Of a stretch of 64,000 nt of DNA, positions 1 to 64,000 are shown in pieces. The position numbers and the translations under genes were made by a program. Each line of letters begins with the position of its first letter. The stretch's first letter is position 1. This DNA comes from a virus. The stretch covers positions 83,744 through 147,743 of IMG/VR virus record IMGVR_UViG_3300025534_000004. One strand, given 5' to 3'. The notes under the pieces were generated by a model. The model saw nothing but the letters and a program-made list of their open reading frames with translations. It searched no databases and was not told where the DNA came from.

Positions 1-13
1 CCTGACCGTCCCG

Positions 14-1162
14 ATGATCACGGTGTACCAGACTGGCCTCACCGGTCGGCGCGACGACGTGCAGTATCCGGGCTTCGTGGACACCTTGCAGGTGACCGAG
101 CGCGCCATCGATCCAAGTGGCCGGTACACGGGCGAAAAGGGCAACAGCTATTCGGTGCAGCGGCTCATGCCGCGCCCGTTCCTCATGACGGTGCAGGTCG
201 ATCTCTGGACGAGCAATCTCGATCAGAAGCACCAGTTGGCCGAACAGATTCTCACGATCATCTATCCGACCTTCGACATCCAGAACAGCAGCAACGCGCT
301 GGACTGGACGGCGCTCACGACGATTTCGGTCGAGGACATTAGCTGGACCTCGCGCTCCATCCCTGTCGGAACCGAATCCGACATCGACATCATGACGATC
401 ACGCTGAACGTGCCGATCTGGCTGAGCCCGCCCGCCAAGGTGAAGCAGCAGAAGATCATTCAGGCAATCGTGACGAACATCTTCGAGGGTGGGCGCGGGG
501 GCGCGGATGGCCGGATGATGAAGAAGGCGCTGCTGGCGCAGCACGTCACCACGCCGCACAACCATCGTTTGCTGGTGGATGGCGACGTGCTGACCCTTCT
601 GAACGGCCATGGCGGCGAGACCGGCGAGGACGGCGAACCCCTCTCGTGGAAGCGCCTGTTCGAGGAATACGGCCTGTTCGTTCCGGGCCAGAGCCGCATT
701 GCGCTCAATGGCACCGAGGATATCGAGGCCGAGGACCTGATCACCGGCCTGATCACCCTCGATGCCGCTGCGCCGAACAAGCTCCGCTGGCAGATCGACC
801 CCGAGACCCTGCCCGCGAACACGCTGCCCGCCGTGGACGCCATCATCGACCCGGTGCGCACCGCCCCCGGCTCCGGCCTCCCGGCCCCGGTCGAGGGCAT
901 CCGGTACCTGCTCGTGGGGGATGTCGCCCCGAGCCTCGCATGGGGTCAATTCTCCGCCCGCGAGCACGACATCATCGAGTACCGCGAGGGGCAATGGACG
1001 GTGGCGTTCAAATCGGCCGAGGTCGCGGAGCCACAGTTCGTCCTCAACCGGAACAAGGGGCGTCAGTTGCGCTGGAACGGCCGCGAATGGCTGTTGAGCA
1101 TCGACGGCGAGTACGGTCCGGGCTTCTGGAAGCTCATGCTCGCGGCCAATCCTGCCTCCTGA
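14..1162 (+). CDS. T4 gp15-like tail completion/sheath stabilizer (jumbo-phage type), probably 5'-truncated by window edge
   Basis: RLMPRPFLMTVQVDLWTSNLDQKHQLAEQIL and DIDIMTITLNVPIWLSPPAKVK resemble gp15-like proteins of large myophages. Confidence 0.7.
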   Translation: MITVYQTGLTGRRDDVQYPGFVDTLQVTERAIDPSGRYTGEKGNSYSVQRLMPRPFLMTVQVDLWTSNLDQKHQLAEQILTIIYPTFDIQNSSNALDWTALTTISVEDISWTSRSIPVGTESDIDIMTITLNVPIWLSPPAKVKQQKIIQAIVTNIFEGGRGGADGRMMKKALLAQHVTTPHNHRLLVDGDVLTLLNGHGGETGEDGEPLSWKRLFEEYGLFVPGQSRIALNGTEDIEAEDLITGLITLDAAAPNKLRWQIDPETLPANTLPAVDAIIDPVRTAPGSGLPAPVEGIRYLLVGDVAPSLAWGQFSAREHDIIEYREGQWTVAFKSAEVAEPQFVLNRNKGRQLRWNGREWLLSIDGEYGPGFWKLMLAANPAS

Positions 1163-1171
1163 TGGCCGGGC

Positions 1172-1642
1172 TCACCATTTCGTAACCGTCTCCTCGTCCA
1201 CCCACGTATAGTCGGGATGGCGGTCGTTGACTTCGTCGAGATGCTCGCCGAAGCGCATCTTGAAATGCAGGAGGTCGGCCTCGGTTTCGAAATTGAACTG
1301 CCAGTAGCCGTGGTTGACGTGCCGCCGCTCGGGATAGGCGTCGTACTTGTTGGGTTTCGGTAGGTACGAGTAGCTCTTGTCCCGATAGACGAGGATCACG
1401 TCGCCTTCGAGATGGCGTTCGACGAAGCGCCGGATGTCCACCCGCAGCGCGCCGCATTTGTGGCCCTCGCGGAATTCGTCGAAGCGATCCTTGTGCATGT
1501 ACAGTGCGTACGGGTACCCGGACTCGACGGTGAAATGCCAACGTCCGGTGCCCGACCGGCTGTCCCAATACGCATCGGGGAAGTAGAATTTAGGATCGCG
1601 CGGTCCGCTAGGCTGGAATTCATTGAGTTGGATCAATGCCAT
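1172..1642 (-). CDS. hypothetical protein, F-x3-D-x3-F-x-L-x-W/F paralog family
   Basis: ORF with FETEADLLHFKMRF motif. Confidence 0.65.
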   Translation of the reverse strand: MALIQLNEFQPSGPRDPKFYFPDAYWDSRSGTGRWHFTVESGYPYALYMHKDRFDEFREGHKCGALRVDIRRFVERHLEGDVILVYRDKSYSYLPKPNKYDAYPERRHVNHGYWQFNFETEADLLHFKMRFGEHLDEVNDRHPDYTWVDEETVTKW

Positions 1643-1644
1643 CG

Positions 1645-1854
1645 TCACCGTCCCAGCGGTGCGCAATAACGGGAACCGTCGTCCATGCTGCCCAAGACGG
1701 CGCAGCGCGCCACGAAGGGATCGGTGCCGCGTTCGATGAGCCGTGCGACCGCCTCATATCGCGCACGGTCGCGCAGATCGGAGAACCCGCTACAGGTGAT
1801 GATGGTCACCGCGACCAGCGCGGCGATGGCGAGCCAGAATTTCTTGGTATCCAT
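1645..1854 (-). CDS. small membrane/secreted protein
   Basis: N-terminal hydrophobic segment; AGAAGG RBS. Confidence 0.55.
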   Translation of the reverse strand: MDTKKFWLAIAALVAVTIITCSGFSDLRDRARYEAVARLIERGTDPFVARCAVLGSMDDGSRYCAPLGR

Positions 1855-1927
1855 GACGAATGCCTTCTCAAAATGGAGTTTTGAGAACCGACTTATCTCG
1901 GTTTGCGGCAGGCCGTCAAGGGAGGCT

Positions 1928-2004
1928 TGGATGCGGGCGGGGGACTTGCACCCCCATCGTTGGGTTATGAGCCCAAGCTGGCACTACTTCCAGTCTAGCC
2001 CGCA
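1928..2004 (-). tRNA. tRNA-Met(CAU), initiator-like, atypical D and T arms
   Basis: Acceptor UGCGGGC/GCCCGCA, anticodon arm UUGGG-CUCAUAA-CCCAA, T arm GGGGG-UGCAAGU-CCCCC, encoded CCA. Confidence 0.85.
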
Positions 2005-2008
2005 ACCC

Positions 2009-2014
2009 TATTTA
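2009..2014 (-). promoter_or_regulatory. TAAATA late-promoter box before tRNA
   Basis: 4 nt upstream of the tRNA 5' end; same box precedes many genes here. Confidence 0.6.
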
Positions 2015-2074
2015 TCAGCGGGGCTTAATCCCGCGCTCGCACCGAATTAGGAGGCGCTGCGGCGTGAAACCGGC

Positions 2075-2090
2075 TTGGACTTTACCGACC
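2075..2090. repeat. orphan perfect copy of origin iteron
   Basis: TTGGACTTTACCGACC identical to iterons at 49615-50588. Confidence 0.8.
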
Positions 2091-2545
2091 GGGAGGTCCG
2101 GACCGCCCTCGCCTCGGACCGGTTACAGGCTTCCGTGGGTGTGCGGGACTATCTGATGGCGCGGGCCAAGCTCAAGCAGCAGCGACGCGCTGCGTGAGGA
2201 AGAACATGGATGCATAGGCGACCCCGTTGTCGATCCTGTCGTCAGGAAGCAGGCCGACGAGGATTGCCTTTCTTTCCATGCAGGTTTCGATGAGATCGTT
2301 CATACCGGCTCCCATCTTGAATTTGTACTATTTCATCGATCTCGCCACGGGCCGCTACTGGTCCTCGAACGCTCAGGATTTCGTCGCGCCTGCTGATGCA
2401 ACGCCGCTGACGTGGTCCGACCGCGTATACCGTGGTGCGCCCGCTGCTCGACGATCCGGACTTCCGATATACCATGCTGGCCGTCGATGACGCTTCCGGT
2501 CGCGCCGTTCTGCTTCGTCGGCTCAAAGGGCACTATCAGGTTAGA

Positions 2546-4111
2546 TCACGCAGCCACTAGGGCTGGTGTCGTCCCTGATTTCACGGACGCCTCGCGGCGT
2601 TTGGATGACCTCACCACGGCCAGCGACACCCCACCGAAGTAAGGGTTCGTCATTCGTGGGTCGGCGGGGGCACCCCTGCTCCCGGTTCTGCCCGGCCGCA
2701 TGGACCGGACACGTCGCTCCCCGAAGGCGCGCACGACTTCGGCAAGGACAGACGCCTTCGACTGGAACACCGAACCGATAGCCAGCGCACGGCGCTGGCC
2801 GATGTTGGGTGCCGCATTGAGGTCGGCGTGCTTGGTGTGGCCGCACCACAGGCACCGGAAGGTGCCTTGTGATGGGCGATTGCGCTTGTCCACGTAGCCG
2901 CAGGCGTTGCAGGTCTGCGACGAATAGGCCGGGTTGACCTCGGTGGACGTGATGCCGAACCGCTGTTCGATGTCGGCCAATTTCGACTGGATGACGGACC
3001 TGCCGCAGTTCCGCAGGATGGCGTTCAGGCGTCGGGACAGGTCCGGGTTGCGGAAGTCCAGCCGCTCAAGAACCAGTTCCTTCGGGCGCCCCTGCGCCAC
3101 GAGGTGGTTCAGGACGCGGCCGACCTCGGTGCGGAGGAACCCGCGCACGTCCTCGACCAGCGCCCGATACCGCTTGCTGTCGCGGGGCTTCTTCCCGGCC
3201 CGCTGCTGGCTGGCGGCGATCATCGTGAGCAGGGCGTCGTAGCGCCGCAGGCGCCTGAGCCAGCCCTGCCCGAGCAACTGGCCCTCGGAGGTGGCGAATA
3301 GTGTGGAGAGGCCGAAGTCGAGCGCGATGACGCCGTGACCATTGTAGTCAGCACGCGACTTGGCGCACGCCTCGCCCATGTCGGTGACGACGCCGAAGGT
3401 CAGCCGCCCCTCGCGGTTCAGATTGACCTGCACGCCGTTGGTGACACGACCCGGCCGCTCCGCATGGTAGTCGTAGGTCAGCAGCGGGACGGCGATTTTC
3501 CGGCCCGGCTCCATGGTGGACAGGTTGACCCACCAGCCGACCTTGCCGCCCTGCGTGGCCTTGGTCGGGGCCGCGAGGCAGGCGGCCCGGTGGTCGAGGC
3601 GCATGGAGATGCGGGACAGGTCCGGCCTGCGGTGCCGCCCCATGACATGCCGCATGATGGACCGCGCCAGTCGCCGCACGTCGCCGGGGATAATTTCCCC
3701 GGTGTCCTTCATGGCGATGTCCGCCCGGAGGAACCACGCTCCCATGCGGTTCACGACGTGGAGCATGTGCTTGGTGTCGGGCGGCAGGGTGCTCCGGTTC
3801 ACCGCGTCGCGGAATTCGTTGGCGCGGTTGCTGATCCAGCCCTGCAACTGGCCGACGACCTGATACCGGCACATCTGGACCCGGTTCGCCGCGCCGATGA
3901 CGGCGGCGAAGGTCGTCTTGTCCACGTCGTGGTTCTTGTTGAACCGGCCCGTCTCGAAGAACAGCCGCCACTGCTCGCGCCCTAGCAACACCGCGCCCCG
4001 GCGATACGCCGCCAGCAGGTCCAGCACCTTCGCCCGCTTACCCGCCGTCAAGTTCGACGGCAGGAGGTCGGTGCGGTGGACCGGCGGGTGTTCGGGGCGC
4101 TTGCGTGCCAT
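2546..4111 (-). CDS. tnpB: TnpB-family RNA-guided endonuclease
   Basis: RuvC-I VIALDFGL, RuvC-II LVLERL, VNPAYSSQTCNACG..CLWCG zinc finger, RuvC-III HADLNAAPNI. Confidence 0.92.
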   Translation of the reverse strand: MARKRPEHPPVHRTDLLPSNLTAGKRAKVLDLLAAYRRGAVLLGREQWRLFFETGRFNKNHDVDKTTFAAVIGAANRVQMCRYQVVGQLQGWISNRANEFRDAVNRSTLPPDTKHMLHVVNRMGAWFLRADIAMKDTGEIIPGDVRRLARSIMRHVMGRHRRPDLSRISMRLDHRAACLAAPTKATQGGKVGWWVNLSTMEPGRKIAVPLLTYDYHAERPGRVTNGVQVNLNREGRLTFGVVTDMGEACAKSRADYNGHGVIALDFGLSTLFATSEGQLLGQGWLRRLRRYDALLTMIAASQQRAGKKPRDSKRYRALVEDVRGFLRTEVGRVLNHLVAQGRPKELVLERLDFRNPDLSRRLNAILRNCGRSVIQSKLADIEQRFGITSTEVNPAYSSQTCNACGYVDKRNRPSQGTFRCLWCGHTKHADLNAAPNIGQRRALAIGSVFQSKASVLAEVVRAFGERRVRSMRPGRTGSRGAPADPRMTNPYFGGVSLAVVRSSKRREASVKSGTTPALVAA

Positions 4112-5076
4112 CAGGCCGCTTTCGCCGTGACGAAGCCGTAGGACAGCAACCGCCCTTCGCCGTTGCGGACCATCTGCGTCATCCGGTCGAGGCAGGCGTC
4201 ACCCTTGCGGTTCCAGCGGAAGGTGGCCTCGCTGGCATACCTGCCGAGGTGCTTGACGCTGATCTGGTGCCAGACGCCGATGACGGCGCGGCGCATGAAG
4301 CCGTTGAAGGATTCGACCCGGTTGACGTGAACCCGGTGCCCTGTCGCCTCATCGGTGCGGGCATACTCGCGGTCGGAGTGATTGACCGAGAGGTGAGGCT
4401 GGTTCTTGCCGATGTGCTTGTAGGCCGGGAGGCCGTCCGTCATCACCGTGGCCTTCGGGTCCACCACCCCGTCCAGTGCCTCAGAAATCGCGGCCTTGCC
4501 GTGCGTCGGGATGACCTTCGCCACCACATCTCCGCCACGTTCGGCGGCCACGAGAACGAGCGGGCGCTTGGTGCCCCGTCCTTTCGGGTTGGCGGGCGGC
4601 GGCTCGCTGTCGTCGTGGTCACGGGACGGCTTGGCCCGCTTCCGGGGCGGCGCACCCGCATACATCTCGTCAATCTCGACCACCCCGGCGAGAATGGGAT
4701 TGGCTTCGGCCATCATTGCCCGGATGCGGTGCCCGAGGTGCCATGCGGTCGGGTATGAGACGCCCAACATCTCGCCCAACTTGACCGCGCTGATACCCTT
4801 GCTGGATGCCACAATCAGGTAGAACGCCTGCAACCATGTCAGCAGGGGCAAATGCGTCCGGTGCATCGGCGTCCCCGCCGTGACCGAGAAGTGCTTCCGG
4901 CAACCCGAGCAGCACCAGACCCGCTTCGTCCCGATCCACCACGCCTTGCCGACGAGGCCGCAGTGGTAGCACTCAGGGCCGTTCGGCCACCGGGCGTGCT
5001 CGAACCACGCCCGAGCGGCGTCCTCGTCGGGGAACATGGCGTTGAAGGCACGGAGGGACATGGACTGCTGACTCAC
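4111..5076 (-). CDS. IS1595-family (ISXO2-like) DDE transposase
   Basis: Zn ribbon RWPNGPECYHCG..CSGCRKHFSVTAGT, HTH, VEIDEMY, VMTDGLPAY, SVNHS, HVNRVESF. Confidence 0.95.
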   Translation of the reverse strand: MSQQSMSLRAFNAMFPDEDAARAWFEHARWPNGPECYHCGLVGKAWWIGTKRVWCCSGCRKHFSVTAGTPMHRTHLPLLTWLQAFYLIVASSKGISAVKLGEMLGVSYPTAWHLGHRIRAMMAEANPILAGVVEIDEMYAGAPPRKRAKPSRDHDDSEPPPANPKGRGTKRPLVLVAAERGGDVVAKVIPTHGKAAISEALDGVVDPKATVMTDGLPAYKHIGKNQPHLSVNHSDREYARTDEATGHRVHVNRVESFNGFMRRAVIGVWHQISVKHLGRYASEATFRWNRKGDACLDRMTQMVRNGEGRLLSYGFVTAKAA

Positions 5077-5154
5077 GTTGCGACACTACATCTATTCAGC
5101 GTGTTCGTCAACCTGATAGGTCCGGGCTCAAATATCTGATCGGCATTCAGCGAA

Positions 5155-5472
5155 GTGCCCGTCACGCCGGAGATGCTCATCGAGGCTCTCCGCCCGCACG
5201 ACGCGGTGTTGTGGTCCCATCTGGCGCTGGTTGATCATAAGGATGTCGTGGTGTCCGGGCGTCCGGTCAGGGATTTCGATCCCGAGGGCTGTGCCGAGCG
5301 TCTTTCGCGGATCGGAGTCTCGCCCGCGAATTACCGGATCGTCCCGCTCGGCAGTCTCCTGCTCAATGAGGAAGGCGCAGCGATGGTGATGCTCGCCGGA
5401 GGGAAGGCCGTCGGCCTCGACGCCGCCCGCGCTATCGCGGCAGAATGCAGTTTCGTAGAACTTCTTTCTTGA
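5155..5472 (+). CDS. hypothetical protein (possibly 3' part of IS-disrupted gene)
   Basis: Coding-like ORF directly after the IS, without clear RBS. Confidence 0.45.
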   Translation: MPVTPEMLIEALRPHDAVLWSHLALVDHKDVVVSGRPVRDFDPEGCAERLSRIGVSPANYRIVPLGSLLLNEEGAAMVMLAGGKAVGLDAARAIAAECSFVELLS

Positions 5473-5526
5473 CGTTCATCGCTCCTATGGCAGAGTACGG
5501 CCAGAATGCGATTTCAGGAGCCGTCG

Positions 5527-6108
5527 ATGCCGCAGGTCCGGATGTGGAAGTGCCCCAAGACGGGCAAGCTGTTCGAGGACCTCGACGAATACCGTCAGCA
5601 TCTCCGCGAGGTCGCGAGCGAGCGGTTCATGCGCCGGAAGGCCGTTGATTTCGTGCGGGCCGCCACCAGCGAGCTTCGGTGCCAGTCCAGCTTCGAGGAC
5701 ATCGCCGAGTGGATCGTCGCCAACAGCACCATGCTGGCGGTACGGGCTGCCTATCATAATGCCATCGGGTGGCGGCAGGGCGAGCCGAACCTGATCCCGC
5801 CCTTTTTCTTCATCCGGCACGTCGAGTTCAAGGACATGGAGTGGCGTGAGGCCATCCGCCATAACAACCACGCTCCGCTCGGCCAGCCGACAGACCGGGA
5901 TGTGGCCTCATCAGGATGGTATGGACGGTTGATCTTCCGGGCCAAGGGCGACCATTACTGCATTACGAGGGATTTGTTCGCGGAGACCGGCATCAACCTC
6001 TGCAACGGGGTGGGCGGCGACGGGCGCTACCGATACCAAGTGATCCTGTTCGATGAGGATTTCCCGAACCTCTCGGTGATGTCCCGCCTGCGGCAGGAGG
6101 CGGCCTAA
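5527..6108 (+). CDS. hypothetical phage protein
   Basis: CAGGAG RBS; WKCPKTGKLF start. Confidence 0.7.
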   Translation: MPQVRMWKCPKTGKLFEDLDEYRQHLREVASERFMRRKAVDFVRAATSELRCQSSFEDIAEWIVANSTMLAVRAAYHNAIGWRQGEPNLIPPFFFIRHVEFKDMEWREAIRHNNHAPLGQPTDRDVASSGWYGRLIFRAKGDHYCITRDLFAETGINLCNGVGGDGRYRYQVILFDEDFPNLSVMSRLRQEAA

Positions 6109-6164
6109 CCCGGCGGGTGCAGCCCCGGTGCTAAATATCCAAGGTCCATGCCGGGATTGTGCCG

Positions 6165-7019
6165 ATGCTTCTTAACGAGATGTTCCTGTCCGAGGCTCCC
6201 ATCGAGGACTTCACCCTGCTCGGGAATTGGGAGAGGTCCTCCTCTTTCCGCCACGAGCAGGACCGCAAACTCCTGACGAATCCGAAGGCGCAGGCCAAGA
6301 TCATCCACAAGTGGCGCAACACCGAAGTGCCCTTCAACATGTACTTCGTGAACAGCCCCGAAGCCAACCGACATACGGAGATCGGTGAGGTGACGCCGGA
6401 GTGGCTTGCGGAGAACATGCCCAAGACCTTCCCGGAGTTGAAGCTGCGCGACGACGCGGTGAACATCATCTTTACGAACAACAAGGGTGATGAGCGCGCG
6501 CCAATGACGGCTTGGATCATCGCCCATCGCCTTGGACACGCGGTGTCACGCTGGCAGCGGAATGCCCGCTACCGGCAGGTGCCGGAGTTCACGGAAGCCC
6601 GCAGTGCGGTATTTCGCGTTACCTCCGAGATTCTCCGCGATGCCTATGGCTGCCGGGGAGTGCCGGGGAGCGAGGCCGAGCATCTCCGTACGCAGGGTCC
6701 TGCCTACCGTGAAAACGACAGGCTGCTGACCGGTTTCTACGAGGCCATCGGCACATTCCGCTCCGCGCGCGAGCGCAATATCCGCAACGAGTTCGAGTTC
6801 CTGCTGGAGTGCTTGGCTCAGTACATCACGACCGGCAAGGTGCGCTTCAACCCGCTGCCGGACCATTTCCGGTGCGGACGACGCCTCATCGACCTGACGC
6901 AGACCGGACACATTGAGCGGGAGGATTTCGACCGGCTGCTTGCGGGCCTTGCCAATGAACTGAACTACTGGTTCCGCGACCTTCTTCAAGCCTGCGTCGG
7001 CCGCATTTTCGTCATGTGA
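6165..7019 (+). CDS. late-expressed, putative virion-internal protein
   Basis: TAAATA at 6132-6137; N-terminus MLLNEMFLSEAP; WIIAHRLGH motif. Confidence 0.7.
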   Translation: MLLNEMFLSEAPIEDFTLLGNWERSSSFRHEQDRKLLTNPKAQAKIIHKWRNTEVPFNMYFVNSPEANRHTEIGEVTPEWLAENMPKTFPELKLRDDAVNIIFTNNKGDERAPMTAWIIAHRLGHAVSRWQRNARYRQVPEFTEARSAVFRVTSEILRDAYGCRGVPGSEAEHLRTQGPAYRENDRLLTGFYEAIGTFRSARERNIRNEFEFLLECLAQYITTGKVRFNPLPDHFRCGRRLIDLTQTGHIEREDFDRLLAGLANELNYWFRDLLQACVGRIFVM

Positions 7020-7053
7020 TGAGGATGACTCGCCGCAGCGAAGCCGGGGTCGG

Positions 7054-7659
7054 CTAGGGCGCCTCGGGTATGCTCCACCGGTCGTAGGGCGTCTGCCACT
7101 TCGCAATGTACGCGTTGGCATCGGCACGGTCGGTGAAGAACCGGTTGCCTGTCATACCGAGATCGTACCATGAGCCGAGGGAGCAATATTTGCGGTTCGT
7201 GAAAAGACCTCCGCTGCTGCCCTGCCGGAGCGCAAGGCCGTTCTCCGCGTCGCACTCCTTGCTCTGCACCGCCTGCCGGGTGCGCAACCGCACGAACTCA
7301 CCAGACCCGCTCAGCCATTGACCATTGCGACGGCGGCGCACATAACCGACTTCCGTGTAGACATGTTGGAACAGCGTGATCGTGCTCTGCGCCGCGCTGA
7401 CCTGATAGACGACGCGCCACCCTCGTCCGTCTGCTTCAACAAACAGTAAGGTTTCCGGCCAGACGATCAGGGAGGGGTATTCTCTCGATTCCGCGAGCAA
7501 GGTGCGATATAGATCGCCGAGCGCCGGTTGGGTGATCGCAAGCAAACGTTCGACCGCATAGGCATCGCTCCGGCATTCTTGAAGCCGTCTGGATGACATA
7601 AAAACCCTTTCTGCAATGATCCGGATTGTGGCGAATGCCTGCTCGCGGGTCAACCGCAT
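7054..7659 (-). CDS. hypothetical protein
   Basis: 201-aa ORF of lower GC. Confidence 0.55.
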   Translation of the reverse strand: MRLTREQAFATIRIIAERVFMSSRRLQECRSDAYAVERLLAITQPALGDLYRTLLAESREYPSLIVWPETLLFVEADGRGWRVVYQVSAAQSTITLFQHVYTEVGYVRRRRNGQWLSGSGEFVRLRTRQAVQSKECDAENGLALRQGSSGGLFTNRKYCSLGSWYDLGMTGNRFFTDRADANAYIAKWQTPYDRWSIPEAP

Positions 7660-7727
7660 AAATCGGTTCTCAGAACCACATTGCTATTGACGCCACGACG
7701 GCTTGCCGTAGGCTGCGCCCCACCAAA

Positions 7728-8003
7728 ATGAGGTTTGGTATGCGGATTTTTACCGTAGCGGCCCTCATGGTCGCCCTGATCCCCGCTGTCGCGCAGGCCG
7801 AAGCCGGTGCGAACTCCACCGAGGTCATCGACGTACGCAACCGGGTGGTTGCGCGGATCGAGCATCGGGACAACCTGCTGTGGCTGTTCGATGCCAAGGG
7901 GCGCCTGCTCGGCACCGCCTCCGTCCCGCCGAGCCTGCAACCGCTGCAAACCGGCCTGACGCTTCCCCTCGATCTCTCGATCCCGCCCCGCCGCCGGTCC
8001 TGA
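7728..8003 (+). CDS. small secreted protein
   Basis: Signal-peptide-like N-terminus (VAQA-EA). Confidence 0.55.
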   Translation: MRFGMRIFTVAALMVALIPAVAQAEAGANSTEVIDVRNRVVARIEHRDNLLWLFDAKGRLLGTASVPPSLQPLQTGLTLPLDLSIPPRRRS

Positions 8004-8233
8004 GAAACGCCGACTTTGGCGAGCGAGACAGGCGGGCGGACGACCGCCTTGCCTGCTTGGCTCGGGTCCCGGCCTTCCATTGCGGGTCGGCTGGGCATCC
8101 AAAGGGCTCGAACGACGCTCTACCCGCGTCCCCGGACCACCGGAAGGGCTCGCTCCGCCGTGGACCAAACAAATAAGTTTGACGTAACCGCGTTTCGATG
8201 GTACGGTTCTCCCATCAGAACGGGATTGGACGG

Positions 8234-8854
8234 ATGGCCGCCACGATCATCAACCGTACCGCCTCTTGGTATCGTCCCTACCGGCTCGACGGCCGCAAGG
8301 TGCGCGATGTTCTATTCTACCGGAAGGGCGAGGTGGTGATCAGAACCGGTCGCGGTTGGATCGAGCGCCACGGCGACGTTTACGTCTCCGAGAAGGATGT
8401 GACCCAGATCAGGCTCGCGGCGCCGCTGCGCCGCGCCATGAAGGTCAACCTCACTCGGGGCGGCCACTTCTATGTGTCCGCCCGAGGCTTGGCGGGCGAG
8501 AAGGAATGGGACCTGTACCTCGATCTCGACGCGGGTGACTTCGAGATCAGCGAGGAGGAGGTCGTCCCGTTCTACAGCGACAGCCAAGGCACGACTTACT
8601 GCAAGGTCCGCAAGCTGACCGGCACCTTCGAAACGGGCAAGCGCGAGACCATCAGCATCATGGTGCCGGACAGCCTCTTGCGCCAGAACAACCTCTACGG
8701 CCAGAAGATGGCGGAGATCGTCGCGCGCCTCGCGGCGATCCACGGCGGGTCCAACCGCTCGGTCAGCCCCGAGGATTTCGTCAAGAACCCCGAGCTTCTG
8801 CAACTCCTCAACGAGGCCGCCGCGCTCTACGCCGCCTCGAAGGAGGACGCCTGA
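8234..8854 (+). CDS. hypothetical protein
   Basis: Follows TTGACG-N17-TACGGT promoter (8179-8207); strong codon bias. Confidence 0.7.
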   Translation: MAATIINRTASWYRPYRLDGRKVRDVLFYRKGEVVIRTGRGWIERHGDVYVSEKDVTQIRLAAPLRRAMKVNLTRGGHFYVSARGLAGEKEWDLYLDLDAGDFEISEEEVVPFYSDSQGTTYCKVRKLTGTFETGKRETISIMVPDSLLRQNNLYGQKMAEIVARLAAIHGGSNRSVSPEDFVKNPELLQLLNEAAALYAASKEDA

Positions 8855-9060
8855 TCCCGGACGCTGAGCCGGACCGAAGCCACGGCAGGCCATCGAAGCT
8901 TTCACACCAAACGAGGACCGAGCATGGACTGGACGAATTTGTTCCATCTGATCAAGTATAACAGCACCGCGACCGGCCACGGCGTGGCGTTCAGCCTGTG
9001 GATCAGTCCGTTGCTTATCCTGCTGGTCGCGATCCTCCTGTTCTGGGTATGGTCCCGAGT

Positions 9061-9324
9061 ATGACGACGCTGCGCACCGAGGAGGATGATCTCGCGCTGA
9101 TGGACATGGCACGCCCCATCGCCGCCGCCGAGGTCATGCAGATCATCCGGTCTCCCGATCCAGTCACCGCCCTCGCCCGGCACCTATTGCTGCGCGACCG
9201 GGGCGGCGAGAAAGCGCGGGTCCATGCCCGAGCAGTCTACCGCCTGAGTGGCAAGAGCGCAGAGGAAGCGCAGGCTATCGTCGAAAATCTCACCACCACC
9301 TTCATGGCCGAAGGAGGCCGCTGA
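9061..9324 (+). CDS. hypothetical protein
   Basis: ORF in operon. Confidence 0.5.
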   Translation: MTTLRTEEDDLALMDMARPIAAAEVMQIIRSPDPVTALARHLLLRDRGGEKARVHARAVYRLSGKSAEEAQAIVENLTTTFMAEGGR

Positions 9325-9540
9325 ATGTCCCAAGCCGCCGCTCCCGAGATCGACGTGGAAGTTTCCAACCACGGCTCAGTCATCATGGTCCGACCGGTCA
9401 CACAGGCCGCCAAGGACTGGGTTGAGGCAAATGTCTCCCTTGAGGGCTGGCAGTGGTTCGGCGGCGCCTTCGCGGTCGAACCCCGTTATGCCGACGCCTT
9501 GATCGAAGGGATGCAGGGCGACGGCCTCATGGTCCATTGA
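9325..9540 (+). CDS. hypothetical protein
   Basis: AAGGAGG RBS. Confidence 0.65.
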   Translation: MSQAAAPEIDVEVSNHGSVIMVRPVTQAAKDWVEANVSLEGWQWFGGAFAVEPRYADALIEGMQGDGLMVH

Positions 9541-9953
9541 GCCATTGCTCCAAGACACGCCATGAGCCATCATGGCGCGGTCGGAGCATGGCATCTCCGA
9601 TCAGTGTTGGCATGTTCTTGCCCCCGTCGTAACGCGACGGGGGGGCTTTTTCCTGATATCCTCCCGGCCATGAATGACCGAGGTCCCGGTTGGTCACATC
9701 ATGCGCCTCTCCGGATGGCCTTTGATCATCGAACGTCTGTTCTCCGTTGGCAAGAAGATACAGCGACGCAAACTTTTGACGGCCTCATCCGGCCATGAAC
9801 GGCCGGGCTTGTGGCTGTTCAATGATCACTGGGGTCGTCCCGGCGCGCCTATGGGACCACTGCGCCTTTGCCGCTCGCAGCGGCCTGAACCAAACAATAA
9901 TTTGACGAACCGAGTTCCTGTGGTATACCGGTGCCAACAGGAAAGGACGCTTC

Positions 9954-10490
9954 ATGGAGCAGCAGGACCCTATCCCGGAGGAGCCCCGCCGCCTTTATCT
10001 GGCCTATGGCTCGAACCTCAACCTCGCCCAGATGGAGATGCGCTGCCCGACGGCCATCCCCGTGCGGCGGCTGATGATCCGTGGATGGGCGCTGGTGTTC
10101 CGCGAATTCCTCGACATCGAGCCACGCGAGGGCTCCTGCGTCTATGGCGCCCTCTACAGCGTCACCGCCGAGGACGAGAAGGCGCTGGACCTCTATGAGG
10201 GCGTGCGGCACGGCTTCTACCGTCAGGTCGAATTCCGGATCAAGAGCACCGGGGAGACCGCGTTCTTCTACCGGATGAACGAGGGTGGCTACGAGGCGCC
10301 TCCCGCCCCCTACTACTACAACATCTGCAAGCAGGGGTTCCGCGACTGGAAGCTGCCTCTCAACGCGCTGTCGGCGGCGCTCGAAAGCGCCTACAACTTC
10401 ACGCAGCAGGAGGTGCTGTCCCCGGCCCTGCGCCGCCCCGCCCGGCGGCGCCGGAGCCGCAGCCCGGTGGTCCCGACGATCATCCGCTAG
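9954..10490 (+). CDS. gamma-glutamylcyclotransferase (AIG2-like)
   Basis: YLAYGSNLNLAQMEMRCP, VYGALY, LDLYEGV..FY. Confidence 0.9.
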   Translation: MEQQDPIPEEPRRLYLAYGSNLNLAQMEMRCPTAIPVRRLMIRGWALVFREFLDIEPREGSCVYGALYSVTAEDEKALDLYEGVRHGFYRQVEFRIKSTGETAFFYRMNEGGYEAPPAPYYYNICKQGFRDWKLPLNALSAALESAYNFTQQEVLSPALRRPARRRRSRSPVVPTIIR

Positions 10491-11246
10491 GCGGCGAACT
10501 CGCAGCAGAACGCGCGCCTGAACTCCGGCTGCCCGAGCGTGCCCTGCATCCTGCTCTCGAACGCCTCATCGCATTCGGGATGCAGGAAGTAGGGCAGCAT
10601 CATCCGGCCCCAATCGCCTGATGTCGTTCCAGAGCCGATAGAACAGCCCCTTCGGCCGGTTCGGGGCGCTGGCGAGGATCGCCCGGCCGCCGAACGCTAA
10701 GCTGGGGGCGAGCATCGTCCACATCTCATGGGCGTTGTGGTGCGGAATGAAGGCGGCATTGTCTATCATCAGCAGGTTGATCGCCATGCCGCGCACGGCG
10801 GCCCCGGACGCCTCGTGGATGATGATCCGCGAAACGCCCTCAAAGAGCACGTAGTCCTCGCGCACAGTGATCACGTCCCTCTGCCGCTGCTTGGCAAACC
10901 GGAGGACGGCTTCGGCCAATCCGGAGGTGAACCGGTCGGTCAGCATCAGCAACGTCTCGTTGGCCCTGCTGCGGGCGTAGTGGACCGCATAGGCGGCCAG
11001 CAAGGAGGTCGTGCCCATCCGGCGCGCCGCGTTCACCAGCAGCCGGGGACACCGTTCGAAAGCGTGGACAAGATCGCGCTGGAAATCATATAGGCGGAAT
11101 GCGACCTTGCCGCGCACCGGATGCGGCAACCGCATCTGCTGGATGGCATAGTGGGCCGGGGTGTCGTCGGGATGCGCGCCTCTGATCGGGACGCGGCCGT
11201 CGCGCAGACATCCCTCAATCTGGCTGACGAGCCTGAACACCTTCAT
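10487..11246 (-). pseudogene. terminase large-subunit ATPase-like paralog, catalytically degenerate, with frameshift near 10620
   Basis: HPVRGKVAFRLYDFQ, AARRMGTT (Walker A K absent), LLMIDNAAFI (Walker B E absent); shifted frame continues to FRRAFCCEFAA*. Confidence 0.75.
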
Positions 11247-11283
11247 TGGCGCTTGCCGTCTTGGGTGCGATGGCGAACGCGAT

Positions 11284-11718
11284 ATGAAGCACCCGGTCGC
11301 GCAGATCGTCCTTTTCCAAAACTCACATCCTCAAATCGCTTTCGTTCGGCTGCCGGGCACCTCGCTTCCGGGCGGCAACGCGCCATCTTATCGACGGTAT
11401 TATTGCGTTCGCAAGCACCGATTTGATATGGTACAAACCTCATTTGAGGAAGCCATACCGATGCCGCCAGACGATCTCCCCATCGTGCGGTCCCTGACGC
11501 CGCCGGGCTTTTGGATCGGGAACGTGTTCTATTCGGATACGCTCGCGGAGCGAATCCTGTCGCATTGGTCCGATGGGCCGACGCCGCAATATCCGGACCT
11601 GACCATCCACCGCTCGCCGGACCTCTACACCTACGATCCGGGCACCTTCCGCTTCTACCTCGACGACAGCGCCCTGTTGCCCTGCGACACCGAGCCCGGC
11701 GAGGGCGACCGCCAGTGA
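11284..11718 (+). CDS. hypothetical protein
   Basis: ORF overlapping next start (GTGA); true start may be 11461. Confidence 0.45.
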   Translation: MKHPVAQIVLFQNSHPQIAFVRLPGTSLPGGNAPSYRRYYCVRKHRFDMVQTSFEEAIPMPPDDLPIVRSLTPPGFWIGNVFYSDTLAERILSHWSDGPTPQYPDLTIHRSPDLYTYDPGTFRFYLDDSALLPCDTEPGEGDRQ

Positions 11719-12305
11719 TCCTCGACGATACGACGAATATGTGCCTCAGCGGCGGCGCGGATGGCGCCGATCTGATGTGGGGCATGACCGCCGGAATGGC
11801 CGGTCACAAGGTGTTCCACTGGTCCTTTAAAGGGCACCGCTCGAATGCCCCGGCCTCGGAAATCGTCGTACTGAACGACAGGCAGCTTGCCGAGGCGGAC
11901 GATTATTGCTTGCGCGCCAGCCACAGCCTCCGGCGCCGCTTCCCACCGAACTCGCTGTACGTGCGCAATCTCCTTCGCCGCAACTACTATCAGGTCGCAT
12001 GGAGCGACGCCTGCTATGCGGTCGCCAGTCTCGACGGCGCCGGGCAGGTCTCCGGCGGCACGGCGTGGGCGACGCAGATGTTCATCGACCGCCATAACGG
12101 CGCCGCCTGCCCCTGCTACCTGTTTGACCAGCAGGACGGGCGCTGGAAGGTCTGGGACGGGCCACAGGGCTGGCGGGCGATCTATGAGCCGCCGAAGCCC
12201 GTCGGCGTCTGGGCGGGCATCGGCAGCCGGGAGTTGCTCCTCGTCGGCAAACTGGCGATCCGGGTCCTCATGGGCTACCAGAAGCCGGTGGTGAAGGCGG
12301 CCTGA
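11715..12305 (+). CDS. SLOG-like nucleotide-binding protein
   Basis: SGGADGAD, LLRRNYYQV, VSGGTAWA. Confidence 0.6.
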   Translation: MILDDTTNMCLSGGADGADLMWGMTAGMAGHKVFHWSFKGHRSNAPASEIVVLNDRQLAEADDYCLRASHSLRRRFPPNSLYVRNLLRRNYYQVAWSDACYAVASLDGAGQVSGGTAWATQMFIDRHNGAACPCYLFDQQDGRWKVWDGPQGWRAIYEPPKPVGVWAGIGSRELLLVGKLAIRVLMGYQKPVVKAA

Positions 12306-12341
12306 AACGGTCGAACCGACGCGGCTGCGCCGCCAGACGCC

Positions 12342-14006
12342 TCAGCGGGCGTTCTGATCGGAGGAGCCGGAATCGCTGGTCTGCTGGCGCCCAGCCTGAT
12401 TTGGCGATGGGGCCAGCGGCCAGCCCATGAGGTCGGCGATGATGTTGTAGTAGTCGTTCGGCATGACGACATGCAAATCATCGGGCTCAAGCTTGTGCCG
12501 CAGCACATAGGTACGAAGCTGGATGCGCTGCATGTTGTTGAGGGCCAGCTTGCGGTCGTGGACAAGCTCGCCGATGGACCGCAGAAACCATGCCGGGCGC
12601 GCCTCGGAGACAACGACCAGAGCCGGTAGTATATCGAAGATGGCCGCGAAAGCCGTCAGTCCCTTCGGGGCTTCCACTGGCGTGCGCTTGCCGCTGCCCG
12701 GCGTCGCATCGGCGAACTTGCCATCATCGAGCAGCATGATGAGCTTGGTGACATACTCCTTGGCGGCAAAATTCTCGTCGGCGCCCGCCAGCACGATGTT
12801 CGCCATGTGGACGACCTGCTTGCGGATCGTGTCGAACTTCTTGTGGTAATCACGTCCGCCCATGCCCCGGAACTCGAATACGCCGTTGCCCCGGTCCCTG
12901 ATCGAGGAATACTTGTCGAAATAGTCGCGCAGCCTGTTGCCGATCTTCTTGAGGGCAGCCGTCGCCCTGCGAAGGTCGTTCCCTGACACGACCGTGCGGT
13001 AGTCCATCGGGGTGTCGGCCTCGATCCTGAGGATCATGCGCAGCGCGTCGATGAGGCGGTTGCGCATCGGCTTCGTGTACATGTTTTTCAGGCGGCCGAA
13101 CAATTGGGCGGCGTGGTTCTCGTCGAACAGGACCAGCATCTTGAGGAAGTCGTAATCCTCCGCGCCCTTGCCCTCCATGCTGATGTTGATGTGCAGGCCG
13201 GTGGAGTTGTCGGTCGAGTGGCCTTGGCGCTCCATCCAGTCGAACAGCGCGCGCAACTTTTCAAGGCCCTCGCCGACCGGGTACACCGCGCTCACCACCT
13301 CGGCGGGAATGCCCTCGCCATCATCCGTGATCGAGGCGTCGGGCTCGACATACCACAGGTTCTCGCTCTTGTTGTTGCTGTGGTATTCGTCGTTGACCTC
13401 CACATCGGCGCCGACGACGTGCCTGAGTTCCGAGGCCACTTCCTCGTGCGCGGCCTCGCTGCTCGCCTCCCGGTAGTCCTCGGTGTAGATATAGCCGTCA
13501 CGATTCCAGCCGTAGATCGGCTGGATGTCCATCTGCCGCATGAAGCTGGTGTTGGAGCCGTAGATTTCCGCGATGAAATCATCCATGTCGTAGCGGCGTT
13601 CAAAGTCGGCGGTATTTTCTTCAACGAAATCCGCGTAAGCATCATCCTCGTGCTCCGCGATGATCTCGTCCGCGTCCTCCTCCTCGTCATCAGAATCGAG
13701 CAGACCGTACCGCTCGCACCATTCGCGGGTATATTCGTCCTTCTTCTCGCCCCATTCCTCGTCAAGCTTCTGAAAGATGTACTCGCTGAATGCCTCGTTG
13801 ACAGCGGACTGCCGGTATTCGACGTAATCCCGAAGCTCGGACCATCGCAGGCTGTCCGGGTCCACCGGGGAGCCGTCGCGTGCCTCGCCTTCGACAGCAA
13901 GCATCATCTCGCACTCGAAGCCGATCCGAAGCGAGGGATGCTTGAGGATGTTGTTGAATTCGCTACGCGTCGCTTGCAGTTCGCGGAGGATTTCACGGGC
14001 CTTCAT
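12342..14006 (-). CDS. putative amidoligase (COOH-NH2 ligase type 2) with acidic insert
   Basis: IGFECEM, WYVEPDASI, EVVS, STGLHINIS, FEFRGMG; TAAATA at 14038-14043. Confidence 0.8.
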   Translation of the reverse strand: MKAREILRELQATRSEFNNILKHPSLRIGFECEMMLAVEGEARDGSPVDPDSLRWSELRDYVEYRQSAVNEAFSEYIFQKLDEEWGEKKDEYTREWCERYGLLDSDDEEEDADEIIAEHEDDAYADFVEENTADFERRYDMDDFIAEIYGSNTSFMRQMDIQPIYGWNRDGYIYTEDYREASSEAAHEEVASELRHVVGADVEVNDEYHSNNKSENLWYVEPDASITDDGEGIPAEVVSAVYPVGEGLEKLRALFDWMERQGHSTDNSTGLHINISMEGKGAEDYDFLKMLVLFDENHAAQLFGRLKNMYTKPMRNRLIDALRMILRIEADTPMDYRTVVSGNDLRRATAALKKIGNRLRDYFDKYSSIRDRGNGVFEFRGMGGRDYHKKFDTIRKQVVHMANIVLAGADENFAAKEYVTKLIMLLDDGKFADATPGSGKRTPVEAPKGLTAFAAIFDILPALVVVSEARPAWFLRSIGELVHDRKLALNNMQRIQLRTYVLRHKLEPDDLHVVMPNDYYNIIADLMGWPLAPSPNQAGRQQTSDSGSSDQNAR

Positions 14007-14059
14007 AAGCGGGTTTTCAACAGAATTGTTGACCCGCTATTTAGCCTCCGCGCGTCGCG

Positions 14060-15826
14060 TCATAGCCGCCGGGACAACGACGGGTCCGGAAACATGTCCT
14101 GCTGATATTGTCCGTACCGCTGCCAGTCCCGCGCACGCTCCTCGAAATCGTCCTCAGCGCCTTTGTCATCATCGGCATACGGGTACCCGCCGCGCATGGC
14201 GAAGGGGAGGACCGACTGCCGCTCGTCGTCGTTCCTGATGGCGAGGGGCCAGCCGAGTGGTCGGGCAATGGTGTTATACAGGTCATCCGGCACGACTTCG
14301 CGGAGGTCCTGCGGCGTCACGCGCATACGCACAGTGTAGGCTTTAAGCTGGTGAACCTGCTGGGGAGTGAGGCGGGTTTTGGATTTCATGATGACCCGAC
14401 CGAGACTCGTCAGGAATTCGAGCGGCTTCTGATAAAGCGTGATGATCTCCCCATACCCCGCCAGCAGCCGAGCGAAGGACGAAAGCTGGGGCGGAAGTTC
14501 GGCCTTCACATTGGCATCGTCATATCTCCGCGCGGAGAGAATGGCGTAGACCTTTGAGATGTACTCCTTGGCGAGGAGCTTCGGGTCGGAGCCGATGCGC
14601 ATGATGTAGGCCATATTGACGACCCGCTTGCGGATATCCTCGAAGTGGCTTTCGTAATCCTCGTTCCCCATGGAGCGGAACTCGAACACGCCGTTCTGGC
14701 GGGAATGGATGGACCAGTACTTGTCGAAGCTTTCCTCTAAGGCGCGGCCGAGCTTCTTGAGCCCGGCGAGCGCCGTGTCGAGGTTGCGACCACTCATGAT
14801 CTGATGCGGGTCGAGCGAGCGAGCACCCAACTGGTCGAATTGAGCCGCAATCTTGCCGAACAAAAGGGTACGCATCTGCTCGGCGTAGGTGTTGCCGAGG
14901 CGCTTGAACAACGACGCGACATATTTCTCGTCGTGGAAGATGATCATCTTGAGGAAGTCGTAGTCCTCCGCGCCCTTGCCTTGAATGCTCAGGTTGATAT
15001 GCAGGCCGGTAGATTCGTTCGTCCGGTGCCCATTTTCGTCCATCCAGTCGAACAGGCGCTTCATGGCGATCAGCCCGTCCTCAAGTTGGTAGACCGAACT
15101 AACGACCTCGCCAGCCGTCCCATTCTCATCATCGTCGATGGAATTGTCAGGCTCGACATACCAAGAATGCTCGGCCTTCTTGGTACCGTGGTACTTGTCG
15201 TTGACGGACACGCTCACGCCAATCTGGTCGCGCAGGCTTTCGGCGATCTCCTCGTAAACCTCGGACCTGCTAATCCCATCTTCGGTATAGATACGGAAGC
15301 CTTCCTCGTCCCAGCCGTAAAGCGGTGAGATAATGAATTCCTGCATCACGCGGGTGTTGGAGCCGTATTCCTCGGCGATCCAGTCATCCATGTCATACTT
15401 GTCGAGGATGGAAGGTTCCTTCTTGAACAGCCATTGCTCGCGGGCTTCGTCGCGGTACTTATCGAGTGTCCCCTCCTCATCAATGATGTTGCCGTCATCA
15501 TCCCGCTCGAACAGATCATTATCCTCGCAATACTGCCGGATGTACTCATCCTCCTGCTCGCGCCACGCCTCATCGACTTTCCTGATAAGCCATTCATCAA
15601 AGGCTTCGGCAACGCTCGACGTGACGCGGTCGCTCATGTCGAGATATTCGGTCAATTGCTCCCATTTATACTCGTCAGGGTCGATGGTTTCCCTGTTGCC
15701 TTTGGATGGGATGTCGAACACCATCTCGCATTCGAACCCCATGCGAATAGCGGGGTCCTTGGTGATCTTGTTGAACTGGCTGCGGGGGACGTTGACTTCT
15801 TGCAGGGCGATTTCGCGGTAGCGCAT
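14060..15826 (-). CDS. putative amidoligase, tandem paralog
   Basis: MGFECEM, WYVEPDNSI, STGLHINLS, FEFRSMG; TAAATA at 15858-15863. Confidence 0.8.
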   Translation of the reverse strand: MRYREIALQEVNVPRSQFNKITKDPAIRMGFECEMVFDIPSKGNRETIDPDEYKWEQLTEYLDMSDRVTSSVAEAFDEWLIRKVDEAWREQEDEYIRQYCEDNDLFERDDDGNIIDEEGTLDKYRDEAREQWLFKKEPSILDKYDMDDWIAEEYGSNTRVMQEFIISPLYGWDEEGFRIYTEDGISRSEVYEEIAESLRDQIGVSVSVNDKYHGTKKAEHSWYVEPDNSIDDDENGTAGEVVSSVYQLEDGLIAMKRLFDWMDENGHRTNESTGLHINLSIQGKGAEDYDFLKMIIFHDEKYVASLFKRLGNTYAEQMRTLLFGKIAAQFDQLGARSLDPHQIMSGRNLDTALAGLKKLGRALEESFDKYWSIHSRQNGVFEFRSMGNEDYESHFEDIRKRVVNMAYIMRIGSDPKLLAKEYISKVYAILSARRYDDANVKAELPPQLSSFARLLAGYGEIITLYQKPLEFLTSLGRVIMKSKTRLTPQQVHQLKAYTVRMRVTPQDLREVVPDDLYNTIARPLGWPLAIRNDDERQSVLPFAMRGGYPYADDDKGAEDDFEERARDWQRYGQYQQDMFPDPSLSRRL

Positions 15827-15919
15827 CGTAGGACAGGCCGTGTATTATGTGGCCTGCTATTTAGGTTTTCGCGCTTCGCGCATGACCTGCCACGCCGCGC
15901 CTTCTCGGCAGCGGGACAG

Positions 15920-16174
15920 CTATGCTTGATCCGAGCCCGGCATCCAGAAGGTGAGGAATAGCGCGGCGTTGGCTTCGACGGTGAAGGAGAGCTTATGATG
16001 GCTGATCCTGCGGGAGCGGCCGTTGAAGGACGCGAAGTGAACCTTTCGGTAGCTGTCCGGCGGCAGCGAGGACGCGCACCACTCCCGCACGGCCGCAACC
16101 TCCTCCAAGGAGGTCGCGGTCACGATGTAGGCCACCGGATCGTCAGGACCGTGCGTTGGCTTTAGAACGATCAT
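15920..16174 (-). CDS. hypothetical protein, paralog family
   Basis: VREWC ... FTVEANAALFLTFW. Confidence 0.6.
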   Translation of the reverse strand: MIVLKPTHGPDDPVAYIVTATSLEEVAAVREWCASSLPPDSYRKVHFASFNGRSRRISHHKLSFTVEANAALFLTFWMPGSDQA

Positions 16175-16559
16175 CGCAAGTCCCCGCGAAACTCGCGGAA
16201 AAGACCATTTTGAACAGAGCCGCCTTCGCCTTGTCCTCGATGAGGAGCAGATGTTCGCCGGAACCCGCCGAGGCGCCCCAAAACATGGCGAACCATATCC
16301 TCCCGTGCGGGCCGCAATTATCCGCAAGCCAGCGGCGGACCACCTTCCACTCGGCGGCCTCGTTCCACCGGATGCTGAACTGCCACCCTCCCCCGCCCCT
16401 GACGGGCTCCATCTCCCAGATGGTCAGCACGGCGTACCCCGCCGTGCCGCACCGGCCCATGCCCTGTCGGGGCGCACGCAGCGCATCACCGGTACGCAGT
16501 CTCGTGCAGACGACTGTTCTCGCGGCGAACGCGAGCGGGGTGTCCCGTGATGAACTCAC
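16143..16559 (-). CDS. hypothetical protein, paralog family
   Basis: RRWLADNCG ... IEDKAKAALFKMVF; start uncertain. Confidence 0.5.
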   Translation of the reverse strand: MSSSRDTPLAFAARTVVCTRLRTGDALRAPRQGMGRCGTAGYAVLTIWEMEPVRGGGGWQFSIRWNEAAEWKVVRRWLADNCGPHGRIWFAMFWGASAGSGEHLLLIEDKAKAALFKMVFSASFAGTCDDRSKANARS

Positions 16560-16950
16560 CCACTATGGCATTGGCGTCGCCGAGCCGGACCCAGAACCGC
16601 ACTGCCCCGTTGGCGAAAGTGCCCTTCGCACTCGGTTTCTTCCACGGCAGCAGCCGCTCGTCCGGGCTGTCGATGATCAGAAAAGTGATGCTGTCGAATG
16701 CCTCTTGCCCCTTGCGGAGATAGATGCGGTCCACCTGCAAGACGGTCCCCGGCTCCAATGTGTACATATCGAAGCGGCCACAATCGTCGCCATAGGGGAG
16801 GTCCCGCCAAGAGACTTGGATGCCGAGCGCCCAGAACAGGCTTGCATTGCGGTATTCGCCGTAGGCGCGGAAGCGCCAGCCATCGAGCAGGCGCAGTTGC
16901 GTTCCAATCGTCGGGAAAAATACGTTCATCGAAATGACCGTCGTGTGCAA
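16486..16950 (-). CDS. hypothetical phage protein
   Basis: GTVLQVDRIYLRKG..FDSITF..VRFWVRLGDAN. Confidence 0.65.
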   Translation of the reverse strand: MHTTVISMNVFFPTIGTQLRLLDGWRFRAYGEYRNASLFWALGIQVSWRDLPYGDDCGRFDMYTLEPGTVLQVDRIYLRKGQEAFDSITFLIIDSPDERLLPWKKPSAKGTFANGAVRFWVRLGDANAIVGEFITGHPARVRRENSRLHETAYR

Positions 16951-17046
16951 ACGCGGCGACGCTACCGCACCGTTGGAATGTCGTCAACTGACCCGAAATG
17001 AAGTGGGAGGCGCATAAATAGTTTTTGGAAACCGCATTCCGTCGTC

Positions 17047-17712
17047 ATGTTGCCCTTGGCACCAAAATCCCTGCACCGCGTTGAAATGCCCGATTCTCAC
17101 CGGTTCTGGGCGTGGTTCGGGGCTTCGAAGGTGGTGGATGCGCGGCAGGAACCGCTGGTCTGCTATCACGGCACACACGGACAGCCGAATTTCGGGCCTC
17201 TCACGCGGTTCGGGACCGCCGAGGCGGCGACCGAGGGTCTGTTGCTGGCGCTGACTCCCGAGGAGCTTGAACGGCTGCTCGGCGACCCCGAGGTGACGCC
17301 CTACCTTGACCGTCTGCGGTTCCGGCGCCGGTCCGTCTGGGGCGATGGCGAGGGCTATCACCTCTACGCGCCGGGCGCGGCCATCGCCCCCTGCTACCTG
17401 CGCATCGTCCGCCCACTGGTCCTCGACGAGGACCCGTTGCTGGTGCTGCCGCCGAGGCACCTCAAGGGTATTCCCGACGAGGCCCTCGTCATCCTCCTCG
17501 CGGCGGGCTATGATTTCCGGGAACTGGTCGGGACATTCAAGGGGCAGGACCCCCGGACCGCCGTACCGGCGATGCTTCTCGCCAAAGGCTATGACGGGGT
17601 GAGTTTCCCAGACCTAGTGGAGGGCGGCGGGAGCACCGCGTGGATCATCCTCGACGCGTCGCAGGCGTGGCCGATCTATGGCAGCCGGATCACCAGCGGG
17701 GTTTCGCCTTGA
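17047..17712 (+). CDS. ADP-ribosyltransferase-like protein (late)
   Basis: WFGASKVVD..PLVCYHGT, YLRIVRPL, KGYDGV; TAAATA at 17015-17020. Confidence 0.6.
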   Translation: MLPLAPKSLHRVEMPDSHRFWAWFGASKVVDARQEPLVCYHGTHGQPNFGPLTRFGTAEAATEGLLLALTPEELERLLGDPEVTPYLDRLRFRRRSVWGDGEGYHLYAPGAAIAPCYLRIVRPLVLDEDPLLVLPPRHLKGIPDEALVILLAAGYDFRELVGTFKGQDPRTAVPAMLLAKGYDGVSFPDLVEGGGSTAWIILDASQAWPIYGSRITSGVSP

Positions 17713-18136
17713 TGACGCGTTTGACCGCTTCCGCACCTGAGGGGACGGTCCATTCCCAATACGCTTCGATCAGGTCCATGTTGCTCCGGACCCACGCACC
17801 AAGCATCTCAAGTTCGTTGAAGTCAAGTGGTTGACCAGACAATTGGATTAGCGTCGGTTCCAAGAGAAACACCAATGCCGATCTCTCGTCATATTCCGCT
17901 GTTTCGGTCAGTTCTATGACGATTTCCTGATCCGCCCGCTTTCTTATCAGCCAAACTACCCACGGAAGGCCGGTGACGCGAGGCTTTAGGCCCAACTTGA
18001 TCCGTGCAGGCGGGTCCATCGCACCGATGTCCATTTTTAAGGCATCCGTATCCTTGATGGCATGAACCATACTCCGAGAATCATCCCGAATGCGCGACCG
18101 TCGCCGGGCCATCAAGAAAAAAACATGTGGTGGCAT
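17690..18136 (-). CDS. hypothetical protein
   Basis: Lower-GC ORF; start uncertain. Confidence 0.45.
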   Translation of the reverse strand: MPPHVFFLMARRRSRIRDDSRSMVHAIKDTDALKMDIGAMDPPARIKLGLKPRVTGLPWVVWLIRKRADQEIVIELTETAEYDERSALVFLLEPTLIQLSGQPLDFNELEMLGAWVRSNMDLIEAYWEWTVPSGAEAVKRVIKAKPRW

Positions 18137-18344
18137 GGTTCCTCGGGCTCATATCGGGCTTGGTGCATTTCGTGTCAATCAGCCATCCCTATCCTAACAT
18201 CCTGTCGCATTTAGGTACGCAGGCGACAATTCGGCAACCCTGCGCATACAATGTGGTAAGTCACAAAGCCCCCTTGCCTGATGCCACAGACCGGATTATA
18301 TGGTCTGCAAAACCGAGTTTGAGAAAGTTGTTGCGAGGCATCCC

Positions 18345-18542
18345 ATGCGCACGCCCAAGCGCAAGCCAGTCCGGCCGCGCAATCCGTTTGCGTTGGCGCT
18401 CATCACCGACCCCGCATTCAGGACGAAAATCGCCAAGTCCACCGCCGAGCGCGAGGAACAGCGGGGCGGTTGGAGCCGCAAGGCCAAGCACAAGAAGGTC
18501 CTGATCTCCGTGGACGGCGACCAGCCGTCGGATGATTCCTAG
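18345..18542 (+). CDS. ArfA-like alternative ribosome-rescue peptide
   Basis: ALITDPAFRTKI...GGWSRKAKHKK vs E. coli ArfA ALLHDPLFRQRV...GSYMRKGKH. Confidence 0.6.
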   Translation: MRTPKRKPVRPRNPFALALITDPAFRTKIAKSTAEREEQRGGWSRKAKHKKVLISVDGDQPSDDS

Positions 18543-18556
18543 CAGGAAACCCCATC

Positions 18557-18802
18557 GTGACCCCCTTTGCGCGCATCCGGTCCATCCTCGCCGCTGTTTG
18601 TGGGATCGAGGACGCCTCGACCATAACCCCGTTGACTACCCTCGATGAGGACCTCGGCTTCGACGCCCTCGATTTCGGCGAGACCGCTTCTCGTATCGAG
18701 GAAGAATTTGGTATCGAAATCCCCCTCGGCGAGGAAATGGCGTGGACCAATTTGGCGTCCATCCTTGCCGATGTCGAGGCCAAGCTCCGCGAGACGCCGT
18801 GA
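18557..18802 (+). CDS. acyl carrier protein homolog lacking the phosphopantetheine Ser
   Basis: EDLGFDALDFGE..IEEEFGIEIP (canonical DLGADSLD..LEEEFGIEIP). Confidence 0.8.
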   Translation: MTPFARIRSILAAVCGIEDASTITPLTTLDEDLGFDALDFGETASRIEEEFGIEIPLGEEMAWTNLASILADVEAKLRETP

Positions 18803-19695
18803 TGGAGCATGAGTGCCTCATCGTCATCGGGGACTGGGCGGGGATCGGGCATGGTCAGTCGGATATGTTCGTCTACCACGCCAATCGCCCGATTGACGAG
18901 CAGCGCCGCGCCTTTCTCGCAAGCACGGACCTGACCGGTCTTTGGCTCGCAAAAACGGACCGGGTCGGTTTTTGGCTCGATCATCTCTGTGGTACTCGGC
19001 AGCCCGACGACCCAAACGCGATCTGTACGGAACGCGGGGATGACTGGATCAATGCCTACCATATCGCGATCCTGCGCCGCTATGGCATGGATTGCAGTCG
19101 CCTCGGCAACAGCGACCCTTGTGGTTTTGCCCCGAAGCCGGTGGATTTCGCACATCTGATCCTTCGGTTCATCAGCCTGTCACTGCCGGATTTCGAGTGG
19201 TCCGAGCTACGGCACACCAACCTGCGGGAATGGTTGGAGAACCCCGGAAACAATGCCAGTACGCCATGGAGGGACCTCCCGCAGCGGGTCCTGAACGACG
19301 GCTGGAAGAACAGGAACCTCGACGGGATATTCGGCTACGGCATCTATGGTGGTGCCAGCAATGATGGCCTTGCCGACAAAAAGCAGCACGACGACAGCGT
19401 CGATTACGCGCGAAAGCTCGAAGCAGCGCGGATACGCCACTTTCGCCTGACCAAGAACGACGCGCGCACTCATGGCCGGATCGTCGAGGAGTTTCCCTTT
19501 GAGGCACGGGGCGTGAAAGTGCCGCCGAGCCATGAATCGGAAGCTTGGTGGTCATTCCTCGCACGGGTCCATGATTTCACGGAGGAAGCCGAGGGACGGG
19601 TGATGCTGGCAGGTGACCGCTTCTTTTTCGACAGCCTTCACGACTGCGTTTTGTTCAAACTGCGTTGGACGACATTCAACAATCCACACGAGTGA
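18802..19695 (+). CDS. hypothetical protein with C-terminal paralog-family motif
   Basis: FFDSLHDCVLFKLRW; TGATG coupling to ACP gene. Confidence 0.65.
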   Translation: MEHECLIVIGDWAGIGHGQSDMFVYHANRPIDEQRRAFLASTDLTGLWLAKTDRVGFWLDHLCGTRQPDDPNAICTERGDDWINAYHIAILRRYGMDCSRLGNSDPCGFAPKPVDFAHLILRFISLSLPDFEWSELRHTNLREWLENPGNNASTPWRDLPQRVLNDGWKNRNLDGIFGYGIYGGASNDGLADKKQHDDSVDYARKLEAARIRHFRLTKNDARTHGRIVEEFPFEARGVKVPPSHESEAWWSFLARVHDFTEEAEGRVMLAGDRFFFDSLHDCVLFKLRWTTFNNPHE

Positions 19696-19737
19696 ATTCC
19701 CCAAACACCATTAGCGATTTCAGAAGGACATTTGAGA

Positions 19738-20073
19738 ATGCAAGCTTTCAAGCGAGAAATCGCGTCGGCCTTTGCTGGCCTTGGCGTCGTCGGCGGCGCA
19801 GGCATCGCCGTCTTTCTCATCCTCCTCCTCCGGGCCGCCGTGCTCGCATGGGCATGGAACCATTTTGCAGTTGCCCTCGGCGCCGTCCCCATCGGCATGG
19901 CTATGGCATTTGGCATCATGCTGACACTTCGCCTGTTCTCCGGCTTCAATATCGGAAGCGAGGCATCCGTCAAAGCCAAGGGTTTAGTCGGCTTCGCCAT
20001 GCTGCTTTTCACCGAGGCCCTCCGGATGCTGCTGTTCTGGGGCATTCTCGTCGTCGTCTGGGCCTTCGTCTGA
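19738..20073 (+). CDS. membrane protein (about 3 TM)
   Basis: Hydrophobic helices. Confidence 0.7.
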   Translation: MQAFKREIASAFAGLGVVGGAGIAVFLILLLRAAVLAWAWNHFAVALGAVPIGMAMAFGIMLTLRLFSGFNIGSEASVKAKGLVGFAMLLFTEALRMLLFWGILVVVWAFV

Positions 20074-20123
20074 CGGCCGGGGCCGAGGGGCTCCGGCGCG
20101 CCCCTCGGCCACTAAATATCGTC

Positions 20124-21548
20124 ATGCGTGCCCTGCATTTTTCCGACCCCGCCCTCTCCCCGCAGGTCCTTTCGCTCATCGCGGAGGCCCAGTCCCTTCG
20201 CCTCGCTCTCGACGCCCTCCTGACCGAGCACCCGCAGGCCGGGCGCGCGGTCGTGGCGCATCTGCACGGGCGGCTTGACGAACTGGGGATCGGGCAGGCC
20301 ATCAAGGGCGCGGCCAAGGGCCTGTTCAAAAGTGCCTCCGCCGTCAACGCCAAGATCAACCAGCTTGGTGCGCTCCTACAGAACACCAAGCCGGTGCAGG
20401 ATTTCGACGCGCGCTTCGAGGCCCTGAAAGGGACGCTGGCCCGGAAGTTTCCGAGGCTTGCCGCGACGGTCGAGGGCTACGGGCGCTGGGCCAAGCAGCA
20501 CCCGCGCCTGCAAGCCTTCATCATCGGGATGCTGACAGCCTGCGCCAGCATCGCCGCCGGTCCGGCGGGCGGCGCCATCGTGGCGGCCATCATGCGGGGC
20601 GGCAACGAACTCATCAAGGGCTCGAAGCTCAGTACCGCCATCGGCAAGAGCGTGAAGGGTGCGGCCATCGGCTGGCTGGCGGGATACGGAATCAAGACCA
20701 TTGGTAACGCGCTCGCGGCGAACATGCTGCCGACGCCCGAGACCCTGCAAATGATCCAGCATTACCGCCTCTGGAACGTGCAGTACCGGTACACCGTCAA
20801 CGGCCAGACCCTTGTCAATATCGAGGGCATGGTCAACGGCGACATGCGCGAGAAGCTCAGGGCGGCGTGGAAGGCGTTCCATGCCGCCAAGAACGCGGCG
20901 GCGCAGGCGGCCTTCGAACATTCGGAGAACACGGACAGGCTGTACGCGCGGGCGGCCAAGGCGCTGGTGGATTTCCAGACATTGGCGGATCAGGCGTTCG
21001 ATCCGGCCGGGGAGACCCAGCGGATCGTCCAGAGCGAGATCGCCTCGAACCACCAGATGTACAACGACGTGGTGAACAACGCCGAACGCGCCAAGGACGG
21101 CATCCGGAAACTCGGCAGCTTCGTTGCCGCCACCTTGCAGGGCCGCCTTGCCGCCAAGGACACCGGCAACCAGCCCGCCCCGGCACAGCCGTCGCCGCAG
21201 GCGTCCGCTGTCCAGCCCGCCCCTCAGGCCGCCCCACAAGCCCCACAAGCCCCACAGGCCGCCCAAGCGGCGCAGCCACCTGTGCAGGATAATGCAGGCG
21301 CCGCGACCGGCAGGGTCTATCCGACCAACCCGAAGCTCTGGCAGCGGGCACTCGCGCTGGGCCAGCAGCAAAACCCGAATGACCGCCATGCGGCCGTGGA
21401 ATATGCCAAGAGCTACTACAAGAACCATGGCGGGCGGGTCGCACGTGGCCCGGCCCCGGCTGGCAATGCCGCCAAGCCCGGTGCTCCCCGTAGGGCCAAC
21501 CCACCACGCCGGGCTCCATCGCAACCCGCCTTTCGCCGCGCTTCATGA
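20124..21548 (+). CDS. late, putative internal/ejection protein
   Basis: TAAATA at 20113-20118; Gly/Ala hydrophobic hairpin; P/Q/A-rich linker. Confidence 0.65.
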   Translation: MRALHFSDPALSPQVLSLIAEAQSLRLALDALLTEHPQAGRAVVAHLHGRLDELGIGQAIKGAAKGLFKSASAVNAKINQLGALLQNTKPVQDFDARFEALKGTLARKFPRLAATVEGYGRWAKQHPRLQAFIIGMLTACASIAAGPAGGAIVAAIMRGGNELIKGSKLSTAIGKSVKGAAIGWLAGYGIKTIGNALAANMLPTPETLQMIQHYRLWNVQYRYTVNGQTLVNIEGMVNGDMREKLRAAWKAFHAAKNAAAQAAFEHSENTDRLYARAAKALVDFQTLADQAFDPAGETQRIVQSEIASNHQMYNDVVNNAERAKDGIRKLGSFVAATLQGRLAAKDTGNQPAPAQPSPQASAVQPAPQAAPQAPQAPQAAQAAQPPVQDNAGAATGRVYPTNPKLWQRALALGQQQNPNDRHAAVEYAKSYYKNHGGRVARGPAPAGNAAKPGAPRRANPPRRAPSQPAFRRAS

Positions 21549-21668
21549 GGCCGCCGCGACGCAGGTCGTCGCAGCAGGCGGTCGATTGCCGGATTTGGGC
21601 TGGCGCGCACCCGATAATTTGGTGTAAATACCCACATTATCTCAGTCCATTTTCAGAAGGCGATTTCA

Positions 21669-22238
21669 ATGCGGCTCGACGAGTTTTCCGGCGCTCCCAA
21701 ATTGCGGACGCTCTACGTCAAGCGCCCCCTCCTGAACGGTGAGCAGTTTCGCGCATGGGCGAAGTCCCAAGGCTTTACCTCCACCCTCCCCGCCGCCGAC
21801 CTGCACGTCACGATTGCGTACAGCAAGGAGCCGGTCGATTGGCGCAAGGTCAAGCCCCATGAGGACAAGCTCGTGGTCGAGGGTGGCGAGCGCCGGATCG
21901 AGGTGCTCGGTAAGGACGCGATCACCCTCGTGTTCGCGGAGCCGAGGTTGCACGCGCGGTGGGCCGAACTGATCGACGATGCCGGATGCTCGTGGGATTA
22001 TCCGGGATACAAGCCGCACGTCACGATCAGCTACGAGGGCAAGGGCATCAAGCCCTCGAAGCTCGACCCGTACACCGGCCCGCTGGTGTTCGGGCCGGAA
22101 ATCCTCAACGAGGTCGATGAGAACTGGTCCGACGATGTCGTCGAGGACCCGCTCACCGATGTCGAGACGCGTTCCTTGGCCGAGGCCATGCGCGCAATGC
22201 TGGGTAGCCTCCGGGCTCCCTTGGGAGGAAACCTCTGA
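21669..22238 (+). CDS. 2H phosphoesterase, Acb1/T4 gp57B-like (anti-CBASS candidate)
   Basis: Two HxT motifs LHVTIAYS and YKPHVTISY; TAAATA at 21625-21630. Confidence 0.8.
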   Translation: MRLDEFSGAPKLRTLYVKRPLLNGEQFRAWAKSQGFTSTLPAADLHVTIAYSKEPVDWRKVKPHEDKLVVEGGERRIEVLGKDAITLVFAEPRLHARWAELIDDAGCSWDYPGYKPHVTISYEGKGIKPSKLDPYTGPLVFGPEILNEVDENWSDDVVEDPLTDVETRSLAEAMRAMLGSLRAPLGGNL

Positions 22239-22413
22239 TGCGATGCCTCGCCACGGCCCTTCTGCTTCTCGCTCTGTCCGCGTGTGGGCAAACCATCGAT
22301 CCCGGCAGCATCAAGATCAGGGCGAATTTCGACAGCGAGAACGAGTTGATGAACGTCCTGCTTGGCGATGACGGTGTCGGTGTCCGGTTCCGCTTCGTCG
22401 CGTCGAGGTTCTG

Positions 22414-23051
22414 ATGCGGCGGCGCGAAATACTCCGCGAAGGAAAGTGGTGGGACGATAGCCCCACCATTACCCTGAATCACGGCACATCGAGTGCTCTC
22501 GTTCCAGCGATCCGCAAACACGGTTTACAGCCTCCATCTGCTCAGATGGAGGGCTACGTCCGCTCCATCCTCCGCGACTACCTTCCCGAGGAGCAGTGGC
22601 CTCCGGGCCTTCTGAATGCCGCCCTGCAAGCCGCGCTCGGATCAGCCATCCATAAGCGTCGGTCCACGCCAGATACGGGGCCGGTGCTCTATTTTTCACT
22701 GATTCCGACGCTACCGAGAGTTATGCCGCAGCCACTTGCCAGACCGGCGATGAGCTTGCCGGTGACGTGCTGACCGCTCTTGAACGCCACACTGGCCGTC
22801 ATTTCCTGCCGCGCTATGCCGGGGCCATGCCAGTAATCATCGAAGTGGAAATCCCCAAGGACTGGTGCATCTGGCGCCAGCCCATCGACCGTCTACGAGA
22901 TCGGATGTTCATAGTGTGGGATGAGCAAACCGCCGATGCACGCGAGTTCGACAACCGTGATGCATTCCTCGCCGATGTCATGTGGCGTGAGGAGGCCCGT
23001 GTCGCACGTCCGGTTCCGCCCGAGATGATCACTGCCATCTGCGAGGTCTGA
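22414..23051 (+). CDS. ADP-ribosyltransferase-like protein, split by 1-nt deletion in T-run near 22695
   Basis: LNHGTS..IRKHGL; restored frame YFFTDSDATESYA..VIIEVEIP..EEARV..VPPEMI. Confidence 0.55.
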
Positions 23052-23148
23052 ACGGCAAAATCTGGTGCCTCGCACGAGGATTATTGCGACCGGACTTCGC
23101 TCTATGCTACTCATTGGGTCATTTCAGAAGCCCATCTGAGGAAGTTCC

Positions 23149-23754
23149 GTGAGCCATCCCATTCAGGACACCATCGAATTCTCCGTCGGCGCCGAGAAGG
23201 TGCTGGTGAACGACACCGTCAAGATCGTCGCCCGGATCAACGCGCTGGTCGCGGGGGACACCTCCGAGGAGGCGCTGCGCGCCGATATCCGTGCGACGAT
23301 GAAGAAGTTCATCGACGCTGACTGGCAGTTCTCCAACATGCAGCGTGACGCCGACACCACGGGTTTCGAGCGTGTCGTGCTCACGGCCACCGCGCGGGTC
23401 AGCGAAAGGGAAAACTTCAATCTCGACAGCCGCGCGCGAGGCCAGCCGCAAGGGCTTGCAGATCGTCGGCGTGACCGTGGACACCTCCATTCCGGCCGCC
23501 CAGATCGAAGCTGCCGAGCGCGAACTGCGCGCCGACATCCTCCGCAAGGTGATGGAGGAATTGAAGTTCATCAATTCCACCCAGTTTTGCCCTTCCGCAT
23601 TGCAAGGATCAACTATGGCGCCGCGATGAACCAGAGCGTCGCCAGCACCCTCAAGATCGGCGCCCAGAGCTTGGAGGCTGCCGCCGCCAAGGCGAGCACC
23701 TATGGCATCGGCTTCGGCATGGGGATGATACCCTCGGAAATGCTTCGAAGCTGA
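23149..23754 (+). CDS. SIMPL/DUF541-like protein with two compensating frameshifts
   Basis: Coding-like frame switches near 23435 and 23590. Confidence 0.45.
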   Translation: MSHPIQDTIEFSVGAEKVLVNDTVKIVARINALVAGDTSEEALRADIRATMKKFIDADWQFSNMQRDADTTGFERVVLTATARVSERENFNLDSRARGQPQGLADRRRDRGHLHSGRPDRSCRARTARRHPPQGDGGIEVHQFHPVLPFRIARINYGAAMNQSVASTLKIGAQSLEAAAAKASTYGIGFGMGMIPSEMLRS

Positions 23755-23900
23755 CGATGCAGGCGCAGGTTGTGCTTGCACGGCTTGCGAACGGGTAAGC
23801 CTTCATCTGCCAACCGATAGCATGACGATGCACTGCGGCGGAGCGCATGGGCGAAGTCCCCGCATCCCGCCGCTGGTGCCCCCGGCAAGGAGGAACCGCC

Positions 23901-24134
23901 ATGGCGAGGATCGAGATCAACCGCATCAGCGGCGGCGAAGAATGCGAGGACTGCGGCTACTACGAATGGACCACCGTCACTCTCCGGATCGACGGCGTGG
24001 AGGTCGGCAGATGGTCCGGCGACACGCATTTCAGCGGCGGATACCACGAGCTTGATGGTGACCAGTTCCTCAAGAAGGTGCTTGAGATGCTCGGCCACGA
24101 GGTCGAGTTGAACTGCGAGGTTGACGAGGAATGA
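23901..24134 (+). CDS. hypothetical protein (CxxC)
   Basis: AAGGAGG RBS; CEDCG. Confidence 0.65.
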   Translation: MARIEINRISGGEECEDCGYYEWTTVTLRIDGVEVGRWSGDTHFSGGYHELDGDQFLKKVLEMLGHEVELNCEVDEE

Positions 24135-24297
24135 CGCGCCATCCCGGCAATGCCTGCATGTGGTCCTAGGCGAATAGCCTCAACGATGGCGGCCGACCCT
24201 TGGAGGAGCCGCAGGAGAATATCGACGCGGCATTCCGCGATCCGCTAGACTACCACTGATTTCAGAATTTCGCTTATTTCAGAACGGCATTTTGAGA

Positions 24298-24834
24298 ATG
24301 ATCATCACCGAGGACGGTTTCATTGAAATCGACATAACGCCCGAGATGACCGCACGAGCCAAGGCCAAGGCGGACGATTTGGGCGAGCTTCGCAACTCCA
24401 TACGGCGCGGCAAGGGGAATCTTGCGGGCTTTCTCGGTGAGGAGGTCGTACTGGCGGCGTGGGGTGGGTCCATCTCGCACAACACCTACCAGCACGACAT
24501 CGAGTTCGAAGGCACAACCTTCGAGGTCAAGACCAAGGACCGCACCGTCCCGCCCAGCATCCGGTACGAGGCTTCTGTTGCCAACTACAACCCGAATCAG
24601 CGGGCGGATTTCTACGTGTTCGTCTCGCTGCTGCGGCGCAAGCCGGACAATGCCTATGTGAAGGGTTATGTCCTCGGCATCATCAGCAAGGACGACTATT
24701 TCAGGCAGGCGACTTTCCTGCGCGTTGGCGATATCGACCCGTCGAATGGCTGGGTGGTGAGCGCGGATTGCTACAACCTGCCCTACTCGGCGCTGACGCG
24801 CTTCGAGACGTGGCGTGAACCGGTGGCGGCCTGA
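24298..24834 (+). CDS. PD-(D/E)xK nuclease-like protein
   Basis: GFLGEEVV..HDIEF..FEVKTK. Confidence 0.6.
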   Translation: MIITEDGFIEIDITPEMTARAKAKADDLGELRNSIRRGKGNLAGFLGEEVVLAAWGGSISHNTYQHDIEFEGTTFEVKTKDRTVPPSIRYEASVANYNPNQRADFYVFVSLLRRKPDNAYVKGYVLGIISKDDYFRQATFLRVGDIDPSNGWVVSADCYNLPYSALTRFETWREPVAA

Positions 24835-25223
24835 TGCCTGATCTGCTGCGGGTCAGCGGTCCCGCACTGGAATATCCGTTCGGCAAGAGCGATTTGCCAT
24901 TCTGGGCGGATTTGGCGTGGCGGATCAACAACCATGTAGGCTTCCGATTCAAAGAGGTCATGGAGTGCGATATCGCCGGGATAAGCGTGTCCCTGCGCTG
25001 CGATCCGCCCTCCACCGCCGCGTCGATATTCATCCTCCATCTCCGGGGCGGAGACCGGTGGATCACCTACTCGCACGAGGATACGTGGGATGCGCCCCGC
25101 AGGATGTGGCTGTCCAGCTACCGGGCCGAAGCCTCCTCCGAGGAGGATGCGAAAATCCTGCTTGCTGTGATGGCCCTCGCCCTGCCGCCTCCCACCGTCT
25201 TGGCTCAAACGGAGACCACGTAG
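24834..25223 (+). CDS. hypothetical protein
   Basis: TGATG coupling. Confidence 0.55.
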   Translation: MPDLLRVSGPALEYPFGKSDLPFWADLAWRINNHVGFRFKEVMECDIAGISVSLRCDPPSTAASIFILHLRGGDRWITYSHEDTWDAPRRMWLSSYRAEASSEEDAKILLAVMALALPPPTVLAQTETT

Positions 25224-26218
25224 GTGCGTGTCTTGGGAACCTCGCCGCGCGAGCCGCGCACGAAGGGGCTCCACCAGTAGAGCCCGGTCTTGCGCAGCTT
25301 GAAGTGTCCCCGAACGAGGTGCGCGTGCAGGTCCGCCGAGCCTCCTCCACCGCCCTCTCCCAGCCGGTTGCGCTGGACCTTCGAGAGGTTGAGCCTGATC
25401 TCCCGGTGGTCCAGCAGGGGCGGCTTCTTCTGCTTGGCGCGGGCCTTGTTCAGCTTCTCGTAGGAGACCGATGGCCCGTACTGGATGACGTTGCGGCTGT
25501 TCAGCGTGGTCAGCAACCCGAGCGCGAACTGAAACTCGGCCAGCAGGTCGTGCCTCGCCAAGTCGATCAAGTTCTCAAGCTTGGGCGTTCGCCCCAGCGT
25601 GCGTTCGAGGTCCTCCCATGTCGGCATGAGGTAGGGCGGCACCTCGTGCTTGACGCGGGCCTCCATCTGGATGGCAGCTTCCAACTCGGCCGGGTCCTTC
25701 GCCCATGGCGGCGGCGCCCTCTCCAACTCCGCCAGAACCCGCGCGCGGTCCTCCTCCGAGGGTGGCCCCGCCTCGCCCGTATTGATCCGGAAGGTCAGGT
25801 GGCAGATCGACACCGAACCGTCATGATGGGACCATGCCGGGTGGATCAGGATGTCCCTGCCCTCCTTGTCGAGGGCTTCCATGTAAAGGCCGAGCCGGGA
25901 GGGCGGCTCCGTGTCCTCCCGTGTCACCAGCCTGACCCCTCGGGCGCGCATCGAGGTCAGCCAGTCGGTCCGATCCTTGAAGGCAAACTCGACCCACAGG
26001 GTCGGGAATGGCAGGCGGCAGATATCGAGGGCCGCGAGGAAGCGGCTTGGCTTTGATTCGCCGATGTCATGCACCAGCATGACCGCATCCCGGTTCAATA
26101 CGAACCGGTTGGATGTGGCGATCCGGCGGCCGAGCGCACGGTAGCTCTCCCGCATCCCCGGCAGGAGAAGCGCCGAGGCGGGCTCGTCGGGGAAGGCGAT
26201 GATCGTGTCAGCCAGCAT
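25205..26218 (-). CDS. conserved phage protein (HxVRGH motif)
   Basis: RLPFPTLWVEF; AHLVRGHFK..WWSPFVRG. Confidence 0.7.
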   Translation of the reverse strand: MLADTIIAFPDEPASALLLPGMRESYRALGRRIATSNRFVLNRDAVMLVHDIGESKPSRFLAALDICRLPFPTLWVEFAFKDRTDWLTSMRARGVRLVTREDTEPPSRLGLYMEALDKEGRDILIHPAWSHHDGSVSICHLTFRINTGEAGPPSEEDRARVLAELERAPPPWAKDPAELEAAIQMEARVKHEVPPYLMPTWEDLERTLGRTPKLENLIDLARHDLLAEFQFALGLLTTLNSRNVIQYGPSVSYEKLNKARAKQKKPPLLDHREIRLNLSKVQRNRLGEGGGGGSADLHAHLVRGHFKLRKTGLYWWSPFVRGSRGEVPKTRTYVVSV

Positions 26219-26275
26219 GGGGTCGGGGCAGCCTTTGCCGCAGGCTACCCCGACACACCGTTTCGTCAACCGACC

Positions 26276-27028
26276 TCAGAGGCGGGATTCCGCAATCCCG
26301 GCGGCAAAGACGACCCGATCCACACCGATGGCGATTTCCAGCACCAGCACGTCGGTCTCGATCCATTCCTTTTTCTTGTTCTGGAAGCGATTCTTCACCG
26401 GAAAGTCCTTGCGCTTGCTGATGGAGCAGACCTCCATCCAGCGGTCGCCGGTATCGACCTCGATGTCCATGGTCCTGAGGCTGTAGTCCGGCAGCCGGTC
26501 GGAGGGCACGATGCGGGTCGGCAGGCCGGTGGCGGTGGCGATCATCCGGCGCACCGGCTCAAGGGACTTCTCCTGATAGTCGTTCGCCGTGTCCGCGCTA
26601 TAGGCGCACTGGAATTCCTGCTGATAGAACTCCTTGAGCCGCATATGCGAGAGGACCTTGTCCTGCTCGACGCGGAAGCTCTTGCCGACCTGCCAGCAGC
26701 AATAGGGCAGCCGCACGCCGTCGTGGGAGGCCAGCCGATGCGTCATCCACGCATAGGTGGACGGCGTCGTCTCCGGCCGCGCGACCAGCACCGGCTCGTT
26801 CTCGTCGTGCCGCACGAAGGTCCAGAGGTCCTCCGGCGCGTAGTTGGGGTTCACCAGCGCCATCGGGAGCATCATGGGTGCCTCGACGCGCTCGATCTCC
26901 CACGCGCGGTTCTGGCCGCGCAAGAAGGCGGCAACCTCGTCAGCGAAAAACGTCACGACGCGTTCGCGGGCCTTGATCTCGCGCTCGGACCAATGCACCA
27001 GCCCGTTGATGTTGTAGAGGGGACGCAT
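26276..27028 (-). CDS. class II aminoacyl-tRNA synthetase catalytic domain (GlyRS-like), no anticodon-binding domain
   Basis: ARPETT, QVGKSFRVE..RLKEFYQQEFQ (motif 2), LEIAIGVDRV (motif 3) at C-terminus. Confidence 0.8.
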   Translation of the reverse strand: MRPLYNINGLVHWSEREIKARERVVTFFADEVAAFLRGQNRAWEIERVEAPMMLPMALVNPNYAPEDLWTFVRHDENEPVLVARPETTPSTYAWMTHRLASHDGVRLPYCCWQVGKSFRVEQDKVLSHMRLKEFYQQEFQCAYSADTANDYQEKSLEPVRRMIATATGLPTRIVPSDRLPDYSLRTMDIEVDTGDRWMEVCSISKRKDFPVKNRFQNKKKEWIETDVLVLEIAIGVDRVVFAAGIAESRL

Positions 27029-27061
27029 TGCAAATGGCCTTCTGAAAGGACAGGGTGTGAA

Positions 27062-27304
27062 TTAAGGGTTCTGCGGGGTGAACAGGCGCTTTGCCGTGTC
27101 GTAGAGCGCGTCGGCAGCGCGGTTGAACTCCTCCTGCTCCTCCGCGACATAATCGGCCGTGGAATACTGCCCGGTGTAGCCGGAGGCGTTCTTGCGGGCA
27201 TCGGTCAGCTTCGCCTCGGCCGCCAGCGCCGCCGCGAGGGCCTCGAAGAACTCAAGGGCCTCGGGCTTGGCGGGCGTCACATCAGATGCGTTCAGGATCG
27301 TCAT
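27062..27304 (-). CDS. hypothetical protein
   Basis: ATGA overlap; GAGG RBS. Confidence 0.6.
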   Translation of the reverse strand: MTILNASDVTPAKPEALEFFEALAAALAAEAKLTDARKNASGYTGQYSTADYVAEEQEEFNRAADALYDTAKRLFTPQNP

Positions 27305-28170
27305 ACGTCCTCTGTGAGTTCGATGGTGGTGATCGGCTGGCCCATGAGCAGCATTCCGCTGACCGGCGGCTCCACGCGGGTCAGCGACATGGGATCGGCC
27401 ACCAGCGCCGCGTAAAGCTCGTCCAAGAGGCGACCGAGGACATTCCGGCCACGCAGCAGGCCCGCGCCGCATGGCATGGCGCCCCAGAAATCGTCCTTGA
27501 AGCTCTGCTCCACGATGGGCCGCCCGCCCGTGGCGAGGAGCACATCGCCGAAGCTGACGAAGTTCTGGATCAGCTTGACGCGGAGCACCCATGCCATCAG
27601 GGGCACCCGGACCTCCATCCAGTCCGGACGGCTGCGCTCCTCCCGGAAGGGCGCACAAACCGCCTTGGCGGCCATGGGACTGGCCTGCGCGATGATCTTC
27701 TCCTGCATCTCCGGCCAGTGCGGGAAGCGCATGGCCTGATACAGGGCCTCGGAGGTGCGGATGGCGATGCCGTTCACCAGCAGCGGGAACCCGGCCGCCA
27801 TGTTGGAACAGCCGCCATTCGCATCCCGCGTCTTGCAGAACACCGCGCAGTCGGCCACCCGGTAGGTCCGGACCGGGTAGACCTCCTCCGGTCGCCGGGC
27901 GGGCACGGACGCCGGTTCGAGATGGCTCACCGGGACGAAGCGATAGACATGGTTCACCTCGTCATCCGTCACCACCTCCGGAATGTCGTAGCCAAAGTCC
28001 GCCGCCTTGAAGCGGACCGCGACCTTCCCCGGAGGGGGCTCGTATCTGTCGGTGACCACGCCGATGGTGCCGACCGACAACGGCAGCGCGCAGGCTTCGA
28101 ACCGGTCGGTGCTGACCGCCGAGATACGCACGGGATCACCGGCCCTGAAAACCGGAGGCTGGGCGTCCAT
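27301..28170 (-). CDS. NADAR/YbiA-family protein with N-terminal extra domain
   Basis: TSEALYQAMRF, SPMAAK, RPDW, LLATG.RPIVE, DFWG, GRNVLGRLL. Confidence 0.88.
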   Translation of the reverse strand: MDAQPPVFRAGDPVRISAVSTDRFEACALPLSVGTIGVVTDRYEPPPGKVAVRFKAADFGYDIPEVVTDDEVNHVYRFVPVSHLEPASVPARRPEEVYPVRTYRVADCAVFCKTRDANGGCSNMAAGFPLLVNGIAIRTSEALYQAMRFPHWPEMQEKIIAQASPMAAKAVCAPFREERSRPDWMEVRVPLMAWVLRVKLIQNFVSFGDVLLATGGRPIVEQSFKDDFWGAMPCGAGLLRGRNVLGRLLDELYAALVADPMSLTRVEPPVSGMLLMGQPITTIELTEDV

Positions 28171-28171
28171 C

Positions 28172-28693
28172 TCAGAGTCCATCCCGGAAACGGGCCGCCA
28201 GCACCTTGCGGGCGGGATGGCCGTCGTCGAGGGTCTTGGACCAGTCGCGCAGCCGGGCCTTGCCAATCCGGGCGTCGGCCGCACGCAGGATGTCCGTGAA
28301 CTCCCAGTAGTCGTCCTTGAACGGCTCCATGAGCCGGTCGCGCGGCCGGTCGAGGTAGTCACGCAGCAGCAGGGAGATGATATGCGAGGGCTGATGCCGC
28401 CACCCCGGTATGGCCGGGATCGGCTTGCTGGCCTCGTCCCGATAGACGTAGAGGTCCTCGAAGGTGTGGATATACGCGCCGCGAGCCGGGTTGGGCACCA
28501 TGAAGGGACCGGGGAAGTCGAAGATCACCTCCCCGTCCAGCAGAAACCAGTGGCGGGGCAACTGGTAACTGTCGTGGTCCGTCCGATGGGTGTAGGCGTT
28601 GGCGTGGATCGCCAGCGGCAGGCCGGGCACCCAGAGCGCCTCGATACGCGCCTTGAGCTTCGACCACGGCTTCGGTCTATGGGTCCAGCCCAT
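28172..28693 (-). CDS. hypothetical protein
   Basis: WSKLKARIE..ADARIGKARL. Confidence 0.65.
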   Translation of the reverse strand: MGWTHRPKPWSKLKARIEALWVPGLPLAIHANAYTHRTDHDSYQLPRHWFLLDGEVIFDFPGPFMVPNPARGAYIHTFEDLYVYRDEASKPIPAIPGWRHQPSHIISLLLRDYLDRPRDRLMEPFKDDYWEFTDILRAADARIGKARLRDWSKTLDDGHPARKVLAARFRDGL

Positions 28694-28700
28694 CAGACAT

Positions 28701-28970
28701 TCACCACGAGATATTGCGCGCAGCGGCCCCGAGGGCGTTCCACATCGCCACGACGCCGATTCGCTGAATGTTGGCCTGCATGTGCAGAAAAGAGTAACGG
28801 CTGTGATCGCCGGACTTCTTGGCCGCGATGAGGGCGGCCTTCTCCTCGGCGCATATCCGCGTCAGGCCGCCCCGCAACTCGTCCAGCACGCCGTTCAGGG
28901 CCTCCCGGCGGATGGCGACCTCGCTGGCGTCATTCCATTCGAGGATCGCCGCATAGTCGGGGGTACTCAT
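28701..28970 (-). CDS. hypothetical protein
   Basis: AAGGGA RBS. Confidence 0.55.
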   Translation of the reverse strand: MSTPDYAAILEWNDASEVAIRREALNGVLDELRGGLTRICAEEKAALIAAKKSGDHSRYSFLHMQANIQRIGVVAMWNALGAAARNISW

Positions 28971-29022
28971 ATCAGTTCCCTTCAAATGCCCGCAGGCGGC
29001 CACTCGGCGCAGCGGGTTCTCC

Positions 29023-29400
29023 TCAGAGGCGCGTCTTGCGGCCGGTGATGATGTTCATCACGGTGACGCCTGCCCCGAAGGCGGCGCGCATCTCGGCCAT
29101 CTGCTCGGCGCTCGGGCCGCGATCCCGCTTCCGGTACTCGGCCAGAAAGGCGCTCGTCTCGCTCGCGCGGGTCGCCACCGCCTTGGCGTAGTCGAACTCC
29201 ATATCGGGCGTGCCGTGCAGCTTCCAGACATCGAGCATGTCGGTCATCGGCACGGCGTTGTTCGACTTCCACCGGGGCACCCCGTCCACCACCACAGCCT
29301 CGGCCCATTTCGCGACCATGCGGGCGACCTCACGACGCTCGAACTCGGTCTGCGGGTTGACAAGGCTGCGGTTGGTGTAGCGGTCAGGCTGGTGGCTCAT
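29023..29400 (-). CDS. hypothetical phage protein
   Basis: RWKSN..VP; EMRAAFGAG..VMNIITGRK; promoter 29430-29457. Confidence 0.7.
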   Translation of the reverse strand: MSHQPDRYTNRSLVNPQTEFERREVARMVAKWAEAVVVDGVPRWKSNNAVPMTDMLDVWKLHGTPDMEFDYAKAVATRASETSAFLAEYRKRDRGPSAEQMAEMRAAFGAGVTVMNIITGRKTRL

Positions 29401-29521
29401 GACGACTGCCTTATCCTCTCGATGCCCAGACTATAGCCTGAATACGGTTCTGGTCAACCCATTTACGGTGGTTTGCATGATCCTCGCCGACCTTGGACCG
29501 TTCAACGGCGCCCTCAACTGA

Positions 29522-29893
29522 TCAGAACGTGTACCGCTCGGCGGCACGATACACCGCCGCGTCCTCGCTATCGCTTGGCAGCACCAGCGGGAGATCGCCG
29601 AACTGTTCGCGCGTCGGATCGAGTATGAAGCCCTCGATCTCGATCCACGAATGGCCCGTCACGTCGCTGTTGCTCTCGTCCGGCCAAGGAAACGGATGGT
29701 CATAGTGCCCGGTGACGATCTGCCCATGCAGCCCCTCGGCCGCAAGGAGACCCGCGAGTTCCGCGACGGCCGCCGCAGTGTGCGGAAACAGACCCAGCCC
29801 GAACCGGGAGACATACTCGTCGCGAATTCTTTCGGTCAGTCGCACCGCCGTCTCTGGCGCATGGACCTCGGTGTTCGTCGGCAATTTGCGCAT
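29522..29893 (-). CDS. late protein, papain/transglutaminase-like H-x-W..D motif
   Basis: HSWIEIEGFILDPTREQF; TAAATA at 29915-29920. Confidence 0.55.
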   Translation of the reverse strand: MRKLPTNTEVHAPETAVRLTERIRDEYVSRFGLGLFPHTAAAVAELAGLLAAEGLHGQIVTGHYDHPFPWPDESNSDVTGHSWIEIEGFILDPTREQFGDLPLVLPSDSEDAAVYRAAERYTF

Positions 29894-29951
29894 TACGATG
29901 GCAGTCCCAGCGGGTATTTAGGGGCCGGGACTGCCAATCTACCCGTGCAGA

Positions 29952-30641
29952 TCAGTTCAGGAAGTAGAAGGCATTCGGCGGCAGGCCGAAGTGACGGATG
30001 ATCTTGTCCTGCGCCTCCGGAGACGGGGTGAACCGACCGCGCCGCCACTCATACACGCTGGCGGCGCTGACCCCGGCCACCGAGGCAACCACATCATCGG
30101 AGGCGTTCAGGCTGTCGAGCAGGGCGCTGATCTTCCTGCCGGTCTGCTTGCGCAGCAGAAACCTCGGCGCCTGAACGCCGAACTTGGCCGCGATGCTGCG
30201 CCATTCGGCAGGGGTCAGGTCCAGCGCGTCGGTTTCCCAATCCGAGATGCGCTTCTGGGGGACGCCGAGAATCTCGCCCATCTCGGTCTGCGACATCCGC
30301 CCGCCATTGCGGCCAGACTGTGCGTAACGCAGGGCACGAAGCCACTGGCCGGTGCTCGGCGTGAACAGAGCGCGGGTGGTGGACCGCTGCGGCGGCAGCG
30401 AGATAAGCGCCTCCCCGTTGAGGTTGATCACCTTCGGGGCCTCAGAGGCCTCAGGCGCCACCGGAGCGGCCGGAGAGGCGGGCGCGGCGGCAGAGAGATA
30501 ATCCGCGATGTGCTGCGCGCGCCTGAACGACGACAGGACGGAGGAAACGATTTCGCGGGGGTACCCCGTATCCGACGCGACGACGGAGATGAGCACCTCG
30601 TCGGGAAGTGGCGTGTTGGTCAAGGTCTGGGACATGCTCAA
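29952..30641 (-). CDS. XRE-family regulator with two HTH domains
   Basis: MSQTEMGEILGVPQKRISDWE; VASVAGVSAASVYEWRRG. Confidence 0.8.
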   Translation of the reverse strand: MSMSQTLTNTPLPDEVLISVVASDTGYPREIVSSVLSSFRRAQHIADYLSAAAPASPAAPVAPEASEAPKVINLNGEALISLPPQRSTTRALFTPSTGQWLRALRYAQSGRNGGRMSQTEMGEILGVPQKRISDWETDALDLTPAEWRSIAAKFGVQAPRFLLRKQTGRKISALLDSLNASDDVVASVAGVSAASVYEWRRGRFTPSPEAQDKIIRHFGLPPNAFYFLN

Positions 30642-30717
30642 AATTGCTTTGCCAAATGTGTTGCGAGGCTGAAAGGGGACCGGTCAGCCTCATACCGGTA
30701 TTTGTCGCGGGCGACGG

Positions 30718-31596
30718 TCAGGCCGCGAACCGCTCAAACGCAGCGGCATCGTCCGCTTCGTCCTGCCCGGCGAGGCGGGGAGCGGCGCCCTCGAAGATCA
30801 CCTCCACCCGGTTCACGACCTTGGAGAAGATCGGCATGTCGATGACCCGGACCTCGCTGCGCGTCACCATCGTGCCGGGCGCGGGGCGGTGCTTCTCGGG
30901 AATGCGGGCAAGCTCCTCCTCCGTGAAGGCGCGCTCGAACGCCTCCCGGCGCACGAAGGTGCCTTGCCTGAAGAAGGCCGGGTAATCGGTGAAGTTCACG
31001 CCCGCCTCCTGAAACAGGCGCTCCTGCATCTGGGCGCCACTCATGCCCTGCAAGCTCTTGTGCGAGAAATGGTGGTGCGCGGCCATCGAGATCGCATTCT
31101 TGGTCGCATCCATGGTCCGCCACAGCACCATGTTCGCCGCCTCGACGCGGCTCGGAAGCTGGATGACGCGGGCGTCGAAGTGCGGCAGTCGCTCGGCGTA
31201 GCGCCGGAACTCCACATCCTCGCAGGTCAAGACGGCGCGCATGAAAGCAGAGGTGGCGATCCCGGAAAGCACGCTCGCCATCTTCATGATCTTGCCGTCG
31301 AAGAAGATGCTGCCTTTGGGATCAGGCACGTGCCAGACCAAGGAAATCTCGTCCGACTGCACGTAGCCGATGAGCGCATGGGTCTCGGCCACAAGATGCT
31401 TGGTCGTCTCGATCATCGCATTTGTCATGCGAATGTCGTAAGGGCGGTTCATGCCCTTCGTGAAGCGCGAGAAACTCCGGCCATCAATTCTGGCATAGAC
31501 CGGAAGCGTCGGCAGGAACCGGCGCTGGGTCTCGTGGAACTCGTAGGACTTCATGCGTGCGCCGAGTGCGTCGCCGCCGGGGGTCCGCTGTGCCAT
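30718..31596 (-). CDS. tRNA-His guanylyltransferase Thg1-like
   Basis: RIDGRSFSRFT, YVQSDEISL, FDGKIMK, FDARV. Confidence 0.92.
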   Translation of the reverse strand: MAQRTPGGDALGARMKSYEFHETQRRFLPTLPVYARIDGRSFSRFTKGMNRPYDIRMTNAMIETTKHLVAETHALIGYVQSDEISLVWHVPDPKGSIFFDGKIMKMASVLSGIATSAFMRAVLTCEDVEFRRYAERLPHFDARVIQLPSRVEAANMVLWRTMDATKNAISMAAHHHFSHKSLQGMSGAQMQERLFQEAGVNFTDYPAFFRQGTFVRREAFERAFTEEELARIPEKHRPAPGTMVTRSEVRVIDMPIFSKVVNRVEVIFEGAAPRLAGQDEADDAAAFERFAA

Positions 31597-31670
31597 CTCG
31601 AAATCGCTTCGTGTCATGCTTTGGCGGCCATAACGGCGAAACTCCGTCATGACAAGCCATGTTTTTGCGG

Positions 31671-32225
31671 TCAGATGATGGTCAGATAGTGCGGCGGCAC
31701 CGCCTCGGTGAGCCACACGCCATTGTCGCTCAGGAAAAAGACGTGACCGTTCTCCCGCATCGCCTTGGCATCCACTGCGAGGATGATGGGGTTGCCGCGC
31801 CGCCCGCCGACCTTGCTCGCCGTCTCGATGTCCGGGCTCAGATGCACATGATGTCTCCGCATCTTGCGCAGGCCCTCGCGGAAGATCGGCTCGATGAAAT
31901 TCGCCACCGTGCCATGGTAGAGCGTGTCCGGCGGCTCGGCCTGCTGGAAGGCGAGGCGCACGCCCTCCACACTGTGGCCCTGATTGGCACGGATGAGGCG
32001 CTTGTCCGCCGACAGGGCATAGCGGCCCTTGCTGTCCTCAGCGACGATGCGTTCCAGATCGAAGCGGGACAAGAGGAACCCCTGTTCCTTGAGCGCCCGC
32101 AGCAGGTCCGGGACCGGTGTCCAACCCTCAGCGTCAAGGGTCAGCCCAACCGCCTCCGGATTGTGCCGCAACACAAGAGCCATGAATTTGCTGACCCGGA
32201 CCGGATCAAACGTCTTGTCGCTCAT
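31671..32225 (-). CDS. kptA: RNA 2'-phosphotransferase Tpt1/KptA
   Basis: LVLRH, KGRY, IRANQGHS, LYHGT, RHHVHLS, NGVWLT. Confidence 0.93.
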   Translation of the reverse strand: MSDKTFDPVRVSKFMALVLRHNPEAVGLTLDAEGWTPVPDLLRALKEQGFLLSRFDLERIVAEDSKGRYALSADKRLIRANQGHSVEGVRLAFQQAEPPDTLYHGTVANFIEPIFREGLRKMRRHHVHLSPDIETASKVGGRRGNPIILAVDAKAMRENGHVFFLSDNGVWLTEAVPPHYLTII

Positions 32226-32332
32226 GGCGAGCCCCGTACCGATTAATTCGGTTCCTTGCAACTGCCTTTTATTGGAACAGGGGCGGCGGACCGTCAAGGA
32301 TCGTGAAACTCCAGCCACCCAGCCGGTCGCTT

Positions 32333-32899
32333 TCATCCCTCCGCACCGATGATGTCGCCGGGCTTGAACATCTCGAACTCGGTCAGCAGCCATGTGGCCA
32401 CCAACTCGGCGTCCAGTGGCAGGAGGATGCAGCGGTCCGGGTCGCTGATGAGTTTGGGTCGCTCGCCGCGCCACGAAACGGGGGCCTTCTCGCCATTGCG
32501 GATGATCGCCTTAACGCTCAGCGTCCCACTCTCATTCACCGCGAGGACCTGACCGATCTCCAAGGCATGGGAGTTCTCGCCCACGCTGACCGAGTAGCAG
32601 AGCACGGCGCCGGGTTCGACCGTCCGGCCCGTCATGTCGGTCACGGGCGCGATGATCGGGTTGCCCTCGGCATCCACCAGATCGACCTTGGAGTATGGAA
32701 GGCGCACCTCCTTCTCCACCCCATCGACCGCTATGGTCAACTCCGATCCAGAGATGCGCTTGACCGTGCCAAGCTTGCCCTTGTGGCGCCCCTGTTTCAG
32801 GACAACGCGGACGGGGCTCTTGAAATCATCTTCGTGGAGGTAACGCCCATAACGGGCATCGTGCTCGTGCAGTAGGGTATCGAACTGAAATCGCCGCAT
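32333..32899 (-). CDS. hypothetical protein with KOW-like motif
   Basis: VRVVLKQGRHKGKLGTV. Confidence 0.65.
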   Translation of the reverse strand: MRRFQFDTLLHEHDARYGRYLHEDDFKSPVRVVLKQGRHKGKLGTVKRISGSELTIAVDGVEKEVRLPYSKVDLVDAEGNPIIAPVTDMTGRTVEPGAVLCYSVSVGENSHALEIGQVLAVNESGTLSVKAIIRNGEKAPVSWRGERPKLISDPDRCILLPLDAELVATWLLTEFEMFKPGDIIGAEG

Positions 32900-32989
32900 G
32901 GAATTTCCCTATCTGAAATAAGTTCCTTTGTGCCGGACCAAACGGTCAAAGGCCATATTGCCACGCGCTTGGATGAATGGAAAGCGCGC

Positions 32990-33271
32990 TCATGAAACGG
33001 GGAACGCTATGCAGAACATGGCGAGGTCGGATTTGCGCGCGAATTCGAGAGACCAGCGTTCCGGAATGAGCGCAAAGCCGTGCGGTTCACGGAGACGCCA
33101 TGGTCCCGCGCAACAGTCATCGAGCCATGCCTTGACCTCATCCCGCAGCACCCAATGCGACATGCCGGTCTGCCAGCACATCCGTCGCACGATCAAATTC
33201 TTCGCCGAAATCGAGAAGCCGGAGCGCAGGGAGAGGCGAAACAGGAAGTCGGTGAGCGCGTCGAGTTTCAT
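32990..33271 (-). CDS. hypothetical protein, paralog family
   Basis: LRDEVKAWLD..GPWRL..FARKSDLAMFCIAF. Confidence 0.6.
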   Translation of the reverse strand: MKLDALTDFLFRLSLRSGFSISAKNLIVRRMCWQTGMSHWVLRDEVKAWLDDCCAGPWRLREPHGFALIPERWSLEFARKSDLAMFCIAFPVS

Positions 33272-33576
33272 GTCAGCACCAATTCCAAATCCGGATAGGC
33301 CATCCGGAGCATGGCAAGGTCCGACAGTCGGGAAACCCGAATGTACCAGCGAGGATAAGGCGGGCCGCCAGTGAGGCGCCAAGGCCCGATCATGGTGCCG
33401 TCCAGCCACGCCTCAACATCCTCGCGCAAGGCGACGATGCGGCCATGGCCCTTGTCGCGCACGCACAGCAGCCGGGAGCAGGATACGGCATAACCGGACC
33501 ACAGATGGCAGCGGAACAGCAGGTCGAAGATCGCGAGGGTTAACCTTCGGGGCCAATCGCTCAAAATGCTCATCAT
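33268..33576 (-). CDS. hypothetical protein, paralog family (tandem duplicate)
   Basis: LREDVEAWLD..GPWRL..SRLSDLAMLRMAY. Confidence 0.6.
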   Translation of the reverse strand: MMSILSDWPRRLTLAIFDLLFRCHLWSGYAVSCSRLLCVRDKGHGRIVALREDVEAWLDGTMIGPWRLTGGPPYPRWYIRVSRLSDLAMLRMAYPDLELVLT

Positions 33577-33668
33577 CCAAATACCATTTTGAATTTCGCC
33601 GCATCCTCCTGCGACGAGAAATAGGCAACCCGGTAGCGGAGATTCCAGCGCACCCTGCAATTGGCGCG

Positions 33669-33977
33669 TTAGAATACCCGCGCTTTGCGCGGGACCGGGG
33701 GCCACCGGGGATCAAGGAAATGGGCGTCCGGCCCGTATGGGACGCAGTGCCCGTCCACTTCGGAAACCCAATGGCGGGGGTTCAGCGAGCGATAGGGCTG
33801 GGAACAGTGGACCCAGATCACCAAGGCTTGCAGCCCCGTGATATGGGCCACGGCGCTCCACGGCACTCCCTCGACGAGCAGGAAACCGGCCATGATGCCG
33901 GTCACGCAGCCCAAGACCGCCTCGGTCGCCAGTCTTGCCGGAAGCCTGCGGGACCGAGGGCGGTCTGGCTCGTCCAT
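33669..33977 (-). CDS. membrane protein
   Basis: Two hydrophobic segments. Confidence 0.5.
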   Translation of the reverse strand: MDEPDRPRSRRLPARLATEAVLGCVTGIMAGFLLVEGVPWSAVAHITGLQALVIWVHCSQPYRSLNPRHWVSEVDGHCVPYGPDAHFLDPRWPPVPRKARVF

Positions 33978-33986
33978 CGGCCTGCC

Positions 33987-34421
33987 TCAATCGACGAAGA
34001 TCGGCTTGGCCTCGGGATCGAAGCGGATGCCCGCCTCGGTGAGGGTATGGGCGAGGTAGTCCATCGGCAGCCGCATGTAGCGGTTGAGCAACTGCATGTA
34101 GAGGCCGACAAAGATCGCGCCGTGATGGTTCGAACGGCCTTCGGCGTCCGAGGAGAGGGCGTGCGCCACCTCGTGCAGCACGATCCATGACGAGGTCTCC
34201 TCGGGGAATTCCAAGGTCAGACGTGTCCCGGTGGCCGCATGACGGCGCGCCTGCTTGGGCAGGGGGACGACCTTGGGCGGATATTTCAAGCCAAGATCGG
34301 CCCAGATGGCGTCCACCATGCCCTGCACCGCCGCGAAGGGAACCTTGGAGGAGTCGCGGGGCTTCACCACCCGCTTCTCCCACGCATAGACCTTGCTCCG
34401 CTGTAGGTCCCGTACATACAT
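33987..34421 (-). CDS. SprT-like zincin metallopeptidase
   Basis: QRSKVYAWE; VLHEVAH..HGAIF. Confidence 0.75.
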   Translation of the reverse strand: MYVRDLQRSKVYAWEKRVVKPRDSSKVPFAAVQGMVDAIWADLGLKYPPKVVPLPKQARRHAATGTRLTLEFPEETSSWIVLHEVAHALSSDAEGRSNHHGAIFVGLYMQLLNRYMRLPMDYLAHTLTEAGIRFDPEAKPIFVD

Positions 34422-34423
34422 GG

Positions 34424-35146
34424 TCAGGCTGCAAGCCGCTGGTGACCAGCACCCTGCTCGACTGGGCGGGTCAGATTCACCTTGGCGCCCGCCTCGTAGC
34501 CCTGATGGTAGGCGCTGCCGTTGCTGATCCGCACCCTGTGCTTGCACGAGACGAGCTTGATCGAGGTCTGCTTGAAGGCGTCCTCGACCATCTGCTCCTT
34601 GATGACCATCAGCGCCGTCCCGGTCGAGGCGCGCTGGCGGGTCACTTCCGCATCGCGCTCCTTGCGCATCTCCATCAGCCGGACCGCCACCCGGTGCGCC
34701 ATGCCGCGCGCGAAGCTCTGGGTCGCCATGCGCAGCGCAGCGCCGGTCGCCGTGCTGTTGCGCTTGAAGGCCGCCGTCTCGACCGCGATGGCGCGATCCA
34801 CGACCTCGTAGAGGTAGCGGGCCATGGCCGTGTCATGCTCAAGGCCGAAGAACATGTAACTGCCGGACTGGGTGAACCAGACCTTGCAGTCCACGAACCG
34901 GGCGATGGCCGTCACGCTGAGGTCGATGGGGCGCCGCCGCTTGCCGCCGGTCTTGATCTCGACCTGCACACAGGTCTCGGCCCGAACGTCGATCTCCTCC
35001 ATGGTGAGGGCATAGCGTTCCAGCAGGCGGCCCACCATCTCAGCAGCAGCCAGCGCCTCAGCCTCGGTGCAGCCGCGATCCACGGTTTTCTCGCTCAGCG
35101 CCTTGATACGGGCCTTGACCTTGGCGAGTTCAGCGTGCTGGCTCAT
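34424..35146 (-). CDS. DUF2786-like protein
   Basis: KARIKAL..GCTEAEALAAAEMVGRLLERY; AYHQGYEAG. Confidence 0.75.
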   Translation of the reverse strand: MSQHAELAKVKARIKALSEKTVDRGCTEAEALAAAEMVGRLLERYALTMEEIDVRAETCVQVEIKTGGKRRRPIDLSVTAIARFVDCKVWFTQSGSYMFFGLEHDTAMARYLYEVVDRAIAVETAAFKRNSTATGAALRMATQSFARGMAHRVAVRLMEMRKERDAEVTRQRASTGTALMVIKEQMVEDAFKQTSIKLVSCKHRVRISNGSAYHQGYEAGAKVNLTRPVEQGAGHQRLAA

Positions 35147-35227
35147 GGACGACCTCAAGCTCCTCAGGATGGGCTCATCGTACCGGATTAATTCGGTTCG
35201 TCAACCCGTGTTTTTCGGGAAGGCAGC

Positions 35228-35261
35228 AGAAACCCCGCGTGACCGGGCCACGCGGGGTTTC
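35228..35261. terminator. intrinsic terminator hairpin
   Basis: GAAACCCCGCGTG..CACGCGGGGTTTC after the XRE gene. Confidence 0.6.
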
Positions 35262-35295
35262 TTCGGACGATCCGGCAGTCTTGCTCAAGCCGGTG

Positions 35296-35952
35296 TTAGG
35301 CGGCCTGCGCCTCCTTCCGGTCCTTGCCGAGATAGGAGGCAGGCACACCGAGCAGCTTGGCGATATGGCCGAGGTCCTGTTCAGCGAGTTCCGGCGAGCC
35401 CATCTCCCAGTCATGCACCCGGATCACCGTGACGCCGAGTTCGGTGGCGAGCTTCTTGCGCGACCAGTTGGCGCGCTTGCGGGCGATGCGGAGCCGGTCG
35501 CCCAGCGACAGGTCGGCTCCGCCGATCAGGTCGCCCTCGCCGGTCAGATGCGCGAGCGTGACGCCCAGCAGCTTTGCCAGCCGCTCCGCGCTCTCGCGGT
35601 CGATCTGGACGTTCCGGCCCTTCTCGATCTGCGAGATTACTTCGGTGCGGATGCCGGTTGCCGCCATGACGCTACGCTGGCGCATGTTCAGAACGGCACG
35701 GGCCTCGCGCAGGCGATGCGGGGCGATGGAGACGAGATCGGCGCCGGACCGCCGGACGCGAGGACGCTTCGGCGGGGTCACTGCCGAAGCGGCGACCGCA
35801 CTTTCCACCATGGCAGCGAAATCGGGCACCTGTGCATTGGCCCCAAGGGTGGAGCGCAGCAGCACAGTTGCGCGGGCCATGGAGGAAATGATCTCGGCAA
35901 GGGTATCCTGCTGCGCCGCATCGGCGCCAGCCGTGGTGGAAGCAGACATCAA
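35296..35952 (-). CDS. XRE-family regulator with two HTH domains
   Basis: RLREAR..ISQIEKG; LGDRLRIARKRANWSRKKLATELGV..DWEMG. Confidence 0.85.
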   Translation of the reverse strand: MMSASTTAGADAAQQDTLAEIISSMARATVLLRSTLGANAQVPDFAAMVESAVAASAVTPPKRPRVRRSGADLVSIAPHRLREARAVLNMRQRSVMAATGIRTEVISQIEKGRNVQIDRESAERLAKLLGVTLAHLTGEGDLIGGADLSLGDRLRIARKRANWSRKKLATELGVTVIRVHDWEMGSPELAEQDLGHIAKLLGVPASYLGKDRKEAQAA

Positions 35953-36715
35953 AATCAGGTCCTCAAAATAGGTTTAGTTGAACTGCATTTTTAGGTGCGG
36001 GGCGTTGGTCGCGTCAACCGATTTTCTCGCGGCCATTCCCGAATTTCGACGTACTCCGTTATCCGGTCAGCCTCATCCGCGAAAGGCAAAAGGATCGGCC
36101 TCGCCCGGCAAACCGTACGGCATGGGGTGCGGGGCGTTGGTGACCAGAGGATGCGTGCAGAGCGTCAACAGCATGACGGTATAATCCTCCTGACGCACAT
36201 GCCCGCCGGGATAATTCCGGGCACCCTCCACGACACATCGCACCGAGGCACTGAGTTCTTCGGGTTTCGCGGCCAGTACGGTGATCCATCCGGATAGGAT
36301 GTAGATCGCGTAGCCCAGCAGGAAGCCGAGGACGAAGGCGATGACACGCTGCATCTCAGATACCGCCCCCCCCCCCCAGCGGACGGTAACCGTTGTCGAT
36401 GACGGCGCGGCGACGCTCATAGGCGGCATCGCAGCGCCGGATCATCTCGTCGTCATACCGCCCATGCAGGCAGACCTCCATGAACAGCGGCCGAAGGAAC
36501 CAGTCCGATGCCCAGCGAGGCAGACCCACGGACATGCCGATCAGGGGAGACACTGATGACTGCGATCATCAGAACGCAGTATGCGGAGATTATCAAACGC
36601 AAGCGCGTCATGGTTGATGGCTGCCGGTGATTTGGGAAGGAATGGTGTCAGACATCAAAATGCCCTCCTGAAAAATCAGTTGAAAGCAAGCGGCGATGCT
36701 GGTGTCACCCCTGTC

Positions 36716-36898
36716 CTAGAACTTGGCGTGCCGGACAAGGGTGAGGAGGACCGGCCGCAAGTCATCCAGCGTGGCCGCCTCCGCGATGGCCTTTTCGAGC
36801 GCCTCGCGGAGTTCCAGCCTGCGCGCCTCCAAGACGCCGATGTCGCGCTCGATGCGCAGGGTCCTGATGCGCTCCGCGAGGAAGGAATCATCCAGCAT
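36716..36898 (-). CDS. hypothetical protein
   Basis: Short ORF in operon. Confidence 0.5.
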   Translation of the reverse strand: MLDDSFLAERIRTLRIERDIGVLEARRLELREALEKAIAEAATLDDLRPVLLTLVRHAKF

Positions 36899-36901
36899 GG
36901 C

Positions 36902-37114
36902 TCAACGAAACCCCGGCGAGGTCAGGCCGCCGAGGATCATGTCCACGGCGATCTGCCGATTGCGGTGCTGCGACCGCTCCGTGTTGCAGATGGCGATCAG
37001 ACCGGTGGGCAGGTGCGTAACCTTGACGCCGGTCCGCACCCCGACATGCTGGCCGCCCGGCGGGGTGGGTTCATAGGTCTCGACCCGGAGGTCCTGTGGC
37101 GGGATGCCGGTCAT
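36902..37114 (-). CDS. minimal GGQ peptidyl-tRNA hydrolase (release factor domain 3 only)
   Basis: PGGQHV..VKVTHLPTGL..ERSQHRNR. Confidence 0.85.
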   Translation of the reverse strand: MTGIPPQDLRVETYEPTPPGGQHVGVRTGVKVTHLPTGLIAICNTERSQHRNRQIAVDMILGGLTSPGFR

Positions 37115-37410
37115 GGGGTCGCTGCGAGGGCGATGCCGAACACCATGCGCAGGCGTTCGCGGTCAGGCTGGCCGCGCGTGGTGTTGCGCGAGCCACCGAA
37201 GCCCGAGGCGTTGAACTCGGAGCCGCAGCCATCGCAGGCGATGTTGCGCGTACCGCCGCCTTCGGGACCCACGTATAGCCCGCCGCCGCAATCAGGGCGG
37301 CGGCCTCGCATGATCTCCCGAATTTCGACGGCAGAAAGATACTCGCCCCGGTTCGAGGTGCGTTCCTCGACAACGGGCTTACGGAACCATCGGATCAGGA
37401 ATGTGAGCAT
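37111..37410 (-). CDS. small Zn-ribbon protein
   Basis: PDCGG..GPEGG..CDGCG. Confidence 0.55.
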   Translation of the reverse strand: MLTFLIRWFRKPVVEERTSNRGEYLSAVEIREIMRGRRPDCGGGLYVGPEGGGTRNIACDGCGSEFNASGFGGSRNTTRGQPDRERLRMVFGIALAATP

Positions 37411-37464
37411 GAATGTCGGTTCTTTCGACGACAGGCAAGGAGCAGGATGGGTGGGTGTCAGCCG

Positions 37465-37902
37465 TCAGGCCAGCACCCGCTTCACGACCGCCGAGGCGAG
37501 CTTGCCGTCGTACTGGCCCGCACGCTCGGCCTTGAGGGTCGCCATGATGCCGCCCATGTTCAGGCCCTCGGCCTTCTTCGCCTGCGCGAAGGCTTCGATC
37601 TCGTCCTCGGTCATCTGCGTCGGCAGATAGGCTTCGAGAATGGCCTTCTCGCGGGCGTTCTTGGCGATGTCCTCGGTGCGACCGGAATTCGCCAGTACGG
37701 TGGCCGTCTCCTCGACACCCTTGAGGAACTTGCGCACCACGGCGACCACCTCCTCGTCGGTGAGGGGCCGGGCCGGAGAGAAGTTCTTCTCCCGCGTGGT
37801 GATCTCGCCGAGCACGGTGCCCAGCAGGCCAGCCGCGACGGAATCGCGCGCCTTGCGGGCCGCGATGCTGTCGTTGCGGATGCGGTCGGCGATGGGGCTC
37901 AT
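37465..37902 (-). CDS. GatB/YqeY-domain protein
   Basis: ARKARD..EKAILEAYLPTQM..MGGIM..GQYDGK. Confidence 0.88.
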   Translation of the reverse strand: MSPIADRIRNDSIAARKARDSVAAGLLGTVLGEITTREKNFSPARPLTDEEVVAVVRKFLKGVEETATVLANSGRTEDIAKNAREKAILEAYLPTQMTEDEIEAFAQAKKAEGLNMGGIMATLKAERAGQYDGKLASAVVKRVLA

Positions 37903-37984
37903 GGCCTGTGTCCTTCTGCAAAATCTCTTTCAGGATGGCGGAACATAGAGAACCGCAATAATGCCGTCAACTGGTCCGAATTTT

Positions 37985-38206
37985 TCAGGCCGACTTGCGG
38001 CCGAACAACCGGCCGAGCAGGCTTGGCTTCCCCGGCGGTGCAGTCGGAATGTTACCCGCAAGGGCCTTGGCGAGATTGCGCTGCGACCCGCACGTCACCA
38101 GACCCGTCTCCATCAGGCGTTTTGCGAGCTTTCTGTCATTCTCCTGCTGCAACAGCGGACGGGCAACATCCACGATTTTTCGTAGCCGAGCCAATTCGGC
38201 GCGCAT
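37985..38206 (-). CDS. hypothetical protein
   Basis: GAGG RBS. Confidence 0.45.
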   Translation of the reverse strand: MRAELARLRKIVDVARPLLQQENDRKLAKRLMETGLVTCGSQRNLAKALAGNIPTAPPGKPSLLGRLFGRKSA

Positions 38207-38368
38207 CCTCGCGTCGCCGTTCCAGAAGCTCGGGTTCGGCGACCCGCACTGCCACCGTGAGGGCGTCCAGCGCCGAGCGGACCGTGTCGTTCTCGCTTAC
38301 GGCGGCCGTCAGGAACACCGCAAGAGGCTCCTCGTCGCCAAAGACGAAGGCGTATTCCGTTCCTTCGC

Positions 38369-38743
38369 TCATCCCCGCAGCGCCATCCGGAAGGTGGCGA
38401 GGTCGTCATCGGTGCGTCTACGGGCCATGGTCGCGCGGAGGGATTGCCCGGCTCTTATGGGGCTGCTCGTGATGAACCAGTCCTGTGGCTGTGTCTCGAC
38501 CTGATGACGCTCGCGCTCGCGACGGTCATGCAAATCTTCGAGCAGGCAGTCGAGCGCATCTAGGTCGCAGCGCATGGCCGCCTCCACCCTCTGGACCAAC
38601 GGGGCGTCGTTAAGGCGGACCAAGACCATCAGCGCGTCGAGGGCTTCCTCCACGATCTCGTTGTCCGAGGTGAGCGCCGCGATCAGGCTCGCGACCTGCT
38701 CGGGCGGTATCGGCACGATTGACATGTCAGGCACGGCGATCAC
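38369..38743 (-). CDS. hypothetical protein
   Basis: AGAAAGGA RBS. Confidence 0.55.
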   Translation of the reverse strand: MIAVPDMSIVPIPPEQVASLIAALTSDNEIVEEALDALMVLVRLNDAPLVQRVEAAMRCDLDALDCLLEDLHDRRERERHQVETQPQDWFITSSPIRAGQSLRATMARRRTDDDLATFRMALRG

Positions 38744-38770
38744 CGTGTTCCTTTCTGAAATGGGGTTGAG

Positions 38771-38995
38771 TCAGCGCACCGGAATCCAGCGGTGGCCCTT
38801 GTGATGGTCGTGGTGATGTCGGTGGTGCCAATGACCATGGACGCCGTGCCCGAGACGGAAGCGGATGACCGGAGGCGGGGTATAGACGACCGGAGGCGGC
38901 GGGGTATGGTAGCTCCGTACCGGTGGCGGCATATAGGCCACGGGGGCGCAGCCCGAAAGGGCAAGCAGGGCCGCAGCGAGGAACAGTGGCTTCAT
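38771..38995 (-). CDS. Pro/His-rich lipoprotein
   Basis: Lipobox LSGC; AAGGA RBS. Confidence 0.6.
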   Translation of the reverse strand: MKPLFLAAALLALSGCAPVAYMPPPVRSYHTPPPPVVYTPPPVIRFRLGHGVHGHWHHRHHHDHHKGHRWIPVR

Positions 38996-39012
38996 GGCAA
39001 TGGCTTCCTTGT

Positions 39013-39225
39013 TCAGACGGGCAGAGGCGGGGATCGCATGGCCCGGTCACGGGCAGCGGACCAGCCGCGATGCCATTCGGCGGCTTCGGTGGTGTCCTCG
39101 TACGGACAGTCCATGATCTCGACGCCGCGCCGGAAGGCAGCCTCGCCCCGCTCGAACGGGGTCATCTCGGTGCAGACCGCCGGATAGGCACGGCAATAGG
39201 TCCGGTCGAACGCCTCGGTCGCCAT
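39013..39225 (-). CDS. small protein with Rmf/CrpP-like motif
   Basis: FERGEAAF..CPY..EWHRGW. Confidence 0.55.
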   Translation of the reverse strand: MATEAFDRTYCRAYPAVCTEMTPFERGEAAFRRGVEIMDCPYEDTTEAAEWHRGWSAARDRAMRSPPLPV

Positions 39226-39234
39226 GAGGGGTCC

Positions 39235-39915
39235 TCAGCGGGCTCCCTCGGGCGACGCCAAGCTGCGGCCGATATTGGCGCGGGCCTTGGCCTCGAACAG
39301 GTCGTGCAGAACCGGGTCGCGGAAGATGCGCGGCACCTGACCGACCATGCGCAGGAAGGAGCCGCGCCCGGCTGCCCACTCGGCATTGCTCAGATGTGCA
39401 TATTCCAGCCGGATGAGGGCCGTGTTGAGGTCGAACTGCGCCGGTTCCGCCGCCAGTGATACGAGGTCGAGACCCACAAACCACTCCCGCCTGCGATCCG
39501 CCTCGGTATCATACGGGCGGTTGGCGAAATGCTGAGCGGTGGCGAGGATCATGGCTTCCACGAGATCAATGTCGATAACGGCGGCGGCACCGGCAGCGGC
39601 GGCATGGCTCCGCCAGAGTTCCGCCGAGGCGGCCTCGTTCCGGCTTGACCGGGCGTCATAGATGATATCGTGATACAGGATCGCCGAGGCGATCTCCCGG
39701 TCCCCGTCACGGGTCAGATATGGTGGCGCGAATCGGGCCTTGAGACGATGATGTGCCCACCACATGGTGGCATAATGATACAGCCCGTGATACAACCGCG
39801 TCGGCCCCATCATGGCGTTGCGCAGCGCGATCTTGTGGGCCTCCATGACCGGTACATGCCGAAGCAGGTCGTCGATGACGTTTGCCGGTTCCGCTACGTC
39901 AAGGTCGAAAGTCAT
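39235..39915 (-). CDS. HD-superfamily phosphohydrolase
   Basis: RLYHGLYH, ILYHDIIYD..NEAASA, IRLEYAH. Confidence 0.85.
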   Translation of the reverse strand: MTFDLDVAEPANVIDDLLRHVPVMEAHKIALRNAMMGPTRLYHGLYHYATMWWAHHRLKARFAPPYLTRDGDREIASAILYHDIIYDARSSRNEAASAELWRSHAAAAGAAAVIDIDLVEAMILATAQHFANRPYDTEADRRREWFVGLDLVSLAAEPAQFDLNTALIRLEYAHLSNAEWAAGRGSFLRMVGQVPRIFRDPVLHDLFEAKARANIGRSLASPEGAR

Positions 39916-40103
39916 GATTCATTACCGGCATACAAATCAGCCAGAACCGAGGCGATTTCGGCATGGGCGGCCCGCAGGCGATCCCAGTCCGATATGGTGA
40001 GACCTCGCCGGAGCGGACCGAAGCGGCGCGCGACCTCGGCGAACAGGGCCTCGGAAAAGCCGAGGACCATGCGGTCAAGCTCTTTCAAATCGGGTTCGGG
40101 CAT
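39912..40103 (-). CDS. hypothetical protein
   Basis: Downstream of promoter 40134-40161. Confidence 0.5.
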   Translation of the reverse strand: MPEPDLKELDRMVLGFSEALFAEVARRFGPLRRGLTISDWDRLRAAHAEIASVLADLYAGNES

Positions 40104-40418
40104 CGTCGTATGGCTTTCTGAAAAACCCGCTTTCGGGTACCACATTTTTCGGTTCCGTCAACGCAAGCGGGAGCAAAGATCATGGATATGCGATCATGTG
40201 TTGCAAACATGACACACATGCCTTTTCGGGAAATGAAAAGCCGTTGAGCCTCGGCCCGAAGCTGTCTAAGAAAACATGTAGTTTCAATATGAGTTCAAGG
40301 TGGGTTCCTGACCAAGCACTGTATGCGTTTGAAATAACCGCAACGAGGACACCACAAAGCCTGCGCGCCTGCGGCGCTGGACGCGGGGTCAGGTGATGCC
40401 TAGCGAGAGCAACGGATC

Positions 40419-41972
40419 GTGAGTACCGCGCAAACATTGGAAGCCGACGAAACCACGCGGTCTCGCGTGATGAATGCATTGTTCTTGGCGATCCCTGACT
40501 GCCTGTTCGCCAAGGACCGGGAGGGGCGCTACATTCTGCTGAACGCAGCATCCACGGCCGTGGCGGAGTATGCGGGCCGTCTCCCGCCCGACTCCGACCT
40601 GACCGGGCTCACCGCCAATGACGTGTTCCCACCCAAATTGGCCCAACGCGTTCTTGAGACGGACGACATCGCGCTGAACGGCGGGGTGTCAAGCTTCGAG
40701 GCGCGCATTCCTTCGGCCACCCAGAATGGCGAAGGCCGGTGGTTCCTTGTCTCCAAGGCCCCGTTGCACGACGATGCGGGGCAGATCGTCGGCATTATCG
40801 GCATCGCCAAGGATATTACAGCGCAAAAACGTACCGAACAGACCATCGCCGAGGAGAAGGAGCGCGCCGACCGCCAGCGCGAGGCGGTGGCCCGTTTCCT
40901 GAGCGTCACGGCGCATGATTTGCGGCAGCCGCTACAGGCCGTCCAGTTCTACACCACTGCGCTGGCGCCTTCTGTCCCGCCGGAGGCGTGGCCCCTGTTC
41001 TCGAAGCTTGAGGTCGCGCAGGCGACGGTCAACAGCCTGTTTGAAACCCTGCTCGATGCAACCCGGCTGGATACCGGCATTTTCAATGCGCAACTTGAGG
41101 AATTCGCGGCCAGCGAGGTCTTGGATCAGGTAGCGACCGCAACGGGACGGCTCGCGGAGGCCAAGGGTCTCAAGGCGCACTACCTCCCCTCGGATGCGAT
41201 AATCCGCTCCGACCGTGCCATGCTGACCCGGTTGTTCATGAACCTGACCGAGAATGCGGTGCGCTATACCACGACGGGTCGGGTGATCATCGACTGCATC
41301 GAGCGGGAGGACCGCCTGCTGGTCGAAATCCGCGACAGCGGCATCGGCATCCCGCCGGAACGCCTCGCGCGCATCTGGGAGGAGTCGCGGAATCCCGAAT
41401 CCGGCGGCTTGGGCCTCGGCCTGACCATGGTGCGGCGCATCGCCGACATCCTCGACCTCAACGTGCAGATCAAGTCCGATCTCGGGCACGGCACGACCTG
41501 CATCGTGAGCCTGCCGCTGGTGGCGCGCGGCATCGACGAGACGGATGCCGCCACGGCCGCTTTCCTTGCACGCGGCCACAGGCCGGATTCGGCGTCGCCC
41601 GTGGAGGGGGAGCCGTCCGTCCTCGTCGTCGATGATGATGCGATCCTGCGCGATGCGTTCGATGTCGTGCTGTCGGAGGTCGGCCTGTCGGTGACCGCCG
41701 TCGGCACCTATCCGGAGGCCGCCAAAGCGGTCATCCAGTCCGAACCCGATGTCATGATCATCGACTACCGGCTCATCGGGATAACCGGTGTCGAAATTTA
41801 CCAAAGGCTGTGCGGGAGTTTGGGGCGGAAGGTCCCCGCCATCCTCCTGACCGGAGAGATCAGCGACGAGGTTCGGCGCTTGGCGGCGGAGAACGGGATG
41901 CGCCTGATGCACAAGCCGATCATCACCGCGAACCTGATCGCCGCCGTCAGGGAACTCGCCAAGCAGGACTGA
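40419..41972 (+). CDS. cytoplasmic hybrid sensor kinase (PAS-HisKA-HATPase-REC)
   Basis: FAKDREGRY..GIAKDIT; AHDLRQPL; NLTENAVRYT, DSGIGIP, GLGLGL; VVDDD..DYRL..HKP. Confidence 0.93.
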   Translation: MSTAQTLEADETTRSRVMNALFLAIPDCLFAKDREGRYILLNAASTAVAEYAGRLPPDSDLTGLTANDVFPPKLAQRVLETDDIALNGGVSSFEARIPSATQNGEGRWFLVSKAPLHDDAGQIVGIIGIAKDITAQKRTEQTIAEEKERADRQREAVARFLSVTAHDLRQPLQAVQFYTTALAPSVPPEAWPLFSKLEVAQATVNSLFETLLDATRLDTGIFNAQLEEFAASEVLDQVATATGRLAEAKGLKAHYLPSDAIIRSDRAMLTRLFMNLTENAVRYTTTGRVIIDCIEREDRLLVEIRDSGIGIPPERLARIWEESRNPESGGLGLGLTMVRRIADILDLNVQIKSDLGHGTTCIVSLPLVARGIDETDAATAAFLARGHRPDSASPVEGEPSVLVVDDDAILRDAFDVVLSEVGLSVTAVGTYPEAAKAVIQSEPDVMIIDYRLIGITGVEIYQRLCGSLGRKVPAILLTGEISDEVRRLAAENGMRLMHKPIITANLIAAVRELAKQD

Positions 41973-42048
41973 GGACTGGAACGCTCAGGGTGTCCGGGCC
42001 TCCCCGGCACCCTGAGTTTGACCCGGACCCCGGCCGGGCCGGGTTGCG

Positions 42049-42531
42049 TCACGCGGCAAGGATGGCCGTCCGATAACGCTCCACGAAGCGGTGCCAATTC
42101 GGCACCTCGGTGCTGCGCAGCGGTATCCGGTGCGTACGGATGAGTTCCCGCATCACTGCGACCGGTATCACCGCCTCCGCGATCTGCCCGGCCCGTTCCT
42201 CCGAAAAGCCGTCCGTCGTAATCCGGCCGTCCAGTACGTCCCTGACCATCGCGGGCGTGACATCGCCCTCAAAACGGTCGAGCATGTCGCCGAGCAGAAC
42301 ATTGACACGGCGGCTGATCTCGGCGTTGAGGCCGTGCCTCCCGGCGTCCCCGGCCCGGAACAGCCGGTTCCATTCCTCACAAAGGGGCACGAGCGCACGA
42401 GCCTGCGCGAGCGTCGTTTCGATGTGCGTCGGACCGCCCATCTTCATCGACATAGCAAAGCTGGTCGGGCTCAGAAGTGTCCCAGCCGTCGCGGTACAAA
42501 GTATGGCACCAAGCAACGCACGACGATTCAT
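42049..42531 (-). CDS. secreted protein (Tat-like RR signal)
   Basis: MNRRALLGAILC..SFA. Confidence 0.55.
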   Translation of the reverse strand: MNRRALLGAILCTATAGTLLSPTSFAMSMKMGGPTHIETTLAQARALVPLCEEWNRLFRAGDAGRHGLNAEISRRVNVLLGDMLDRFEGDVTPAMVRDVLDGRITTDGFSEERAGQIAEAVIPVAVMRELIRTHRIPLRSTEVPNWHRFVERYRTAILAA

Positions 42532-42620
42532 CGGTAACATCCTCCGAGAACGCATTGGCCCAAGTGCCAACACGTATTGTGCTTCCTCCTTACCGCCCAT
42601 TTTGGCGGTCACTGCCAACC

Positions 42621-42872
42621 CTAACGTGGGGCAAACAGCAGAAACATTGCCGCCCGGTCCTTGCTCCGAAACGCAACGCCCAAGGCGCCTGCCCATCGGT
42701 AATCCTGTCCTTTGACAAGACCGCTGAGGGCCGGATTGCCGAGGATCGCTGCCGCACAGGCGATGATCTCCTCATCAGACGCCCCATCGGGCAGGACAGC
42801 CTCGACGACATGACCGAAGGCTTGCCTTGCACGCGGAAAGTACGTCCAACGCACCACGTTGGCAAGCGACAT
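42621..42872 (-). CDS. hypothetical protein, paralog family
   Basis: VAFRSKDRAAMFLLF. Confidence 0.55.
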   Translation of the reverse strand: MSLANVVRWTYFPRARQAFGHVVEAVLPDGASDEEIIACAAAILGNPALSGLVKGQDYRWAGALGVAFRSKDRAAMFLLFAPR

Positions 42873-43013
42873 TCCGGCCTACCGCGAAAAAAAATCGGTG
42901 CAAAAGACTGTTTTCATTTTGTTCACACCGAAAAATTCGGTATGACGCCATTGACTTGGTTCGGCGTTTATGGTCCTATCGCGGCCGATTTCAGAACGCC
43001 CTTTGAGGTCCTG

Positions 43014-43946
43014 ATGCGCCCTACCCTCGCCGAACCACCCCGCGCCGATGCCGTGTTCATCCTTCTCGGCTCCCGCGCCGCGCGGGCATGGTTCCCCGAT
43101 TTCCGGCGGCCATCCGACTGGGATGCCATCGCCTCGCACGAGGCCATCTCGCGATGGGCCGACCGGAACCGCGCGAGGATCACTTCCCTGACCCGCAAGA
43201 GCGACCGGAAGATGGCCTGCCGGATGCACGGGGGCGTCCGGATCGAGTTCGAGCTTCTGGGCAGCAACCCCTCGACGGAGATGCTGGCCGAGATGGCGCG
43301 GGCGCGCCGCTTCAAGCCAACCATCTTTCCGGGCGGCGTGGCGGCCTATGCGGCGACGCCTGCGGTGCTCTGGCTGACCAAGCGGAGCCATGCCTACTGG
43401 CCCATCCATTGGGAAAAGACGATGGCCGATCTGCATTGGCTCAAGGCCCGTGCCGCCCCGGCGACGGCCGCCGAATTGGCCTATTACGAGGCCCGGCTTG
43501 CCGAGAACAAGGCGCGGCTCGGTGACCGCAAGGCCAAGCTCGACATGTCGAACGAGGCATTCTTCGCCAAGAGCGAGCGGGCGGTCAGGCGGGTGGTCGA
43601 ACACGACCGCCTGCACGAATGGGTTGCCTATTATGATCGCCCCCTGTTCGAACGCTTCAAGACCGACCTCAGCAAGGCGGCGCTGAGCCGTGCCCTGTTC
43701 GAGCAGGCTCCCATGCTGGACAAGCTCCGCCTCGTCCGCGAGGAGGCGATGGTCATCGCCCTTGAGCGGTACCTCATCCCCGGCAAGCTCACCGACCCTG
43801 CCGAGGCATACGCAAGCGCCCTCAAGCGCATCTGCACGACGCTGACCTCGGGTTGGTTCCGCGACTTCGCCATCGACCACTGGCCCATCCTGAACACTCC
43901 GGACAAGGACTTTGCGCCGCCGGTCATGGCGAGGATCGCCGCATGA
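43014..43946 (+). CDS. nucleotidyltransferase-like phage protein
   Basis: LLGSRA..SDWDAI (GS..DxD); HDRLHEWVA; TTLTSGWFRDFA. Confidence 0.7.
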   Translation: MRPTLAEPPRADAVFILLGSRAARAWFPDFRRPSDWDAIASHEAISRWADRNRARITSLTRKSDRKMACRMHGGVRIEFELLGSNPSTEMLAEMARARRFKPTIFPGGVAAYAATPAVLWLTKRSHAYWPIHWEKTMADLHWLKARAAPATAAELAYYEARLAENKARLGDRKAKLDMSNEAFFAKSERAVRRVVEHDRLHEWVAYYDRPLFERFKTDLSKAALSRALFEQAPMLDKLRLVREEAMVIALERYLIPGKLTDPAEAYASALKRICTTLTSGWFRDFAIDHWPILNTPDKDFAPPVMARIAA

Positions 43947-44377
43947 GACACGATGCGGAAGCGGAAGGCAAGCTCGCCCCTATTTACGAGGCAGTCCGCC
44001 ACGCCTTCACAAATCCCGTTTCGGACACCCCGACGATTCTCCGGCTGGACGTGCAGGGCTCCGACTTCAGCCTGTTCCTCCTGTCGGGACAGCCGGACCG
44101 GTCGGAACGGCCGGGTCGCTGCCCAATTGTCGCCTTCGTGGTGTTCGAGGACGAGAAGGCCGGGGTCGCGGCCTGCGAGGAACTCGGCTTTCCGGCCATC
44201 CGCTATCCTTCGCCGGGCGTCTGCTGCGTCGGCCTGCACCAACCCGACCCCCTGCCGCTCCTCATGGTGCTCGGGCGCATCTGCACCATTCATGAGCGCA
44301 TTCCGCCGGGGGGCGAGTCCCTGCTGGTGCCGTATTTCGGCGAGCGGCTCGTGTTGGGCGCGAGCTACACGCCATGA
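43943..44377 (+). CDS. hypothetical protein
   Basis: ATGA coupling. Confidence 0.55.
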   Translation: MRHDAEAEGKLAPIYEAVRHAFTNPVSDTPTILRLDVQGSDFSLFLLSGQPDRSERPGRCPIVAFVVFEDEKAGVAACEELGFPAIRYPSPGVCCVGLHQPDPLPLLMVLGRICTIHERIPPGGESLLVPYFGERLVLGASYTP

Positions 44378-44455
44378 GACCACACCAAGACCCGCAATCC
44401 CATTTCAGGATGCCCCATAGAAAAAGATTCCCAACCCATCCGCATTGATGAACTG

Positions 44456-44707
44456 ATGCAGGATTTGATGGACGGGCTGCTGATCGCCAAGAACTACCCT
44501 GCTTGGGAGGACGAGGCGCTGGCACTCGAAAACCGCCTTTTCACCTCCCATGACGCGCTGATGATGGACATTGCCGAGGCGCGCAAGGCCGGGATCACCA
44601 CCGTCTCGCGGCTGGCCTCGGAGGATTTCTTTCGGACTTCCAACGACATCCGAGCCTTCCTGCTACGGGTGCTCGCGGACATCAGCCACCCCGGCAGGAC
44701 GGCATGA
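44456..44707 (+). CDS. hypothetical protein
   Basis: Coding-like ORF. Confidence 0.5.
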   Translation: MQDLMDGLLIAKNYPAWEDEALALENRLFTSHDALMMDIAEARKAGITTVSRLASEDFFRTSNDIRAFLLRVLADISHPGRTA

Positions 44708-45153
44708 CCGAGGTCGTCAAGGTCTAGCGTCCGCACAAGAAGCGGATCGGCAATGGCTGGTACAACCGCGATACCACCTTGCTCCTGTCCTGCGGCACCC
44801 GACTGTGCTTCCGGCTGCATAAGAAGGCCCCGCAGGGCTTTCCGATCCGCATCCCCCGGTACGTCGCCCTGCGGCACGGTTCGTGGAGCCAAGCGCACTG
44901 GGAGACCGTTCGCGCCGTCGTGGAGAATATGGGCTACGAGCACTGCTACGGGCCGAAGTACGAGCATGACTGCATTCGCCTGCGCGACTGCGAAGCCCTG
45001 CTGCCGATCAAGATCGCGGGCGCCCTCATGCAGGTCGAGGAATACCTGAGCGGGGGCGACGAAACGCCCTCCCTGCTTTGCGACTGGTTCGGGATCGAGA
45101 TGCCCCCGCTCCCGTCGATTCCGCCGCTCCTGCCACGTCCGGCACTTGCATAA
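44704..45153 (+). pseudogene. hypothetical protein with in-frame TAG at codon 8
   Basis: ATGA-coupled start, TAG at 44725-44727, same frame continues as ORF 44779-45153. Confidence 0.45.
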
Positions 45154-45176
45154 TGTGGTTCAGTCGTCTATAAATA
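45146..45176 (+). promoter_or_regulatory. tmRNA promoter: sigma70-like plus TATAAATA late box
   Basis: TTGCAT-N17-TATAAA overlapping TATAAATA. Confidence 0.65.
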
Positions 45177-45180
45177 CCTC

Positions 45181-45437
45181 GGTTCTGATGACCAACTCGG
45201 AATAGGCTGATCGGACCGGAGGGCAGTACTCCGCCCGTCCACCATTACTCCATGGGCGGGAAATAGGATCGACGACGGCAGTAAAGGACGTTGCGAGGAA
45301 CTCGGTAAGACACGACCGGCCGGGCAACCGGCATCAGTTCATCGTTACAAAGGCCAACGACAACGAGGCTTTTGCTCTCGCCGCCTAAGGCGTGAGCGCG
45401 GAGGCGGGGACCTGCCGGGCAACAGAAGTGGTCCCCA
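45181..45437 (+). ncRNA. ssrA: permuted two-piece tmRNA, tag ANDNEAFALAA
   Basis: T arm CGGAG-GGCAGTA-CTCCG, CCCGTCC-ACCA (45234-45244), 9-nt intervening segment, GGGCGGG-AAATAGGATCGAC (45254), G3:U70, tag ORF 45353-45388; outer ends approximate. Confidence 0.95.
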
Positions 45438-45466
45438 TCAAAAATCCCTTTCAGGACTCCATTTCA

Positions 45467-47026
45467 GTGCAGGACCTCTGGAACCGCTACATCGAGAACG
45501 ACCATGCGAAGGTCGTCGCCGAAGCGGACAAGGCTTTGTTTGCCGCTTCCGCCCCGGACATGCTGCATGTATCCGGCCTGTCGCTTCTCTCCCTTGGCCG
45601 TATACAGGAAGCCCTGCCCCGGCTGCGGGCGGCACTGACGCTGTTCCCCTCTGCGTCGTGGTTCGCCAATACCGCCATCGCCACTCTCAATTCCGGCGCG
45701 ACGCAGGAATCCGCCGCCTTCGCCAAGGCGGGCCTCGTCCTCTATCCGGGGGACGCGGTGCTGAACTTCGCCTATGGCAATGCCCTGATGGCGGCCAATG
45801 ATTGCGACGCCGCGCTGGCCTTCTTCGAGAAGGCGCTCGCCATCGACCCATCCATGGCGGATGCCCGGCTGAATCTGGCGAACTGCCTGCGGCGGCTGAA
45901 CCGCTTCGCCGAGGCGCTGGCGGCCTATGACGGGTTGCTCGCCATGGAGCCGGGCAATATCCCGGCACTGGTCAACAAGGTGAGCGCCCTGATGGAGACG
46001 GGGCGCGATGGCGAGGCCGAAGCGATCCTCTTGGACCTTGGCAAGACCGGCCTGCCCGAGGTGGACTTCATGCGCTCCATGATCCGTCTTGCCGAGGGCG
46101 ACTATGAACAGGGTTGGGCGCTTTACCGCAAACGATGGTCCTGCGCTTTTGCCGCCACGGACGCGGCGCAGTTCCGCGCGCCGCTCGCCAACTCCCTGAC
46201 GGACATCGCAGGCAAGCGAGTGCTGGTCTCGCACGAGCAGGGTTTCGGCGACAGCTTGCAGTTCGTCCGTTACGTGCCGCTGCTGGCGCGCTTCGGCGAA
46301 ATGGTCGGCTGTCGCGTCGCCCTGCTGGCCCCGAAGCCGCTGGCACGCCTGTTCGCCAATCTGGACAAGGTGGGTGAGGTGGTCACCTCCCGCGACGATG
46401 CAGGGCAGATCGACCTCGAAGTGCCGATGCTCGACCTGCCCTATCTGTTCGGCACGAAGCTCGACACCATCCCGGCCACCCTGCCCTATCTCCGCGCCCC
46501 GGCGGAACTGCTGGACAAGCGGCGGCTGCCCTTCGCGAAGGACGATACCCGTCTCAAGGTCGGCCTGTGCTGGGCCGGGCAGATGCGCTCGAATCCGGAC
46601 CTCGCGGCGGTGGACCGGCGCCGGTCCATGCGCCTCGCCGACTTCCATGATCTCGATATGGACGGAGTGGCCCTCGTGAGCTTGCAGCTTGGCGAGCCCG
46701 CGCGGCAGGTGGAGGAAGTCCCGGCGGGCATGGAGATCATGACACCGCTCGATCCGTCCTTCGATTTCGCCGACACGGCGGCCGTCATCGAGCAGCTTGA
46801 CCTCGTGATCACCGTGGACACGGCCGTCGCGCATCTTGCTGGGGCGCTCGGCAAGCCGGTCTGGGTCCTGTCGCGCTACGACGCCTGCTGGCGCTGGCTC
46901 AAGGGCCGCGACGACAGCCCGTGGTATCCGAAGGTCATGCGCCTGTTCCGGCAGACGGTCCCCGGCGACTGGTCCGGGCCGCTCGCCGAGGTCCGCGCGG
47001 CGCTCGCCGAACGCGCGGCACGCTGA
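45467..47026 (+). CDS. TPR-repeat glycosyltransferase family 9-like protein
   Basis: TPRs; EQGFGDSLQFVRY; VGLCWAG; DLVITVDTAVAHLAGALGKP; SPWYP. Confidence 0.9.
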   Translation: MQDLWNRYIENDHAKVVAEADKALFAASAPDMLHVSGLSLLSLGRIQEALPRLRAALTLFPSASWFANTAIATLNSGATQESAAFAKAGLVLYPGDAVLNFAYGNALMAANDCDAALAFFEKALAIDPSMADARLNLANCLRRLNRFAEALAAYDGLLAMEPGNIPALVNKVSALMETGRDGEAEAILLDLGKTGLPEVDFMRSMIRLAEGDYEQGWALYRKRWSCAFAATDAAQFRAPLANSLTDIAGKRVLVSHEQGFGDSLQFVRYVPLLARFGEMVGCRVALLAPKPLARLFANLDKVGEVVTSRDDAGQIDLEVPMLDLPYLFGTKLDTIPATLPYLRAPAELLDKRRLPFAKDDTRLKVGLCWAGQMRSNPDLAAVDRRRSMRLADFHDLDMDGVALVSLQLGEPARQVEEVPAGMEIMTPLDPSFDFADTAAVIEQLDLVITVDTAVAHLAGALGKPVWVLSRYDACWRWLKGRDDSPWYPKVMRLFRQTVPGDWSGPLAEVRAALAERAAR

Positions 47027-47032
47027 AACGAG

Positions 47033-47057
47033 AAAGGGGCGCCTCGGGCGCCCCTTC
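47033..47057. terminator. bidirectional terminator hairpin
   Basis: AAGGGGCGCC-TCG-GGCGCCCCTT between convergent genes. Confidence 0.65.
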
Positions 47058-47062
47058 GCTGT

Positions 47063-47236
47063 TCACCACCAGACCTCGTACCGCAGGCCATAAGGGTTGC
47101 GGTACCATCGTCCCTTCTCGACCTTCTCCATGCGCCACGCGAATTCCTCCGGCGTTTGCGCCTCGGCAAGGTACCGCCCGATATCGTAATCGGGCGACAT
47201 GCGCGCCGCGATGGCGCGAAGCAGGCGGCGGATCAT
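47063..47236 (-). CDS. small protein (57 aa), absent from ORF track
   Basis: MIRRLLRAIAARMSPDYDIGRYLAEAQTPEEFAWRMEKVEKG. Confidence 0.5.
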   Translation of the reverse strand: MIRRLLRAIAARMSPDYDIGRYLAEAQTPEEFAWRMEKVEKGRWYRNPYGLRYEVWW

Positions 47237-47603
47237 TGTCCGATCCCCTCCGGGCGCTTTGCGTAGAGGGTGAGGTAGGCGGCATGGAAACGGGTCAGGG
47301 CGGCCCAGAGCTTGCGGATCATAATCGGCACCATGAAAATGGAGTTCAGTGGACGAGCTTTCTGCCGCCTATTTACGCCTCCAACATGGTGCGATGCACA
47401 ACGATCCTGATGCGACAGCCATGCATTCGATGCATGTCTCGCCTAGGCTAGGCCCTCGCTTGCTGCGCGCGGTTCTGGCCCGGATCGGCGACAACGGTCC
47501 ACTGCTCGGCAAGACCCCGCACCCAGCCGATTGCCGTTGTTCACCTGCTCTCACCTGACAGGAAAAGCCCCGACCGGGGGACCGGCCGGGGCGCCGTTGT
47601 AGC

Positions 47604-48587
47604 TCAGAGGCCCAGAAGCTCGCGGAGGCGGGCGAAGTCATCGGCGAAGAAGGTCACGACCACCACGTCCTCGGCGCGGTCATTGATCTCCTTGGCGCCC
47701 TTGAGCAGGTCGTGCAGTTCCTTGCGGACCTTCTCGCCGCTCGGGCGCCGCAGCACCGCGCCGGTCAGGTGCTTGGCCGAGGCGCGGGTCTTGCCCTTGG
47801 CCGCCGCGTTCTCGATGGCGCTGGTCAGGTCGGCCAGCGTCTTGGCCTCGTCGCCGCCATTGGCGGTCAGGCGGTTCAGCACGAAATCCGCCGACACCTT
47901 GCCGCCGTTCACCAGCGCCCGGATGTCCTTGCCGACCGCGCCGAGGGTGAGAATCTGCTGCACCCGCACCGTGGACAGGCCGAACCGCTTGGCGATCTGC
48001 GCCTCATCCCAGCCGAGACCGAGCAGCTTCTTGTAGTTGTCGGCCCGCTCGAACACGCTGAACGGCTTCGAGCCGTTGCGGGTGATCTGGTTGGCGATCA
48101 TCTCCGCCTTGGAGGCGTACCGCTCGACGATCACCGGGACCGTCAGCACCTCGGCGCCATAGACCTCGATGGCCCGGAGCGTGGCGCGCAGGCGGCACTC
48201 ACCGTCGGTCACGTAGGGGCGGCCGTCCTCGAACACGACCGTGATCGGCTTGTCCCTGAGGAAACCGATCTCGGCGATGGAACGGGCGATGGTGTCCACG
48301 TGCTCCTGATTCGACGGATCGGAGAAGTCGCGGGAGTTGAAGCCCGGCATCACGCCGATCAGGTAGGGGTTCAGGGTGTAAACATCCTGCCGCTTGTCGG
48401 AGAGGCCCTGAATGCCGCCCTTCCTCGCATTCGCCAGCCCGGCGAATTTGGCCTCGGCCTCGGCCGCGAGCCGCTTGGCGAACTCGCTCTGCGGAGCAGA
48501 GGCGGCCTTGAAGTCCACGGCGATGACATTGCTGGCGGCCTGCGCGGCAACCGGAGAAGTGGCGATCTGGGCGACAGAGGCGTTCAT
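47604..48587 (-). CDS. ParB/Srx-family partition-like protein
   Basis: GFNSRD, IARSIAEIGF..PITV..VTDGECRLRA, HTH GWDEAQIAKRFG. Confidence 0.8.
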   Translation of the reverse strand: MNASVAQIATSPVAAQAASNVIAVDFKAASAPQSEFAKRLAAEAEAKFAGLANARKGGIQGLSDKRQDVYTLNPYLIGVMPGFNSRDFSDPSNQEHVDTIARSIAEIGFLRDKPITVVFEDGRPYVTDGECRLRATLRAIEVYGAEVLTVPVIVERYASKAEMIANQITRNGSKPFSVFERADNYKKLLGLGWDEAQIAKRFGLSTVRVQQILTLGAVGKDIRALVNGGKVSADFVLNRLTANGGDEAKTLADLTSAIENAAAKGKTRASAKHLTGAVLRRPSGEKVRKELHDLLKGAKEINDRAEDVVVVTFFADDFARLRELLGL

Positions 48588-49018
48588 CAGGGAAAGTCCT
48601 TCTCAAACGGCGTTGTCCTGTGGCCCCTTTCTACCAGCTTCCGGGCCGGGCGCAACAACTTTTTTTCGGTCTGCACCGATTTTTTTTGGTTCGCGCCGAA
48701 CAGAAACCTCGTGATGTTGTGAGCAGACGGGCGACCCGCGTCTCGGGCTTGCGCCAGATTTCTCGTGCAACCCTTGCGTGTATACGGTATGGTTCTGCGC
48801 TCTGCGGCGGAAAGCCGTTCGAGTCCCCAACCGGTGCTCCGTCCCCCCCCCGATGTACAATGAGCGGGCATCGGAAGGTCCCCCTTGCGCGGATCGGCCA
48901 TCCCCCACATGCGCCGATCCGCGCATTTCCTCCCGGCAAACCCGGTTTTCCGAATGTTTTTTTGGTTGCACCACATTTGCGTCGTGCTACGATGGCCGTC
49001 CATTTCAAGGAGGCACAG

Positions 49019-49612
49019 ATGCTCAATGCCGTCACCGGGGTTCCCCCGCACCGCGAGAATGCCGATGTGGTCCGGCTCGATCTCGATGCGGGCCTGACCA
49101 ACAAGGCCATCAAGCTCCTGCGCGACGGCCTCGACATCAGCTTCCATCGCCAGCAGTACCCCGAGGCCCTCTGCGATAGGATCATCGTCTGGGGCAAGGG
49201 TTCCCGGCGTCAGGATGCCATGCTGGAAGCAACCCGCGTCATCGACACGCGGACGCGGTGGACCAGCACCACGACCATGGTCACCGAAGCCTATGCCAGC
49301 GTTGGCGGCGGCGGCACCACATGGGCCACCATCGCCTCCCTGCTCAAGGTCAACGACATTCTGTGGCTGGAATGGAGGTGCGACAGCCACTCGAACGCAT
49401 ACTGCCGGGGCGCCAAGGCCGACCACACCTTCCTCGGCTACGAGGGAAAGCCCCTCTGGCGGGAGGATGAGTGGAGGGGCCTGCACGGCGACAGTCTTGA
49501 ACTGGTGATTGAGCGACCCGCCAAGCGCGCGGGCGGCAGGCCGAAGATGCTCCGCTTCCTGCTCTACGTCTCCATCTGCCCCGACAACTCGGCGCGGATG
49601 ATCCAGAAATAG
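49019..49612 (+). CDS. hypothetical protein adjoining origin
   Basis: AAGGAGG RBS; TTGCAC..TACGAT promoter. Confidence 0.7.
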   Translation: MLNAVTGVPPHRENADVVRLDLDAGLTNKAIKLLRDGLDISFHRQQYPEALCDRIIVWGKGSRRQDAMLEATRVIDTRTRWTSTTTMVTEAYASVGGGGTTWATIASLLKVNDILWLEWRCDSHSNAYCRGAKADHTFLGYEGKPLWREDEWRGLHGDSLELVIERPAKRAGGRPKMLRFLLYVSICPDNSARMIQK

Positions 49613-49614
49613 GC

Positions 49615-50588
49615 GGTCGGTAAAGTCCAAGATCGCTCGGACGCGCTCCGAACGGGGCTTGGTCGGTAAAGTCCAAATTCTCCCGGAGCCGCCCAGACGG
49701 GCCTCCCCGGTCGGTAAAGTCCAAATCCGGCCGGGACGCGGCCCTCGGTCGGTAAAGTCCAATTTCCTCTGCGGTGGCGGCTCCTGCGGTCGGTAAAGTC
49801 CAACTCCGACCGGGCGGCGCCCAGACAGGCTCCCGGTCGGCAAAGTCCAAATCCGGGCGGTGGCCCCCGGTCGGTAAAGTCCAAAATCTCCCGGAGCCGC
49901 CCAGACGGGCCTCCCCAGACGGGCCTCCCCAGTCGGCAAAGTCCAATCCCGCCCGAGCCGATCCGGGCCTCGGTCGGTAAAGTCCAAATCCGGGTCCGGC
50001 GGCGGCCCCCGGTCGGTAAAGTCCAAATGCGCCCTTTGGCCCCACACCCCACCGAAGAACCACAAGGATTTATAAGGAGTTGCGGGAGATCGTTAAGGCA
50101 CTGCCGAAAGGGCATGGTCGGCAAAGTCCAACTCCGAGCCCTTTGAAGAAGGCGCCCCATCCCGTTCCGAATTGGACTTTACCGACCGACTGGACTCTAC
50201 CGACCGCATCCCCAGCCGCGCAGGTGCCCCCTTCCGCCGGGTTTGGACTTTACCGACCGGCTTCCTCCGCGACTCCATGGCCCGAAATTGGACTTTGCCG
50301 ACCGGCTCCTCTGCGACTCGAAGGTCCGAAATTGGACTTTGCCGACCGGTACACGGCGATCCGCCACCACTTATCCACAGGTTATCAACTGGACTTTGCC
50401 GACCGCCCGTCATAATCCACAGGCGCGTTCTTGGACCTTACCGACGCCGCCTTGGACTTTGCCGACCAGTCGAAAAAAGCAAAACCCGCGTTTCCAACGG
50501 CTTGGACATTCCATCCACTGGGCTTTACCGACCATACTAATAAGAGTCTCAAATACGATTCCAAATAGCTTTGGTCGGTAAAGTCCAA
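49615..50588. repeat. iteron array / plasmid-type replication origin (about 21 copies of GGTCGGYAAAGTCCAA)
   Basis: 11 forward copies 49615-50131, 9 reverse copies 50172-50533, one forward at 50573; AT-rich 50534-50572; directly upstream of repA. Confidence 0.92.
50371..50379 (+). promoter_or_regulatory. DnaA box
   Basis: TTATCCACA consensus; near-match TAATCCACA at 50413-50421. Confidence 0.75.
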
Positions 50589-50650
50589 ATAGACACCGCC
50601 CGTGGAATCGTGCATTGGGAAGCCGTATCGAAGCAGTCCGCTGGGAGGCG

Positions 50651-51601
50651 ATGGGCATGGGGAAGGTACATGACCTACTCGCAACGAAGGGCAAGGCCGC
50701 ATCCCTGACCGAGGCCGAGGACGACAGGCTAAGGAGGGCCATTCAAACGGCAGCCTCCTACATGGCCGACGAGAACGTAGACACCCTCTTTTTCTTTTCC
50801 GGGTGGGCGTTGGCCGGTCTGCCGCATCGCCGGATTCCCGACGACAGAGAGTGGCGCGTCGAAACCGATCACGTGACGCTTCTCGTCGAGCCGGGTCGCA
50901 GACCCGATGCGGGCGGCCTGAGCCCCTTTGTCGGCGTCCCATACGGCAGCCGGGCGCGGCTCATCCTGCTGTATCTGCAATCCGAAGCCCTGCGGACCCG
51001 CCGCCGTGAGGTCGAACTCGGCGGCAGCCTCAATGCTTGGATGGCAAAGCTCGGCATCTCCATCGGCGGCAAGTCCTACAAGGAGGTCCGCGAACAGGCC
51101 GAGCGCATCTCCCGCTGCCGCCTGACCTTCCAGATGACGCGCGCTGGCCGCACCGCCTTGGTGCAGCAGAACATCCTCGACAGCGCCATGTTCGTCGATG
51201 ACGACTGGCGGCAGGGCCGCCTCGCGCTGGATGTCGCGCGCCTCTCCGAAGGCTTCTTCGAACAACTAATGCGCCACCCGGTGCCCGTCGAGGAGAGCGC
51301 CATTCGCGCCCTGAACAACAATTCGATGGCGCTCGACCTCTATTGCTGGCTGGTCTACCGGATGCACGCGCTCGACAAGCCGACGAGAATCCCGTGGACA
51401 TCCATCCACAAGCAATTCGGCACCGGCTTCAAGCAGATGAAGCACTTCAAGCCCGTCTTTCTCGACAATCTCGAAGTGGCTCTCGCCGTTTATCCGGACG
51501 CCAAACTCGAACTGCTTGATGAAGGCATCCGGCTCCTACCGAGCCCGCCCCCGGTTGCCAAGGTGATCGTCCCGGTCGCCAAAGTCGCGGCCATCGCCTG
51601 A
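50651..51601 (+). CDS. repA: plasmid-type replication initiator RepA (RepA_C family)
   Basis: LPHRR, GVPYGSRARLILLYLQSEA, SMALDLYCWLVYR, IPW..QFG, LAVYPDA; GGAGG RBS. Confidence 0.9.
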   Translation: MGMGKVHDLLATKGKAASLTEAEDDRLRRAIQTAASYMADENVDTLFFFSGWALAGLPHRRIPDDREWRVETDHVTLLVEPGRRPDAGGLSPFVGVPYGSRARLILLYLQSEALRTRRREVELGGSLNAWMAKLGISIGGKSYKEVREQAERISRCRLTFQMTRAGRTALVQQNILDSAMFVDDDWRQGRLALDVARLSEGFFEQLMRHPVPVEESAIRALNNNSMALDLYCWLVYRMHALDKPTRIPWTSIHKQFGTGFKQMKHFKPVFLDNLEVALAVYPDAKLELLDEGIRLLPSPPPVAKVIVPVAKVAAIA

Positions 51602-51714
51602 CCCGAACGCGACCGCACCACAATAACGCTTTCATTATCGTTTTGAACTGCGTTATACTGGTTCGCCTCACAGCCAACCGGCTGCGACGCGCAACCACTT
51701 TGAGAAGGTCCTTG

Positions 51715-52974
51715 ATGAAACTCGACTTGACGACGCTGCCCTCCGGGCTGCGTGTTGTGACCGCGTGCCTCCCCGGCTTCCAGTCTGCTTCCACCGCCGT
51801 GTTCGTCCGCGCGGGTTCACGCTGCGAGACCGAGGCGAATGGCGGTATCGCCCATTTCCTCGAACACATGGCCTTCAAGGGAACCGCGAAGCGGTCCGCC
51901 TTGCAGATCGCCCGCGAGGTCGAGGAACTCGGCTCCTACATCAATGCCTATACGGGCACCGAGGTCACCGCCTACTACGTGAACGGCCTCGGCCGCAACG
52001 TGGCGCAGTCGGTCGCCATCCTCGGGGACGTGCTGACCAACTCGGCGTTCGATCCGAAGGAAATCGAGGTCGAGAAGGGCGTGATCCTGCAAGAGATCAA
52101 CCGCCACCTCGACAACCCCATGAGCGTCGCCTTCGACGGTTTCGGCCTGACCGCTTTTCCGGAGCAGGCCCTCGGCCGTCCCATTCTCGGCAAGGCCGAA
52201 TTCATCCAGACGGTGAACCGCGATCATTTCGTGGAGTTCGTCGGCCAGAACTACCATGCCAGCAACATGGTGGTCGTGGGCACCGGGGCCGTGCAGCATG
52301 AGGACTTCGTTTCCATGGTGGCCGAGCATTTCGCCGGTCTCGCCACCGGTCAGGCTCCGGCTTGGGAACCGGCCGTCTATCACGGCGGCATCCACCGCGA
52401 GACGACCCGGCCCTTCGAGCAGGTCACGGTGCTGCTGGGCTTCCCGAGCGTCGCGGAGTGCGATGCCCGCTTCTGGCGGCACAACCTGCTGGCCGATGTG
52501 CTGGGTGGCGGCATGTCCTCCCCGCTTTTTCAGGAGGTCCGCGAGAAGCGCGGCCTCGTCTATTCGACCCACGCATGGTCCGACCACGCCACCGACCACG
52601 GGCTGCTGATCATCGAAGCCGGAACCACGACCGCACATGTCGATGAATGCATCAAGGTCGCCTGTGAGGAGATCGCGAAGCTGACGCGGCATGTCGAGGA
52701 ACGCGACCTGTCGCGCGCCAAGAACTCGGCGCTCGTGGGTCTCGCCACCCGCAAGGAGAAGCCCTTCGCGCTGGCCGAGTCCCTCGCCACCGGCCTGTTC
52801 CAGCATGGCACGCTGCGCGCGCCGGAGGAGAGGATGGCGGAGGTCGAGGCCGTGACTCTCGACGAAATCCGGTCTGCGGCGGAGGAAATCATCGCCTCCA
52901 CGCCGACCATCTCACTGGTCGGTCCGGCACCGGATACCGACTATCTCGGGATGGTGAAGTCGATCCTCGGCTGA
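51715..52974 (+). CDS. M16 (pitrilysin) family Zn peptidase
   Basis: AHFLEHMAFKGT (HxxEH), NAYT, GGGMSS.LFQEVREKRGLVY. Confidence 0.95.
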   Translation: MKLDLTTLPSGLRVVTACLPGFQSASTAVFVRAGSRCETEANGGIAHFLEHMAFKGTAKRSALQIAREVEELGSYINAYTGTEVTAYYVNGLGRNVAQSVAILGDVLTNSAFDPKEIEVEKGVILQEINRHLDNPMSVAFDGFGLTAFPEQALGRPILGKAEFIQTVNRDHFVEFVGQNYHASNMVVVGTGAVQHEDFVSMVAEHFAGLATGQAPAWEPAVYHGGIHRETTRPFEQVTVLLGFPSVAECDARFWRHNLLADVLGGGMSSPLFQEVREKRGLVYSTHAWSDHATDHGLLIIEAGTTTAHVDECIKVACEEIAKLTRHVEERDLSRAKNSALVGLATRKEKPFALAESLATGLFQHGTLRAPEERMAEVEAVTLDEIRSAAEEIIASTPTISLVGPAPDTDYLGMVKSILG

Positions 52975-53030
52975 AACGGGCAGTGGCCATGCGGCCCCTC
53001 CCTCAGCCTCCGCAGGGCTGGGTCGAACAC

Positions 53031-53059
53031 GAGAAAGGGCGCCGCTGGCGCCCTTTCTC
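53031..53059. terminator. bidirectional terminator
   Basis: GAGAAAGGGCGCC-GCT-GGCGCCCTTTCTC. Confidence 0.7.
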
Positions 53060-53066
53060 TTTCCGG

Positions 53067-53978
53067 TCAGCCCTTCCAGCCCGGAGGCGGCTGGCAGCCC
53101 GTCTGCATCGCCGGGAATGCCTGCGGCTGGGAGGCGAACTTCTGCTGGCGGCGGCCAACCTCGATGCCCCGCTGACGCAGGCCCCGCGCGCTGTCGTAAT
53201 AGACGACGAGCATCGCAAGCATGTCGCCGCGCTCGAAACGCACCTCAGTGGTGGCGAAGTCGGTTGCCGCGCCGAACCCCGTGCCGAGGCTCTGCACCGC
53301 GTCGGCGTTATTTCCGACGGTGGTGGCGTTATGAGACAGAAGGGTCTCCTGTGCGGCACAGCCCACAGCGATTCCATTCAGACCGGCGCCCAAGGCAACT
53401 GCCTTTGCGGTAGCGAAATCGCGCGCGTCAGCCACGCCGCGCAGCACACCATGGATCGACCCTTGCGACCAACCACCATCGGCCATGCCGCCAACCACTC
53501 CCTGTGACCAGCCGCCAGTGGCAGATACCACCCACGGCGTGACGCCAGTGTTCGGAAAGCCGGGCGCGGGCATGACCGGGTGACGAAAGACCGGCCGTTC
53601 CCTCTCCCGGTAAACCAGTGCGCCGATGACGCCGTTGTTCCGGGAGGAGCCGGTCATGGCGGTCGCGTAGCTGCCGTGCTTGCCCGCGAACTCGAAGCGG
53701 GCAGCCTGCGCGTTGTCGAGCTTCCAGCCGGGGATGCGGATCGTCGAATTGGCATCGACGATATAGCCGCTGGACTGTGGCCCGGCTTCCTTGCCGTCGA
53801 GCACGGAAAGGCCGTCCACGCTCAGCACGACCTCGACGCGGAAGGGATTGGCGTTGCGGACCTCAAGCTCATAGGCCGATCCTTCCCGGCCCTCCACGTA
53901 ATGCTGGCCGCGATGGAAATACTCGGTGATGGGCTTGCCCTTCACCAGCACGGAAAGGGTGATGTTGTTCACGAACAT
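53067..53978 (-). CDS. conserved hypothetical protein
   Basis: RVEVVLSVDGLSVLDG..GYIV..IPGW..NGVIG..LGTGFG. Confidence 0.75.
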   Translation of the reverse strand: MFVNNITLSVLVKGKPITEYFHRGQHYVEGREGSAYELEVRNANPFRVEVVLSVDGLSVLDGKEAGPQSSGYIVDANSTIRIPGWKLDNAQAARFEFAGKHGSYATAMTGSSRNNGVIGALVYRERERPVFRHPVMPAPGFPNTGVTPWVVSATGGWSQGVVGGMADGGWSQGSIHGVLRGVADARDFATAKAVALGAGLNGIAVGCAAQETLLSHNATTVGNNADAVQSLGTGFGAATDFATTEVRFERGDMLAMLVVYYDSARGLRQRGIEVGRRQQKFASQPQAFPAMQTGCQPPPGWKG

Positions 53979-53990
53979 GTCTGAAATTCC

Positions 53991-54656
53991 TCAGCAAGCG
54001 GCGGTCTGGGCGCCAAAAAAGCTGGTCGTAGTGGCTGCGGCAGCACGGAAAGCCGTGGTCGCAGCGGAAAGGGCCTGCATGGTCTGACGGGTCTCGCGCG
54101 CCTCAAATGTCTTGATGTTCCCTTCCGGGAAACCGAGCTTCAAGCCCGTGGCGGCTGAGCGAGGCGGGCCGAGATAGACACAGGTCCAGCCGAGCGTATT
54201 GCCATTCAAAACGCAATCACGTGCCTGTTCCACGGTATTCCGGCTGGCGTTGTCGTCACCATCGGTCATGACGACGAACAACACGTTGGGCCGGATGTCC
54301 CATTTAGCGAGACGTGTTTTCAGGACGGCGGCGCGCCACACGATGGCGTCGTACAGATTGGTCCACTCACCCGGCACATAGGTCGCCAGCGTGAGGTCCG
54401 GCACCAGCCCGATCTCAATGTCGGTATAGGGCGTCCGCAGGCCGCGCGTGTCGAATTTGGTGAGGGTAAGGAGGCAAACGCCGGGCTGGCCCCGCTGCTC
54501 ACGGAGGAAGTCGTTATAGCCGCCGATGGTGGCGGCCTGATCCATCGAGCCGGTTTCGTCGAGAACGAACTCGATGATGGTGGGCACTGGGTACTCGACG
54601 GACAGCGCGGAATGCGCAGCCGCGACCCGGCGCCTAATGCGCTTGGTCATAATCAC
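53991..54656 (-). CDS. vWA-domain protein
   Basis: VLDETGSM (MIDAS), TNLYDAI, VMTDGDDNAS; TAAATA at 54740-54745. Confidence 0.85.
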   Translation of the reverse strand: MIMTKRIRRRVAAAHSALSVEYPVPTIIEFVLDETGSMDQAATIGGYNDFLREQRGQPGVCLLTLTKFDTRGLRTPYTDIEIGLVPDLTLATYVPGEWTNLYDAIVWRAAVLKTRLAKWDIRPNVLFVVMTDGDDNASRNTVEQARDCVLNGNTLGWTCVYLGPPRSAATGLKLGFPEGNIKTFEARETRQTMQALSAATTAFRAAAATTTSFFGAQTAAC

Positions 54657-55613
54657 TTTCTCCCGCAGGACTTAACTGCCGCGCCGACTTGCGCGGGCTC
54701 ACTGCCTGCAAATGGACGGGGTTAATTCCCCGCTGCACTTATTTAGCACAGTGCATTTACCGAAAGCGATATGATTCGCACGGGCAGAGCATCCCTTCGC
54801 GCCTGCCGGTCGCACAGGCGCGGCAGGACGGCAATGGATCACCGCTCGGCGCGACCTTCCAGCTTCGCCACGGTGCGCATCCCCAGCAGAACCAGCGCCT
54901 CAGCGCCGAGAGCGAATATGGAGGCACCCGACGGGCGCATCATCACAGCGGAAATGATGAGGGCGATGAGGAGCAGCCAAATGGAAAGACGGCCTCGGAC
55001 TAGGAAATCATTCATGAAAACCTCTTTCAATGATACGCGCCCGATATCACATCGATACTCCGTGCGCAACCGAATTATAGGGTGCAGGCCGGACACAGCC
55101 GACGCCAACGGACGCGCCGTCGCGGATCAACCTGCCCTGATGGACAAGGCGGCGCCAGCATACAGTGACACAGAATTGCGCGGCCTCACGCTCGATCCCC
55201 CGGCCTCGCAGATAGCATTCGACATCGATCTTCTCGACCCAAGAGCCTCTCCACGAACACTCCATCGTCTGCTGGACCGCAATGGCGCCGACGGCCTCCT
55301 CGACAAGGAGGTCGAAGTCCTCCCATGCCATTCCCTGCGGGAGGTACTTGGCGAAATACGCCTGATCGTACTCAAGCGTGCATCGGGCAAGGGTGAGACC
55401 GGGGCGGCTCATGGGGCCGATATAACCAAAAAAATAGGGTTGACCACAACCGGAATATATGGAATAGAGATACCACCGCGCATGAGGGCGTTCCGCCCTT
55501 GGCGACGTGCGTTGGCAGGTGGACAGCATCCCGCCGTGGCTCTGCAAACCCATAGCCGCCCGGAAACACAGGCCGGGTCGCGCGGTACCTCAAAGACTCC
55601 GAAGCTGGTTCAA

Positions 55614-55910
55614 ATGGAACTCCATTGCGGCGATTTCGGCCCATTTTCACCGGGCTTCTCCCGGCAGATGACCGGGCGTTTCGCGGCCCGCGTGGACATC
55701 CCGCCCAGCGAGTTCGAGCGGCTCGAAACCGGTCGGTACGAGAAACCGGACCGGGTAACCCCTTTCGTGGTCTATCTGCACGAGAAGGTCGGGCGCTGGG
55801 GGACGGACTGGTACATCGACCATGACCCCCTCCATCTCGAAGGCGGCGAGTGCGTCTACTTCGCCTGCCCGAACGACGCCGTCTATTTCCTGCTGCGGTG
55901 GTCGCCATAA
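55614..55910 (+). CDS. hypothetical protein, paralog family
   Basis: VYFACPNDAVYFLLRWS. Confidence 0.55.
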   Translation: MELHCGDFGPFSPGFSRQMTGRFAARVDIPPSEFERLETGRYEKPDRVTPFVVYLHEKVGRWGTDWYIDHDPLHLEGGECVYFACPNDAVYFLLRWSP

Positions 55911-55949
55911 TTCAGTTGACAAGACCGGATTTCGTGGCATCACCGGTTC

Positions 55950-56228
55950 ATGGATGATGCCGCCGATCACTGGCCGATCTCATGGTCCCACGTGGTACCG
56001 CGAGGGGACCTCTACCCGTTCGCGGTACAGGCCAATCGTCCCCTGACGAATGACGAGTGGCTCGACATGGTCCGCTTCTGCACCAACACGTTCGGCAAAG
56101 GCGGCAAATTCCCCGAGCCCGGTAACCAGTGGTTCGGTACCGACGCCGCAGCCGGATCAGGGCACGGATACTTCGCCTTCGCGTCCGAGGGCGACCTGAC
56201 CCTGTTCGTCGTGACCTTCACGCGCTGA
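55950..56228 (+). CDS. hypothetical protein, paralog family
   Basis: FCTNTFG..FAFASEGDLTLFVVTF. Confidence 0.6.
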   Translation: MDDAADHWPISWSHVVPRGDLYPFAVQANRPLTNDEWLDMVRFCTNTFGKGGKFPEPGNQWFGTDAAAGSGHGYFAFASEGDLTLFVVTFTR

Positions 56229-56338
56229 GACACGCCTTTCGGTCTCCGAGCATAAATAGGGGTCTTTCGATCAAGCAAACGTTAATCCGGACACCACAAG
56301 GATAAGTAGTCGGCCAAAGAACCAAAGAGGGGTTTCAA

Positions 56339-58165
56339 ATGGCCGACAAAATCAAGAATTTCGGGTTGAGCGGCGTCGCTTCCGACGTTCAACTCGGCAA
56401 GGCAGGCAATCGCCTGAAGTCCAGCGAAGGAGCCATCGAGGCACGCAATGCTGCGGGCAACGAATTGGCGAAAATCCGCGCGGCGGCAGCGGTCGATCCC
56501 AATGACGTGGTCATCCTGTCCCAGCTTCAAAACCTGAGCGGGGAGCTGGATGGCTTCCACATCCAGCTTGGCGACGTGACCACCGATGGTGACGGGTCGT
56601 GGCAGCCGGGTGCTGTGCCGCTGACCAACGATACCCCGGTCAGCCAAGCCATCGACAAGATGAACGCGATCCTCGCGCTCCTCACGCCGGATGCGCCGCC
56701 GAACTTCCCGAACGGCACGCTCTCCGTCAGCAACTCCAGCGGCACCTCTCCGCTTCTGGCCGATGGCGCCGTTCCTGACAACACCGGGGGCAGCACTCTC
56801 AGCGCAGGCGATTCCGTCACCCGTATCACCGCTACCGGCGTGAACTCCAACACCTTTCAGGATGTGGGACCGGGCGATTCCGGTACTGTCAGCCTGATCG
56901 TGAACGGCAGCGCCGTTGGCTCGCGCACTCTCACCGGCTCGGGCGACGCTGGCACCTACAATGGCCTCGTCATCGCCGACCAGAAGGACTATCCGACCGA
57001 CACTCCGGGCTTCTGGAAGTCCATCGACGTGAGCGTATCCAATGCCGCCGTCCAGCAGGGCATCAACTCCTTCAAGCTGACGCACTCCGGCGCTGGCAGC
57101 ACGAACGAGGTCGTGTTCGTCCGTGACAACCTGACGGCCACGCCTGCGGTCTCCAACGGTTCCGTCACGCAGGAAGCCGCTGGCACCTTCGCCTACTCCT
57201 CCTCTGTCCCGCATTACGGCAATGGCGGTCAGATCAAGGTTGCCCTGTCGATGAGCAACCTCGCTGGCGAGACCTATTATGGCGGCAACAACCCGCTCAC
57301 CATCACCGGCACCAACGGCATCTTCTCGTCGCAGACCTACACCTACGCCAACATCGGCATCGTCACGCCGATTGCCCGACAGACGACCAGCGCGGTGGCG
57401 ATCACCCCGGTGACGATCAGCGTGAACGGCAACAACGTCCATGCCTCCGGTGTCGTGCAGGCAACTGCCCGTAACGTCAATGGCGCCTCGTCCGCCACCA
57501 CGGTGAGCCCGGTGACCATTCTCGTCAAGCGCGGCACTGCTCCCACGACCAAAATCGACGAGATGAGCATCCCGGTGACCGGCCTCGGCTCCGCGCCGAA
57601 CACCAACAACGCGGTCCGCGTCGGTGGCTTCGACGATGACGATACCGCGTCCGGCACTGCGAGCGAGTGGGATGCAACGGAGGAACTCCCGGCGCATGAG
57701 GCCACGGTCGTCGCTGGCGTGCTCAAGCACGACACGACCGACTATTCGACTGGCTATCTCCCGGTCGGTCCCGATCTCTCGGTCGGCCGCGATGGCGCCC
57801 AGTATGCCACCTTCTCGTTCAACCGTGCCGCCGTCTCGACCTTCAAGATCAAGGTCACGGGCAGCTATGCTGGCGTGTGGGTGAAGCTGCCGGGCGTCTC
57901 CGACAACGCCACGATCTCCCCGAACGGCGCTGCGGCAAATGGCTGGTGGGACGCGTTCAAGCCGTATGACGGCGCTGGCGTTCCGGGCGAAACCGGTGAT
58001 TCCACCAATGGCTGCGCCCTTGGCACCGTGATGACCGGCAGCAGCGGTACCTTCACGATCACCTTCGGCACCCAGTCGTCCACGAATGCGACTGGCAACA
58101 CCATTCTGGTCCGCATCAAGCTGACTGCGGGGCAGAGCATCACCGAACTCTCCTTCTCGAACTAA
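56339..58165 (+). CDS. virion structural protein (beta-rich, tail/baseplate-associated)
   Basis: TAAATA at 56253-56258; G/T/S/N-rich composition; strong codon bias. Confidence 0.7.
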   Translation: MADKIKNFGLSGVASDVQLGKAGNRLKSSEGAIEARNAAGNELAKIRAAAAVDPNDVVILSQLQNLSGELDGFHIQLGDVTTDGDGSWQPGAVPLTNDTPVSQAIDKMNAILALLTPDAPPNFPNGTLSVSNSSGTSPLLADGAVPDNTGGSTLSAGDSVTRITATGVNSNTFQDVGPGDSGTVSLIVNGSAVGSRTLTGSGDAGTYNGLVIADQKDYPTDTPGFWKSIDVSVSNAAVQQGINSFKLTHSGAGSTNEVVFVRDNLTATPAVSNGSVTQEAAGTFAYSSSVPHYGNGGQIKVALSMSNLAGETYYGGNNPLTITGTNGIFSSQTYTYANIGIVTPIARQTTSAVAITPVTISVNGNNVHASGVVQATARNVNGASSATTVSPVTILVKRGTAPTTKIDEMSIPVTGLGSAPNTNNAVRVGGFDDDDTASGTASEWDATEELPAHEATVVAGVLKHDTTDYSTGYLPVGPDLSVGRDGAQYATFSFNRAAVSTFKIKVTGSYAGVWVKLPGVSDNATISPNGAAANGWWDAFKPYDGAGVPGETGDSTNGCALGTVMTGSSGTFTITFGTQSSTNATGNTILVRIKLTAGQSITELSFSN

Positions 58166-58177
58166 AGGAAACGTACC

Positions 58178-59269
58178 ATGGCCGTTAATGACAGCGACAA
58201 AATTGACTTCCTTTGGAAGAAGGTGATTTTCGGTGTCGGCAAGACTGCCTCCGGCAGTGCGAAGTTCGGCTCCAACGAGACCATCGCCTCGGCTCTCCCG
58301 GTGTACAACAGCAACATCTGGGCCAAGACCGACGCCGCGTCGATCCCGGCGGTGCCGCCTGCCGAATCCACCGAGACGGTCGAGAAGCTGACGGGTGCGC
58401 AGCGCATCCGTCTGACCAACGACCCGACCTCGGCGCCGAACGTGGCGTGGCTCGCCACCACCTCCTATGGCGATCCGGCGACGGTCGCGGGTGACTTCAT
58501 CCCGCCGACCTTCGGCACCGGCTATGCCGTGAAGGTGTGGATCGGCGATCCGAATGAAGGCCCGGCGGCACGCATCTTCCCCGACACCGCCAATGAGGAG
58601 TGGGTGTTCGACTACAATGCCGGTATCCTGTTCTTCCCGAACAACGTGCCGTCCGCGAAGTCGGCTACCGTCGGCAACGGTACCGTCTCGGTTGCCAGCA
58701 ATGGCATCTATGTGGAACTGTACCGCTACACCGGTCCGAAGGGCCTGTCGGTGCCGGGCGTGTCCTCCAACAAGACCTACGTGGTCGCGGACATCGCGCA
58801 GCGTGACGCCCTCACGGGCCTCAACGCGGGCGATCTCGTCCATGTCGAAGATGCGAGCGGCATCGCCTCGGATGCCGGTCCGGGCGAGTATGCGGGCTAT
58901 CTCTGGACCGGTTCCGCGTGGCGCCTGTCCTATACGCAGGACAGTGCCCGCTCCGATGCCCTGTCCACCGAGGTGACCCTGTCCGGTGACGCGCTCGACG
59001 ACAAGTCGCTCGGCCGGGCCGGGAACAACACCCGCGTCGTGGCCGTGACCGTCGAGGTCATCACGCCCTTTGACGGTGACGCCGCCATCTCGGTCGGCTT
59101 CGCGGGCAGCGAGGACCGCCTGATGAGCGTGAACGAGAACGACCTGCAAGCCGCAGGCATCTACGTCTCGAACCCGAGCGTCCAGTTCACGGACGAGACC
59201 GAGATCGTCGTCTACGCGACGGGCACCTCCACCGTCGGTGAGTGCAAGGTCTCCCTGACCTACGCCTAA
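58178..59269 (+). CDS. virion structural protein
   Basis: KIDFLWKK, EWVFDYNAGILFF, YRYTG, VVADIAQRDAL. Confidence 0.7.
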   Translation: MAVNDSDKIDFLWKKVIFGVGKTASGSAKFGSNETIASALPVYNSNIWAKTDAASIPAVPPAESTETVEKLTGAQRIRLTNDPTSAPNVAWLATTSYGDPATVAGDFIPPTFGTGYAVKVWIGDPNEGPAARIFPDTANEEWVFDYNAGILFFPNNVPSAKSATVGNGTVSVASNGIYVELYRYTGPKGLSVPGVSSNKTYVVADIAQRDALTGLNAGDLVHVEDASGIASDAGPGEYAGYLWTGSAWRLSYTQDSARSDALSTEVTLSGDALDDKSLGRAGNNTRVVAVTVEVITPFDGDAAISVGFAGSEDRLMSVNENDLQAAGIYVSNPSVQFTDETEIVVYATGTSTVGECKVSLTYA

Positions 59270-59274
59270 CCAAA

Positions 59275-59304
59275 CGGGATGGGCACCTCCGGGTGCCCAT
59301 CCCG
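59275..59304 (+). terminator. terminator-like hairpin
   Basis: CGGGATGGGCACC-TCCG-GGTGCCCATCCCG. Confidence 0.6.
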
Positions 59305-59921
59305 CCCTCAATGGATATCCTGCGGCAGGGGATCGACGGCGTGCCCTTCCGGGAGGTCGCCATCATCGGTGGGCATCTCTACCAGCCGGTCATGCAGAGC
59401 TTCGTGGCCGCCAGTTGGGGGAGATCGTCGCTGGTCACAGCCTACGATCTCCCCCGAAAGCGCACGATCCGTGGTCCTACCCCGAGGGGGCACCCTCCGT
59501 AGGAGCATCCATCCACGGCCTGCCGCGCTAATAGCGCCCCTCGGGCCACCCGGCTCACCGATACCTTGCGGCATGAAGGCGTCACCGTCGTGCGTGGGAA
59601 GTCTCTACACCAGCCACCAGCATAAATCAAGGATGTAAAACCACATTATCATGGTTGCGCCGTGGTCCGCCTGCGATAGGATGATCGCAACGGAAACCGT
59701 CGTTCCAGCATTCCAATGCCCACCGTTCCTTCACACCTTGCGCGGCAGGCGGGACAGCGCCTCCAAGAAGCGGCACTTTCTCGTCCCCATCGCCGAGTAC
59801 GATGCCAGAAGCCGCTACGGCTTCGTCGTGGACCCGGTGCGGCACAAGGAAATCGCGGCAGCCTGACGCCCGCCGGATGCGGCGGTGCTGTATAAATAGC
59901 GCGGAACCAAGGATGTGGCCC

Positions 59922-60251
59922 ATGGACCTCCGCGTTTCCAATGCCGTCGAGATGGCGGCCTCCCACTACCTCCGCGACGTCCTGACCGACCCGGAATATG
60001 CCGACCTGTTGCGCGCCACCGTGCGCAGGTTCGTCGATGGATCGGTGCTGGTACTGGTTCTGCGCGATGAGGCGTCGGCCTCGGCGTTCTCCACCCTTGC
60101 CGGGCGCCCCTTCCCTGTCGCCGATGGCGGCAGCGCGACGCTGCGCTTCGAGGTCGCCAATCCAGCGGCCGAGCGCGAGGAACGGCTTGAGGCCCGCTAT
60201 GGCAGGCCCGCTCTCGCGGACCTGCTGCTCAATCAGATGATCGACCTCTGA
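59922..60251 (+). CDS. late hypothetical protein
   Basis: TATAAATA at 59891-59898. Confidence 0.55.
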   Translation: MDLRVSNAVEMAASHYLRDVLTDPEYADLLRATVRRFVDGSVLVLVLRDEASASAFSTLAGRPFPVADGGSATLRFEVANPAAEREERLEARYGRPALADLLLNQMIDL

Positions 60252-60791
60252 TCAGCCCTGCCAGTTGCCGTAGAAGGTCTCGCCCTCAAGGTCAGGGCGC
60301 AGGTTCTCGCCATCGGTTGACCCGTAGCCGTACTTCTCGATGGACTGAAAGGTCACCGCACCGGTCACGTAGACTTCCTGCTCGTGCGGATAGAGGCAGT
60401 TGTGGGCGACGGTCAGCGGCAGGTTCACCGCATCGCGGGTCACGGTCGCGGTGATCAGGTACAGCCTATCATGGTCGTTGACGTGGAGGCCGAGATCGCC
60501 ATCGGGATCGGTCGTCCAATGATTGCCGAGATGGTCGCCCGGCGCGAGGTCCTCCACCTGATCCTCATCGAGTTCCATCACCCGGTAGACCGTCACCGGC
60601 CCGCCCGAGAACAGATCGGCATGACGAGCCACATACTGCCGCACGGCATCCGGGGTGATGTCATTCGCATCCATGTGCGGCTGGAAGATTTCATGCTCGG
60701 ACGCCGCCTCGCGTGCCGCCGCGACCATCCGGCCCAGCCGCGTCCCCTCCACCCCTTCGGCAACGATCCGTATCGCGGTGCGCATATCCAT
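60252..60791 (-). CDS. late ADP-ribosyltransferase-like protein
   Basis: VYRVM..LGNHWT..HEQEVYV (R..ExE); MDMRTAIRIVAE start; TAAATA at 60818-60823. Confidence 0.55.
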   Translation of the reverse strand: MDMRTAIRIVAEGVEGTRLGRMVAAAREAASEHEIFQPHMDANDITPDAVRQYVARHADLFSGGPVTVYRVMELDEDQVEDLAPGDHLGNHWTTDPDGDLGLHVNDHDRLYLITATVTRDAVNLPLTVAHNCLYPHEQEVYVTGAVTFQSIEKYGYGSTDGENLRPDLEGETFYGNWQG

Positions 60792-60915
60792 GGCTGCCTC
60801 ATGCGTTTGATGTCGCCTATTTACCAAATCGTGGGCGGCCGAACCATAATAATTCGGTTGACTGCGCCCTGATTTATGGCAGTATCGTTCCAGCAGCGAA
60901 CGAGGGCCATCCCCG

Positions 60916-61092
60916 ATGATCACCGCGCATGTCATCGTCAGCCATCCGACGGCCAAGCCCGCCAAGTACAGCGTCCAGCACCACGACAAGGTGGAGGTCG
61001 AGGTCGGCATTGCCACGGTCGTGGTCGGCTATGCCCGCGAGAACCGGGTCCCGCTCCGCGAGGTCAACACCAAGGTCACGTGGGTAAACTGA
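60916..61092 (+). CDS. small protein (58 aa), absent from ORF track
   Basis: GAGGG RBS; MITAHVIVSHPTAKPAKYSV... Confidence 0.5.
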   Translation: MITAHVIVSHPTAKPAKYSVQHHDKVEVEVGIATVVVGYARENRVPLREVNTKVTWVN

Positions 61093-61423
61093 TGCCCAAA
61101 CTCCCTCGCCTCCGGGCTGTAAAGCAACGGCCGAGGCGAGGGTGAGGGCTTTGTCCCGCACCAATCCGCTCACCGCCAATCACACACGGCCGGTCCGGGG
61201 CCGGGCGCCCTGTAGGCGAAAACGCCGCTCCGCCTCAACCAAAAACGCCACCGCCTGCCCACAAAATCGAAGTAGACTGACCGGAATTATCCGGTAGGAT
61301 AACGAAATCGTGCGGAGAGGTGCCATGCCAGAGTTCCACGCCGGTTTCGCCCCATGCCTGCGACCCGCGAATGATGCCGCGTCGCTCTGACAGTTACGTT
61401 GCAACCACAAAAGGAGACCTCGC

Positions 61424-61729
61424 ATGAATACTGCCTCCCCCGATATCGACATCCGCCAGATGCGTTACGATGCCAACAAGAAGTCAGCAGGCGTCGCCTA
61501 CGTCCTCTGGTTCTTCTTCGGTCTCATCGGGGCACACCGGTTCTACGCGTCCAAAACCGGATCGGCCGTCGTGATGCTGTGCATCACCCTCGTTTCCCTG
61601 CTGCTGACCGTCGTGGGCATCGGTTTCATTGGTCTGGCCATCACCGGCATCTGGGCGCTGATCGACGCCTTCCTGATTCCGGGCATGATCCGCGACTTCA
61701 ACAATCGGCTGATCACCATGATTTCGTAA
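61424..61729 (+). CDS. TM2-domain membrane protein
   Basis: KKSAGVAYVLWFFFGLIGAHRFY..WALIDAFLIPGM. Confidence 0.9.
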   Translation: MNTASPDIDIRQMRYDANKKSAGVAYVLWFFFGLIGAHRFYASKTGSAVVMLCITLVSLLLTVVGIGFIGLAITGIWALIDAFLIPGMIRDFNNRLITMIS

Positions 61730-61799
61730 CCACGAGACGGGCGGGTCGCAGAGCGACCCGCCCGCCGTCTCCGAGGCGCCCGAGACTACAAAGGGCGTT

Positions 61800-62342
61800 T
61801 CACGCGGATGCTACGGCATCGCCGGGCAGGCCATGCTCCGCGAGGATAGCCGCAATGGCCTGATCCGATGCCGGGAGCACCTTGTAGGGGATGCCGTGCC
61901 GCTCCAACAGGGCGATCAGGTCCGCATCCCGCTGACGCGCCATCTGGACATCCCCGACCCGGCCGACCGGGTTGAATCGATGTTCACGCCGCAGCAGGTA
62001 GTTCGCATTATCGTAGGTCTGGAACACGTCCAGCACCAGCCGCTCAAGCGCCGGAGCCTCCGGCAAGTTGCGGTTCAGGTAGAGCAGGCCGGTCAACAGC
62101 GGGCAATCCATGATGGCGAAATCGAGCCCGTGATCCAGCAGGCGGCCGAGCCGCCGGTTCTGCTTGGCGAAGATGTATATCTGATCGCCAAGCAGGCTTT
62201 CATGCCGTTCCCAGACAAGGTCCTTGGCGAACTCAGTCACAAGCTCGACATTGAGGCCGAGCTTTTTCATGGCGAAGAACAAGCCGGAGGCCGTGGTGGA
62301 TTTGCCCACGCACGGCCCGCCCAAGAGATTGATCACGCGCAT
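61800..62342 (-). CDS. P-loop nucleotide kinase/AAA-family protein
   Basis: GGPCVGKST, ELVTEFAKDLVWE, DCPLL. Confidence 0.8.
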   Translation of the reverse strand: MRVINLLGGPCVGKSTTASGLFFAMKKLGLNVELVTEFAKDLVWERHESLLGDQIYIFAKQNRRLGRLLDHGLDFAIMDCPLLTGLLYLNRNLPEAPALERLVLDVFQTYDNANYLLRREHRFNPVGRVGDVQMARQRDADLIALLERHGIPYKVLPASDQAIAAILAEHGLPGDAVASA

Positions 62343-62380
62343 AGGGCTTTGTGCAACTTCCGCACGCTATCTCTCATCCC

Positions 62381-62629
62381 TCACTGACCGGTGCCCTGCG
62401 TTTCCACCGGAGGGCTTGCATTGGCTTCGGCCTCAAAGCGCGCGATGATCTCGGTGGATGCCTTGAGGGTGTCGCGCACATCCTGCCACGCGACCTCACC
62501 GCGCACATAGGCGCGGAACACGCCGTCGAGGTATTTGAGATAGGCCAACGGACTGGCGAGGTCCTGACGAACCGGCTTCTTGAATGCAAGGCGCAAGTCG
62601 TCGTTCGGGGTGCCTTCGACAAACATCAC
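62381..62629 (-). CDS. hypothetical protein
   Basis: Coupled ORF. Confidence 0.5.
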   Translation of the reverse strand: MMFVEGTPNDDLRLAFKKPVRQDLASPLAYLKYLDGVFRAYVRGEVAWQDVRDTLKASTEIIARFEAEANASPPVETQGTGQ

Positions 62630-62859
62630 ACACCCTCCGCAACACGCTCGAAGCGCGGCTTCCCGTCCACTTCCTCAAGGAACATTGCCGCCGGGCGCAC
62701 CCAGACGCGTCGCTTGCCGTACTGCGCGCGGTAGACCACGAGTTCCTCAAGGGTCTCGCTATGCCTGCCGACGGCGATCACCTCGTAGAGGTTGCCCTTG
62801 TAATGGCGGTAGAGGCCAAGACTGACCTGCGCGGTCGGCTCGAAACCATCGTCCATCAT
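62626..62859 (-). CDS. DUF1653-domain protein
   Basis: GLYRHYKGNLY..HSETLEELVVY..WVRPAAMF..PRF. Confidence 0.9.
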   Translation of the reverse strand: MMDDGFEPTAQVSLGLYRHYKGNLYEVIAVGRHSETLEELVVYRAQYGKRRVWVRPAAMFLEEVDGKPRFERVAEGV

Positions 62860-62910
62860 TGTTCAAAATGACTTTCTGAAAATGGGTTGAAGGAAGGATT
62901 GGTGCGCTTT

Positions 62911-63441
62911 TCAGCGCACCAAGGAATCGCGCCAGTCGTCCCACGCCTTATTGTCGGCAATCTCCCGCCGGATGGCTTCCTGCCGGGTGCGGTGAATGGC
63001 TTGCCATTCGGTCTCGTAATCCGTCAGGTGCTTGTGGGCAGCCTCAAGATCACCCCGAGCCAGCGCATCATACGCGAGAGGGATGTGCTTCCGGGCGATC
63101 TTGTCGTGATTGTATAGGTATTCGTTCCTCGTCATCTTCTCAAACGACCTTTTGAGTCTCAGCCGGTAGTCGTAATAGAGCAGCACCGCGCTTTCATCAC
63201 GCAAGATGAAACAGCCGACCAGCAGATGCTCGTTGCCCTCATGGTCCTCGGCGAACGCGTCGAACTTGTAGGCACTCGAATTGCTCACGTCTCGGGCTGC
63301 GCAATGCGCGGCCTGAACCTTGGCGGCCACAAAGGCCGCGTCATCCTCCGTGGGGTAGAGCGGGATCACACGTCCCTGCGGCTCCCCACAGAGGATGCGA
63401 CGGTCCCCTTCGAAGCGGATGGCGGCGAAGGGAGACATCAC
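62911..63441 (-). CDS. hypothetical protein
   Basis: Coupled ORF. Confidence 0.55.
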   Translation of the reverse strand: MMSPFAAIRFEGDRRILCGEPQGRVIPLYPTEDDAAFVAAKVQAAHCAARDVSNSSAYKFDAFAEDHEGNEHLLVGCFILRDESAVLLYYDYRLRLKRSFEKMTRNEYLYNHDKIARKHIPLAYDALARGDLEAAHKHLTDYETEWQAIHRTRQEAIRREIADNKAWDDWRDSLVR

Positions 63442-63815
63442 TGGCTCAGGCCGAGAGCAGCGCGCTCCTCGGGCGTCAGCTTGGCGAGACCGGTCAGCCT
63501 CGGGTCGGTTGGGACGGGCTGTGGAGCAGGCACATTGCCGGGGGGAGCCACGGACTGGGTTCTCGTGCAGTTCTTCCCGCAGGATTCAGTCCAAGTGACC
63601 GTCGCACCGGGAACCACCCAGAGCCCCATATTGCCCAAGGTGGTCGGTACGATGATGTAGTAGATGTCAAACGGTCCACTGGTGGCGACATGCGCGGGGG
63701 CGGAGAGCGTCATGGGACGACCCATCGCCTGCTCGGCCTTCTGCTGTTCCGTCCGCTGATCGCAGCCGGAGAGGATCAGGGCGATGCCCGCGAGAGCAAG
63801 GAAGGAGCGCCGCAT
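63438..63815 (-). CDS. lipoprotein
   Basis: Lipobox LSGC; LAKLTPEERAALGL tail. Confidence 0.65.
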   Translation of the reverse strand: MRRSFLALAGIALILSGCDQRTEQQKAEQAMGRPMTLSAPAHVATSGPFDIYYIIVPTTLGNMGLWVVPGATVTWTESCGKNCTRTQSVAPPGNVPAPQPVPTDPRLTGLAKLTPEERAALGLSQ

Positions 63816-64000
63816 CAGAACCCCCTCTCCGCTGCGATCTGGTTCAGGTCATGGATGGCCTGCGCGGCATTCCGGTAATGGATTGCCGTCCCGCCTGCCC
63901 GTTCCCAGCGCCGCACATTGACGATGAAGTCATCGACCAGCACGTCGCCGGGTTTCTCCATGTACTGCGGCTTGTGTCGCGACAGACAGGTGATCACCCG
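63815..64000 (-). CDS. 5'(3')-deoxyribonucleotidase-like HAD protein (C-terminal part)
   Basis: K..GDVLVDD..NVRRWERAGG.AIHY. Confidence 0.75.
   Translation of the reverse strand, partial: RVITCLSRHKPQYMEKPGDVLVDDFIVNVRRWERAGGTAIHYRNAAQAIHDLNQIAAERGF

Follow-up and report, generated by a model that had tools for sequence, protein, structure and literature searches.

A predicted iteron-type plasmid replicon in the genome of a T4-like jumbo phage

The genome of a T4-like jumbo phage carries a plasmid-type replicon at 49.6–51.6 kb of the window, the 64,000-nucleotide stretch that was analysed (positions 83,744 to 147,743 of the IMG/VR record IMGVR_UViG_3300025534_000004). Judged by comparison with its homologues, this iteron-type replicon is evidently intact and was captured from plasmids of Acetobacteraceae. 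It comprises the following elements (window coordinates, strand where assigned):

49615–50131, +, distal array of 11 iterons, opposed to the origin-proximal array (16-mer matches)
50172–50533, −, proximal array of nine iterons reading towards repA (16-mer matches)
50371–50379, +, perfect DnaA box TTATCCACA, the sole perfect box in 147,743 bp
50413–50421, second DnaA box TAATCCACA, one mismatch
50534–50572, +, AT-rich stretch ACTAATAA...CAAATA...CAAATAGC, conserved in the alignment with three plasmid replicons
50573–50588, +, single inverted iteron, a perfect copy just 5' of repA
50657–51601, +, repA, iteron-binding initiator of the RepA_C family (Pfam RepA_C), 314 aa
2075–2090, −, lone perfect iteron (exact 16-mer), 47.5 kb from the array and adjoining a tRNA-Met

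Iterons and origin

The iteron is the 16-mer GGTCGGyAAAGTCCAA. Allowing up to two mismatches, 21 copies were found at 49615–50588, 11 of them perfect, where chance alone would yield about 0.08 matches over all 147.7 kb of the contig. Eleven copies are in forward and nine in reverse orientation, and one is the operator copy. With these counts and a perfect box inside the array, the iteron array and DnaA box of the first-pass annotation are well founded. The proximal array is presumptively the origin core; its layout is homologous to that of the four to seven iterons of related plasmids. A copy-control locus acting by handcuffing or titration is proposed for the distal array. The AT-rich stretch presumably combines the repA promoter and the unwinding region. 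The inverted iteron is the presumptive operator for repA autorepression and aligns with a copy at the same position in the replicons L012, L013 and L014. The lone iteron at 2075, with a chance expectation below 0.1, is possibly a remote RepA site. The GC skew has no flip or inflection at the replicon locus; the RepA origin is therefore not the dominant origin of the phage.

The RepA initiator

RepA matched Pfam PF04796 (RepA_C) with an E-value of 3.2e-21 and 76.8 bits (cut-off 26), and a six-frame search of the contig recovered the match again. The initiator assigned in the first-pass annotation is thereby confirmed, with its true start at ATG 50657, preceded by GGGAGG. The length of 314 aa is within the range of the homologues (304–334 aa), and all 83 invariant columns of a 35-sequence homologue alignment are retained. 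In the phylogenetic tree, RepA has an ordinary branch length and nests among plasmid RepAs of Acetobacteraceae, the nearest sharing 60–71% identity; its neighbours include initiators from replicons of 45–880 kb. Among 50,697 deposited phage records, RepA_C was absent save for one 3.9-kb record.

An AF2 model (pLDDT 85.9, pTM 0.85) predicts the two-winged-helix initiator fold of RctB and RepE. Foldseek matched the model with probability 1.0 to RctB domains 2–3, RepE54 and Rep–iteron/DUE complexes.

The carrier phage and the integrity of the locus

The phage contig of 147,743 bp is 28% complete according to CheckV. The same genes were found on an ENA SPAdes contig of 484,642 bp, indicating a myophage genome of about 485 kb. 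PHROG matches identified UvsX, a gp32-type SSB, TerL, sheath, tube and fibre genes on the contig. TerL shares 56% identity with that of Atu_ph07 over 95% of the length. The carrier of repA is a T4-like jumbo phage (>200 kb) of the Atu_ph07 group, with relatives of 282–608 kb. Its hosts are acid-loving alphaproteobacteria.

It is highly improbable that the locus is an assembly chimera or a very recent phage–plasmid cointegrate. The sequence does come from a metagenome, and the repeats of the array broke one assembly contig, L011, which begins at 50049 inside the iterons. However, virion and packaging genes and repA lie on one contig in four assemblies (IMG/VR, Logan, JGI and the ENA SPAdes contig), which agree at both replicon junctions with identical joins; two of the other assemblies are 100% identical across the junctions, and the third differs at a single position in 12.2 kb. 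Contig L010 crosses the whole region unbroken, from a histidine kinase through the ParB-like gene, the entire array and repA to the peptidase gene. GC, GC3 and codon usage of the repA locus equal the phage mean without compositional anomaly, the nearest plasmid RepA is merely 71% identical, and an independent relative has a syntenic cassette. The four-assembly agreement and the phage-like composition of repA thus answer the concern, raised in the first-pass annotation, about a chimeric join or recent cointegrate. Its description of a T4-like jumbo phage is borne out by the TerL, sheath, UvsX and gp32 genes and the 484,642-bp contig. It had also seen no IS or integrase borders, and no transposase or integrase was detected among the larger ORFs and called genes at 44–56 kb. 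The IS insertion it reported in the window is an IS1595/TnpB element at 2520–5132.

Related phages and the variable slot

The replicon occupies a slot between conserved phage genes:

45392–47026, +, TPR and glycosyltransferase-9 gene, left neighbour of the slot (Pfam TPR_19 8e-17, Glyco_transf_9 1e-7)
47566–47592, −, intrinsic terminator of the ParB-like gene (11-bp stem with 10 GC pairs, then a T-run)
47604–48587, −, gene of a ParB-like DNA-binding protein of the phage-type family phrog_1033
48588–49018, non-coding spacer of 430 bp between the divergent ParB-like gene and ORF197 (GC3 profile and sequence reading)
49019–49612, +, ORF197, an orphan whose stop abuts the first iteron (RBS AAGGAGG, GC3 0.86)
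51643–52974, +, M16 (insulinase-type) peptidase (Pfam Peptidase_M16 2e-35, M16_C 6e-36)
53067–54656, −, conserved phage gene pair of 303 aa and 221 aa (phrog_7371 for the 221-aa product), right border of the slot

The relative GCA_902730395.1 (L112) is collinear with the phage over 11 genes. In the equivalent slot, and likewise oriented, it encodes a RepA_C initiator of another lineage. The L112 RepA shares 68% identity with a plasmid RepA of Roseomonas mucosa and 32% with the phage RepA. Its cassette has about ten iterons of its own sequence and two TTATCCAC boxes. In 11 related huge phages, five of them at least 90% complete, RepA_C was absent, and the positive control of the search worked. 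All six RepA_C-less relatives searched for replication genes have both a family-B polymerase and a DnaB-type helicase. The RepA_C cassette is accessory to the replication of the clade. A host-matched replicon together with a different cassette in a relative suggests selection for a copy-controlled replication driven by the host replisome.

At the left border, the TPR/glycosyltransferase-9 gene, for which other assemblies call the start at 45467, shares 50% identity with its syntenic gene in L112. The gene pair on the right is 50% identical in L112 and 42–49% in the huge phages G003, G004 and G007. Between the borders, the contents vary: the phage has ORF197 and the M16 peptidase, L112 an 84-aa ORF, and G003 other, unrelated ORFs. 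ORF197 has one weak homologue among 5.8 billion proteins and no family or fold match, and it is absent from the L112 cassette. The M16 peptidase, which has no counterpart in L112, is cargo in the slot, outside the replicon proper. The spacer has no codon-position GC signal, no tRNA and no Rfam match.

The ParB-like protein

The first-pass annotation had correctly recognised a ParB-like gene beside the array: the protein matches phrog_1033 ('ParB-like partition protein') with 1.8e-47. Matches to Pfam HTH_ParB (0.002) and TIGR00180 (3.5e-9; 36.7 bits, below the cut-off) are weak, and Pfam ParB_N was not detected in the protein. At the position of the canonical N-terminal CTP-binding motif GERRxRA it has GECRLRA. 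The best PDB match is the ParB of H. pylori (2e-4). The gene is monocistronic with its own strong terminator. Syntenic genes encode proteins with 42% identity in L112 and 37% in G003, a 608-kb phage with the ParB-like gene and without RepA.

Homologues were present on 61 viral contigs and in 273 phage records, and those in the phage records listed belong mostly to known virulent phages. Within 8 kb of the ParB-like homologue, RepA_C was absent from all 61 viral-contig loci. ParA (PF01656) was found neither in the 147.7-kb contig nor in the genes called over the adjoining 8.3 kb, a search covering 156 kb or about a third of the ~485-kb genome. Without a ParA partner, the ParB-like gene is weak evidence for partition. 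It is a resident phage gene, and a role in segregation is speculative. The first-pass interpretation holds for a genuine replicon in a T4-like jumbo phage, with an equivalent in L112. It fails for the ParB-like gene as a plasmid partition module, as the family occurs mainly in ParA-less virulent phages and G003 maintains the gene without RepA; the ParA that it proposed to look for elsewhere was not found in the 156 kb seen.

Function of the replicon

It is customary to treat giant T4-like phages as strictly lytic. The favoured reading is that the replicon serves a non-lytic, plasmid-like state, as plasmid prophage or long-lived carrier state, in the manner of oriR–repA–incA of P1; we see about even chances for this. 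A replicon of host-plasmid type and a different one at the same spot in a relative mean that plasmid persistence may be possible. Stringent low-copy control typically goes with surplus iterons and an operator, as in P1, F and RK2. The IS1595/TnpB insertion and the lack of a GC-skew flip at the locus are also counted in favour of a plasmid-like state.

In such a state, RepA monomers would occupy the proximal iterons and melt the AT-rich region jointly with host DnaA. RepA and DnaA would load the host helicase and replisome, and phage DNA would be copied in theta mode with no need for the T4-type replisome of the phage itself. Titration of RepA, and handcuffing with origin-bound RepA, would take place at the operator iteron, at the distal array of 11 iterons and at the remote copy at 2075, keeping the copy number of the element near one per cell. 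For lytic replication, the phage would turn to the polymerase, helicase, UvsX and gp32 machinery of its own.

In the part of the genome seen, about a third, no integrase, S24/CI-type repressor or other lysogeny switch was recognised. Repressors had been proposed by the first-pass annotation; these are two double-XRE proteins (29952–30641 and 35296–35952), and an S24 peptidase repressor is absent from the part seen. Bacterial genomes were also searched, in line with the first check suggested with the original reading, with a negative outcome: TerL relatives were absent from 401 Acetobacteraceae species genomes and the iteron pair from 185,579 species genomes. All copies of the phage come from metagenomes, and the absence from these samples is compatible with a plasmid state. 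For the cultured relatives Atu_ph07, AP-J-162 and PA5oct, the lifestyle described is lytic or, at the most, 'persistent' (PMC11242549; 10.1101/2024.12.31.630880). Pfeifer et al. caution that virulent SPO1-like phages have plasmid-like genes from which no plasmid state follows (PMC7969092).

The main rival to plasmid-like persistence, itself unlikely, is an origin for the first round or rounds of lytic replication, in which RepA and host DnaA would initiate theta copying of the injected genome until recombination-dependent replication of the T4 type sets in, with no plasmid state at all. Some means of initiation is required by any phage, and in this clade little is defined about origins of the T4 type; the predicted repA promoter is of the host sigma-70/plasmid type and would fire at once on entry. 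The lytic relatives (PMC11242549) and the lack of partition or lysogeny genes in the part seen fit as well. Yet the 11 relatives without RepA_C, the five nearly complete ones included, manage without this initiator, and a GC-skew inflection is missing at the locus. Twenty-one iterons and an autorepressed promoter limit firing and are ill-suited to a lytic burst. P1 uses its iteron replicon for the prophage only and grows lytically from a separate origin.

The cassette could also be a passenger or weapon in a variable 'moron' slot that adds no replication mode to the phage. As a passenger it would be selfish or neutral DNA; as a weapon it would act by incompatibility or titration against resident host plasmids with the same initiator family. 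This is quite improbable. The varying contents of the slot in the phage, L112 and G003, and two RepA lineages at one place, could indeed mark a hot spot for foreign DNA, and a large iteron array resembles an incompatibility determinant. Against this, RepA is intact with all invariant residues on a branch of ordinary length, and the composition is fully ameliorated. Both phages keep an initiator, operator, DnaA boxes and AT-rich region and not iterons alone, and viral, genome and metagenome collections contained no replicon with the same iterons as a target.

Plasmid-like persistence, if real, would widen the size and lineage range of known phage–plasmids and directly link the gene pools of phages and megaplasmids. 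A broader version, held tentatively at somewhat below even chances, is that T4-like giant phages of Acetobacteraceae (~200–485 kb) keep the slot, swap the RepA_C cassette according to host and, beside having a full lytic T4-type replisome, also live as unit-copy megaplasmids. If true, this phage would be the largest phage–plasmid known and the first with T4-type biology, and the 'persistent virulent jumbo phage' phenomenon would gain a concrete mechanism.

Comparison with known systems

The closest replicons are the RepA_C plasmids of Acetobacteraceae with the same initiator family, such as pTT14-7 of Roseomonas mucosa (CP099478.1), p1318-3 of R. marmotae (NZ_CP061094.1) and the metagenomic plasmid contig L014. 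The L014 iteron GTGGGATTTACCGACC is identical to the phage iteron at 12 of 16 positions. The order of direct iterons, TTATCC-type DnaA box, AT-rich 'CTAATAG' region, inverted operator iteron and repA is common to the phage and L012, L013 and L014. The phage has 21 iterons where the plasmids have four to nine, and 11 copies in the inverted distal array where L014 has two at the equivalent position. The plasmids have ParA, whereas the phage replicon has no parA–parB nearby, and its carrier is a tailed-phage genome of ~485 kb instead of a plasmid.

The P1 plasmid prophage has oriR/incC iterons, repA, incA iterons and parABS, and its second iteron cluster limits the copy number. In both systems, an autoregulated RepA binds iterons, the origin contains host DnaA boxes and a further iteron cluster lies apart from it; the carrier is in each case a myophage with other machinery for lytic replication. 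They differ in the initiator family and in the position of the control array, 5' of the origin in the phage and downstream of repA in P1. Unlike in P1, the part seen yielded no ParA–ParB–parS, C1-type immunity or addiction module; the plasmid state is putative, and the genome is five times the size of that of P1.

The large plasmid prophage pBtic235 of Bacillus thuringiensis (PMC9700832) and the phage–plasmid groups of Pfeifer et al. 2021 (PMC7969092) likewise combine virion genes with a plasmid replication gene in a single molecule; they belong to other phage lineages, and their replicons were demonstrated or come from isolates. That survey excluded elements >300 kb and had only two of 250–300 kb (PMC7969092). 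The persistent 'virulent' jumbo phages, large members of the T4 superfamily or jumbo phages, are similar in living alongside their hosts without classical lysogeny (10.1101/2024.12.31.630880). Screening of those in bacterial isolates yielded no plasmid replication genes and only orphan ParB matches (10.1101/2024.12.31.630880). The full replicon of the phage, absent there, would account for how such phages persist.

The best structural match of the RepA model is RctB, the initiator at ori2 of Vibrio cholerae chromosome 2 (5tbf, E 3e-6), a predicted likeness without detectable sequence similarity, with different site types and with a chromosomal replicon in the case of RctB. Control of RctB involves many repeated sites, including negative ones. 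For the study of iteron copy control, the two-orientation array of 21 iterons offers unusually rich natural material.

The replicon locus

The first-pass annotation had read a plasmid replicon in the phage from a ParB-like gene, an iteron array with a DnaA box and a RepA_C initiator. All three were recovered by PHROG, repeat and Pfam searches:

47604-48587, minus strand: ParB-like gene, phrog_1033 'ParB-like partition protein' (1.8e-47)
49019-49612: ORF197, with the ribosome binding site AAGGAGG and a GC3 of 0.86
49615-50131: distal iteron block, 11 copies in one orientation
50172-50533: proximal iteron block, 9 copies in the opposite orientation to the distal block, reading towards repA
50371: DnaA box TTATCCACA, the sole perfect one in the contig, inside the proximal block
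50413: second DnaA box with one mismatch, inside the proximal block
50573-50588: single iteron in distal-block orientation, about 70 nt upstream of repA
50657: start ATG of repA, preceded by GGGAGG; 314 aa, Pfam RepA_C with 76.8 bits (cut-off 26)

Within 49615-50588, the 16-mer GGTCGGyAAAGTCCAA occurs 21 times with no more than two mismatches, 11 times perfectly; about 0.08 such 16-mer matches are expected by chance in the whole contig. The listed ORF 48620-49612 is coding from 49019 only, and the preceding 430 bp are non-coding. ORF197 obtained no family, homologues or usable fold in family, homologue and structure searches. A tRNA-like element in the spacer at 48.6-49.0 kb was ruled out by a tRNA/Rfam search. 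The scan of 47.3-51.8 kb for consensus sigma-70 promoters gave no match, and a GC-skew origin signal was rejected for lack of an inflection at the locus.

A lone perfect 16-bp iteron is located at 2075-2090 on the minus strand, 47.5 kb from the array, between a tRNA-Met (1928-2004) and an IS1595/TnpB element, and overlaps the beginning of a putative ORF of 40 codons. Chance is far too improbable as its source.

Genome context and host

The record is a single IMG/VR sequence of 147,743 bp, classed as linear, with a GC content of 63% and a CheckV completeness of 28%; the window is its right-hand 64 kb. It encodes a UvsX-type recombinase, a gp32-type SSB, a large terminase, tail sheath, tail tube and fibres. 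The terminase shares 56% identity over 95% of its length with that of Agrobacterium phage Atu_ph07 (490 kb), followed by Sinorhizobium phage Phosso and the PA5oct group. A contig of 484,642 bp (ENA ERZ795072 NODE_2, coverage 13.8-fold) encodes exactly the same RepA, ORF197 and ParB-like proteins as the window; its readable stretch differs from the record in 1 of 12,201 bases and runs 8.3 kb past the window end. The record thus represents about 30% of the genome. Phage genes, Atu_ph07-type terminase and contig size together justify the earlier label of a T4-like jumbo phage.

The replicon in the phage is neither an artefact nor a recent cointegrate. Identity is 100% over 40657-52633 to a Logan contig (SRR5285069), which runs from the histidine kinase gene through the TPR-glycosyltransferase and ParB-like genes, the entire array and repA into the peptidase gene, and likewise 100% over 50049-61601 to a JGI contig (3300002918). 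The SPAdes contig NODE_2 encodes the same proteins. With identical joins in these assemblies, an assembly artefact is hardly credible as an explanation. The composition of repA (GC 0.633, GC3 0.806, codon-usage correlation 0.888) is at the phage means (0.635, 0.810 and 0.872), which speaks against a recent cointegrate. The reported lack of IS or integrase borders also held: the larger ORFs and the genes called between 44 and 56 kb included neither a transposase nor an integrase.

An acidophilic member of the Acetobacteraceae is the probable host on three lines of evidence: the tmRNA type, the relatives of the IS1595 transposase (the closest, with 73-86% identity, from Acidocella and Acidiphilium) and the grouping of RepA with Acetobacteraceae plasmids. 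The features concerned are:

2546-4111: TnpB/Cas12f-like gene, 521 aa, overlapping the IS1595 transposase gene; element 2520-5132
4111-5076: IS1595 transposase gene, within the same element
45142-45437, plus strand: alphaproteobacterial permuted (two-piece) tmRNA gene, Rfam RF01849, 126 bits, E 9e-35

A second TnpB gene is located just past the window end on the 484.6-kb contig.

Kinship with plasmid replicons

The homologue search with RepA yielded 3,553 matches. The closest non-self proteins are 64-71% identical, and those with names belong to Paracraurococcus, Acidisoma, Roseomonas, Dankookia, Roseicella and Belnapia. The closest of them with readable context have genes for ParA, resolvase and transposase next to them, as is usual on plasmids. 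A quick maximum-likelihood tree placed the phage RepA in a nine-member clade (SH-aLRT 100) with Paracraurococcus and the plasmid-like metagenomic contig L014, within the Acetobacteraceae plasmid set and on a branch of ordinary length. All 83 invariant columns of a 35-sequence alignment are kept in the phage protein. Its AlphaFold model (pLDDT 85.9) matches RctB domains 2-3 (E 3e-6), RepE54 and Rep-iteron/DUE complexes; the predicted fold matches the two-winged-helix type common to iteron initiators. Related initiators were found on plasmids of 45 to 880 kb.

The origins follow the same plan. Upstream of repA, L014 and the plasmids R. mucosa pTT14-7 and R. marmotae p1318-3 have 4-7 direct iterons. 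Next to an iteron lies a TTATCC-type box, and then follow an AT-rich stretch containing the conserved motif CTAATAG and a single inverted iteron. The L014 iteron, GTGGGATTTACCGACC, is identical to the phage iteron in 12 of 16 positions. The phage differs in copy number, with 9 proximal iterons against 4-7 in the plasmids and 11 distal inverted iterons against the two additional distal copies of L014. The predicted cis-elements of the phage are homologous to those of Acetobacteraceae plasmid replicons, and by every sequence-level criterion tested the element belongs to the RepA_C iteron-replicon family. The iteron-pair pattern had no match in viral, genome and metagenome collections; therefore, no plasmid or phage of the same specificity was found.

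Distribution among related phages

The distribution among relatives is the most informative result of the analysis. A clade of huge phages in IMG/VR has terminases 49-69% identical and contigs of 282-608 kb. RepA_C is absent from 11 such records, five of them with a completeness of at least 90%; an identical search detects the gene in the record of the window. A family-B polymerase and a DnaB-type helicase are both encoded in each of the six records searched. RepA is therefore not part of the core replication apparatus of this clade.

A homologue of the ParB-like protein (P0126, 42%) is encoded on a 206,954-bp contig of GCA_902730395.1. This contig is collinear, in inverted direction, with the window at 27-56 kb and shares 11 genes at a median identity of 50%. 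On this assembly's contig CACVFT010000001.1 (117021-139825), the collinear genes include ROS/MucR, RMF-like, YqeY, Thg1 and NADAR. The ParB-like gene and a conserved pair of phage genes for 303-aa and 221-aa proteins flank another RepA_C gene, in the order and orientation of the window. This RepA is 32% identical to the RepA of the window and 68% to a different lineage on Roseomonas mucosa plasmids. Its origin has iterons in both orientations (GGATGGGyGrATCAGCG, about 10 copies), a perfect palindromic operator ahead of repA, an AT-rich stretch and two TTATCCAC boxes. Two related phages thus hold two distinct, complete host-family plasmid replicons at one locus, which may have arisen by either cassette replacement or independent capture. 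Either history argues for a replicon kept for a function. In a 608-kb relative, 4.5 kb of unrelated ORFs and no iterons lie between the same landmarks, and two other huge relatives (G004, G007) kept only the gene pair. As a probe for close relatives, a neighbouring 608-aa gene found one distant 222-kb phage lacking synteny and RepA_C. The 303-aa flank gene had no useful match in metagenome contigs and, in viral contigs, matched three huge phages, all lacking RepA.

The ParB-like gene stands beside the replicon as annotated; its reading as a plasmid-derived partition gene was rejected. Its relatives in deposited phages are mostly from virulent phages (Agrobacterium phages Milano and 7-7-1, Jersey-like Salmonella phages, Klebsiella phages), and RepA_C was found within 8 kb of the gene at none of 61 IMG/VR loci. 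The protein scores under curated ParB thresholds and has the motif GECRLRA instead of the canonical GERRxRA, and the gene ends with its own strong terminator. By its relatives, it is a resident phage gene adjoining the replicon. A functional link may exist, since in GCA_902730395.1 the gene is divergent from repA across the origin.

Role of the replicon

It is about an even call whether the replicon serves a plasmid-like, unit-copy non-lytic state. RepA would bind the nine iterons of the proximal block and melt the AT-rich region together with host DnaA bound at both boxes. Helicase and replisome of the host would then be recruited. Repression of repA may come from the operator iteron, and the 11 distal iterons may titrate RepA and handcuff the origin, perhaps joined by the lone copy at 2075-2090. 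A 485-kb replicon would thereby be held at unit copy in a non-lytic state, and for lytic growth the phage would rely on machinery of its own. The first step draws on the anatomy of the locus; we infer the remaining ones.

This plasmid-like state is favoured by a replicon that appears complete, autoregulated and iteron-rich and is accessory, as relatives replicate without RepA_C. Its recurrence as a cassette matched to host-family plasmids, the size range of plasmids with related initiators, the absent GC-skew inflection and the IS1595/TnpB insertion on the phage count in the same direction. ParA was found neither in the 147.7 kb of the record nor in the genes called over the 8.3 kb that follow, which counts against the plasmid state. 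So does the lack of an integrase and an S24 repressor in the part of the genome seen. Of the proposed signs of long residence in a host, the IS insertion stood, and the repressors came down to two proteins with tandem HTH_3 (XRE) domains, possible regulators identified by domain search:

29952-30641, minus strand: double-XRE protein
35296-35952, minus strand: double-XRE protein

Relatives of the terminase were absent from 401 Acetobacteraceae genomes, and cultured relatives are lytic (PMC11242549); both count against a plasmid state. The replicon could alternatively be an origin for lytic entry, which we consider rather unlikely: RepA lies outside the core replication machinery of the clade. 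That the replicon is a passenger or an incompatibility device is improbable. Pfeifer et al., whose survey left out elements above 300 kb, caution that in virulent SPO1-like phages the presence of partition genes was no sign of a plasmid state (PMC7969092). Jumbo phages that persist in isolates, described in a recent preprint, were screened and lacked plasmid replication genes (10.1101/2024.12.31.630880).

The element would work like the oriR-repA-incA system of P1. The place of the phage among the 'phage-plasmids' is not established. Among deposited phages (INPHARED), RepA_C was found in one 3.9-kb record only, and a literature search yielded no paper on an iteron replicon in Atu_ph07-type phages. 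What is new is that the initiator is of the RepA_C family, that the iterons form an extreme array in two orientations, and that one slot holds two replicon lineages. Three IMG/VR contigs (L007, L008 and L009, 38-45 kb) with a RepA_C 35% identical to that of the window are candidates for small RepA_C-type phage-plasmids. L008 (IMGVR_UViG_3300013767_000084, 38.8 kb) encodes an S24 repressor, ParA, ParB_N, RepA_C and KfrA in a row at 3592-12628.

Other features of the window are:

12342-15826, minus strand: adjacent large paralogues of 554 and 588 aa with an Amidoligase_2 domain
40419-41972, plus strand: complete soluble hybrid histidine kinase with PAS, HisKA, HATPase and receiver domains
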